Assembly (NCBI GenBank): GCA_905250885.1 | Contig: CAJNOQ010001136.1 | Coordinates: 1 to 35,407 of the forward strand | DNA length: 35,407 nt | From: Didymodactylos carnosus | Taxonomy: Eukaryota | Direction of reading: 5' to 3' | Shown: one piece after another, positions 1 to 35,407 of the stretch | How positions within the stretch are numbered: position 1 is the first letter of the stretch | Layout: every line of letters begins with the position of its first letter | Program-made: the position numbers and the translations under genes | The notes under the pieces: model-generated | Told to the model about the DNA's origin: nothing | Database searches by the model: none | What the model saw: the letters and a program-made list of their open reading frames with translations, nothing else

Positions 1-2193
1 GCGTTTTTGCTTTAGCTCAATCAAATTAAGTTGGAACTTAACCATTTTCTCAGGGTTTATAGTACTCAACGTAGGCTTTCTTTTGGCCAAAGAACGGAGT
101 CTGTATCTACCAAGGAAGTTGAGTTATTGCAAAAACAAAAAAGGTCTTAAACTTTTGTGGAGCACTTTTACCGGTGCCGGTACCGGTCCTGTGCATACCT
201 AGTTACTACTACAGAAAATGTAAAGCAGTATTTTTTCTCGTGTAATTATAGAGTACCGTGCAGCAATGAAGTTAGATATTTGTCGCTATATGACTTGTGT
301 CATGAAATAGTTGATATGAGATGGTTTCCTGAAGCTAATTCGCCCGTAGAAGCTATGTTGTACGAGCCGGTATATTCTTTCAGAATAGATCTGCTAACCA
401 AGAATTTTTTTCTTGTAATAGTCAAAAAGTGTCTCGCTTGTGTTCGATGTTTTAAGAAAACTTCATCTTATACAAACAAGAAAAAGGACGGGTGCGTATA
501 AGCTAAAGAATCGTCCCAATTTTTTTTGTGCTCAGAATGGTCCTATGAGAAGCGGAAAACTATGAACATTTGATTTTAGCTGCTTTCGAGTGGTTATAGT
601 CGTTCCATCCACATAAGAACTTCATTTGGAAGCGGGGAGATGAGAGTGAGTGAGAAGAACTGAAGATCTTAACATCTAAATATCTAAGATTTGAATATCA
701 GAATATCTAAACATCTAGATATTATGTAAATTGCAGATGTTCACAAATCTGACCTGTCTCAAAATGATCTATTTACATTATCTTCACTGGCTTGCAAAAG
801 GTCGTTAAGTTCAACATACCGTGGATGACCAGAGAAAAATGTGACTTGTAGATCGTTTAAGCTAACTTTTTTCAAAAAGAAGAAAAAAACCATTTTTCTA
901 AAATAGTCTGTTTTAAAGGTGTTTCAATTCTATATAAATTGGTCTATTCATAATATCTTCACTGATTTGCAAAAAAGCGTTAAATCTTTTGTCGTTTTGA
1001 AGCAGTTGCAACCTGCTACAGGTTGCACTCTCCGGGTTCTCCGCGACCCTTTTTCATGAAACATCATTCAATGTACGAAAGGCCCTATGTGCAGAACTTT
1101 CTTGTCTTCCCGTTAATTCCGGCGATTTTGCCGATATGGCGTCTTTCGTAATTTGAATGCTGTTTCACGAAAAAGTGTCACAGAGAGCCCAGAGACGTCC
1201 CATTTTGTTCAGAAATCTTTTTTCTATAAGACAGAGTTATTCGCGAAGAGTTTCTCGAGGACTTGGTTTTCTGAGATTTGGGTTATCCAGAGATCCTGGT
1301 TTCAGGAATTTTTATGGAATCTTTATATATACCTCATCAGGTTGGAAATTCTTTCAGCTGAGCAAATGTTTTTTGAAATTTGTTTTAGCTACTATGACCG
1401 ACGAGAAGAATAGAAAAGAAACGTGGATGAATAATTTTTTGACCCACTGTATATTTAACGTTTTTCTTTTCTGTCAAATCCTCGTGATCAAACACTGCTA
1501 CGTCTATAATACAGTATCACATTTTTATCATACATGTCTCATAATTTCCAATCTGATAAGGTATATATAAAGATTCCATTTTCTAAGATCTTTCTCATAT
1601 CAAAACATTCACTGGGAAGTGAAACTGTATTTGTCTCTGATGTAGCGTGAACCGAATTAAGATAGTCCTTGGAGTATGGTTTCCAACTAGTCTTTTTAAA
1701 TTATCTTCCACTAGAAAAGGTGCGAATCTTCTCAAGCCTTCCGATATTTTCGGCTCTGAAAACATTTAAAAGAGTTGTACTATTGGAGAACTTTAGACAG
1801 TTTCATATTGCCTGAACAATCTGGAAATCTCTGTATTTGACACTTAAAGAGGTTATTGACAATTAAAAGTCTGAACTATCTTAATTTAATTTTCATGTTA
1901 TTGTTTAGCTAAGTTGAGTCATATTTAAGACCGATAAAATTAAAAACTTTCGGAGCTATCAAAGTGCATGAACTTTGACTAAAGTCACAGAGAGACACTC
2001 TTAAAACGATTGTTATCTGTGTCTCTCCACTGACAGTCTATAAATAAATTAAAAACATTAAAATTTATCATCAAAATTCTTTTTGTTGCATTGGCGACAG
2101 TAGGTAGTAGGAGATTATGATAATAACTGCAAATATTTTACTATCAAAATTTATACAATTGTACAAAATTGTTCTTATTTAGAGGCAATAAAC

Positions 2194-2250
2194 TTAACAA
2201 ACATAAAATTTTAATAGCGGTTAGCCGCTGTTAAAATTTTATGTTTGTTA
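2194..2250. repeat. 57-bp hairpin (25-bp arms, 1 mismatch, 3-nt centre)
   Basis: AACAAACATAAAATTTTAATAGCGG TTA GCCGCTGTTAAAATTTTATGTTTGTT. Confidence 0.7.
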
Positions 2251-3204
2251 TATGATTGTCATTTAAATAAGTGTTATTTTAAATGATATCAAAACGTGTA
2301 GCATAGTTCATTCAATATACTAGCTCTGTAAAGTGCGATGAATAACAATTTAATACTTTCCTAAATAATACAATGATTCATAATTATTGTTATTATACGT
2401 ATTTTGTATTGAATAATTTTGGTAATACCCGCTATATTATATGAACGTATCCCGCGTTTATTTAATATCTACAATCTTCACTTGTTTCTAGTTCAAACAT
2501 TTCGAATAAATAGACGCAAATTCATTCTAAACATTATCTATTTGCTGTTGATTTTTTGATGATACAAACGAAAAATCTATTGTACATTTATGATCACTGA
2601 AGTTTGTTACCTTCTATGGTTAGATACTAATCAGAAGCAATTATAAAAAATGCACCCATATTTCATTATTTTTCTTCACATCTAAAATAGCTGTAGTTAC
2701 GTGAATATAAGCTTTATTGAAAAAAACCCAGATAATCGAATCAAACTATAACCAAAAAAAGCATTCAAAAAAAAATAAGTTATTTACAACTACAACAATT
2801 AGAAAGAAAATATATTTTAGTAAAAAAAACATTGCATCCAATATTGTATTCGTTAGAAATGGCGTCTATATTGGGATTGGAAATGTGGCTGAGTAATTTG
2901 TCGTATCGATGTTATGGCTAAAATTAGTATAAACATAGAAATATATATTTTAGAAATTATCGAAAACTAAAATTAAGCATGAATAAAGTGCTAGAGTGAG
3001 ATAAATATGGATACATGAATACAGTTTTAAAATTTTAAAGTGGCATATATGCAAGTTGATGAATTAAAAAGAAATATGTGCAAAAAGAGGCTAAGCAAAC
3101 ATGCATATGGATGCACTTTATGCACTCCCTTTTCACATACCATGAAAATTATGAGCGCTGAATCCAAAACTATACAAAACGAAGTCATATCTCATAACAG
3201 TGCG

Positions 3205-3828
3205 TTATAGAAGAATGAAGTAAAAATTTACTTTTTTTTCCATTTGTAATTGTTGAATGCTTTTAACTGGTTGTGCGGGAAAAAATGCTTCTTTTGTTGG
3301 AGGTTTATTAACGCTCGAAACTGGTTGACCAAAAAAATCAAAATCAGCAAACGGACTTGTTACGGATGGTGGAGCCACTGGTGTTGGAGGTGAATTTTGT
3401 AAAAATGACTGTTGTTGTAGTTGTTGTTGTTGCATCGGATTTAGAGGAGACGGTAACAATGGCGGTGGCATATTAACCGGTGCAGTTTGCTGTTGAGGTT
3501 GAATAGGAGTCGGCGTTACACCGAATTGTGGGGGAACAGGCGATTGACGGTATTGTGGAGTTATACCGTATGGTTGTTGAGACTGACCTGGTATCGGCTG
3601 TTGACCAAATTGCGCTTGTTGTTGAAAGGAAATATTCGACTGATACTGTGGCTGTTGTGGTTGTTGAGGTTGCATGAACATCGGTTGAAATTGATTCGAT
3701 GGTTGGGTAGGTGCGTTGAATACTGACGATAAATCATTTGATGGTCCAGTCAAATTCGACGGTGTTGCTTGCACGTGTGGATTTGTACTGGATGTTGGCA
3801 CATTCCAAAGATCATCACTATCAATTAC
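3205..3828 (-). CDS. Dab-like terminal Q/P-rich exon (208 codons incl. stop; FADFDFF motif)
   Basis: Acceptor tatttttAG (AG at 3830-3829), in frame with ORF 3205-3801. Strongly Q/P-biased (QPQQPQQPQYQ...). The FxDxF-like FADFDFF and DPF-like motifs match the AP-2/clathrin-binding tails of Dab2-type adaptors. A further donor AAAAAA|GTAAAT near 3230 could extend the gene into a downstream exon. Confidence 0.55.
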   Translation of the reverse strand, partial: VIDSDDLWNVPTSSTNPHVQATPSNLTGPSNDLSSVFNAPTQPSNQFQPMFMQPQQPQQPQYQSNISFQQQAQFGQQPIPGQSQQPYGITPQYRQSPVPPQFGVTPTPIQPQQQTAPVNMPPPLLPSPLNPMQQQQLQQQSFLQNSPPTPVAPPSVTSPFADFDFFGQPVSSVNKPPTKEAFFPAQPVKSIQQLQMEKKVNFYFILL

Positions 3829-5405
3829 CTAAAAATATAAAATTTTATCTATATTCAAAATAAAACATGAATTCTAGAAAGTTTTTCTAATGTGATAAAA
3901 GAAGCGGTAAAATTATGAGAACTTAGTGATATTCTATGTGATAAATCAAAAGTGTTTCAGTATTTCAATAAAATTATGAAAAAACACAGTTCCTTTAGCG
4001 AAATTTTTATGATTCAAATTTTCACGAATCAAATTGAACCTCAATTGTTGTTGCTGTTAAAGAATTACGTACGTTAACACTTTTTGGTTGTGGTACTTGC
4101 GTTGGTGCAGGTGCTGGATCAAATCCAAACAAGTTCGTATTCGCTGGAAAAGGTTGATTCACTGGCGGTTGAACCGCCGCAGATGCTTCCCAAATACTTG
4201 GGGGCTGAAAAAAAATTGAAATTTTATTATTTGAGCAAATAATTAGACATTGAAAATACCGGCGCCGTTGTTCCTGAAGGAGTTTGATCGAAAAGATCAA
4301 CCGGAGGTTGAGTCTAAAAAATGACGAGAATATTAACCATAACCGAAAAGAATAAACCCTGAATCTAGACGCATTATGTGCCTGTTGAATTGTAGGTTGC
4401 TATTGTTGAATCAGTGAAAAAAAGTCTGGAATATACTCACCGGTACAGGTAAAACAGGCTAAAACAAGACGTTCAGCATTATGAAGCTAGACCAGACTTA
4501 TTTATGTACTTACCGGTGGTTGGGTTGTCTGCGGTGGTGTTACATCACTTGGTAATACCGTGGTTGGTGTTGCGGGTATTACAGGCGGCGTTACTACTGT
4601 TTCTTTCACTTTTTCAGTCCTATTGTTAAATTGTTCAAATGCTGTATCAAATAATTCTTTTAATGAAACTACAGTTAAGGCAGCCTGAAATTAACAAAAG
4701 GTATATATGCTTTAGTCTATTAGTAATCTCCTGTGTAATCTAAACTAACCGGTCGTTCTGTTTTGATTGCCCAAAACTGATGTCTGTCGTCGGCGGTATT
4801 GTACACATATCCAAATGCTCGTGCATCTTTCGGATCAGTAACCACAAATGATATTCGTTCAATTTCATGCGAGGCTACAGAAACCTATGTCATTATACAA
4901 TCAATTACGATGATAGTTAAGAGAATGATACCAAAAAACCTACCTTCGTTACTTCATCAGCTAATTTAACAGCAGACAGCGTTAAATTAATTTGAATTTT
5001 TTGCTTGTGATCACTTCTTGCTTTGGCGACAGCTTTTAATTTAAACATTGAATCTAAGCAAATTTTTTCATCACGATCGACTGATAAGTCCTCAGTACCT
5101 AAAAGATAATGAATAAGAATGAAATAACTTTAAACCTATTAAGCTATTTTACAAGATTAAAGCAAGATGTTATGCCAACACTTTCTTTATTTTAAATCTA
5201 TTACCCGACAAACTTTAGAATCTTGTTACTTACCAATAAGTTTTCCCTTAAATACCACACCATCTCCATCGAATTTTGTTGCTCCTGTAAGAAAAAGAAG
5301 TATAGAGGATGCTACAAAAAGAAAGTTAAATCTAGAAATACCAGGTGTCGATGGTTTTTTGGGTTCGTTATTATTCACGGTTGGAACTTGATCAACAGTT
5401 GTCAT
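3205..5405 (-). CDS. Gene span: Disabled/Dab-like PTB-domain adaptor (7-exon model, ~480 aa) with Q/P-rich C-terminal region
   Basis: Spliced minus-strand translation: MTTVDQ...KFDGDGVVFKGKLIG | TEDLSVDRDEKICLDSMFKLKAVAKARSDHKQKIQINLTLSAVKLADEVTK | VSVASHEIERISFVVTDPKDARAFGYVYNTADDRHQFWAIKTERP | AALTVVSLKELFDTAFEQFNN... This matches the Dab1/Dab2 PTB core (KLIGIDEV..DKLCQDSMMKLKG..KQKIFLTISFGG..HEISYIAKD..RAFGYVC..HRFVAIKT..LRDLFQLIYE). All junctions are GT-AG and frame-consistent. The C-terminal exons are Q/P-rich with NLFGFDPAP and FADFDFF motifs. Confidence 0.7.
4073..4204 (-). CDS. Dab-like exon (PPSIWEASAAVQPPVNQPFPANTNLFGFDPAPAPTQVPQPKSVN)
   Basis: Acceptor ttttttcAG (AG at 4206-4205). 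Donor AAC|GTACGT at 4072-4071 lies upstream of the in-frame stop at 4022. Contains a DPF-like FGFDP motif. The alternative is that the CDS simply ends at the 4022 stop. Confidence 0.5.
4260..4313 (-). CDS. Dab-like tentative micro-exon (TQPPVDLFDQTPSGTTAP)
   Basis: 54-nt segment that keeps frame, flanked by tttttAG and CCG|GTATTT. Supported only by splice-signal geometry and composition. Confidence 0.35.
4514..4684 (-). CDS. Dab-like exon 4 (PTB C-terminal helix, then a P/T-rich linker)
   Basis: Acceptor aatttcAG|gctgcc and donor CCG|GTAAGT. 171 nt. Encodes AALTVVSLKELFDTAFEQFNNRTEKVKETVVTPPVIPATPTTVLPSDVTPPQTTQPP. Confidence 0.7.
4750..4884 (-). CDS. Dab-like exon 3 (PTB core: HEIERISFVVTDPKDARAFGYVYNTADDRHQFWAIKTERP)
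   Basis: Acceptor acatAG|gtttct and donor CCG|GTTAGT. 135 nt, phase 0/0. Carries the Dab-family RAFGYV and FxAIKT signature. Confidence 0.75.
4944..5098 (-). CDS. Dab-like exon 2 (PTB domain N-terminal half)
   Basis: Acceptor ttatcttttAG (AG at 5100-5099) and donor AAG|GTAGGT (GT at 4943-4942). Phase 1 in, phase 0 out. Encodes (G)TEDLSVDRDEKICLDSMFKLKAVAKARSDHKQKIQINLTLSAVKLADEVTK. Confidence 0.75.
5234..5405 (-). CDS. Dab-like exon 1 (first ATG at 5405-5403, MTTVDQ...; ends phase 1 at donor G|GTAAGT)
   Basis: ATG in a caaaaATGa context. The upstream 'M' at 5444 in the ORF track is actually TTG. The exon codes KFDGDGVVFKGKLIG, homologous to Dab1 RFKGEGVRYKAKLIG. Donor GT is at 5233-5232. 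Confidence 0.55.
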
Positions 5406-6708
5406 TTTTGTATAACTTGCAATTGATTCTAAGTAAATAAGCAAAACATATTCATTTATAACTAATGGGATAGAAATACAACTATCAGTAAACCAAAAAC
5501 GGGTGCTCCTGCAACTTCAGAACTTACGATTTAGCGTATTATTACAATATAAACAGACAGGCAAAATTTATTTCGTTTTTTGTCATTTAACCTTGCGCTT
5601 GAGTGTTGAAAAAAAAAGAAGAAAATACTTAGATAAGAATTTTCAAAGGAGAAGAGTAAAAACGAGAGGACAACAAAGTGTAAATATCTGCATCTCTTTT
5701 GAAAAAGATAAAAACTATTATGGAGATGTTGTATATATGCGTGGTTAGTTATGATAGAAAAAAATGTGAAGAAAAAAATATATAAGAATACCATGTTTTC
5801 TTCTCAAAAATCACTGATTAGAAAGGGACAAAAGAATTTTTATAACACGCGGAAGTAAATAATGTTGAACTTTTGAACTTCAATATAAACTTTTATGTGT
5901 AAAAAAAATAATAAATAATAAATTCCCGATAATAGGTCAACTTCAATTTACCTTTTATAATCGTTTACGCAGATTAGAAGACTAGTCTGCAACATACAAC
6001 GTGAAACACATTATAGAATTATTATAAAAGAGCTTAATCTGTTATACTATTTGATTTTAAGCGTTTTTCGTTTGATATCATTTTTACCCCCTGAATTATC
6101 AGTATCTTACTAGCGTTGCTGACAAGTCTGAATTAATATTGCAACGTTAACTATTCAAAGAATTTTTTTATAAAATTCGTCTGAAGTAAATTCCTAAATC
6201 ATTATAAAAAAAATGTTCATTGTTAGGTTATTGGGAAATTTGTACTCATTAAATGTATAATCTTCAATTTGTTTTTCTGGGACTTTTACCGTGCCATAAA
6301 CAAGCCACTGATGAAATCAACAGCACCTCTTCTTCAAAAGCCGTGTTATTATTATAAAATTTTTCACGACCCCTCTAAAAGAATTTCTCTAGATTTTTCT
6401 ATCCAATCTTCTCGATGCTACCAAAATAGCAGTAAAAATTCTGTAGAATGTCATCGAACCATCTAGCAGATGAAAAAAAGCTGCTCGCAATAGAAGAGTA
6501 TCTGATTTTCTACTCTTGCTAGAAGCAGTATACCATCTCGAATCAAAAATACTGTAAAAGATATAAAGAAAGATCGCTCGTACAAATCGTATCGTATTAA
6601 GAATGGCTTTACTCAGGCAGATAGGTATGTATTTAGCTTAAATTGAAATTCAATGTACATATAATATTCCTGTTGCGATACTTAAGGAATTTATTAAATA
6701 AAAAATTT

Positions 6709-7135
6709 TTGAATATCTAGACTACTTGAGTATACATTGACGGAGTGTTGTATTTTTAAACGACTACTAAAGTTCAGGATAGACCTTGTTGTTCTTTATT
6801 TCTAAAAGAACTAACTGCTTTATGGATTAATACTATAAGTAAGTTACGGTATTTCGATATAGCAACGATCCGAATACTACGACAGAAGGTAAAATTGTTC
6901 TTCACGATCGTATGGAATCTTTTCACAAGAACTTTTAGTGGTCAACAAACAAAACTTTTCAGAGACTTTCAATAGTCAAAAAGACTATAAGATTAAGGAA
7001 ATGGGACGAAATACTGTTCATATTGGATAGTATCAAAAACGTTTCTAAGAGTAGTTGTCAATCGCAAATCCATCTCCTTTTCGCCATAGAAGAAAGAAAA
7101 GAAAACAGAATATAGAGAGAGAATAAACAATAGTA
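6709..7135 (+). repeat. Left TIR of the 3.9 kb element
   Basis: Direct comparison with rc(10168-10598). Confidence 0.8.
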
Positions 7136-9093
7136 AAGGATTATACAAAAAACGTGATGCTTGCTCATGATAGCCTATTATTAACTGGAATTATGTTTTT
7201 TAACAACAAAAGGACGACAAGAAAGTTAAACAGAAAAATTGTGTAAGAGTTCAAGCAAAACAGTTCATATCATCACACTTAAATACCCTTAGCATTTATC
7301 TCTTCTTAAAATCGAAAATCAACCTATCAAAATGTTTGATAACATCAGAACTGGCTTTACTCCGAAATAAAATTAGAGTCAGGACAAAAACAGTGAAAGG
7401 TTGCATCGTTATGAGAACCGCGCGTATCGATCTTTGTCTACACGAACAACATGTTGATTTCTTTTGATATTATTAACTTACTTAGTGCGCTAGCCGATAA
7501 TTTCATAGTTAATATTTATTTGATTAATTGCTCTTCATGAAATATTTACAAACTTGCTGCAAATAATGATGCCCGCTATAACTAATCACACCAGTATACG
7601 AAAAATTAATATATATACATGCAAAGTGGTTTAGTTTTATTTTTTGTTTCATTTTAATCCAGTATGTTACATACAGTGTATGAGATAAAGGTTGAAAACT
7701 TTATCAGTTTCAAATTACAACCCCATCTTTTTTCTTCTTCTTATAATACTTTAAAACTTATACCTTGTAAAGAGTAATGTTCGTGAAGAGCAGTCCATCT
7801 GGATCATTCAACGCCACTGAAATCGGAAAAATATGCGTTTTCTATATCCATACGTTGTTATTTTACTTACTTTTATTGAAAAATATTTTCTTTTATTTAC
7901 ATACAACAATCAAGAAAAATGCTATTTTTCTTTATATAAAACTACGATTTGTACGTAACAACATTGTAGCAATCGCATACGAAAATTCTAAAGAGATACG
8001 CCTCAGCTTTTATGCATTTACTTATATCTCTGTAGTGGTCGTCCACCTTCCTTCTGCGATTTAGTATTGTATCAGTCCACACAGCTACTTATAAGTGATT
8101 TTTTTTCAAAAACGCTTTTCCGAACCTAACACGACGTAACTTACCGTTAAATCATATATACAACCTTTTTCAAAAGGTAGTGCAAACCGGCAAAACGCGC
8201 TGTTCCATTCCAACAGCTTATACGTCATAAAAGCTCTAGTTATTCATGTCATAATACACACGATTACGCGATAAATTATGAACTTAGGCAATGCTGTTGT
8301 TCGTGCAAGTGGATCGCTTTGTTGATGTGGTGATAGTGAACGGAGTACATGAAATAAAATGAAGAAATATAAAACGATCCAGTTCCTGAGATCGGAACAG
8401 GAAAAGTAACTATTACCTTCGATCTGACATGAAAAATACGAGGATGACACGATGAACTGTATCTAATACAGAGTTTGTTGACAAACTCTAATTTTGGGCC
8501 ATCAATCTGGTGATCACTATTAAAATTCACAATCAATATGCTAGGAGTACTTGAGCGTGCCGTTACAAAACACATATTCGAGAGTAACACATTATTGTGG
8601 TAAAGTGGTAACTATTTCTTCATACAAGGAGTGTGATTTACTTATTTATTTAGTATCGGTATCAACTGTTGGGTAAAATGATCATCTGTACAATAAATAA
8701 TTTGGCAAGGAATGAGACAAGATATAAAACTTACAAAGGTTTCGAGACCATACTGCTAGGTTAAGAGTACCAATATCATTTATAGGAACAAAATTAAAAA
8801 ATGTCAAAATACTTTTGCCGAATTATTTACTGAAAAACAATTCAAACTGAGATTCGAAGCATCGGAACGCGCATCATAGATATCTTCTGTAAATGGACAA
8901 CTATCGCGAATATCTTCGATAGCATGGATGATCCAGAGGTGAGCAACTCCGGCTAGGTACAGCTCTAACTCAACTCCAACACTAGCTCTGCTAAGCAACC
9001 TAAACCCAACTCCAACTCCGTTTCAACTCCGAAGTGAAATCTATTCGTTCTTTTTCCTTCAGCGTGATGTGAGGTGTATCATTAGGCATGCAT

Positions 9094-9289
9094 CAGTTAC
9101 AGTTAACTGTAAAACTATAACTGTCATAACTGTAGGTAAATATTCTAGAGTGAGTCAGTCTTCTATGATTTGCATACATTTTAAGAACAGAGACATCCTT
9201 AAAATGTATGCAAATCGTACTAGACTAATCACTCTAGAATATTTGCCTACAGTTATGACAGTTACAGTTTTCACAGTAACAGTTAACTG
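9094..9289. repeat. Nested palindrome / long hairpin (outer arms ~60 bp, inner perfect 19-bp stem 9167-9185 / 9198-9216, 12-nt loop)
   Basis: Outer arms: CAGTTACAGTTAACTGTAAAACTATAACTGTCATAACTGTAGGTAAATATTCTAGAGTGA versus TCACTCTAGAATATTTGCCTACAGTTATGACAGTTACAG...TAACTG. Inner stem GATTTGCATACATTTTAAG / CTTAAAATGTATGCAAATC is exactly complementary. Confidence 0.8.
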
Positions 9290-9319
9290 GTAAAAAACTG
9301 TAACTGTTGCATACCTATG

Positions 9320-9595
9320 TATCATAGAGAGGTGCAGAATCTACCCGTTTGCGCCGACGACCGTTGAGAGAAAAAAACATTTTTTGGGGCAAAGTTTTGG
9401 AAAAACGAAGAATTATACGAAAATGCCAGAACCAGACATGTGTGATTAAACAGAAACAGTAGTTTTAGCAACAATAAAATCGCATTGTTTTGTTTCTACT
9501 TTTGTTTCATGCCAGGAAAATTTGATTATAATCTTTTACCCTTCGGGGAAATTTCCTAATCTCACGGGTAGATTCTGCACCTCTGGTATCATATG
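9320..9595. mobile_element. Small MITE-like unit (~275 bp) with ~32-bp TIRs nested inside the 3.9 kb element
   Basis: 9320-9352 ATGTATCATAGAGAGGTGCAGAATCTACCCGT versus rc(9560-9595) ATATGATACCAGAGGTGCAGAATCTACCCGTG. Confidence 0.55.
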
Positions 9596-9920
9596 TTATT
9601 ATATGCTGAACACACGTTTGTATCTCTCGCGACAAAAATAGATAAAAACCAAACAAAAGAAACTCTCGTGAAGAAAAGGAAATGGGACTAAAGAAATTGT
9701 GAACGAGACTTTTGGAGTTTGAGTTGACAAAATCTGTCATCAACTCAACTCTGGTCGTTTAGAAAGCAAACTTTAACTCTGCAAAAAAGACGCTTAACTC
9801 CGGAGTTGAGTTGTCCAGCTCGGGGACGATCAGCTGAAAACAAAATCTCTATAATTTGATTATTCTGTTAATGGGAAAAAGTCAAGGGGGAAAAAGCAAC
9901 ACTTCACTACACTATAAGGA

Positions 9921-10080
9921 CTTGTCCGCTATACCTCACTACACATCCACTATACCCCACTACATCTCACTATACCCCACTACGTCTCACTACACATCTA
10001 TTACATCCCCGTAACCACTACAAAGTCAGTACAAGGTCACTACCATAGTGGAAAAAGTGTAGTGTAGTGCAGTGTAGTGT
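9921..10080. repeat. ~10-bp minisatellite (CACTAYAYMYC units, ~12 copies) ending in its own inverted complement GTGTAGTGTAGTGCAGTGTAGTG
   Basis: Runs like ctcactacacatccactataccccactacatctcactataccccactacgtctcactacacatc ... then gtgtagtgtagtgcagtgtagtgttg. Confidence 0.7.
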
Positions 10081-10167
10081 TGTTTTTTCCGCCTTAGAAA
10101 AAGTCCAATTATCTCATGTTTCTTGTTTTCAACCACAACAAAAGGAGATGTACAAGCAAACAAACTA

Positions 10168-10598
10168 TACTATTGTTTATTCTCTCTCTATATTCTGTTT
10201 TCTTTTCTTTCTTCTATGGCGAAAAGGAGATGGATTTGCGATTGACAACTACTCTTAGAAACGTTTTTGATACTATCCAATATGAACAGTATTTCGTCCC
10301 ATTTCCTTAATCTTATAGTCTTTTTGACTATTGAAAGTCTCTGAAAAGTTTTGTTTGTTGACCACTAAAAGTTCTTGTGAAAAGATTCCATACGATCGTG
10401 AAGAACAATTTTACCTTCTGTCGTAGTATTCGGATCGTTGCTATATCGAAATACCGTAACTTACTTATAGTATTAATCCATAAAGCAGTTAGTTCTTTTA
10501 GAAATAAAGAACAACAAGGTCTATCCTGAACTTTAGTAGTCGTTTAAAAATACAACACTCCGTCAATGTATACTCAAGTAGTCTAGATATTCAAGAAT
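10168..10598 (-). repeat. Right TIR of the 3.9 kb element
   Basis: Reverse complement of 6709-7135. Confidence 0.8.
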
Positions 10599-11151
10599 TA
10601 TTGTATTAATACGATAATTCGTACGTGCTGAAGTTGCAGAAGCACCTGTTTTGGGTTTATTGATAGTAGTGTTTGTTCCGCGTTAGTTATAAATGACTAT
10701 TTTTTGATTATTTACTTAGAATCAATTGCAAGTTAAGTCAATGAATAATGTTTAGATGGAAACCAAATTAAAAAGTAATTTTTAATCTTTGAAGGCTTCA
10801 ATTATGAGAGAAATGTGGCATATGTGTGTAAACAAGTTAGCCACTAAATCTTGCTAATTTTGTTATTTTCGTGTGTAATTTTCTTCGATTCAGGAGATAA
10901 GAAAGTTTTTTTTTCATCAACGAAAGTGTGCTTTTGATTGAGATAAATAGTCGGTTTTATTTTTGAAGAAAAAAAGATATATCATTCAATTTTGAATGTA
11001 GCGAGTAATTGGTTGAGAAAAACATGAAATATATCTAAGCACAAATTCAGCAGAAAAATACATATTTTAATGTCATTTATCTGACCTAATGCATTAGAAA
11101 AGAAACAAACACTCACTGTACAGAGCAGTCTACATTTGAACCGCATGAAAA

Positions 11152-11806
11152 CTAATACACTAATTGATGAGGCATGCTGTTAGCTGTATTGAACATGGGA
11201 GCAGTTGGATAGGGTTGTTGCATTAATGGCATGCCACCACCCTGCATCTGCATTTGATAACCTTGTTGAACAAGAGGTGCACCTGGTGTTGACATCATTG
11301 GCCTATATCCGAATGTCATTCCACCGGTACCTTGTTGGTATGGATACATGTAGTTGGTTTGAGGCATTGATGTCGCTGGCGCTTGTTGAAATTGTTGATA
11401 AGGAGAACCAGTCATCGGCCCTAATCCTTGCATACCTGTCGTCATTACAGGTCGATACATCATTTGATTTTGTCGAGCTGCAGCTGCTCCCATTTGTGAA
11501 GCTGCTCCCATTTGTGCTCCCATTTGTGCTCCCATTTGTGCTCCCATCATCATGGCTCCATTTGCGGGTGCCATTGGTGATTGTCCTGGTAAAACCATGC
11601 CCGGCATTGTGGGAGGCATATATTCGAAACTCGAAGATGACGAACGACTTTGATGATATGCTGGCGCACCAGTCGAGCCAATGATACTTTGTGCACGGTA
11701 ACCATTTGAGTAATCTTGATGTAGACCACTAACAGGGTAGGATACGACAGCAGGAGAACCTGATTGACTATAACCACGACGGACAGGGCGATCAACTTTG
11801 ATTACT
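11152..11806 (-). CDS. LC-protein exon 4 (RVIKVDRPVRRGY... then an M/Q/G-rich tail with 3x GAQM repeats)
   Basis: Acceptor ttattctacAG (11808-11807). Continuous with ORF 11152-11619, whose 'M' is an internal residue. The tail is PMMSTPGAPLVQQGYQMQMQGGGMPLMQQPYP... Confidence 0.7.
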
Positions 11807-12508
11807 CTGTAGAATAATCAAATAATTTAAAATAACTAGGTATATTCTTACGAGATTAAAGCAAACCTGGTTCGAACTATAGGTGGTGGAGCTTCTTCAT
11901 GCATTTCTTTCTGGATAATTCGCGGTGGCGGGGTACGTGGCTGTTCAATTACACGTTCAACAATTTCTTGTGCTTGTGGCCGAATTATTACCTAAAGTCA
12001 AGATTAAAATGGGGCAACACGTCAACGTGCCACAAAAAAGAAGCATTGAGTCATTTCTTATTCAAAATATCAAAAGCTTTTGAGGAAATATGTTTTTGTC
12101 TTTAGTGTGGAACAGGAGTTCCTCTAAGACTTAAAAATTCTTGTAATTCAACACTTACTCGCTCCATGACTGGTGCCTCAGGTGTTGGTGCTCGTTCAAC
12201 CACTCGTTTAATTATAGGTGGTGGTGTTGGTGCACGAATTACGTCTCTAGGTCTTCGGACTTCTCGTGATATTAGACGGCCACGATATTCATAATCACTA
12301 CTTGAAGTATTTGTTGTAAACGATGAATAACGATCGGGAGAATAAGATCTAAAACAAAAAAAATAAATATTTAAAACGAACTTTAATCACTTTTTAAGTC
12401 TTACCTTTGATTTCTATCGCCACTGTAGACTGGCATTGCGCCATTCTGATATGGTATTACACCATCACCATATCCAGCACCGTTCGTATAAGCATAACGA
12501 TAAGACAT
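11152..12508 (-). CDS. Gene span: proline-repeat / Met-Gln-Gly-rich low-complexity protein (4 exons, ~357 aa)
   Basis: Minus-strand ATG at 12508-12506 in a gaccATGt context. Exons joined by GT-AG introns of 56, 74 and 60 bp. The exon lengths (104, 190, 125, 655 nt) sum to 1074 nt and stay in frame, ending at the ORF 11152-11619 stop. Confidence 0.7.
11867..11991 (-). CDS. LC-protein exon 3 (VIIRPQAQEIVERVIEQPRTPPPRIIQKEMHEEAPPPIVRT)
   Basis: Acceptor gactttAG (11993-11992), donor AG|GTTTGC (11866-11865), phase 0 to 2. Confidence 0.7.
12159..12348 (-). CDS. LC-protein exon 2 (SYSPDRYSS...RAPTPPPIIKRVVERAPTPEAPVMER)
   Basis: Acceptor ttgttttAG (12350-12349), donor CGA|GTAAGT (12158-12157). 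Confidence 0.7.
12405..12508 (-). CDS. LC-protein exon 1 (MSYRYAYTNGAGYGDGVIPYQNGAMPVYSGDRNQ...)
   Basis: ATG 12508, donor AG|GTAAGA (GT at 12404-12403), phase 2. Confidence 0.65.
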
Positions 12509-12551
12509 GGTCTACAAAGGAAAAATTTGTTGAAATCATTGTTTTTATTGT

Positions 12552-12558
12552 TATATAA
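12552..12558 (-). promoter_or_regulatory. Candidate TATA box (TATATAA) ~45 bp upstream of the LC-protein ATG
   Basis: ttatataagag on the plus strand is tcttatataa on the minus strand. Position is consistent with a core promoter for the gene starting at 12508. Confidence 0.3.
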
Positions 12559-13320
12559 GAGAAAGACTTTAACAGAAGAAAAAATGAGCGGTAGAAGATC
12601 ATCGATAACGTTCACTTGCTGATTCTAAGTCTTGCTTACTCTTTACTGAAAACCAGATAAGTTTAATAATGGTTTTTTCTTGTTCGACACGATTTAGGTA
12701 AATGAGTAGGCGTGCTCAATATGAAAAATTTTAATGGTAAATTTGAACTATTTTTCTCGCGCAGAAGAGAAGATATACGATGGAAAGAAGAAAAATATCA
12801 AGGTACTACACTTCGGTCACAAAAATAAATCGATGACCATCGTTTACCGAAAGGAAGAGACACATAAATGAAAATTGTTTTCGTCTTTGAACAATTTGAG
12901 TCACGGTTGATTTCACCTGTATGACGCTTTTCTAGACGATACAGAATCGATTCGCAAACGAAATCTGGTTATCATCTTTGGATATTGTCTTAACTTTCAA
13001 AGGAAAGTCGGGCGTATTTCGAGCATAACCTGTTATATAGTAGACAATACGAAAGACAGTAGTAATTATGACAAAAAAAAAATTAAATATAAGATCTATA
13101 GAAAAAAATTGAAGGATATATATGTACCTCTCTGTTCAGTCAAATAGATATGACAGAGAAAAATGAGCTTATCAAATTATTTTTGAATATGAAAATAGGT
13201 GAAATGTCTAATGATGTCTAGAGAAAATTGATGTCCTATATAGTTTGTAGATAAAGGTCGAGAATCAAATGTTGAATCTGTAATCATCTTTCTTACAGCT
13301 CGATTTTACCAAAATACAAT

Positions 13321-13660
13321 ATTCTAGACAGAATCTTACGCACTTCCTGTCTATTTCCTACTAGGATCTTACAGGATCCTAACATGTAGGATCCACCTAA
13401 TAACTTCCTAGCAGGATCCTAAAATGCTAGGATCCTACTAGAATTTCGCTTAAGTTTGTTTAAGATTCTAATAAAATCTTAGAAAATCCTATGACTTTCA
13501 GGTATACCTGATTTCATTAGGATTCTGTAGGATTTTATTAGGATCCTAAGAAATTAAAGCGAAACCTTAGTAGGATACTGGTAGGGTATATCTCGAATTC
13601 TGTCAGAAAAATTATAGGAATTTTACTAGGGTATATTGGATATTTATCAAAAGTCGAGTG
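13321..13660. repeat. Foldback-type imperfect palindrome centred on CAGGTATACCTG (13499-13510), studded with ~10 TAGGATCCTA (GGATCC) motifs
   Basis: Left arm ...cgcttaagtttgtttaagattctaataaaatcttag... mirrors right arm ...ggattttattaggatcctaagaaattaaagcg... The motifs ctaggatcct, aggatcctaa and taggatccac recur on both arms. Confidence 0.6.
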
Positions 13661-14065
13661 AATAATATAGTTTAATTTAAACTATTTATTATAATCAATA
13701 AAAAAAGAAGAGTTACATCTGGAAAAATAGGGAATCGCCATTGTATCTTGCCAATTCAGAGTGGTTAACATAAATTATATCTGATTTAATACTGTTTGTT
13801 GACTAACATAATGATATCAAATCAGAATAAAATATAAAACAGATAGAAAAAATAAAGTTATTCAAACAAAAGAAAATAGTCAGAAATGATGTTGCATGGT
13901 GTAAAGAAAAATATGTAAATAATTGTTGATTTCTAGATACATACATAGAAATAGGGATTATGTACTATGTGTGTATGATGTAAAAATCAAATGTCAAAAT
14001 GCTTAGACTATTTAATAGAGTTAATTACTGATAGATAGATCAATTTATAACCTTCGAATGCTAAA

Positions 14066-14093
14066 CTCTGATTGGTTCACTCTGATTGGTTCA
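14066..14093. promoter_or_regulatory. Tandem duplicated inverted CCAAT box (2 x CTCTGATTGGTTCA)
   Basis: ctctgattggttca ctctgattggttca. ATTGG is CCAAT on the opposite strand, the NF-Y site consensus. No gene is assignable nearby. Confidence 0.3.
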
Positions 14094-15400
14094 CGTTAAT
14101 AAATTTTCAAACTAAATTCCACTAAAATTTAAAATTTTTAAATCAGTATTTTTGATTTTAAAAATTAATTATAACGAATTTTAAAAATTCTCTCGTTCAT
14201 CCTATAGCATAATGACATCTTAAATAATTTCTATACCCAGAGTTTTTTGCCGAAATGCTTCTCTGAAGCGAAACATCGTTCAAGATGTTTTTAAAAATAC
14301 TTTCTACCCTAAAATTTCATCGACAAAATAAAATTTAAATTTCTCCGCCAAACTTTGATTAGGAATGACATCAGCTTTTTTACATAGGCAAGTTGATGTG
14401 CCAAGACGAAAGAATTAGCTCTTCAAATTGAAATTTTAAAGAATGGACAAAAAAACGGGTGGAAACTTCACAATTTCATATCTCAAAAACTATAAGTCCG
14501 GAACTCGAACAATTTTTGGGTATACACTTCAAAGTGTTATCTACAAACTGAGAAAAAGACCTAAGTGAGGAACCCCATTAATCCTTCGTGTCAAGAACAA
14601 ACCTCTACCCTATGAGCCTAATCATAAGTTGCTATGAGGTTATTTTTTCGAAGATCTAATTTCAAAATACCATATACAAAAAGTTGCACCAGCTTCCAAG
14701 CAGATGCCTGGAGCAATCAACCGTACCTTTTTTGACGCTCCGCCATTTCTACGCCAACACCTATTTTCGACATGCGCCTTACGAAAAATGGATTATTACT
14801 GTTCCTTTTTTGACAATCTCTACCCTATACATCGTGAGCCGCTCGGCGCTGTTCGCCGGTCCGCTGCTTGGGTTATAACGCGAAAGTTCGGCTACAAAGT
14901 TAGTGATTCTGATCTAGCAAACACAATAGGACTTCCAAACTTGACGCTAAGATGGAAGTATTTAGATTAGTGAGCTATTACTGTATTGTGAATCACCATA
15001 CTGATTCAACCGTTAGAACACATCACTTGGAACAAATATCCCACTCAGATTCAGAAGATATTCCAATTCCTCGAACAAAAACAATACTTTTTTTTCTTTT
15101 ATCTGGCAACTGCCAAAGAGTGGAACAGTCTCCTATTCTTCTGAAACAGTAGCCTAGCACCTAACATACAACCATTTAAAACAAGTCTCAAAAGCCAACT
15201 TAGTTTGAAGCAAAATTATTGCTCTTTTTCTTGTGATTTATCGTCGTTTTTAAAAATTGTTCTGATCTGGATCTTACGTATTTTGTCTTGTTTATTGTGA
15301 GTGTGTGCCGGACACATGTTCTGTTTGAGTAAAAGCTTGTGTGTTTGAACGGTTATACAATATGTAGTATTATGTGTAAAGTTGCTTTTTTTTTAAACAG

Positions 15401-16094
15401 ATTAAAGATCTGCTGATGGGATGTTCAATGTCGCCATTTCTAGCGGACATAGCTTTAAATGAAGTTTTGCTGTATAACTGGGATTATCAAAAGTATCCTT
15501 ATATTGGATTAGCACGATATATTGATGATATACTGTGAGTTTCAAAAATGGATAAAAAGAAAATCCAGGAATTAGTAGCAGATCTAAATAGTAAGAATGA
15601 TTTACAATTTCACTTTTGAATATGAAGTAGAACACAAGATAGTATGTTTGAATGTCAGTATTCAGATAAATCAAATAAGTGAAACAAGAGAAACAAGCTG
15701 ATTTCAGAAAGCAACGTCTAGTTCAAAAGTATTAAATTTTGATTCAGATCATAGCTATGCTATGAAGCAAAATATAATTACTAATATGATGAAAAGAATA
15801 ATAATATGTGATAATTATTCTTATTATATTATTAACAATAAAGAAAACGAAAGAGATATGTTAGAGTTGAAACAAATTTTAAATAACAGTGATTATCCAC
15901 AAAGAGTAGTGGTAAATTTTTTCTAGAAAATTAATAAAAGTGGAAAAAACGAAAACATAAGTGAGAAAAAAGAGAATATACAATCCTATGTGGTAGTCAT
16001 TCCACATAGACATGTAGTAACTGAAAAACTCCGGCATATCTTAACAAAATTGAATATAAAAGTATATACAACTTTGAATCGTAGTTTAGGTTAG
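15401..16094 (+). pseudogene. 5-prime-truncated, frameshifted reverse-transcriptase fragment of a retroelement (possibly Penelope-like)
   Basis: Plus-frame translation IKDLLMGCSMSPFLADIALNEVLLYNWDYQKYPYIGLARYIDDIL carries RT motifs B and C (Y-x-DD). Downstream frames are broken (MDKKKIQELVADLNSKNDLQF / TFEYEVEHKIVCLNVSI). Near 15985-16090 there is a remnant SYVVVIPHRHVVTEKLRHILTKLNIKVY that faintly resembles a GIY-YIG domain. Nothing coding lies upstream of 15400. The fragment is interrupted by the MITE at 16095-16822 and decays further by ~16960. Confidence 0.55.
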
Positions 16095-16822
16095 GCCTCT
16101 TCAAATAACTCGGGAACGCAAAGAGATATCGAGAAACAGTTTAAAAGCAAATTTTCAGGAAACGCTCCGGACAGCTCATAAAGCATAATCAAAGACGAAA
16201 AAGATAAATTTCAGCCGGCATTGGTTTAAGGTTTTCCAGAAACCTTCTGAAAAACCTCAAAGCATCAGTGTTCTGTTGGACCACTTTTTCGGCGTGATCA
16301 CCGATATATGGCACGTTTTAGGTCTTTCCTGAAAATTTGCTTGAGTCAGCAAGAGATTTGATCGAGATATAAGGATTTTAATTTTTGCTAGTAACAGACG
16401 AAAAAACGGTTTTTCATAAAAATGCCTCTGGCGAAGCTATATTCATTTCCACACAAAAAAAAATGTTGCCACTATGCTTAGGGTAGTCCATTACCTATAT
16501 TCCATGGCATTTCGAGATTCCCAGAAATGTCTACTCGGAGATAGATACGTGCCCTGTCCGAACGACGATAGCTAGAGAGCCGGGACTTGCATAATTTTGT
16601 AGAATAACGTCCGGACTATCTACGCATGCAAAAAGATTTCTGCCATTGTATGTTAGTTTTCTGAGAACGGAGCTGGTTTTCCAAAGATCTACCTGGAAAA
16701 CCCCTCAAGATCCAGAAAAAAGTTTTTTTCTGCCATAGTTCGATGTGCCCCAGACTTGGCCATAAACTGACGAAAACCGTTTCTCGATATCTCTTTGCGT
16801 TCCCGAGTTATTTGAAGAGGCG
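16095..16822. mobile_element. MITE-like nonautonomous DNA transposon (~728 bp) with 47-bp TIRs, inserted into the RT fragment
   Basis: 16095-16142 GCCTCTTCAAATAACTCGGGAACGCAAAGAGATATCGAGAAACAGTT matches rc(16775-16822) with one mismatch. The interior is non-coding. Confidence 0.8.
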
Positions 16823-17640
16823 CATAGTACCTTATATTTTGAATCCGATAGTAATACCGGAGTAAAAGAACAGGTTAGCAATAAGGATAATAAACTAGAG
16901 AAGCCGATAGAGATGAGAATAAAAAACTCGAGATATATTTAAGAAAACAACCGAGAATAAACTACAAATGACAAAGCAGAAGTTTCAAACGTTGACTTTT
17001 CAAAAGGTTTTTCATCGGCCCTTTTATTAACGTTATTTTATTGTAGATGTATTTTAAGTTTTAACATTAATTGTCTGCATGGTTAAGAAGGAAAAAGAAA
17101 AAAGGTCGTCTTGACATATGTAAATTCTTCTTACTTGGTCTGCTCTTTTGCGTTTCTTTCTTAGATCAGTCCTTTTAAATCGCGTAATCTTATACTAAGT
17201 AAGAATTGCCTAGGCAGGGGAAGAGTGAAAAGAACAAAGGATATAAATGTAGTACGTTATGTTCTATTATCAACTGTATATATTGTATTGTGTAGAGAAG
17301 AAAAGCATATTTTTCGAAAAATAAAATTTTCATTCTGAGATAGGGTCTGGAGTATCCGTGGTAAACATTTCGACCCGATCGGACCATTTTTTCGAAGAGT
17401 CATAATGTGACTGGATGAAAACGGGAGTTTTCCAGGACCCATGGAAGATCATGTCACAAAATGCTGAGCAAAAATACATCGATTTTCTTTTTCGCTCTTC
17501 TATCTCCGGTATAAATTTGACGAGGAAACCTCCCCAGGTTGCAAATCGCTTTCGGGCTAAAACCTAGTGGGTTATGGACCATGCTGATTCCGAATATAAC
17601 AATCATTTTGGCCGATAGGTCTTCAGAGACCGAATTTCTG

Positions 17641-17986
17641 GAAAATCAGTTTTTCAAAACTTCTAAAAAATAAACAAAACCTTTGTTAATGAGGCAGGAT
17701 TGTAGCACGCACATTTCTGATTAAAATGAGATACCTCCCAGCTCTACACGGTCTTTCTTTGCAAAGTTGTAGAATTTACGAGAAAAGCCCTAAACTAATT
17801 TCTTATTCTGTAGCTTTGAGCTGACAATGAACATTTAGGGTTTTTCTTGCAAACTCTATAACTTCGCAAAGAAAGGTCGTGTAGAGCTAGGATGAGTCTC
17901 ATTTTAATCAGAAATCTGCGGACTACAATCCTGCCTCATTAACAAAGGTTTTGGTTACTTTTTAGGAGTTTTGAAAAACTGGTTTC
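17641..17986. repeat. 346-bp near-perfect palindrome (arms ~154 bp at ~88% identity, 39-bp spacer 17795-17833)
   Basis: Left arm GAAAATCAGTTTTTCAAAACTTCTAAAAAATAAACAAAACCTTTGTTAATGAGGCAGGATTGTAGCACGCACATTTCTGATTAAAATGAGATACCTCCCAGCTCTACACGG... versus rc of right arm GAAACCAGTTTTTCAAAACTCCTAAAAAGTAACCAAAACCTTTGTTAATGAGGCAGGATTGTAGTCCGCAGATTTCTGATTAAAATGAGACTCATCCTAGCTCTACACGA... Confidence 0.8.
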
Positions 17987-18092
17987 AAAGTTCATCGGGA
18001 CAGCAGTGCGGGAAAAACAGAACGGGAAAAAACTATGTTAAGAAATCAGAAATTTTTTTATGCCCACCTCCTAAAATTCCTGGCTACGTCGT

Positions 18093-18137
18093 TGTTAGGC
18101 ATGCAACAATCCGATAGTTCGGTGACGGAACGTGTTC
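18093..18137 (+). repeat. Short dispersed repeat copy 1 (TAGGCATGCAACAATC...GCGAAC.TGTTCG)
   Basis: Shares TTAGGCATGCAACAATC and a GGT.GCGAAC.TGTTCG tail with 18755-18805. A partial third copy sits at 18605-18640. Confidence 0.4.
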
Positions 18138-18754
18138 GGACGAAGATTGCAAATATGACAGTTTATATTTTTCTCATCGGAGATGTCGGCGAGCTCTCTG
18201 TTGAGGAACTATTAGGATAAAAGACCATAAACCTTATAAAGATACATTCGAATTAGGGCTGTACCTTTCTGTCTATTTTATTTGCACAGTGAGGAAAAAC
18301 ATTTTTGCATGAAAACAAAGTAAATCAATCTGCTACAGAAGCCACATTAGTAAAAGTATGCTTTAGTTAGAGCGTAAATAAGATATAATGAAACCTAAAG
18401 GTACTTTGAACTTCCTGAACCAAAACAGACTTAAAATTGCTGCTCTAACTCAAACTTTTCTTTACTTGACTATCTACGGCTACGACGTAATTATGAATGC
18501 TCCTTCGTATGGTGTGATCTTCACCATTTTTTCTGTTTCACAGAGATTGTTTTCATGTATTTTTTCGCTCTCACGTTCTTAGCTTTAATAAACTAGTTTT
18601 TTAAACCTTTGGTAGCGAACCATTTCACCAACATGTTCCGTAGTGATCCGGTAGAACACACCTTCGCTCACGTTGTACTTTAGTTAACCTATTTTCTCAC
18701 TGATTAGTTCCTTCAAAGACTTGAATTTCATTCCGTTTGTCTTTAGTCCAGACT

Positions 18755-18805
18755 AGGCATGCAACAATCTCAAGCTAGGGCTCACTGATCGGTAGCGAAC
18801 ATGTT
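18755..18805 (+). repeat. Short dispersed repeat copy 2
   Basis: See 18093-18137. Confidence 0.4.
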
Positions 18806-19610
18806 CGATAACAAACCGTTTGGTGACCTTTCTTTTATTTATACAGTTACATTGTAGCATAAAGGACCGAGTGACGATATGAGGCTCAATATGCTTGAGC
18901 CTCACTCGACTTTTTTAGCCGTACGAGGCTCACGCACACTAGGTTTCAAGCAAAAATAGATTTTATTTTTCCATTTTTGTAAATGAAATATTAGAAATGA
19001 ACTCTCCTAATGAACTCTCCTAATGTGCTTTCTAGTGAAACTTCTTGTATCCAAGATCTTGAGTTAAGATCTTACTGAAAAAAATCAAACAAACCAAGAT
19101 CTTGGCTCAGGAAGCTCCATGGGCTTTCTTTAATTGGATGGTACATTGAACGGAGGAATCAAAAATTCTCTGTGGTACTGGCGCCGTTTCAGATAAGACT
19201 TTGTGGTGAAAAACATGTTTATTCATAATTCAGCAGTATGAATAGTAATATCACACTTATGAGAATATATCATATCGCAATATTGCTAATTGTTTGACTA
19301 GATATCAGTGTTGCTTCATGATTCAACAGGACACATTTTTTATGAAGACTATCTAACTTTGTAAGCATTTAATTTGACAATGGTTTTGAAATTCATGACT
19401 AGGTGTAATTACTCGAAGTATTTCTGGTAAAAAGTATTTTTCTTTCTGTTCGATGCGCAAGTACAGACTAGTAATCGTGGCGGCATTGTATGAGTCAACT
19501 ACTCTTGTGTTTCTTTCAGCATTGCCATGTAATTCATATACAGATGTCATTGCACAATATTTTTGAAAGTTAGGGTACATTCAGAAGTTATTTTGTTCTA
19601 TGCATTTTAT

Positions 19611-19690
19611 AGAATATAATATTTCTATTTCTTCTATCATCATTCTATTTCACTCTCTTTCTCTCGTTTCTCTCATTTCTCTCAAAAAAA
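19611..19690 (+). repeat. CT-rich (TCTC/TTTC) pyrimidine microsatellite-like tract ~430 bp upstream of MVP-A
   Basis: tatttcttctatcatcattctatttcactctctttctctcgtttctctcatttctctcaaaaaaaaa. Confidence 0.5.
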
Positions 19691-20033
19691 AACATCATAG
19701 ACTTCAATTTATAAAAACGTTCGGTTTTTGTCACAACAACAAGTTTATACACAGAACCGACGAACAGCAAAGGTGTGTACTGTGTACTTGATGTTCAACT
19801 GCTACGATGTTATCGCTATTGTTTAACGTTAGCCGACCCATAAGAATTCCTTATTCAGATCGACCACTAATTTTTTAATATAAGCTTGCAGTGATCTATT
19901 ACCATCCTTTATTTTAAGAAGATAAACTGAGACAATTTCACATCTTTTGAGTTCATAATAGAAATGACATACGGGCGAAAGATTGTTACTTCTCGAAGTC
20001 TCTTTAGTACTTAGATGTGGACACGTCAATAGG

Positions 20034-20044
20034 TATAAAAAAAA
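20034..20044 (+). promoter_or_regulatory. TATA box (TATAAAAAAAA) ~85 bp upstream of the MVP-A ATG
   Basis: ggTATAAAAAAAAttg at 20032-20047, with a second tatttaaaag at ~20060. Confidence 0.35.
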
Positions 20045-20120
20045 TTGACAATCAGAGTTATTTAAAAGACGTTATTTGTTTTAGATTATTGGTGTCTACT
20101 TCAAATAAAACAGAAAAAAA

Positions 20121-20447
20121 ATGGCGGATCCAAAATCAAGTGGCGTTTATCGCATTCCACCATATTATTACATCCACGTATTAGATCAGAATAGCAATGT
20201 ACCACGATTGGAAGTTGGTCCAAAAACATTTGTTAAACAAGATCATGAAAAAGTTCTCTTAGGCCCAGAAAAACATATTATCATTCCACCGCGACATTAT
20301 TGTGTCATTGAAAATCCAGCAATGAGAGATAAAAAAGGACAAGTGCTTATCGATACACATGGACAAGTTCGATTGTTACATGCCGATTTAGCAATTAAAT
20401 TTACACAAGAACCGTTTCCGTTGTTTCCTGGAGAAGTATTAAAACAG
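20121..20447 (+). CDS. MVP: MVP-A exon 1
   Basis: ATG 20121. Donor CAG|GTAAGC (GT at 20448-20449), phase 0. Confidence 0.88.
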
Positions 20448-23400
20448 GTAAGCCCCGGACTATTGTGACTGAACAAAAATAGTTATCGCACTCATGCAGA
20501 ATGTCAATTAAAAAAATATCTGATATGGGACCTGGAAGACCTTAAATAATAATGTAAATATTCATCATATTGATGCTGAAGCCATGTTTTTCTGATTTTT
20601 TAAGGCTGTGACTCCCTTAAAAGTGATTGAACCGAATTGTGCATTACGTTTACGAGCTGTGCTAGATTTTGTTGATGAGGCTGGAACTCCAATTAAAGCT
20701 GGTGATGAATGGCTATTTGAAGGACCAGGTAAGATAAACATGTTCATAAAAATTTCTTAATATCTACGAGTAATAAGGAAACAACAATCTGCCGATGATA
20801 GACCTAATTTTCTGATCGTCAACAACGGCACATCTCTTTTTATTCCGTCATTCTTTTAGCGATCTTCGCCAGTATCATTGTTTTTTTTTGTTTTCTTAGG
20901 CACCTATTATCCTCGAAAAGAAGTTGCCGTTGAAGAACAAATAAAAGCTACGATTTTGAAACCCACTGAAGCTGTTCGATTACGTGCAAAAAAAGAAATG
21001 ATTGATCGTGATGGTCAACCTCGTGAAACCGGTGAAGAATGGTTAAATAGAACGACTGGCTCTTACCTACCATTGGCTACCGAAGAAGTTGTCAAAGTTG
21101 TTCAGCCAATTGTATTAACAGATAAAGTAAGCAAATAAGATTAGCGAGATGTTTTGTTTTTGCTAAGAGAAATTATAAACATTTTTTTTTGCTGTTTAGA
21201 AAGCAGTTCACCTTCGAGCGATACGTACGTTTAAAGATACTTTTGGTAATAAACGTTTACATGGTGAAGAATGGTTAATATATGCCAAAGATACCGAGAC
21301 ATACATACCAGATGTTTATGAAGAAGTTGTTGGAGATATCATGGTGACAGCATTAACTTCACGACAATACTGTGTTATTTTGGATCCAGTGGGTAAAAAC
21401 GGAAAGCCACAATTAGGAAGAAAAGAACTTGTCAGAGTAAGTTGATTCGCTGTTTTTGTGACAATACAATTATTCTCAATTATTTGTCGCTTTTCAGGGT
21501 GAAAAAACATTTTTCTTACAACCGGGTGAGAAATTGGCAAAAGGTATCCAAGATATCTATGTATTAGAGGAAGATGAAGGACTTATTTTAAAATGTACCG
21601 AAGCGTTTAAAGAAGATGGAGTAAGTCTTCTAACACAATGATTATTAGTCTGAGTACCATTTATAATATCCATCTTCTCTCTCTTAGAAAATTATTCGAT
21701 CACCCGGTGATCGATGGATGATTCGTGGTCCAAAAGATTACATACCAGCTGTTGAATCTGAAGTTGTTTTACGCCGTAAAGCCATTCCATTGGATGTTAA
21801 TGAAGGCATATATGTACGTGATGTAAAAACGGGTAAAATTCGATCTGTAATTGGCAATACGTATTTACTAACGGAAAATGAAGAATTATGGGAAAAAGAA
21901 TTGCCAGTACAAACGGAACAATTATTAAATTTGGATCCAAGATATTTTGAAGACACTGAAAAACAACAACAACAACAAGCTCTCATACCACCACGAGACA
22001 AATCGAAAGTAATTACTTATAGAGTACCACATAATGCTGCCGTTCAAATGTACGATTATAAAGCAAAGAAAGCACGAATTGTATTCGGACCAGAATTAGG
22101 TAAACGAAGAACGCTTTTTGTTTCGTAAAGGAAATTTCATTACTATTTCTCGTTTATATCTGTAGTTATGCTTGGTCCAGATGAACAATTTACAGTGCTT
22201 AATTTGTCTGGTGGTAAACCCAAATTTCCAAATCGCATTCGTGCGATCTGCTTACTATTGGGACCGGAATTTTCATCGGATATTGTTACTATTGAATCAG
22301 CTGATCATGCACGTTTATCATTGAAACTGTCTTATAAGTAAGGATACAGCAATTTATTCTTAGATATTTATTCTCATTCTCCACTCTTTTTGTTTCAGTT
22401 GGCATTTTGATATTAAACATGACGATAATGAAAAAGTAGTTGCAAGTATATTTTCCGTACCGGATTTTATTGGTATGTGCTAAGATCATGTCTGATATTA
22501 AGTAATTGATAATACCTTCTTTTTTTAACAGGCGATTTTTGTAAAGCAATTGCAGCTAGAATTCGAGGTGCAGTAGCTGGTGTTAATTTCGATGATTTTC
22601 ATAAAGTAAGTGGTTGTTTCATGCAAGTAAACTGACAGAGAAGCGTTTTAGAAATACATTGGTGATTAGACCTCGAAAAGAGTTTTGACTAAGAGATTCA
22701 CATACTGATGGTCAGTTTACATACAACTTAGATAGTTTGTCAAATTGTCATGAATTTTTGGCCAAATTTTTGCTTAATTTAAAAAAATAACATATTGAAT
22801 TATTTATTTTGTGTATATTTTCCATTTAGAATTCAGCGCGAATAATTCGTGCTAGTGTATTTGGCATAGAAAAAGGCACATCAAAAGTGAATAATCGTTT
22901 TGTGTTTGCCCAAAATAATTTAGTATTAACATCCATTGACATCCAATCAGTTGAACCTGTTGATCAACGTACTCGAGAGGCTTTGCAAAAAAGTGTACAA
23001 TTAGCCATTGAAGTGCGTACTTACTAAATGAAAATACTTAAAATAATTTTGATTTGTTGTTTTCGTTTTAGATTACTACAAATTCACAAGAAGCCCATGC
23101 CAAGTAAGTTAATCATTCTTCTCAAATACATTCTTTTAACGATTACAAGATTTGCATAATTCACTTTCTGTTTAGGCATGTTGCTGAAAAAACTGAACAA
23201 GAAGCTCGTGGTCATTTGGAACGACAAAAAATTCATGATGAAGCTGAAGGTAACAATGCACTCTATTAATTATTTCTCCTAAATGTTTCTTTTGTTCATA
23301 TAGCTGAGAAAGAACGTCGTAATTTGTTGTTATTGAATGCATTATCTGCTGCTGTTGAAGCAACGGGACAAGCGAAAGCCGAAGCTCAAAGTCGTGCAGA

Positions 23401-23931
23401 ATCAGCGAAAATTGAAGGTAACATCCATCTCCTGGATAATAACTAATAGCTCTAATTTTATTGTTATTTTTGTAGGTGAAGCAGCTGTTGATACCGCTCG
23501 TCTTCGTGCTGAAGCATCTAGAATTGAAGCTGAAGTTGAATTATATCGTTTAACAAAAGCACGTGAATTAGAATTAGAATATTCAAAACTAACATCTGAA
23601 TTAGAAGTTGATCGAGCACAACGCATGACAAATATTGAAATAGAAGAATTTCAAAAACATGTTGCAGCTATTGGGGCAAAAACCATTCAAGGTGAACTTG
23701 TTGATCTGCACTACTATAACATCATTCTACAACTATATATTTTTTTTTTCAGCAATTGCCACATCTGGTCCAGATATGCAAGTAAAATTATTACAATCAT
23801 TAGGTATCAAATCAACATTAATCACAGATGGTCGATCGCCTATAAATTTGTTTAATACAGCCATGAGTATGGTTGGTAATATCCAACAACCAACTTCCGC
23901 AACATCGTCCTTACTTTCAACAACCAATTAA
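20121..23931 (+). CDS. MVP: Gene span: major vault protein paralog A (15 exons, 2568 nt CDS, ~855 aa)
   Basis: Spliced translation aligns along its whole length to major vault protein. Exon 1 ORF: [47 protein letters not shown]...HYCVIENP...[12 protein letters not shown]. Later exons code [92 protein letters not shown] and the stop. All 14 introns are GT-AG (59-180 bp) and phase-consistent. Confidence 0.92.
20605..20728 (+). CDS. MVP: MVP-A exon 2 ([42 protein letters not shown])
   Basis: Acceptor ttttttaAG (20603-20604). Donor CCAG|GTAAGA (GT at 20729-20730), phase 1. Confidence 0.85.
20900..21126 (+). CDS. MVP: MVP-A exon 3
   Basis: Acceptor ttttcttAG (20898-20899). Donor AAA|GTAAGC (21127-21128). 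Matches ORF 20878-21138. Confidence 0.85.
21200..21436 (+). CDS. MVP: MVP-A exon 4 ([11 protein letters not shown]...[23 protein letters not shown])
   Basis: Acceptor gctgtttAG (21198-21199). Donor AGA|GTAAGT (21437-21438). 237 nt, phase 0/0. Confidence 0.85.
21498..21620 (+). CDS. MVP: MVP-A exon 5 ([41 protein letters not shown])
   Basis: Acceptor cgcttttcAG (21496-21497). Donor GGA|GTAAGT (21621-21622). Confidence 0.85.
21688..22099 (+). CDS. MVP: MVP-A exon 6
   Basis: Acceptor tctcttAG (21686-21687). Donor TTAG|GTAAAC (GT at 22100-22101), phase 1. Matches ORF 21718-22128. Confidence 0.85.
22166..22337 (+). CDS. MVP: MVP-A exon 7 ([21 protein letters not shown]...[12 protein letters not shown]-)
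   Basis: Acceptor atctgtAG (22164-22165). Donor AA|GTAAGG (22338-22339), phase 2. This avoids the in-frame TAA. Confidence 0.85.
22399..22472 (+). CDS. MVP: MVP-A exon 8 ([26 protein letters not shown])
   Basis: Acceptor tgtttcAG (22397-22398). Donor G|GTATGT (22473-22474). Confidence 0.85.
22532..22605 (+). CDS. MVP: MVP-A exon 9 ([25 protein letters not shown])
   Basis: Acceptor ttttttaacAG (22530-22531). Donor AAA|GTAAGT (22606-22607). Confidence 0.85.
22830..23012 (+). CDS. MVP: MVP-A exon 10 ([12 protein letters not shown]...[20 protein letters not shown])
   Basis: Acceptor tccatttAG (22828-22829). Donor GAA|GTGCGT (23013-23014). Confidence 0.85.
23062..23093 (+). CDS. MVP: MVP-A exon 11 (32-nt micro-exon [11 protein letters not shown])
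   Basis: Acceptor tcgttttAG (23060-23061). Donor AA|GTAAGT (23094-23095). Confidence 0.8.
23176..23249 (+). CDS. MVP: MVP-A exon 12
   Basis: Acceptor ctgtttAG (23174-23175). Donor GAAG|GTAACA (23250-23251). Confidence 0.85.
23304..23417 (+). CDS. MVP: MVP-A exon 13 ([39 protein letters not shown])
   Basis: Acceptor ttcatAG (23302-23303). Donor GAAG|GTAACA (23418-23419). Confidence 0.85.
23476..23691 (+). CDS. MVP: MVP-A exon 14 (coiled-coil cap-helix region)
   Basis: Acceptor ttttgtAG (23474-23475). Donor CAAG|GTGAAC (23692-23693). Part of ORF 23337-23855. Confidence 0.85.
23753..23931 (+). CDS. MVP: MVP-A exon 15 (...[43 protein letters not shown]..., stop TAA 23929-23931)
   Basis: Acceptor ttttttttcAG (23751-23752). 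Matches ORF 23659-23931. Confidence 0.88.
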
Positions 23932-25989
23932 ATAGCATTACTGACAATTTTTTAGAATTTTGTATAACCTTTTTTCTTTTTCTTTTTAATGACACAGACT
24001 GAAGAGAAAGAGATGGAAGCAACGTCTTCCACAGCGTGAGAGTGTCAGATGTATGTTACATGTTTTGTTTTTTATCATGACAGTGATATGTATTGTTTAA
24101 TGTTTTATTATTGTTGTTTTATTTCAGTACACTTATGTTGTAGTACTTTTCTTTATTTGTACGTATTTGTTTCTTTTTTTGTAGCAATTTTGTTTTATTG
24201 CTTTTTTATTCATAGAACTCATTCATATAAAAACAAAATTTGGATTCAATATCAGCATATATCGATGATTAAGCATTTGTATGTTCGCAAATGACAGAGT
24301 TGGTAATAACCATAGCTGAAGAATGAGTGAGTTCCATAGAGATCATACCGATGTGTACACAACCTCTGTAGCTGAAAAGTTGAAAACTCTGTTTAAGTGA
24401 AAGACCATACAGGATTAACAAAACTGCACATTGAAACTATTCGAAACTGTTGGCATCAAATTTGGTTCGATATTCACTTTTCAGTTCTTACGTTTGTTTA
24501 GCATGAACAACACCCAATTAATTTTCTGCAGTAGTGGTGAAAAGGGATCTTTAAAACTAAATGGAGTTTGATACAAAAGATTTACAGAAATGTTAAACTG
24601 CTTCTCGTGTTCCATTGTTTCAAAAACGATTAGATAAAGGTAATATTACTTGAGAAAAAAATGAAAAATCGAACATAATAATAATACTGCGAAATCGCCT
24701 TTGTACCCTCTAGTCGACTGCCCTAAAATCATTAGATTCATTATTAAATTGAGGTCCAAAATTTCGAATATTATTGAAATTCTTTGTTTTTACCAACTTC
24801 GGCCTCGATTTTTTTCTTAAAAAATTGAAAGTCTAAAGATTGCTCCCACATACTTCAAAAAAAAGTGTTTACTGTCTATTTGTTTTTCTTCAGTGACTAA
24901 TGTGTTGTCATGGTAATGGAAAAAACATACGAATAATAAATAAATGCTACACGCGACTTCGCCGTTTTGATCACAATAATCACGTTAAAAGACAAATTCA
25001 TTATATGTATTTCTGATTCGTTTCATCCGAAAAAAAGTAGAAGGAACGCGAAGTAAATCGTGAATGTTGATGCAAATACAATCACAAAACAAAAACAAAA
25101 AGTAATCGAAATTAAGGTGAAAACACAAAGACAAATGTGTTTCACTTTTCGTGAGGAGCAAAGAGATAACCCCAGATTATTTCGATCGATAAAAAAAATG
25201 ACCTTGAAAGATGAATGAAACACCCACATAAGACTGTAAGGTGAACATCAGTGAAAATAAGAGATATCTAGTTGTTATATCATATCATCTTAATTTTCAA
25301 AAATTTAAATTACGCTGAAATTGTCACTGTTTTCTTTGCTAAGTTTATTGTTTCACTAGTTGTACTGTGCAGAATAATTATAGCTGCAAACACTCATATC
25401 ATTCAAGAATTTTCACCTTGAAGCTGCTCTTATCAAAAAATATACTCTAGTTTTGCAAAGAAAATATTTTTTTCATCATTACAAAATTGTGCTGAGAAGA
25501 AACATCGTATTCAATTAAAACTTTTAAAGCGCACAAAAAATATATTTTTGTTTTTTCCATCAGATTGGCACAATCAGAGTCATATGCATGTTGTGTGAAG
25601 GCATGAACGGGCATATGTGAATATGTTGGAATAAGACTAATGAATAAATAAAATAGCTATAACTCAAAACAAGTTCACATGTATGTTCCATATCATCTTA
25701 ATTTAGTTTTTTAAAAGGTCTGAGACGCGAGCGAAAATTTTCAAACATGAAATATCAGTCAGAAAAAAGAAACAAATTTAGATGAGATGATGTATCTATG
25801 TGAATATGGTAAAGCCATCGTCCTCTCCCTGCAGATATTTGTTCGCTCTAATTTCATTATTTTCTCTGTTTAACGTACAGTAAAAACATTTCACTTTGTT
25901 AGTTCAAAAACATATTACAAGATATGACTCTCTGATAAACTACAACTTGATCTGATCTCCGACTTTATTTGCAAGTTTGTACTACTATC

Positions 25990-26400
25990 CATTTCAAAAT
26001 ATAGTATGGGTGATTGCGACATGTGAGCGGAATGAGCTATCGAGACCGGGTTTTCGCCATCGTGTAGCCAAGGCCGGGACACATAGTAATATGTAGAAAT
26101 CAAAATGTTTGCGTCTATCGCTGGAGGATTTCTAAGTGGATCTCTGGAAAATCAGCTTATCATTCCAGAGTTTTGCATAGAAATCTATCAATTTTTTTTC
26201 ATATATGGATAGTCCAAGGTGTTCTCTACAAAACCAGATCCAAGTGACATCTCGAAAAGCCATGGTTCGGGAGCTATGGGCGTTTTTCTTGAAGCCTTAC
26301 GACCCCTCTGTCGTTAGGCTTAATGAAAACATAGGTCACCGACTATGCTGAATTCGGTGGCAACATTTGTTTTTCAAAACACTTCCCAAAATCTAGTGGA
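25990..26400. mobile_element. Degenerate second copy (inverted) of the 16095-16822 MITE family, in the MVP-A/MVP-B intergenic region
   Basis: rc(26190-26330) contains CCATGGCTTTTCGAGAT and GGACTATC..GATTTTCCAGAGATC blocks, which match 16500-16700 of the MITE. 26049-26085 ATCGAGACCGGGTTTTCG...GTAGCCAAGG matches the MITE sub-terminal ATCGAGAAACGGTTTTCG...TATGGCCAAG. The TIR itself is eroded. Confidence 0.5.
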
Positions 26401-26782
26401 AACGTACATTAGGTGAAATACCAATTCTGTCTAGTTTTGAGTAAATTCAAAAATTCATAACTCAGTCAAGATCAATTCAAGTTGTCATATTTAAGTTATT
26501 TATTTTCTGTTATAAACTTAAATTTGCACTAAAAACACGTTTTTTTAATAATGAAAACGAAACGAGACTAAAAACAAACAAAAAACGAGACACAAGAACA
26601 GAGATCAAAATGCACATCACATTTTTTTACGAAATAAAAATAACATACAGTATAAGAGATAGAGTACAACAATAAAAATAGCCAAACATAAATGTTTAGG
26701 AGTGTATAAGGACGGAGAAGCTGAAGCTTCTTTATCGTATATATTGGTTGTCATCGAGAATCGTGGATACTAGAATGTTTTT

Positions 26783-27250
26783 TTAAAGAGCACCAGCTCC
26801 ACCACCTAATAAACTTTGACCAAAACCCATGAGATTTATTGGACTACGACCATCTGTAATTAATGTTGATTGTAAGCCAAGTGCTTGTAACAGTTTTACT
26901 TGTGTTTCTGGGCCCGATGTGGCAATAGCTTGGATTGTATCTGCACCAATGGCTTCTACTTGTAGTTGAAATTTCTCAATTTCTATTTTTGAGATGTTTT
27001 GTTTTTTATTTATTTCAAGCTCATTAGATTCTCGCAAAAATTTAATTTCTGCTTCACGTGCTAATTTCAAACGTTCTAATTCGGCTTCGGCTTCAATTTT
27101 CGTTGCCTCAGCTTTTAAACGTGCTTGTTCAACGGCTGCTTCGCCTTCAATACGTGTTGATTCTGCACGACTCTGAGCTTCGGCTTTGGCTTGACCAGTG
27201 CTCTCAACGGCAGCGGACAGCGCTTGTAATTCCAAAAGAGCTTTACGAAC
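26783..27250 (-). CDS. MVP: MVP-B exon 10 (equivalent to A exons 13-15; stop at 26785-26783)
   Basis: Acceptor tgtatatAG (27252-27251). Continuous with ORF 26783-27235. Confidence 0.85.
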
Positions 27251-30177
27251 CTATATACACAAAAAGAGAAAGAAGTTAGCTTAGTTAAAGCAAATCTTTC
27301 ATATGTTAATTTGCGTCTTTCAAGGAAACTATTCTACTAGCAAAATCATAACTTATAATTTTTACTTCAAATATAGTTAACCCATGCAACGTTCCACAAA
27401 TCAGTGCGAAGAGCACTTATTAATCGCGATGCAGTACTTACTTCTTCGGCTCCCGCTTCATCTTTAATTCGTTGACGTTCCAATAAGCCTTTTGCTTCTT
27501 GTTCACGTCTTGAAGCTTCATGTTTAGCACTCGCTTCCTGACTCATTGTGGTTATCTACAAGAAAAACTTTAAATAAGTATTTTGTATTCGCTAAAAAAA
27601 CGGATAGCATTTACTTCAATGGCTAATTGTACACTCTTCTGCAACGCATCTCGAGTGCGTTGATCGACCGGTTCAGCTGACTGGATATCGATGGATGTTA
27701 TAACTAAGTTATTTTGTGGAAATACAAAACGATCACGAACACGGGTCTGAGGCACTGATTGTTTATCAGTGGATGCTGTTGTTTCCGGTATAACTTCTAA
27801 ACCAAATACACTAGCACGAATGATATTGGCTGAGTTTTTATGAAAATCGTCAAACTGAACACCAGCAACTGCACCACGAATTCGGCTAGCAATAGCTTTA
27901 GCGGCATCACCTAAACAAAGGCATCTAAAGGTAACAACTGATCAACATGAGAAAAGAAGATAAACTAACCAACAAAATCAGGTACACTAAATAATTTTGC
28001 CCCTTCTTTCTCATCGGTACGATCATTGATATCGAAGAACCAACTGAAATTAAGGAAACTCGCATGAATGTTGAGAGATGATGTTTTCATCTGACTTACT
28101 TGTAAGATAACTGAAGTGATAGTCTAGCATGATCAGCTGTTTCAATAACGATGACATCGGTAAAAAAATCTGGGCCCAATAGTAATGCCAATGATTTGAT
28201 TTGATTTGGTTTTTTTGGAGTAGATCCAGAGAGATTGATTAATGTGAAATGTTCATCAGGTCCCAACATGACTAATTCAGGTCCAAAAACAATTCTCGAA
28301 TGTTTTGCTTTGTAATCGTAGACTTGTACGGCTGCATTATGTGGAACACGATATGTAACTACTTTGGATTTATCACGTTTTGATGATTGTGATGCTGACG
28401 AAGTTGTTTTGCTATCTGAATCTTTTACTTTAACATTTCTGTCGGCTAATGGATCTCTTAATAGTAACTGTTCAACTTGTGGTGGTAATTCTTTATCCCA
28501 CAGTTCTTCATCTTGCGTTAACATGTACGTTTGACCAACGACCGCTCGAACACGACCGCTTTTAATATCACGAACATAGATACCTTCATTTTCATCTGAA
28601 TAAAATACACAATAGGTCAGAAATAGCCTATAATAACAGAAGAATAACAGTCAACTTACCTAAAGGTATTGCTTTTCTTCTCAGTAGTACTTCGACTTGT
28701 GTTGGTGGTATATATTCTCTTGGTCCTCTTATCATCCATCTGTCACCTGAAAAAATTCAAATATTTTTTAGAAATAATCAATAATCAGTCAAGTCATAGA
28801 CTTGATTTTTTATAAGAAAGCATCGATAGTTCATCTACATTAAAATCGATATTTTACTACCCTGTGCAAACCACTGACAATAAGCCAAATCTCTTCGTCC
28901 TACCTGGCATACGTGGCCCTTGATCTTTTTCGTCGTCATCGAATGATTCAATACATTTCAATATAACACCTTCGTCTTCGCCCAATATGTATACATCTTG
29001 AATTCCTTTTTCTAATCGTTCACCAGGTTGTAGAAAAAATGATTTTTCGCCAACAACTAATTTCTTTTTACCCAACTGATTTTTACCATCAGCTAAAAAA
29101 GAAGTCATGAACAATTATAATCTCTCACTCACCGTTATACATTTAACGATCTTACCTGAAACTGGATTTAAAATGACACAATATTGTCGTGAATTGAGCG
29201 TTGTTACATCAACATTGGCTACAAGTTCTTCATAAACATTTAGAATATGTGTTTCAGTTTGTTCTGTTGTCAATAACCATTCGTCACCATTTTTTCGTTG
29301 TTGACCGAAATCATCTGTGAATGTTTTTAGTGCACGTAGATGCAAAGCTCTTTTATCTGTTAGAACGTAAGCATTTTCAACGTTGACCACTGTTTCATAA
29401 GCCAATGGTAAATAGGCACCCGATTTTTTAACTAACCAGTTTTCACCGGTTACACGACGTTGACCCATTCGATCAATTATTTCTTTTTTAGCACTTAAAC
29501 GTATTGCTTGATTTGTACCAATCACAGTAGCACGAATTTGTTCTTCAACAGATACTTCTTTGCGTGGTGTGTAAGTTCCTAATAAACAAAGTTAGACGAT
29601 CAATGGTACTGAATGAATGTTTGATAAATATAAAGTTATTTACCTGGTCCTTCAAATAGCCATTCATCTCCTGCTTTTCGTTGCTCTCCATTATCATCAA
29701 AATCCAAAACAGCTTTTAATCTTAATGCGGAATTAGCCACAACATGTTTCAACGGTGTAACAGGCTAGAATTATGGAAACAGTTACTACCCAAAAACACC
29801 TTTAATAGTATAGACATTCAATGTACCTGTCTTAAAATTTCACCAGGATACAAGGGAAATGGTTCTTTATAATCTTTTTCAAGTCTTATATCTAAATCGG
29901 CATGTGATAATCTTGCTTGGCCATTTTGGTCAAACTGTACTACTCCAGCTTCATTTTTCACCACAGGATTTTCAACAACACAGTAGTGTCTTGGTGGTAC
30001 AGTGATCATTTTCTCCGGTCCAATGGTAACTGTTTCATTATCTTGTTTAATAAATGTTTTTGGTCCCAATTCCAATCGTGATACATTGGTATTTTGATCC
30101 AACACATGAATATAATAATATGGTGGAATACGATAAACGGGACCCGTCTGAGGTGCTGAACTTTTGGAAGACGACAT
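26783..30177 (-). CDS. MVP: Gene span: major vault protein paralog B (10 exons, 2619 nt CDS, ~872 aa)
   Basis: Minus-strand ATG at 30177. Spliced translation: [42 protein letters not shown]...GEILRQ | [41 protein letters not shown] | TYTPRKEV...YCVILNPVS | [25 protein letters not shown]... | [14 protein letters not shown]...IPL | [39 protein letters not shown]...[13 protein letters not shown]...LSYN | [25 protein letters not shown] | [31 protein letters not shown]...AIE | [14 protein letters not shown]... | [19 protein letters not shown]...[33 protein letters not shown]...*. It is MVP along its full length, and in the [11 protein letters not shown]...[14 protein letters not shown] region it is closer to vertebrate MVP than copy A is. 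Confidence 0.9.
27442..27555 (-). CDS. MVP: MVP-B exon 9 ([38 protein letters not shown]; equivalent to A exons 11+12)
   Basis: Acceptor ttcttgtAG (27557-27556). Donor GAA|GTAAGT (27441-27440). Confidence 0.8.
27615..27910 (-). CDS. MVP: MVP-B exon 8 (equivalent to A exons 9+10)
   Basis: Acceptor ttgtttAG (27912-27911). Donor GAA|GTAAAT (27614-27613). In frame with ORF 27570-27755. Confidence 0.82.
27970..28043 (-). CDS. MVP: MVP-B exon 7 ([26 protein letters not shown])
   Basis: Acceptor aatttcAG (28045-28044). Donor G|GTTAGT (27969-27968). 74 nt, the same length as A exon 8. Confidence 0.8.
28100..28595 (-). CDS. MVP: MVP-B exon 6 (equivalent to A exons 6 (part) + 7)
   Basis: Acceptor ttttattcAG (28597-28596). 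Donor AA|GTAAGT (28099-28098), which avoids the TAA at 28098-28096. In frame with ORF 28096-28524. Confidence 0.82.
28660..28746 (-). CDS. MVP: MVP-B exon 5 ([28 protein letters not shown]-)
   Basis: Acceptor ttttttcAG (28748-28747). Donor TTAG|GTAAGT (28659-28658). Confidence 0.8.
28904..29092 (-). CDS. MVP: MVP-B exon 4 ([64 protein letters not shown])
   Basis: Follows a 63-bp phase-1 intron (29093-29155) that contains an in-frame TAA. Acceptor ttttttAG (29094-29093). Donor CCAG|GTAGGA (28903-28902), supported by the conserved PGDRW across the junction. Confidence 0.75.
29156..29578 (-). CDS. MVP: MVP-B exon 3 (equivalent to exons 3+4 of copy A, no internal intron)
   Basis: Acceptor ttattAG (29580-29579). 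Donor TCAG|GTAAGA (GT at 29155-29154). In frame with ORF 29115-29525. Confidence 0.82.
29644..29764 (-). CDS. MVP: MVP-B exon 2
   Basis: Acceptor ctAG at 29766-29765. Donor CCAG|GTAAAT (GT at 29643-29642), phase 1. Confidence 0.82.
29827..30177 (-). CDS. MVP: MVP-B exon 1
   Basis: ATG 30177-30175. Donor CAG|GTACAT (GT at 29826-29825). Matches ORF 29818-30177. Confidence 0.88.
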
Positions 30178-31627
30178 CGTCTAATTTATGTTACTGAAAT
30201 GAAAAAACAAAAGAAAAAGTATTTTTTACCGTTGAGCGCTACAAATTAAATTTCAGCAAAATCTATACTTGAAAAAGTTTTAAATTTCGTTTTCGTTCAA
30301 CCAAAATGGATTTGGGGCAATTTTTGCCATTAAGTGGAAATTTTGAAGAATATCATTTTTACCTATCACTTTGGTATCCGTATAAACATCTAACGCAGTT
30401 TAATCTGGTTTCGTAATATTCACAATGACAACTATAAACATTGTTCAGTTATGCTCAGTTCAGTCTATAACTTACTATCCGAACTGCAGTGAGTAATTCA
30501 CCTGAGCAGTTACGAGAAGATGATATAAGTTTTTTAGCTCTAGCTAAAAGTGCTTACTATTCAGCATTATAAAGTCTCTTAAGCCTTAAGTGATATTCTA
30601 TAAATGTGTAGCAGATATTACTCTCTCAAAGATTTCGGTAAGGTAGAAAAGGTTCCACATTATCATACTAACCTAAATGAATACAAAAAACTTGTCGTTG
30701 CACTGGTCTTATAAATCAAACTCACACCAAATGAAAGCTCAATGAATAAAAACGACGTGTTTTTTTTCGGGGTAAGAGAGAGAAAAAAAATACTTCGCTT
30801 TCAACTGGTTGTGAAATTTGTTTTCACCACTAGACAAAAACATGAGAAATATAGAGAAAGAAAAATGATAGAATCATTTTTTTTCTATGTTTACTATATT
30901 AATCATATTCTTTTCTCCTACATAGAAAAATAGATTTTTTACTTACTAGGTAAAAAAGCTGAATACGGTCAGAGTGACAATATGTACGATATATATTAAC
31001 GGTATATAGACAGACAATATCTCGCTTTTTCTCACTCGTTTTCTATCCAAAAAGGGACCGAAAAAAAATAGTGGATATAGAGGAAACCAAAAGGGGTATT
31101 CTTTCAATACTTTTACTCTCGTGTTGAAATTCTTACAAAATCATATGAAATTCTTACTGTTATAGATAAAGGAACCTTATGAGATCTCTTTTTCTCTAGT
31201 TACGGACAACTACAACACTTAACGTATTACAATTTATTGTGAAATAAGCGTAATTTGTTTCGTTCTGCTGTTTATGATTTCAACAACGGAATGAAATCCT
31301 ATGGACTTTATGAAATTCGAGTTTGAAGCAGCGCTACATCTAAGAGGAAAACTTGCTTTTAATCCAAAACAGTTAAAGACTTGCAGCTAAAAGAACACTT
31401 AAACAAATCAATTTAAAAGTCACTTGCCAATGCAGATCTGAGCGTGTAAAAAGCACAATAAGAAGAAATATGTTACATTTTAACAACCAGTGAATGATTT
31501 TGGTCAAATATAAAAAAGAATTCTAACAATCGTTCGCATTCATTTCGGAAAAATTGGATATGTCTCTAAATCAAAACACTTCTGGGTCAACTATCACGCG
31601 CTGGAAAAACTAACGAGTGTTCGGCTT

Positions 31628-32050
31628 GTCCAAACGTAACGCTGTTACGTTTTTGACACACTTTTTCTCAATTATGTCGGAAAGTTTGAGAGCTAGAAAG
31701 TTCGTTCAAACGCCATTCGACGCAGCTCATCATACTCTATGTATGCTGAGACGAACGAAACGAAGTTTTTTGGTTGAAGTCTGGAGCTTCGAAAAAGGCT
31801 TTTTCATCGCGTAAGGCTGTTACATAAAACGACCCTAAATTCGGAGTGCTCTTGCTAAAGTTCTAATTTCCTCCGACAGTTGTTTTCCAAATGAAATGCT
31901 CCTAGAGCAAATTTTGTAGAGCATCAAACGAGCTTTTCAGCAGTAAAAAAATTTTTCTTCTAACTATTTTTACTCGCGTAAAAAAAGCAAAAAACAAACG
32001 TAACAGCGTTACGTTTTCCGCAACGCTGTTACACATCTTTTTGTCACACC
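31628..32050. mobile_element. Small (~420 bp) TIR/MITE-like element whose ends are built around the self-palindrome AAACGTAACGCTGTTACGTTT
   Basis: 31631-31654 caaacgtaacgctgttacgttttt and 31996-32019 caaacgtaacagcgttacgttttc, with flanking ttgacacac / ttgtcacacc. ORF 31617-31814 inside has no coding support. Confidence 0.45.
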
Positions 32051-32499
32051 ATTTTAGGGTACTCAACGTTCTTCAAACAACTTCATACTTATGGCTTGAG
32101 TACTTCTAGCCTTCCTGAAGATACTCCACTTGCAAACAAAGTTCCAAAAGGTGCTGCGGGCTTTTAAATCGAGTCGGGAGTTCAAACTTGTTGGCAGCCC
32201 TTGTACCTCGACTGAGAAATATTTCTCAAAACAAAATGAGCTATTTTCTAGAGAATTGAATTCTCTATTCGACAGTATATTTTTAAAATTATTTTATGAA
32301 AATCTCCAGGTCAGAAAATTAAAATTAAAGATTTCAAAAATTTTAAATTGAAATTTTTTAATTGAAAAGTCAGTTCTTTTTCAAAATAAAGGCCGAATTC
32401 GTGATCAGCATGAAAAACTACGTCTGGTGATGGGCTCCTATCGATTTCCCGATGAAAAAGAAAAAAACTTGATCAGCGAAGTATCGCTTTACGTGGATA

Positions 32500-33390
32500 A
32501 GCCGTGTTACAGAAAGAATGGCGTAGTTTTTATTTTCAGTTTTTCTCCTCTTCCTTTGAACTCACAGAGCTCATTTTATTACCAAAAGATTCTCCATTCA
32601 TTTCTCTACCAAATGGTGTATAGAAGACGATCCTAAGGTTTGAGACACTGTCTTAATTGAACAAACATCGAAATGTCTGTAAAACTTAAAAATTTTTTCC
32701 GATGATAGTTTTGAAGTTTGAACTTCATTTTGAAAGTGATTGGAAGAAGATAGCACATCATTTCTTAGGACGTTTAGATGTCCTCTTTCAGATGGCGCAA
32801 GACTCATTTTCTTCTCATCAGTATAATGTGGTAAAAATGACTAGTTAATAACTGGAAGCCATTACTAAACAAAATGCGCTAGTTTCAACATCGCCATTAT
32901 TCAGAAAAGTTACATCAAAGGTTTCGCACATGAGTCGAGTAGACCAAACATTTGTCTTCAAATGACGCAAGAATGTGCTTGATTGGTTCAGTTTTGTCTG
33001 AGCAATATTCATTTTACAAATAGCCCTAAAATGCAGGTTGAAAAAGCTGAAAAAACGGTCATAGGGCTTTTACAAAAATCATTACTGAAAACAGAGAAAT
33101 AACTGTTGAATATCCGCAATCGGTAGAGAATTTTAAGAGCTACATTTTGTCCTACTTGCTCCAGACACAACGCATACGTTCAACTTTATACTGATAAAAT
33201 ACACTTTTTTATGTTTTAAGTTTTTCGGACATTTCGATGTTTGTTCAGTTAAGACAGCGTCTCAAACCTTAGGATCATCTTCTATACAGCATTTTGTAGA
33301 GAAATGAATGGGGAATCTTTTGGTAATAAGATGAACTCTCTGAATTCAAAGGAAGAAGAGAAAAACTGAAAATAAAAATCACGTCATTCT
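32500..33390. mobile_element. ~890-bp nonautonomous element with ~190-bp TIRs (~90% identity)
   Basis: 32526-32695 TTTTTATTTTCAGTTTTTCTCCTCTTCCTTTGAACTCACAGAGCTCATTTTATTACCAAAAGATTCTCCATTCATTTCTCTACCAAATGGTGTATAGAAGACGATCCTAAGGTTTGAGACACTGTCTTAATTGAACAAACATCGAAATGTC... versus rc(33190-33385). The extension CGTTACAGAAAGAATG is shared at both outer ends. Confidence 0.75.
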
Positions 33391-35407
33391 TTCTGTAACG
33401 CCCGTTAGTTCGGTTTTTTGCAACAGCCATCACTGTGTTCTGTGCATCATTCAATAATTTAGGCTGAAATTTTCATCATGATCTATTCAATATACAGCAT
33501 GCAACTTTTAAACATTCCATTCAAATCGGATGCACCGTGCAGGAAATATAACTTTTGTATGGAGGTGTGTACCCATCCATAGTGTGCATTTTTCAACAGT
33601 TGGTAAATGGAACATCAGAATTTTTTGCTCGTAAACTATTTTTTCATGGCTAATTATAAAAAAAAAAATCACGTTTTCAAAAAATCGACTTTCTTTACAA
33701 GTTCATGAGAAAAAATTTTGATGAATATTTTCTCTATCCAAAACTTATTGTGTTATATACAGCTCGATGCAATTCGAAGCGCCATTTCCGAATATGTCAT
33801 TGTTATCGAGAACAAACGCTATATTCTGGAGGTTTCCACGGAAGCTTCAGCAGTCCCAGAGCTCCCTGTAAAATTCGACCCTCTGGCCTAACCAGAACGC
33901 ACGAAGATCTTTTTCTTTCGTGGGTTTGTTGCTATCATTTGTGTTGTTGCTATCACTGTTTTAGACATAGGGATCGTCGAAAACACACTAGTGGAATTAG
34001 CAGATTTTATTTATTTTCGTTCAATAGTTATTCACAAAATAGCCAAGAGAATTGTTCTTTTAATTCGATACTAGATGAAAGAAATATTTTATGCCATTCG
34101 ACAGCGAATGTCTTGAAGTCTATTTTTCTTTATCTGAATCTACATCAAGTTCACTTTTGATTTTTTGTCAAATGTCCCCATGAATGCATGTTGTGTCGCC
34201 AGGTGAGACCATCTGCACTTCTTAACCCGGTGGTTATTGAGCGTCGAGACGGCTAGTGTGTCCCATTCTTGAAGATCCTATCATCATTCTTTCGCTACTT
34301 TATTTCATTTCATTCATTTACTCTTTCTTCCATTTTCTTCGGAAGGGAAATAGAAACCATTATCACAAAAAAAGAATACAAAACCGACAAAAAACCTAGT
34401 TTTTTACAACCGAGTTGGTTACATTGTAAGGGTATATCCTCTTTTGAGAAAAGATTCTCATTTTTAGTTAAACATGGTGCATGTATGATGGAGTGAAGTG
34501 ACTTCTACAATGTAAACTCCCAGCTTCCGACGACTTTTCGCTGAGATGATATGAAATTTTTATGATTTTTCACTTTACATTGAAAAAACTTTTTTGATTT
34601 TTTACATTCTGAGATATCTTCCCAGGTATGTGCGTTGAAATTTTAAAACCATGGCGCTAGTTTAATAAGCAATCAAATATTATGACGGCGATGAATTTGC
34701 CATGCACAGTATTGTAACCGTTACTTTTTAACGATGTAAAAATATCAGACTATATGTCGGTTAAAATAGTTTTTTAAAACCATTAACTGAAAAAAATCAC
34801 AAATTTTAATACTCTCACTGGGCTAAGCGCTACTGGCTTTTTCTATTAGCAGCATTATTGCTCAAAAGAACAATCGTCATATTTTTTCGGTATCGTGTCA
34901 CTAGCTGACAGTCAATTGCAATAGATTCACTTCAGTAATCAATAACAATAACTCTAAATTGAATCATTTAAAAAAATCTACAACATTCGTCTTCTGAATA
35001 AGTATTGCTGGAAAACACTTTTTATTTTACCAAGAGGTGAGAAGATTAGAAGAAATATTTGAAATGTGTTAATGCTATCTATCCGCACGTACCAATCGCT
35101 ATGGCATAGCTACCATTACACATCTAACGTAATGCGTGACGTTTTTTCTTTTTGTTGACATTCTGTCTCTACCTATGTCTTTTTATCCAATAAACAACAA
35201 AAAAATTGGCCAAAATAAATGAATGAAAAATTTGTTTGTTGATTATAATTTTTTCACACAACAAAAAAGAAGACAAGAAACCACGCGCAAGACTAAAGAA
35301 AAACGATAATTTTTTATGTATGTGCGCATACAAATTAAAAATAGAAGAAATTTTTGGGGTTCACTTCGGTGCACGGAAACGAGGATCTAAGGGTTTTGCT
35401 ACGCATG

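Follow-up and report, generated by a model that had tools for sequence, protein, structure and literature searches.

The long inverted repeat spanning positions 5413 to 10735 of the 35,407-nucleotide stretch of Didymodactylos carnosus DNA analysed here (hereafter, the window) is tentatively best explained as an older inverted duplication with arms of at least 570 nt each, in which arm-to-arm gene conversion may have kept the inner 432 nt identical while the outer 137 nt diverged. The locus is a real but fairly ordinary repeat architecture, and its annotation should be corrected to show three MITEs nested in a long inverted repeat, not a Foldback transposon whose interior is built as hairpins by design.

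Structure of the inverted repeat

The repeat is intergenic, lying between two minus-strand animal genes (PTB-like on the left, Q/M-rich on the right), and consists of the following parts.

Left arm, 6704-7135, plus strand; perfect from 6709, with one mismatch in 6704-6708 (AATTT)
Right arm, 10168-10599, minus strand; perfect over 10168-10594
Spacer, 7136-10167; 3,032 bp, unique and non-coding
Outer segment A, 5413-5549; 137-nt non-coding repeat with stops in all frames
Outer segment A', 10599-10735; directly contiguous with the right arm
Indel segment, 5550-6703; 1,154 bp between A and the left arm, with no counterpart on the right side

The near-identical inverted ends of ~428 bp described in the first-pass annotation of this DNA are real: 6709-7135 and 10168-10594 match over 427 nt with 0 mismatches, and their termini are TTGAATATCTAGACTAC, as given there. 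The right end had been placed at 10598. The symmetric end is 10594, or 10599 when a 5-nt outer extension, AATT[T/C], is included, which brings the arms to 432 nt with one mismatch; the pair reaches 447 nt at 98.7% identity once a weak AT-rich tail is counted. The arms are unique complex sequence, and TRF (minimum score 30, 6690-7150) detected no tandem subrepeats in them. A single arm folds no better than shuffled sequences (z = -1.9). Arm GC is 32%, compared with 29-31% in the flanks, and the lack of the clear enrichment that GC-biased conversion might leave is a counterpoint to conversion. We also considered whether each arm is a separate insertion of a ~430-bp element and rejected this, since neither arm has a TIR or TSD of its own.

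Inverted homology continues outside the arms, where A' is an 86% inverted copy of A (19 mismatches). This outer homology was absent from the first-pass annotation. The right arm and A' form one contiguous block of ~570 nt (10168-10735), and the left side carries the same block in two parts, 5413-5549 and 6704-7135, with a gap between them. With the uninterrupted right arm as the reference, the junction between A and the left arm is exact to within 1 nt. Either the left arm gained the 1,154-bp segment that fills the gap or the right arm lost it. This segment has no TIR, TSD or protein match, and, lacking the first two, it is ruled out as a transposable element insertion.

The inner arm and the outer segment differ sharply in divergence, with mismatches at 1/432 and 19/137 positions, respectively (Fisher p = 1e-11), and the switch between the two levels falls exactly at the 1,154-bp indel. 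A single age of duplication therefore cannot account for both. As judged from the sequence, the continuation of the inverted homology beyond the originally reported unit points to a local inverted duplication.

Spacer content and nested MITEs

The interior had been described as having no credible ORF, and all of our searches agree with this. The longest interior ORF is 104 aa and has no Pfam match, a six-frame scan of the spacer (E<=1) returned 0 Pfam families, and stop-free segments of at least 35 aa from 5550-10167 returned 0 homologs at E<=0.01 in a collection of 5.8 billion proteins. Neither the Pfam nor the protein searches revealed a transposase or other coding remnant inside the unit. 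Structured RNA genes were likewise absent in Rfam searches at gathering thresholds and in ARAGORN.

The first-pass annotation also interpreted the interior as a set of concentric hairpins, and this organisation does not hold. Its outer pair (8945-9050 facing 9715-9830) reduces to a single 11-nt complementary word, AACTCAACTCC, a match that is equalled in 4 of 300 shuffles and missed by blastn at E<=0.01. What is present instead are three small units in succession, each flanked by a TSD of its own.

MITE 1, 9083-9317; 235-bp palindromic unit with TIR TAGGCATGCATCAG…; exact abutting 8-bp TSD TGTATCAT at 9075-9082 and 9318-9325
MITE 2, 9327-9585; 259 bp, hAT-type, terminus (C/G)AGAGGTGCAGAATCTACCCGT; exact 8-bp TSD GTATCATA at 9319-9326 and 9586-9593
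MITE 3, 9884-10096; 213-bp unit bounded by inverted repeats and holding a 10/20-nt minisatellite; exact 9-bp TSD GAAAAAGTC at 9875-9883 and 10097-10105

MITE 1 contains the palindrome reported at 9094-9289, which is genuine (84% self-complementary) and has a full extent of 9083-9317. As RNA, the palindrome has an MFE of -131 kcal/mol (z = -20.8). Permissive Rfam searches matched both strands of 9083-9317 to several plant hairpin models that are unrelated to one another, all below threshold (best 58 bits for miRNA families including MIR7993 and MIR2593, threshold 100). These are generic hairpin matches only.

The MITE-like unit noted near 9320-9595 corresponds to MITE 2, which has a perfect 21-nt TIR pair (9328-9348 and 9564-9584) and a CAG/TAG-type terminus that we take to be hAT-like. 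The family terminus CAGAGGTGCAGAATCTACCCGT was found in 19 metagenome contigs, and of the 10 copies that could be assessed, 8 are flanked by an 8-bp TSD carrying no more than one mismatch. By these sequence features (CAGAGGTG… terminus, 8-bp TSD), the family is classed as multi-copy and hAT-type. The longest related copy (1,336 bp, L011) is too short for a transposase gene, and the 19 contigs have nothing in common with the arms or the spacer.

MITE 3 accounts for the minisatellite (9925-9992 by TRF) and its reported inverted cap. Both exist, and the cap is a 31-nt TIR pair (9884-9914 and 10065-10095; 27/31 matching) that none of 500 shuffles equalled. The 9-bp TSD of this unit would suit Mutator-like elements equally well. 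MITE 2 resembles hAT-superfamily MITEs in its terminus, 8-bp TSD, small size and multi-copy family, and MITEs 1 and 3 have TSDs of 8 and 9 bp; an autonomous partner or transposase was not identified here. At least one of the three is hAT-type.

The 35-kb window has three clear MITEs flanked by TSDs, and all of them fall in one 1-kb stretch of the spacer (9.08-10.10 kb), where two struck the same 9-bp target. Beyond these units the spacer has no inverted symmetry, and an ancient larger palindrome with residual symmetry in the spacer was accordingly rejected. The nested hairpins are three independent MITE-type insertions with no intrinsic design.

A proposed inverted duplication homogenised by gene conversion

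In the explanation that we tentatively prefer, the intergenic region would have acquired a non-coding inverted duplication, and with it a spacer-bearing palindrome, through a replication template switch or from an ancient transposon. Intrachromosomal gene conversion between the arms would then hold the inner, uninterrupted 432 nt at near-perfect identity. The 1,154-bp indel would act as a barrier to conversion, severing the outer 137 nt from the rest of the arm, and this segment would have drifted to 86% identity because it was both severed and too short for efficient recombination. The 3-kb unique spacer has accumulated the three MITE insertions and, by extension, could be inverted by recombination between the arms.

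The repeat has the features expected of a palindrome maintained in this way, in that inverted arms surround a unique spacer without a TSD, and arm identity is far above that of the co-duplicated neighbouring segment. The known conversion palindromes of primate X/Y chromosomes and of organelles have arms of 9 kb to 1.45 Mb and often carry genes. The palindrome described here has arms of 0.43-0.57 kb and is non-coding and intergenic, and we infer conversion, the role of the indel as a barrier and inversion of the spacer from one sequence. To suppose that conversion maintains 0.43-kb arms separated by a 3-kb spacer is an extrapolation from palindromes of kilobase to megabase scale. The unique spacer, absent TSD and arm identity far above that expected from the age of duplication are shared with primate X/Y palindromes and organellar inverted repeats (PMC3723533, PMC8600007, PMC8327919), and conversion that holds palindrome arms >99.9% identical is well documented (PMC3723533, PMC8600007). 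As a counterpoint to conversion, a recent long-TIR insertion beside an unrelated 137-nt repeat would also produce perfect arms and a diverged flank.

Alternative explanations

The main alternative, possible though somewhat less likely, is that the repeat is a non-autonomous, long-TIR cut-and-paste transposon, either a recent 3.9-kb element (6709-10594) or one of 5.3 kb (5413-10735) that is older and has TIRs of at least 570 bp, which would be mobilised by a transposase encoded elsewhere in the genome. The transposon-like unit of the first-pass annotation stands as far as its long inverted repeat and non-coding architecture are concerned, but neither a TSD nor a second copy was found. The TATTAA motif proposed as a TSD lies 9-11 nt outside the arms in AT-rich sequence and does not abut them. 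The only symmetric abutting repeat at the arms is AATT, which, being palindromic, reads equally as a continuation of the inverted repeat, and there is no abutting direct repeat of at least 5 nt at 6709/10594 or 5413/10735. TA/TA flanking an ACTTGC… terminus at 5415/10733 is possible, TA being palindromic. However, a recent insertion, to which the perfect identity of the arms would be suited, should show a perfect TSD.

No second copy of the arm or unit was detected by self-BLAST of the 35-kb window or in IMG/VR and the JGI metagenomes (sets that do not include the source genome), and translated ORFs of the arm and unit have no match in the 5.8-billion-protein collection, with no transposase remnant. 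The earlier annotation had proposed that a unique TIR with no TSD would argue for a local inverted duplication; half of this combination, the missing TSD, is what we find. Nothing shows that the large unit is mobile. The genome does host active-looking DNA transposons, as the three MITEs with intact TSDs attest, and a related species lacks the region of the element in its syntenic interval, both of which favour a transposon. However, the older homology ends exactly at the right arm, a coincidence with a probability of ~0.3-0.5% for a chance insertion into the ~1.4-kb A…A' interval, and an empty-site test across the unit was negative. On this test, in which 5550-5800 and the reverse complement of 6450-6708 gave a chance-level score, we rejected the idea that the unit had inserted into a longer repeat already present.

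The termini fit none of the transposon families that we tested. Foldback-like elements form multi-copy families with 7-9-bp TSDs, and the two TIRs of one element usually differ from each other. The large unit resembles Foldback-like and other long-TIR elements (Drosophila FB, Galileo 2-TIR and Meloidogyne Tm1) in having TIRs of hundreds of bp and a non-coding interior within a few kb, but differs from them in its unique-sequence arms that are 100% identical, in the absence of a TSD and in having no other known copy. Its TIRs are long, but they are not built of composite subrepeats and have no abutting 7-9-bp TSD. A non-coding interior enclosed by long TIRs is standard anatomy for non-autonomous long-TIR elements such as the Galileo 2-TIR copies, Galileo TIRs measure 0.3-1.2 kb, and the longest Galileo copy has 95% TIR identity (PMC3573991). 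TIR identity in Tm1 averages 93% and is 100% in 5 of 61 elements (PMC3169594). TIRs of Foldback-like elements are composite, with tandem subrepeats or multiple domains (PMC3169594, PMC3573991). Members of the Spy group (PHIS superfamily) produce no TSD, insert between AAA and TTT and have the terminus 5'-GGANNNNG, and some Spy families, including one in a rotifer, have long TIRs without subrepeats (PMC4122938). The large unit shares the absence of a TSD with Spy; however, membership was rejected, since neither the AAA/TTT target nor 5'-GGANNNNG occurs within ±6 nt of either boundary pair.

An unlikely alternative is a very recent local inverted duplication without ongoing conversion, in which a replication template switch or break-induced copying placed a copy of 6704-7135 beside A' (or the reverse), with A and A' derived from an unrelated older event. 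Identical arms, abrupt arm ends and the missing TSD are all compatible with such an event, as are the many other palindromes and inverted repeats in the window. However, the copy must have landed exactly at the end of A' from a template 1,154 bp away from A, and copying primed by A/A' would have duplicated the sequence from 5550 onwards, not from 6704 onwards. This scenario also requires more independent events than the conversion model.

A functional hpRNA (endo-siRNA) locus is a still weaker candidate, and we consider it very unlikely. Read-through across both arms from the upstream minus-strand gene, whose stop codon is at 11152, would yield a perfect 427-bp dsRNA that could be diced into small RNAs. 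The unit lies directly downstream of a presumed poly(A) signal, an AATAAA on the minus strand within A' (10661-10656), ~500 nt beyond the right-hand gene's stop codon. The two arms could pair perfectly over 427 bp, so a hairpin RNA is structurally possible; in a mini-construct of the arms, 96% of bases are predicted to pair, at an MFE of -750 kcal/mol. Like known hpRNA loci, the unit has a long, perfect inverted repeat that would be capable of forming dsRNA if transcribed, but its 3-kb loop is far longer than those of known hpRNA genes. In addition, the arms match no Rfam family, and their perfect identity can be accounted for without function. A role as hpRNA is possible in terms of modelled structural potential. 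An assembly artefact that made a false inverted duplicate is scarcely credible, since, although zero mismatches over 427 nt is artefact-like, fold-back read artefacts are palindromes without a spacer, whereas both arms here join unique sequence and enclose a spacer of 3 kb that is unique, asymmetric and interrupted by three insertions with TSDs.

Genomic context and implications

The left-hand, PTB-like gene is on the minus strand; its ATG is at 5405, and segment A lies upstream of it at a distance of 8 nt. Long perfect inverted repeats are known to promote replication fragility and inversions and to give rise to dsRNA. Because this one lies immediately upstream of a conserved gene, it could influence the stability of the surrounding genome or its regulation. 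If gene conversion is responsible for the identity of the arms, a heterology (the 1.15-kb indel) would bound concerted evolution inside an inverted repeat, and the process that maintains the large palindromes of sex chromosomes could extend to very short autosomal ones. The broader view of the locus, as a small intergenic palindrome of a compact invertebrate genome kept homogeneous while its outer segment diverged by 14%, with an invertible spacer that lies just upstream of the promoter of a conserved gene and serves as a strong local hotspot for MITEs, is an improbable one that we offer as speculation.

The window contains a second old inverted duplication, consisting of two convergent MVP genes with ~70% identity. 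Their best matches are to metagenome ORFs (78-83%), with 57-66% identity to bdelloid rotifers. In the nearest relative (L002), the left-hand gene and the MVP pair are kept, three different genes lie between them, and the inverted repeat region is absent. We rejected this interval as an orthologous empty site because it is too diverged to be informative. The convergent MVP pair is conserved in related species, which shows that inverted duplications both form and are retained in this lineage and counts in favour of the preferred explanation.

Structure of the long inverted repeat

The long inverted end copies noted in the first-pass annotation are exact: 6709-7135 pairs with 10168-10594 as its reverse complement through all 427 nt, with 0 mismatches, and their termini read TTGAATATCTAGACTAC, as annotated. 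The pairing reaches 5 nt further out (AATT[T/C]), to 6704 and 10599, at the cost of one mismatch. The arms contain no tandem subrepeats, and one arm alone folds no better than shuffled sequence (z = -1.9). The absence of a credible ORF from the interior was also borne out, the longest in the 3,032-bp spacer being 104 aa. A six-frame Pfam scan of the spacer at E ≤ 1 returned 0 families, and a query concatenating all stop-free segments of at least 35 aa from 5550-10167, run against 5.8 billion proteins, gave no homologs at E ≤ 0.01.

Inverted homology extends beyond these arms. Immediately right of the right arm lies a non-coding 137-nt segment (A', 10599-10735) that matches, in inverted orientation and at 86%, a segment beyond the left arm (A, 5413-5549). 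A' is contiguous with its arm; on the left, 1,154 bp (5550-6703) with no TIR, TSD or homolog lie between A and the arm, and with the right arm as reference A and the left arm join to within 1 nt. Because A' abuts its arm and the left-hand pieces rejoin, the whole of 5413-10735 is one inverted repeat, each arm ~570 nt long and one of them carrying an indel. Divergence differs sharply along it, with 1 of 432 nt mismatched in the inner arm versus 19 of 137 in the outer segment (Fisher p = 1e-11), and the change point coincides exactly with the indel.

MITE insertions in the spacer

The interior had been described as a concentric stack of hairpins. Its outer pair (8945-9050 with 9715-9830) reduces to one 11-nt complementary word, equalled in 4 of 300 shuffles and unreported by BLAST; the real structures are three separate, adjacent units, each with inverted termini and an exact flanking direct repeat of host DNA.

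MITE units within the spacer
9083-9317: MITE 1, 235 bp, palindromic; termini TAGGCATGCATCAG…; 8-bp TSD TGTATCAT
9327-9585: MITE 2, 259 bp; 21-nt perfect TIR; 8-bp TSD GTATCATA
9884-10096: MITE 3, 213 bp, contains the minisatellite; 31-nt TIRs matching at 27/31; 9-bp TSD GAAAAAGTC

MITE 1 and MITE 2 are successive insertions into one 9-bp target, TGTATCATA. For the 9.1-9.3 kb palindrome, a permissive Rfam scan gave just generic long-hairpin miRNA models, on both strands and far under threshold. Across the whole window, inverted termini directly flanked by an 8-bp direct repeat occur in 4 cases, versus 0.07 expected from shuffles; three are these units, and in the remaining one (1332-1561) the repeat is the low-complexity TATATATA. 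All three clear TSD-flanked MITEs of the window are packed into one 1-kb stretch of the spacer (9075-10105), which points to a local insertion hotspot.

The terminus of MITE 2 has exact matches in 19 AT-rich contigs (L003-L021; mean GC 30%) from one group of JGI metagenomes (Ga0116226-Ga0116231), with no other similarity between these contigs and the window. From the metagenome copies, the family terminus is CAGAGGTGCAGAATCTACCCGT. They measure 79-264 bp, except for a single 1,336-bp copy in L011; 8-bp TSDs flank 8 of the 10 assessable complete copies. We take this terminus with 8-bp TSDs to be the signature of a hAT-type MITE.

Origin of the inverted repeat

Both components of the feature are familiar: a long inverted repeat, or palindrome, and the hAT-type MITEs nested in it. 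We tentatively favor a local inverted duplication that is old and has arms kept alike by intrachromosomal gene conversion. Where large palindromes have arms more than 99.9% identical, arm-to-arm conversion is the accepted cause (PMC3723533, PMC8600007); by analogy, conversion may act on arms as short as these. We infer that it would hold the contiguous 432-nt block identical, with the indel as its barrier; the 137-nt block would have diverged because the indel isolates it and its length is insufficient for efficient recombination. The same recombination between arms would be expected to flip the spacer occasionally.

The principal rival, a non-autonomous long-TIR transposon, is somewhat less probable. 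No direct repeats of at least 5 nt abut the arms; the proposed TSD, TATTAA, lies 9-11 nt outside them, and the sole symmetric candidate, AATT, is palindromic and equally readable as a continuation of the inverted repeat. The window holds no second arm copy, and neither IMG/VR nor the JGI metagenomes contain the arm's terminal 22-mer. Composite TIRs rich in subrepeats, together with TSDs of 7-9 bp, define the Foldback-like families (PMC3169594, PMC3573991), and the large unit (6709-10594) has neither. In Spy elements there are no TSDs and the TIRs may be long and simple, but an AAA|TTT target and the terminus GGANNNNG are required (PMC4122938); the unit shows neither. Perfect identity between its TIRs would be unusual even among long-TIR families: Tm1 pairs average 93%, and reach 100% in 5 of 61 elements (PMC3169594). 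A transposon landing in an older A…A' structure would need to hit the precise inner edge of A', and a test for homology continuing across the unit from the A side was negative. The Foldback-like reading finds partial support: the long inverted repeat and non-coding interior stand, the proposed TSD and intrinsic hairpin interior do not.

A very recent template-switch duplication is unlikely. Still more doubtful is a functional hairpin-RNA locus, and misassembly is hardly credible. The locus is of modest interest, for its sharp 100%/86% identity boundary and the MITE insertions clustered in its spacer.

Other inverted repeats and genomic setting

The region is generally rich in inverted repeats. 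A second long one, similar in structure to the main one but smaller and more diverged, has 186-nt arms (32506-32691 and 33214-33399; 91% identity) that lie 522 bp apart, with no clear TSD (CCGT, 2-nt offset). A 349-bp near-palindrome at 17643-17985 (82% self-complementary, 39-nt center) has no flanking TSD. A 48-nt TIR pair (16095-16142 and 16774-16821; 98% identity) bounds a 631-bp interior, and further palindromic or inverted-repeat-bounded units lie at 13429-13579, 2174-2271, 1314-1350/1543-1579 and 15731-15778; convincing TSDs were found at none of these five.

The window is eukaryotic in character, with scarce ORFs, GC of ~34% and no tRNA or Rfam matches. It contains spliced genes, and the unit sits between two minus-strand genes.

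Genes in the window
3205-5405 (-): PTB-like gene, start at 5405; PTB-like first exon (…FDGDGVVFKGKLIG|gtaagt), Q/P-rich C-terminal exons
11152-11619 (-): Q/M/P/G-rich low-complexity ORF, gene end at 11152; no Pfam match
20121-23855 (+) and 26783-30177 (-): diverged, convergent Major Vault Protein (MVP) paralogs, ~66-86% nucleotide identity exon by exon

Segment A lies 8 nt upstream of the PTB-like gene's ATG, and A' bears a minus-strand AATAAA ~500 nt downstream of the right-hand gene's stop. That right-hand ORF includes a perfect 12-nt tandem repeat (11503-11547; 3.8 copies) encoding a QMGA repeat. The nearest relatives of the MVP genes are metagenome ORFs (78-83% identity), and the named matches are bdelloid rotifers (57-66%), which points to a small metazoan as the source. 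Since the same convergent pair occurs in two related metagenome contigs (L001 and L002), the inverted duplication of these genes is both old and conserved. The 570-kb contig L002 also carries the PTB-like ortholog (900-2349), beside genes for a GPCR, a sulfite oxidase and a sugar-phosphate transporter, none of which the window contains. The L002 interval from the PTB-like gene to the MVP pair consists of three compact genes; its counterpart in the window is 14.7 kb of repeat-rich DNA, so this region is lineage-specific.

Follow-up and report, generated by a model that had tools for sequence, protein, structure and literature searches.

Near position 15400 of a stretch of Didymodactylos carnosus DNA 35,407 nt in length (the window), a short piece of reverse transcriptase (RT) sequence runs up against a non-coding insert with inverted-repeat ends. 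The locus raises the question of what kind of retroelement this piece came from, and how much of that element, in particular of its nuclease, is still present. An initial annotation, made from the letters alone, had proposed a decayed RT pseudogene, perhaps Penelope-like, with remnants of a GIY-YIG endonuclease on either side of a MITE. We found that 15389-16094 is very likely a fragment of a dead copy of a canonical, nuclease-bearing Penelope-like element (PLE) belonging to a family present in D. carnosus. The features on which our argument draws are collected in Table 1.

Relatives, limits, and decay of the RT fragment

The RT block at 15416-15535 of the plus strand codes for MGCSMSPFLADIALNEVLLYNWDYQKYPYIGLARYIDDIL and is followed directly by a TGA stop. 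In Pfam it reached positions 119 to 174 of the RVT_1 profile (E = 7.9e-5, 22.9 bits), a weak score that falls under the 29.6-bit cut-off because motifs B and C alone survive. P0004, a D. carnosus PLE protein, aligned with the fragment at 83% and 82% protein identity in two frames (tblastn, E = 2e-62); the identity of 83% spans 139 to 142 amino acids, and the corresponding blastp comparison gave an E value of 5.5e-81. We also scanned all six frames of the window with a PLE profile of 736 positions, made from relatives collected by protein search. The fragment matched this profile in two segments, 15389-15622 (profile positions 387-463, 53.7 bits) and 15606-16112 (profile positions 458-623, 71.4 bits), for a total of 125 bits over positions 387-623 of 736, while nothing else in the window rose above 0 bits and the best other domain had an E value of 0.17. 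On these scores the RT motif B/C block that the initial annotation had picked out is real, far beyond chance.

Relatives were also found in DNA and in wider protein searches. The D. carnosus locus L001, at 3478-4129, is 66% identical to the fragment (blastn, E = 1e-73), and in alignment A2 the P, L, and A of SPFLAD are invariant, as is Y..DD. A repaired translation of the fragment, searched against 5.8 billion proteins, returned two matches, both from D. carnosus, a bdelloid rotifer (E = 2e-29 and 3e-27), and a longer query taken from the contig of L001 returned 102 matches at E ≤ 0.001, the best six from D. carnosus and the remainder from many invertebrates and from metagenomes. The reference to bdelloid rotifers in the initial annotation agrees with these best matches. 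A metagenome scan for relatives of P0004 found none.

The homology has sharp limits on both sides. It begins abruptly at 15389, which corresponds to residue 354 of P0004 and to position 387 of the 736 in the PLE profile, in agreement with the proposed truncation at about 15400; roughly the first two thirds of the PLE open reading frame (ORF), including everything upstream of RT motif B, are absent. On the other side, the alignments of P0005 and P0006 extend to 16091 (tblastn), and protein homology and DNA homology to L001 both cease at 16090-16091 (tblastn, blastn). When the whole window was searched by tblastn with all collected relatives, significant homology was confined to 15389-16091. A weak tblastn match to the RT thumb at 8510-8557 on the minus strand was found without support in the PLE profile scan and was set aside, and no second PLE fragment was found on either strand of the window. 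What is left of the element is thus about 0.7 kb, which takes in RT motifs B and C, the thumb, and the conserved linker ahead of the nuclease.

An intact parent would encode a single ORF. In the fragment, the frame is broken by four in-frame stops and one frameshift. The frame of MGCSMSPFLADIALNEVLLYNWDYQKYPYIGLARYIDDIL goes on past its TGA as VSKMDKKKIQELVADLNSKNDLQF; an extra base near 15611 then shifts the reading to TFEYEVEHKIVCLNVSIQINQISETRETS, which runs into a TGA at the position of a Trp. Beyond that stop come FQKATSSSKVLNFDSDHSYAMKQNII...NSDYPQRVVVNFF, a TAG, KINKSGKNENISEKKENIQSYVVVIPHRHVVTEKLRHILTKLNIKVYTTLNRSLG, and an in-frame TAG at 16092-16094 that ends the linker peptide. The decay and the 1-nt frameshift that had been claimed for this stretch are therefore present, and, taken with the limits of homology, these lesions bear out its description as a decayed, 5'-truncated RT pseudogene.

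Table 1. Features of the locus, in window coordinates.
Feature	Position	Strand	Evidence or remark
C-terminal remnant of a separate LINE (non-LTR) ORF2, upstream of the PLE piece	14638..15215	+	Protein match; tail by eye
Decayed, 5'- and 3'-truncated PLE ORF fragment	15389..16094	+	tblastn, PLE profile, blastn, alignment A2
RT motif 4(B)/5(C) block	15416..15535	+	YIDD at 15518-15529; ORF list and translation
In-frame TGA right after YIDDIL (Leu in relatives)	15536..15538	+	Translation, alignment A2
Frameshift, one extra base near 15611, within the conserved DLQFTFEYE motif	15609..15616	+	tblastn segments switch frame here in every relative
In-frame TGA replacing the family Trp (TSW[FY]RK)	15699..15701	+	Reading frames, alignment A2
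In-frame TAG, thumb-linker region	15924..15926	+	Reading frames, alignment A2
Conserved PLE linker before the GIY-YIG nuclease, SYVVVIPHRHVVTEKLRHILTKLNIKVYTTLNRSLG; not the nuclease itself	15984..16091	+	Linker-plus-nuclease profile 4-39, 16 bits
AGGTTAG, candidate target-site duplication, left copy, abutting the left repeat	16088..16094	.	Recurs at 16872-16878
Left terminal inverted repeat of the non-coding insert	16095..16142	.	Repeat search, 48 nt, 98%
Probable full extent of the insert, 777 nt (727 nt bounded by the repeats and 50 nt past the right one)	16095..16871	.	Second-copy similarity
Right inverted repeat	16774..16821	.	Repeat search, 48 nt, 98%
AGGTTAG, candidate target-site duplication, right copy, 50 nt past the right repeat	16872..16878	.	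7-mer match
A/K-rich stretch including LEKPIEMRIKNSRY	16879..16960	+	No signal above noise by tblastn, profile, or blastn with either excision
Diverged partial relative of the insert's right half	25979..26374	-	blastn 61%, E = 3e-21; alignment A1

Assignment to nuclease-bearing PLEs

All significant relatives of the fragment have the PLE layout. The N-terminal part of P0002-P0005 contains GLNF or GLSF (resembling GxKF/Y) and IPADKGG (the DKG motif), followed by RT, thumb, and linker, an arrangement that agrees with the defining layout of canonical nuclease-bearing PLEs, including its N-terminal GxKF/Y and DKG (Craig et al. 2021, PMC8557442). P0006, P0007, and P0104-P0106 carry the nuclease motif VYG..CxC..YTGET..H..H. 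The Pfam GIY-YIG profile recognized P0013 (26.8 bits, cut-off 22.6) and scored P0006 (22.2 bits) and P0042 (21.0 bits) just under its cut-off, and an iterated search started from the C terminus of P0006 placed the C-terminal linker and GIY-YIG region in 86 sequences of the 103-protein set. Because close and distant relatives alike have a C-terminal GIY-YIG nuclease, the Penelope-like suggestion of the initial annotation is upheld and a LINE or LTR origin is excluded.

The surroundings nevertheless supply one reason to ask whether the RT block belongs to a LINE, with the whole stretch forming a single non-LTR element, since the C-terminal remnant of a LINE ORF2 lies just upstream on the same strand. 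Its part at 14638-14967 aligns with what follows RVT_1 in P0107 (E = 5.9e-15) and P0108 (E = 8e-7), its tail motif ..WNSL..FKTSLKSQL can be read by eye to about 15215, and the PLE piece begins some 170 nt past this dead LINE. A single element would, however, have its domains in the wrong order, with the C-terminal tail of the LINE ahead of the RT block. As a control, P0107 and P0108, both LINE RTs, were compared with the fragment and gave no match at E ≤ 10, against 5.5e-81 for P0004, and the thumb and linker that follow YIDD are specific to PLEs. We therefore rejected a LINE RT, on domain order and on the absence of similarity to P0107 and P0108, and consider a single non-LTR element here to be next to impossible; the clustering with LINE or LTR sequences that would have told against a Penelope-like origin was not observed. 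Insertion into non-LTR elements has also been described for Penelope copies of Adineta vaga (PMC3846280).

Because the window copy is only a fragment, it shows no DKG motif, nuclease, pseudo-LTR, or hammerhead. The GxKF/Y and DKG motifs are not found in it, its ORF being truncated at 15389. Direct repeat families of 40 nt or longer are absent from the window, and neither a pseudo-LTR nor a partial tandem was found. A search with Rfam (E ≤ 1) found no hammerhead ribozyme in the window or in L001-L003, a null result that says little about the family, as a pseudo-LTR is not known from any of these stretches. The sequence should accordingly be filed as a "fragment derived from an EN+ PLE" and not as an element.

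The linkers of P0005, P0006, P0007, P0104, and P0105 have at most one Cys each and share no conserved Cys-rich motif of the zinc-finger-like CX2-5CxxC kind; the linker in the L001 translation contains a C-x7-C-x-C that is not conserved. As far as motifs can tell, the canonical layout together with the lack of a conserved Cys-rich linker may point to Penelope/Poseidon rather than to Neptune/Nematis.

The inverted-repeat insert

The sequence that begins where the PLE ORF ends has several properties of a MITE. Its terminal inverted repeats match at 47 of 48 positions, a 25-mer from them occurs in the window in the two arms only (0 expected by chance), the unit measures about 0.73 to 0.78 kb, it is non-coding, with no ORF above 58 amino acids in the 727-777 nt unit, and a second, diverged copy lies elsewhere in the window. 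The inverted repeats reported in the initial annotation are therefore real; the unit that they bound is 727 bp and not 728. In other respects the insert departs from MITEs, as there is no duplication at the repeat ends, where a search for a direct repeat immediately outside the inverted repeats found none; some 36 to 50 nt extra lie past the right repeat, the ends are asymmetric, and the candidate duplication is 7 nt long. A metagenome scan for the inverted repeat found no copies.

The right boundary previously set at 16822 is probably about 50 nt too short. Similarity to the second copy, at 25979-26374 on the minus strand, does not end at the right repeat: 21 of 25 positions are identical at 16832-16857, a score that was equalled by 1 of 2,000 shuffles and by none of 1,915 random pieces of the window. 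By this similarity, 16822-16857 is to be counted as part of the inserted repeat and not of the retroelement. The heptamer AGGTTAG, which abuts the left repeat, recurs 50 nt beyond the right one, with an empirical chance of 0.8 to 2%. Given both the similarity of the second copy past the right repeat and the recurrence of AGGTTAG, the data suggest, with moderate confidence, that the inserted unit would be 16095-16871 with a 7-bp target duplication.

Read without the 777-nt unit, the predicted empty site is TTTAGGTTAG-CAATAAGG, and for limits of 16095-16871/78 the predicted reading is GTTTAGGTTAGCAATAAGG.

Fate of the nuclease

Two peptides had been put forward as loose remnants of the GIY-YIG tail, SYVVVIPHRHVVTEKLRHILTKLNIKVY before the insert and LEKPIEMRIKNSRY after it. 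To these regions we applied a profile of linker plus nuclease (165 positions, from 86 sequences), in six frames of the DNA before, within, and after the insert and of the excised sequence. The pre-insert peptide matched this profile only at positions 4-39 (16 bits), where the conserved IP..-..TE.L..IL....I.V stretch lies ahead of the nuclease core; this linker is 59% identical to P0005 and P0006 and 64% identical to the L001 translation. The first peptide is therefore linker and not nuclease.

Past the insert, the same profile gave 0 bits or less in every frame. The three forward frames from 16879 (about 1.4 to 1.7 kb, depending on the frame) gave no Pfam domain, nor did the frames used for the initial annotation, so that the GIY-YIG check on translations that it had proposed yielded no match in any forward frame downstream. 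We considered two models of excision, with the cut made at the inverted-repeat ends or at the candidate 7-nt duplication, and under neither did homology resume in tblastn searches with the C termini of the D. carnosus family. Compared with L001 past ..NRTIG, the DNA after the junction reached a best local score of 9, against a shuffle mean of 10.5, and L002 and L003, which carry the nuclease of the P0006 subfamily, share nothing with the post-insert DNA; these comparisons are with L001-L003 in place of a consensus of the closest subfamily (P0004). Nor was a GIY-YIG nuclease core found elsewhere in the window, by the PLE profile in six frames or by tblastn. The second peptide, LEKPIEMRIKNSRY (16895-16936), has no detectable homology by Pfam, linker-plus-nuclease profile, tblastn, or blastn; it may at best be a piece of low-complexity, K/N-rich linker, a resemblance indistinguishable from chance.

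These results bear directly on whether a nuclease tail survives on both sides of an insert that cleanly splits one element. The ORF does break exactly at the left inverted repeat, and when 16095-16878 is removed, two weak resemblances appear at the junction: L001 and the window both have TAATAAA..AGAA at a near-equal offset, and the M[LV]NK of the family lines up with an NK dipeptide. Against such a split stand the blank Pfam GIY-YIG and linker-plus-nuclease results past the insert, the post-junction score no better than shuffled sequence, the absence of C-terminal tblastn matches anywhere in the window, the membership of 16822-16857 in the inserted repeat, and the identity of the pre-insert peptide as linker without a GIY/YIG core. 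At 83% protein identity the RT part shows only moderate decay, so a surviving nuclease core would be visible. We thus regard a cleanly split element with its nuclease tail preserved as very unlikely; recognizable PLE sequence lies on the left side of the insert alone, and the nuclease-coding part and the 3' end are probably missing through deletion.

Order of events

PLEs move by target-primed reverse transcription, in which the target is nicked by the nuclease and the element RNA is then copied by the RT, beginning at the 3' end (PMC8557442, PMC3846280), and 5' truncation is frequent among their copies (PMC8557442, PMC3846280). Our preferred history would begin with the insertion of a PLE copy, truncated upstream of RT motif B as it inserted. 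Four in-frame stops and a frameshift would then have accumulated in that copy. The inverted-repeat element would have inserted after the PLE, cutting its ORF in the linker. PLE homology ends at 16090-16091, which is 4 nt short of the left inverted repeat, whose first base is 16095. As copying of a PLE starts at the 3' end of its RNA, an ORF that breaks off on the 3' side of a copy must have been severed once the copy was in place. A separate deletion, which could predate the insertion of the inverted-repeat element, would have removed the nuclease-coding part together with the 3' end.

The chronology offered earlier, with the retroelement first and the inverted-repeat element second, is in our judgment the most reasonable reading, because the PLE ORF is cut in the middle of its codon series exactly at the left inverted repeat; we infer this order from the arrangement of the two elements and do not observe it.

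A different history has no transposition into the PLE at all, with a deletion or ectopic recombination joining an unrelated repeat to the PLE fragment. It would account for the lack of a target duplication directly at the inverted-repeat ends and for a right side without recognizable PLE sequence, and active deletion and turnover of transposable elements have been reported for bdelloid genomes (PMC3846280). It sits poorly with a break that falls within 4 nt of the first base of a 47/48 inverted repeat, with the 7-nt direct repeat that flanks the unit, and with the agreement between the right limit so defined and the point where second-copy similarity fades. We consider a junction of this kind unlikely while granting it a real chance, and we keep insertion of the inverted-repeat element into an older PLE copy as the preferred account.

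Comparison with known PLE groups

EN+ PLEs are known in bdelloids, where Pen1-Pen6_Av of Adineta vaga belong to the Penelope/Poseidon group (Arkhipova et al. 2013, PMC3846280), and D. carnosus PLEs are already catalogued (Nowell et al. 2021, PMC7943196; Craig et al. 2021, PMC8557442). The window copy resembles the bdelloid EN+ PLEs in being 5'-truncated, in its decay by stops and frameshifts, and in its position, as their copies also lie in or adjoining non-LTR elements. As in Penelope/Poseidon, no conserved Cys-rich linker is seen in P0005, P0006, P0007, P0104, and P0105, although the linker of the related L001 copy has its C-x7-C-x-C. Unlike the bdelloid EN+ PLEs, the window copy is without nuclease, pseudo-LTR, and hammerhead motif, and the nuclease core of its family reads VYG...YTGET in place of the textbook GIY...YIG.

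Since the copy has no nuclease core, one could ask whether it derives from a nuclease-less, telomere-associated PLE of the Athena type. The RTs of Athena and Coprina fall in the same superfamily, bdelloids are among the hosts of Athena, and both elements are without a nuclease altogether, carrying reverse-complement telomeric repeats and hammerhead motifs. In contrast, the window copy keeps the linker that leads into the nuclease, and members of its family (P0006, P0007, P0104-P0106) have the nuclease itself. The window holds no TGTGGG-type repeats or other telomere-like arrays, and the locus lies between ordinary genes, such as those for vault proteins. An Athena-like origin is accordingly extremely improbable. 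The association with telomeres hinted at in the initial annotation is a trait of nuclease-less Athena-type PLEs and does not carry over to this family; a telomeric setting was rejected on the absence of telomeric repeats from the window.

Naiad and Chlamys elements have an N-terminal GIY-YIG and have been reported in D. carnosus too (PMC8557442). Theirs are also PLE RTs, often 5'-truncated, so that a missing C-terminal nuclease can mislead. Naiads, however, have DKA and no C-terminal nuclease, whereas the family described here has DKG (IPADKGG) and a C-terminal nuclease (P0006, P0007, P0104-P0106).

Going by its VYG...YTGET core and variable linker, this family might instead constitute a separate EN+ lineage and not plain Penelope/Poseidon, and the insert might represent an undescribed family of non-autonomous DNA elements in D. 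carnosus with a 7-bp duplication and asymmetric ends, the left one at the inverted repeat and the right one about 50 nt past it. Both suggestions are, we think, quite doubtful.

Significance

The fragment is an ordinary, already-known kind of sequence, and its value lies mainly in annotation, as one more decayed PLE copy in a genome whose PLEs have been catalogued (PMC7943196, PMC8557442). It also carries a caution for similar scans, in that a conserved peptide right past the thumb of a PLE RT is linker and not GIY-YIG nuclease; calling the nuclease requires a profile match to the GIY...YIG core.

Downstream of the insert come a 343-nt foldback (17643-17985) and a tail-to-tail pair of major vault protein genes. 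Two further non-coding repeats in the window are common to D. carnosus contigs, and the window is AT-rich and of eukaryotic character, with a GC content of about 34%, which compares with 33.5% reported for D. carnosus (PMC7943196). The locus is a typical nest of dead mobile elements, in which the end of a LINE, the PLE fragment, the inverted-repeat insert, and a foldback lie together between ordinary genes.

Other genes and repeats in the window

Genes and repeats accompanying the Penelope-like element (PLE) fragment in the window
Feature	Position (nt)	Strand	Characteristics
Major vault protein genes (two)	20121-23930; 26783-30177	+; -	Pfam Vault, Vault_2/3/4, MVP_shoulder
Long Q/M/G/P-rich open reading frames	11152-11619; 3205-3801	- (both)	
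Decayed LINE ORF2, C-terminal part	14638-15215, possibly from ~12720	+	Matches post-RVT_1 region of LINE-type proteins P0107 and P0108, E 5.9e-15
3.9-kb unit	6692-10611		447-nt inverted repeats at both ends (6692-7138 and 10165-10611), 99% identical
Foldback	17643-17985		152-nt arms, 88% complementary; 39-nt loop
Inverted repeat pair	32506-32691 / 33214-33399		186 nt, 91% complementary, 522 nt apart

The two genes for major vault protein are convergent (tail to tail), and the arms of the inverted repeat that they form are exons of both genes (73 to 86% identity). This arrangement may represent a palindromic pair of the bdelloid style. The inverted-repeat element found next to the PLE fragment has its diverged copy in the 2.8-kb spacer between the two genes. 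Neither Q/M/G/P-rich open reading frame had a Pfam match, and one of them contains a 12-nt tandem array (11503-11547); both probably represent exons of host genes of low complexity.

The PLE fragment itself starts ~170 nt past the end of the decayed LINE ORF2 part. Farther upstream, the 3.9-kb unit, probably a young element of the DNA transposon or foldback type, carries a hairpin with 43-nt arms (9111-9271) whose matches to plant miRNA families in Rfam were sub-threshold. The foldback, whose match to Rfam MIR9555 likewise fell below threshold, looks like another hairpin-type repeat.

Several repeats recur on other D. carnosus contigs. Short repeats at 24743-24824 and 32317-32390 match positions 3792-3867 of L002, a contig encoding a P0006-subfamily nuclease, and a dispersed noncoding repeat is common to window positions 1062-1438 and positions 85-469 of L001 (64% identity, E 8e-36), the contig that bears a related PLE. 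Within the decayed nuclease region of that PLE copy lies a hairpin-type insert (L001 4335-4486; Rfam miRNA-family matches sub-threshold). Given that this second copy also contains such an insert, hairpin elements seem to have struck PLE remnants repeatedly in the D. carnosus genome.

Follow-up and report, generated by a model that had tools for sequence, protein, structure and literature searches.

Why does the genome of a bdelloid rotifer carry two divergent genes for the major vault protein (MVP) close together on opposite strands, and how did two such genes come to be interrupted by introns at such different places? Both questions are raised by the window analysed here, a contig of Didymodactylos carnosus, a bdelloid rotifer, that is 35,407 nucleotides long. 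Our reading, to which we give a probability of about 0.85, is that the pair is an old inverted tandem duplicate of MVP, that both copies are functional and that the discordance of their introns arose mainly by asymmetric loss followed by later gains.

Two full-length members of the MVP family

The pair and the DNA between its members are laid out as follows:

20121..23931, plus strand: MVP paralog A (A-clade); 15 exons, 14 GT-AG introns, 855 amino acids
23932..26782, no strand: spacer from stop codon to stop codon, 2851 bp between the two 3' ends
26783..30177, minus strand: MVP paralog B (B-clade); 10 exons, 9 GT-AG introns, 872 amino acids

The copy A protein is identical to CAF0741315.1 (A0A813XFR3), and exact-match spliced mapping of the public 855-amino-acid protein (P0001) gave one unique GT-AG solution with 15 exons. 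Heterologous spliced alignment with an MVP template from Rotaria or Lingula recovered 14 of 14 introns and the same exon boundaries, except that the alignment, being local, ended before the last exon's divergent C-terminal tail. For copy B a 10-exon model was built by hand and then translated, and the translation is found as an exact sequence in NCBI and UniProt (CAF0741332.1, A0A813XP38) under the name 'Major vault protein'. The boundaries are GT-AG in all 23 introns of the two copies and both reading frames are intact; conservation and public gene models are the basis for the D. carnosus splice junctions. The original prediction had described two complete MVP genes on opposite strands with their 3' ends facing, 2.85 kb apart, and this stands, with both models matching public proteins exactly and 2851 bp between the stop codons. 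No gene or RNA family was recognised in the spacer, which holds short open reading frames only, and an Rfam scan of the window gave no match at the gathering score, and hence none to vault RNA, which like TEP1 and vPARP is a partner of MVP. One snoRNA-like match was seen below that threshold.

Both genes encode full-length members of the MVP family, with vault repeats, shoulder, cap-helix and cap-ring. Each matches PF01505, PF17794, PF17795, PF17796 and PF11978 far above the curated cut-offs and in the canonical order (in A the families are Vault, Vault_2, Vault_3, Vault_4 and MVP_shoulder). Residues 8-838 of A and 14-869 of B align to rat and human MVP chains in PDB with 1127-1149 bits, collinearly over the full length and through the cap-helix and cap-ring region, so that they share the full domain architecture of animal MVP (4V60, 4HL8, 7PKR); molluscan, brachiopod and cnidarian MVPs are about 65-69% identical to the D. 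carnosus proteins. A and B would both be expected to form shells of the 78-subunit vault particle. They differ from animal MVP in that the contig has two linked, divergent copies and not one gene, in an altered C-terminal cap motif in the B clade (INLFNTA to INLMGFG), in 15 fixed A-clade changes at sites otherwise conserved, with the A-clade differences lying in the barrel repeats, and in a shoulder insertion in D. carnosus B:

27747..27794, minus strand: 48-nt in-frame GT..AG segment of B exon 8, encoding 16 amino acids

Heterologous templates splice this segment out; copies B2 and B3 retain it, as does the public model. Most likely it is a coding insertion of 16 amino acids specific to D. 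carnosus B, to judge from the sequences compared, with optional splicing as a less probable reading.

The two proteins are 65.9% identical overall and 47-75% identical in N-terminal windows, in line with the figure of roughly 65% first put forward for the N-terminal repeats, and dS between them is 1.26. An inverted-repeat scan found 14 homologous exon blocks with 73-89% nucleotide identity, far beyond chance. Purifying selection acts on both copies: compared with the second D. carnosus copies, dN/dS is 0.127 for A against A2 (dS 0.48) and 0.128 for B against B2 (dS 0.53), and against the Rotaria and Adineta orthologues it is 0.10-0.16. With an intact reading frame, canonical splice sites, the full MVP domain set and a dN/dS of about 0.13, each copy has the appearance of a functional gene. 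The view that one copy is a pseudogene, or that the pair is an artefact of assembly, allelism or contamination, is effectively refuted by these observations together with the phylogeny and the recurrence of the arrangement. Neither intact frames with 23 of 23 introns GT-AG nor the dN/dS of each copy fits a pseudogene; 66% identity and different intron maps exclude alleles and a palindromic mis-assembly; both proteins fall inside Rotifera with 100% support, which argues against a contaminant; and the same arrangement is found in independent assemblies and species. The original claim that this is no recent duplication, allelic pair or assembly artefact is thus upheld by the dS of 1.26, the differing intron maps and orthologues that lie in the same convergent arrangement.

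Age of the duplication and conservation of the arrangement

In our trees, all of them made by neighbour-joining, Rotifera and the A, B and monogonont clades each receive 100% bootstrap support, with D. carnosus and Rotaria represented in both A and B. Copies A and B thus sit in two fully supported bdelloid clades. Because each has its own bdelloid clade, the duplication predates the deepest known bdelloid split while still falling inside Rotifera. An A-specific intron and intron losses that extend across the B clade agree with two reciprocal clades.

How far inside Rotifera the duplication lies depends on a node whose bootstrap values vary with the distance correction, from 42 to 85% for A with B and from 13 to 55% for A with the monogononts. 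It is possible, though we hold it to be the less probable placement, that the duplication is older than Bdelloidea and occurred in the ancestor of bdelloids and monogononts, the monogononts having kept only the A-like lineage. Gamma-corrected distances (alpha 0.5) lean this way, giving 55% for A with the monogononts against 42% for A with B, and the A stem is long, which can distort distance trees. Uncorrected (85%) and Kimura (65%) distances favour A with B, as did the first tree (71%), and monogonont MVP is B-like or canonical at the 15 A-specific sites, as it must be by construction of that test. Introns give no help here, since the monogonont MVP genes have either none or a single private one.

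The convergent A/B pair is found in Rotaria socialis (loci L002-L004), twice in Rotaria sp. Silwood-1 (L011, L012) and in two environmental bdelloid contigs (L028, L029). A2 and B2 of D. carnosus are both recorded on one contig of 25,524 bp and so are probably linked as well. At the Adineta steineri locus (L006) B is present with no A gene adjoining it, and in Adineta (two annotated species, one locus) neither an A-type gene nor a remnant of one was found, with the Sad1_UNC-B synteny kept; Adineta thus appears to differ from D. carnosus in having B-type genes only. The second D. carnosus copies, at dS about 0.5 and with the same intron maps, recall the degenerate tetraploidy of bdelloids (Nowell et al. 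2021, PMC7943196). The A/B split is much older than A/A2 or B/B2 and is a local inverted duplication, unlike tetraploid homoeologs, and the two D. carnosus copies (A with A2, B with B2) cluster with each other and not with the two Rotaria loci.

Intron loss, intron gain and offset positions

The introns were placed on a common alignment of 19 genes and polarised with the maps of Nematostella and Lingula as outgroups. Those of copy A, with the micro-exon, are:

20448..20604, plus strand: A1, phase 0 after GEVLKQ; ancestral, its position shared with B1 and Lingula
20729..20899, plus strand: A2 intron, phase 1, EGP|G; ancestral, its position shared with B2, Nematostella and Lingula
21127..21199, plus strand: A3, phase 0 after LTDK; in Nematostella, Lingula and most mapped A-clade genes, hence ancestral; in no B-clade gene
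21437..21497, plus strand: A4, phase 0 after ELVR; ancestral; missing in all B-clade genes
21621..21687, plus strand: A5, phase 0 after KEDG; ancestral (Lingula, all A-clade genes); not in the B clade
22100..22165, plus strand: A6, phase 1 after GPEL; D. carnosus A and A2 only
22338..22398, plus strand: A7, phase 2, N codon of SYNW; same position as B6
22473..22531, plus strand: A8, phase 1, DFI|G; common only to D. carnosus A, A2, B and B2
22606..22829, plus strand: A9, phase 0 after DFHK; ancestral; D. carnosus A and A2 are the only bdelloid genes to retain it
23013..23071, plus strand: A10, phase 0 after AIE; same position as B8; most mapped bdelloid A and B genes
23072..23103, plus strand: micro-exon of 32 nt between bdelloid-wide A10 and ancestral A11
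23104..23175, plus strand: A11, phase 2; in Nematostella, Lingula and every A gene, hence ancestral; missing in the B clade
23250..23303, plus strand: A12, phase 1, EAE|A; A-clade specific (D. carnosus and all other A genes)
23418..23475, plus strand: A13, phase 1, IE|G; D. carnosus A and A2 only
23692..23752, plus strand: A14, phase 1 after TIQ; D. carnosus A and A2 only

Those of copy B are:

29765..29826, minus strand: B1, phase 0; same position as A1; ancestral
29579..29643, minus strand: B2 intron, phase 1; same position as A2; ancestral; lost in Rotaria and Adineta B
29093..29155, minus strand: B3, phase 1 after PVS; 63 bp long and containing an in-frame stop; confined to D. carnosus B and B2
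28747..28903, minus strand: B4, 157 bp, phase 1, G codon of GDRW; D. carnosus B and B2 only
28596..28659, minus strand: B5, phase 1 after AIPL; D. carnosus B and B2 only
28044..28099, minus strand: B6, phase 2, N codon of SYNW; same position as A7
27911..27969, minus strand: B7, phase 1, DFV|G; same position as A8; D. carnosus only
27556..27614, minus strand: B8, phase 0 after AIE; bdelloid-wide; coincides with A10
27251..27441, minus strand: B9, phase 0 after AEE; D. carnosus B and B2 only

The counts of 14 and 9, the phases and the flanking residues given by the original prediction were all reproduced, as were its five shared positions (LKQ|/LRQ|, EGP|G, SY-N, DF(I/V)|G and AIE|, with exactly five found), the 32-nt micro-exon, the 63-bp intron of B that contains a stop in frame and the 157-bp one that interrupts the G codon of GDRW; its list of private introns has the positions right but enters B4 twice, once as private and once as half of an offset pair. 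What changes is the meaning of that list, for by the outgroup maps the 'private' introns of A are mostly ancestral ones that B has lost. Copy A keeps eight ancestral introns and B three, and five of the eight occur in no B-clade gene. Asymmetric loss of ancestral introns is therefore, on the outgroup polarity, the main source of the discordance, and after D. carnosus split from other bdelloids each copy gained lineage-private introns, four in A and five in B, with one site common to the two. One intron, AIE|ITT (A10), was gained before the duplication, for most of the mapped bdelloid genes of either type have it and Nematostella, Lingula and Brachionus do not. The micro-exon is also 32 nt long in Rotaria A, a Nematostella intron lies one alignment column from A5 in a gapped stretch, and several other A genes keep instead of A14 an ancestral intron 10 codons downstream of it. 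There was no significant similarity of the introner type among the 23 introns or between them and the rest of the window, and introns at shared A/B positions have unrelated sequences.

The locus had been proposed as a natural experiment in intron gain, loss and sliding. Gain and loss between linked paralogs are what we find; sliding of the two offset pairs, A5/B4 and A12/B9, we reject in favour of loss with independent gain, given how the introns are distributed across bdelloids and outgroups. That each pair is a single ancestral intron slid along the gene is very improbable, even though the partners are only 19 nt and 8 nt apart and a real small shift did take place at SY-N, where Nematostella/Lingula, D. 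carnosus and Rotaria B have three positions within 4 nt. A5 occupies the ancestral site, B4 is confined to D. carnosus B, and the B genes of Rotaria and Adineta have a third position (IRGP-S/T, phase 2), so that sliding would have to have happened twice, over two different long distances. All A genes have A12 and only D. carnosus B has B9, neither position occurring in the outgroups. Proximity is in any case cheap: with 13-16 ancestral introns in about 850 codons, simple arithmetic places a random new intron within 10 codons of an old one about 40% of the time. The SY-N intron is the sole genuine small shift; A7 lies 3 nt upstream of the Nematostella/Lingula site, and hence is taken as an ancestral intron that has shifted, and the Rotaria B counterpart of B6 is 1 nt upstream of the D. 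carnosus position.

Loss and gain in separate lineages leave three introns to be accounted for, each of which one lineage has in both A and B and the other lineage in neither. DF(I/V)|G belongs to D. carnosus, and no A or B gene of Rotaria, Adineta or the environmental contigs has it, nor do the outgroups; CC|N-PPRHY and EQ-A|RL belong to the other bdelloids. A single duplication followed by simple independent evolution does not account for this pattern, which calls for introns gained or lost in parallel or for an exchange between A and B. A search for recent gene conversion between D. carnosus A and B found windowed pS values of 0.34-0.88 with no tract standing out; in Rotaria there is a candidate conversion tract around SYNWHF...SVPDF (amino-acid identity 0.83, pS 0.29). 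For an animal, intron turnover in bdelloid MVP genes is unusually active: about 16 intron positions across the family, the three just named among them, are unseen in Nematostella, Lingula and Brachionus. We suggest tentatively, while thinking it rather doubtful, that introns or their absences are copied between inverted neighbours by short gene-conversion tracts, or that there is recurrent gain at the same sites. If this were true, either process could be tied to the heavy repair of double-strand breaks by which bdelloids recover from desiccation.

Divergent intron maps of paralogs in bdelloids have been reported already. The alpha-tubulin classes differ markedly in intron number and location, as the MVP copies do, and their monogonont orthologue is without introns, a pattern that MVP repeats (Eyres et al. 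2012, PMC3464624). The present case differs in concerning another gene family whose paralogs are physically linked and inverted, and in having intron positions that can be polarised with outgroups.

Vault composition and MVP copy number

At 462 otherwise conserved sites there are 15 A-specific fixed changes against 7 that are B-specific, and the A stem is roughly twofold longer in the neighbour-joining tree. From this, B may be the conservative type and the main shell subunit, and A a faster-evolving accessory or specialised one. B would also be the MVP type that has expanded in bdelloids and, in Adineta, probably the type induced by stress. A spliced transcript contig of the A type from an environmental source (L014) has an uninterrupted open reading frame of 841 amino acids.

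Dictyostelium MVP paralogues co-purify in vaults. The original prediction suggested hetero-oligomeric or specialised vaults, and a strong form of this idea would make A and B obligate partners that co-assemble into one shell, with linkage kept for balanced expression. The convergent pair has been kept across the deepest bdelloid split and occurs at five or more other loci, purifying selection acts on both members, and the changes of the two clades fall in separate regions of the protein, those of A in the barrel repeats and those of B in the C-terminal cap motif; a precedent may be seen in Dictyostelium, which has more than one MVP paralogue (PMC11219742). We nevertheless regard obligate partnership as unlikely. 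No A-type gene was found in Adineta, where B evidently works without A, convergent genes share no promoter, and the co-translational assembly of vaults on a single polyribosome that has been proposed favours homo-oligomers (PMC11219742).

The accompanying statement that MVP is a single gene in most animals agrees with published work (PMC11219742) but does not extend to rotifers: D. carnosus has at least five MVP genes and Rotaria many. Multi-copy MVP has already been reported for bdelloids, in that at least five MVP genes of Adineta vaga are over-expressed after irradiation or desiccation (PMC10809525), so that these genes are active and respond to stress that damages DNA. In having several full-length MVP genes D. 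carnosus resembles A. vaga, Dictyostelium and the salmon louse, which has three paralogues (PMC11219742). The bdelloid duplicates differ from these other cases in forming two ancient subfamilies held as a convergent pair, and neither the A subfamily nor its synteny is described in PMC11219742 or PMC10809525. In a monogonont-like contig the MVP genes lie in a head-to-tail array.

Two subfamilies of bdelloid MVP

The linked A and B genes define two MVP subfamilies that are found throughout bdelloids. B is the conservative type and A the faster-evolving one, and the two have stayed side by side from a time before the deepest known split among bdelloids. Gene A encodes a public 855-amino-acid D. 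carnosus protein that is 100% identical to the concatenated open reading frame (ORF) pieces of the plus strand, and the exact spliced mapping of this protein has a single unique solution. Gene B was read from the sequence as a model whose introns are all GT-AG; its translation is an exact NCBI/UniProt entry, 'Major vault protein' of D. carnosus, which is represented in the homology-search collection by a 56-amino-acid cluster member. A purpose-written spliced aligner, given heterologous templates from Rotaria (A and B) and Lingula, confirmed the junctions of both genes with one exception in exon 8 of B.

20121-23931, plus strand: gene A, 15 exons, 855 amino acids
30177-26783, minus strand: gene B, 10 exons, 872 amino acids
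27747-27794, minus strand: 48-nt in-frame GT..AG segment inside exon 8 of B, spliced out by the heterologous templates

The 48-nt segment encodes a 16-amino-acid insertion found in D. carnosus B-type proteins only. It is probably coding because it is retained in B2 and B3 (the second and third D. carnosus genes of this type) and in the public model, and because it is shorter and has a higher GC content than every real intron of these genes. The models reproduce what had been read by eye: 14 introns in A against nine in B with the listed phases and flanking residues, five positions common to both, a 32-nt micro-exon in A and a 63-bp intron with an in-frame stop in B. Amino acid identity between the two proteins, originally put at about 65%, is 65.9%. 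Each protein matches all five Pfam MVP families and aligns end to end with the rat and human MVP structures.

Within the sampling of Nowell et al. 2021 (PMC7943196), the bdelloid rotifer D. carnosus is sister to every other bdelloid. In a bootstrapped neighbour-joining tree of 44 MVPs, rerun with several distance corrections, four clades each received 100% support: Rotifera, the monogononts, bdelloid A (D. carnosus A, its second copy A2 and Rotaria proteins of 839-841 amino acids) and bdelloid B (D. carnosus B, B2 and B3, with many Rotaria and Adineta proteins). These clades place the duplication within Rotifera and before the deepest bdelloid divergence. Support for A and B as sisters was 42-85% and that for A with the monogononts 13-55%, varying with the distance correction; the stem of the A clade is about twice as long as that of the B clade. 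The core of the original prediction, old functional paralogs whose introns disagree in position, is supported: the phylogeny that it proposed places both genes within Rotifera in separate, fully supported bdelloid clades, their intron maps differ, and dN/dS against the second copies is about 0.13.

Divergence between MVP genes
A vs B: dS 1.26, dN/dS 0.22
A vs A2: dS 0.48, dN/dS 0.127
B vs B2: dS 0.53, dN/dS 0.128

Across the 462 sites at which outgroups and monogononts are conserved, 15 clade-specific fixed changes were found in A and seven in B, the latter including the change of the C-terminal motif INLFNTA to INLMGFG. Genomic A genes are interrupted by 5-14 introns; a metagenomic A-type contig (L014) is therefore a spliced transcript, since its 841-amino-acid ORF is uninterrupted, with an AATAAA signal and flanks that resemble UTRs. 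A response of bdelloid MVP genes to radiation and desiccation has already been reported, five such genes in Adineta vaga being over-expressed following one or the other (PMC10809525). The A/B pair offers a concrete test case for homo- versus hetero-oligomeric vaults; hetero-oligomeric vaults are speculation. Full-text literature searches found no description of the A and B subfamilies, their synteny or their introns.

Conserved linkage and copy number

The synteny comparison with related genomes that had also been proposed revealed the convergent pair in Rotaria socialis, with a spacing of about 0.9 kb, at two separate loci in Rotaria sp. Silwood-1 and on two environmental bdelloid contigs. 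In D. carnosus itself, A2 and B2 both list one 25,524-bp contig. We read their sequences on shorter contigs, L001 and L005, whose sole match to each other is a 122-bp stretch where coding exons of the two genes are homologous. At the Adineta steineri locus B and a Sad1_UNC neighbour are conserved, the next gene is unrelated and no remnant of A was found beside B; no A-type protein from Adineta was present among the homology-search matches, and the A type appears dispensable in that genus. Six-frame ORFs of the Rotaria and Adineta loci had no match to the window outside the MVP genes, so for the window conserved synteny is confined to the MVP pair.

A single MVP gene is reported for most eukaryotes, the exceptions being Dictyostelium and the salmon louse (PMC11219742); among rotifers, several copies are the rule. 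D. carnosus A groups with A2 and B with B2 (dS about 0.5; L001, L005), and the two Rotaria loci likewise group together (dS about 1.0; L011, L012). A tetraploidy older than all bdelloids would be expected to give the pattern ((Dc,Rot),(Dc,Rot)), which the tree does not match, and the second MVP loci are therefore either lineage-specific block duplications or homogenised homoeologs. On a monogonont-like metagenome contig (L013, Ga0620986_00212), at least four MVP genes or fragments, all intronless, follow one another head to tail on a single strand; tandem duplication of MVP has therefore taken place outside bdelloids too, there in direct orientation.

Intron loss, gain and possible exchange

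Introns were mapped exactly in Nematostella (16), Lingula (13), Brachionus (1), R. socialis A (13), A. steineri B (7), Rotaria Silwood-1 B1 and B2 (8 each) and D. carnosus A2 and B2, and by spliced alignment in eight further genes; positions were placed on a common alignment and the critical ones checked codon by codon. Of the 14 introns in A, eight are ancestral, one (AIE|ITT, present in both A and B) is bdelloid-wide, one (EAE|A) is specific to the A clade and four occur in D. carnosus only. Seven of the eight ancestral introns coincide exactly with one in Nematostella, in Lingula or in both, and the SY-N intron is 3 nt upstream of theirs. The nine introns of B comprise three ancestral, one bdelloid-wide and five D. 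carnosus-only. No B-clade gene has the ancestral introns that follow LTDK, ELVR, EDG and DFHK or the one in AHA-K; their loss therefore took place on the B stem, and the B genes of Rotaria and Adineta have a private intron set of their own. The pair is a compact, well-polarised case in which ancestral introns were lost asymmetrically once the gene had duplicated. The sliding envisaged in the original prediction at two offset intron pairs is largely not supported, since in each the A member is ancestral or A-clade and the B member is an independent D. carnosus-specific intron.

Intron numbers in bdelloid MVP genes range from 5 to 14 in A and from 3 to 9 in B; monogonont MVP genes have none or almost none. 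Two environmental bdelloid contigs (L021, L028) include genes from which most introns have gone, one of A type with five and one of B type with three, showing that loss is ongoing in bdelloids alongside lineage-specific introns. These results extend an earlier observation on bdelloid alpha-tubulin, in which intron numbers likewise vary and the monogonont orthologue lacks introns (PMC3464624). An introner or repeat origin of the new introns was rejected, there being no similarity of the introns to each other or to other parts of the window.

Besides many lineage-specific introns, the bdelloid MVP genes have three that are shared between paralogs yet restricted by lineage. The phase 1 intron DF(I/V)|G occurs only in D. 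carnosus A, A2, B and B2. Among Rotaria, Adineta and the environmental contigs, the A genes and most of the B genes carry the phase 2 intron at CC|N before PPRHY, which no D. carnosus gene has; the phase 1 intron EQ-A|RL is distributed likewise. The annotation of A2 departs from this at DFI|G solely through acceptor choice: the public model (L005 5760-5860) takes a downstream acceptor and so deletes GDFCKAVA, although the sequence retains the conserved one, AATAG|GTGATTTT. The same model starts with an apparently spurious 9-codon exon 853 bp upstream.

A distribution that tracks lineage and not paralog can be explained only by introns gained or lost in parallel, or by transfer from one of these linked, inverted genes to the other. 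Introns at positions common to A and B are unrelated in sequence, and recent A-B gene conversion in D. carnosus was rejected, no conversion tract having been found there. A hint that exchange between paralogs can happen comes from Rotaria (L003, L011), where A and B share 0.83 amino acid identity (pS 0.29) across SYNWHF...SVPDF (alignment columns about 580-620), compared with 0.64 among A orthologues; this candidate gene-conversion tract coincides with the strongest jitter in intron position. The pair reveals no new kind of gene, element or mechanism; it is a further example of retained tandem duplicates with paralog-specific intron turnover in bdelloids, to which the three shared introns add a modestly intriguing twist.

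The spacer and flanks of the pair

Neither a vault RNA nor any other Rfam family reached its gathering score in the entire window, and a Pfam scan of ten ORFs flanking the MVP genes gave no matches. Four minor features were observed.

3208-4399 and 11155-12386, minus strand: long P/Q- and M/Q/G-rich ORFs without a Pfam match
24828-24952, minus strand: H/ACA snoRNA-like match in the spacer (RF01443, 25.9 bits, E = 0.11, gathering score 50)
26031-26318, minus strand: element of about 310 bp with sharp boundaries, in the spacer

The two ORFs probably represent exons from genes for low-complexity proteins, upstream of A, and the sub-threshold RF01443 match is most likely due to chance. The spacer element is 85% identical to L005 8231-8519, just downstream of A2, where it lies the other way round with respect to the A gene and between unrelated flanks; it resembles a small dispersed repeat or a fragment of the spacer that has been inverted.
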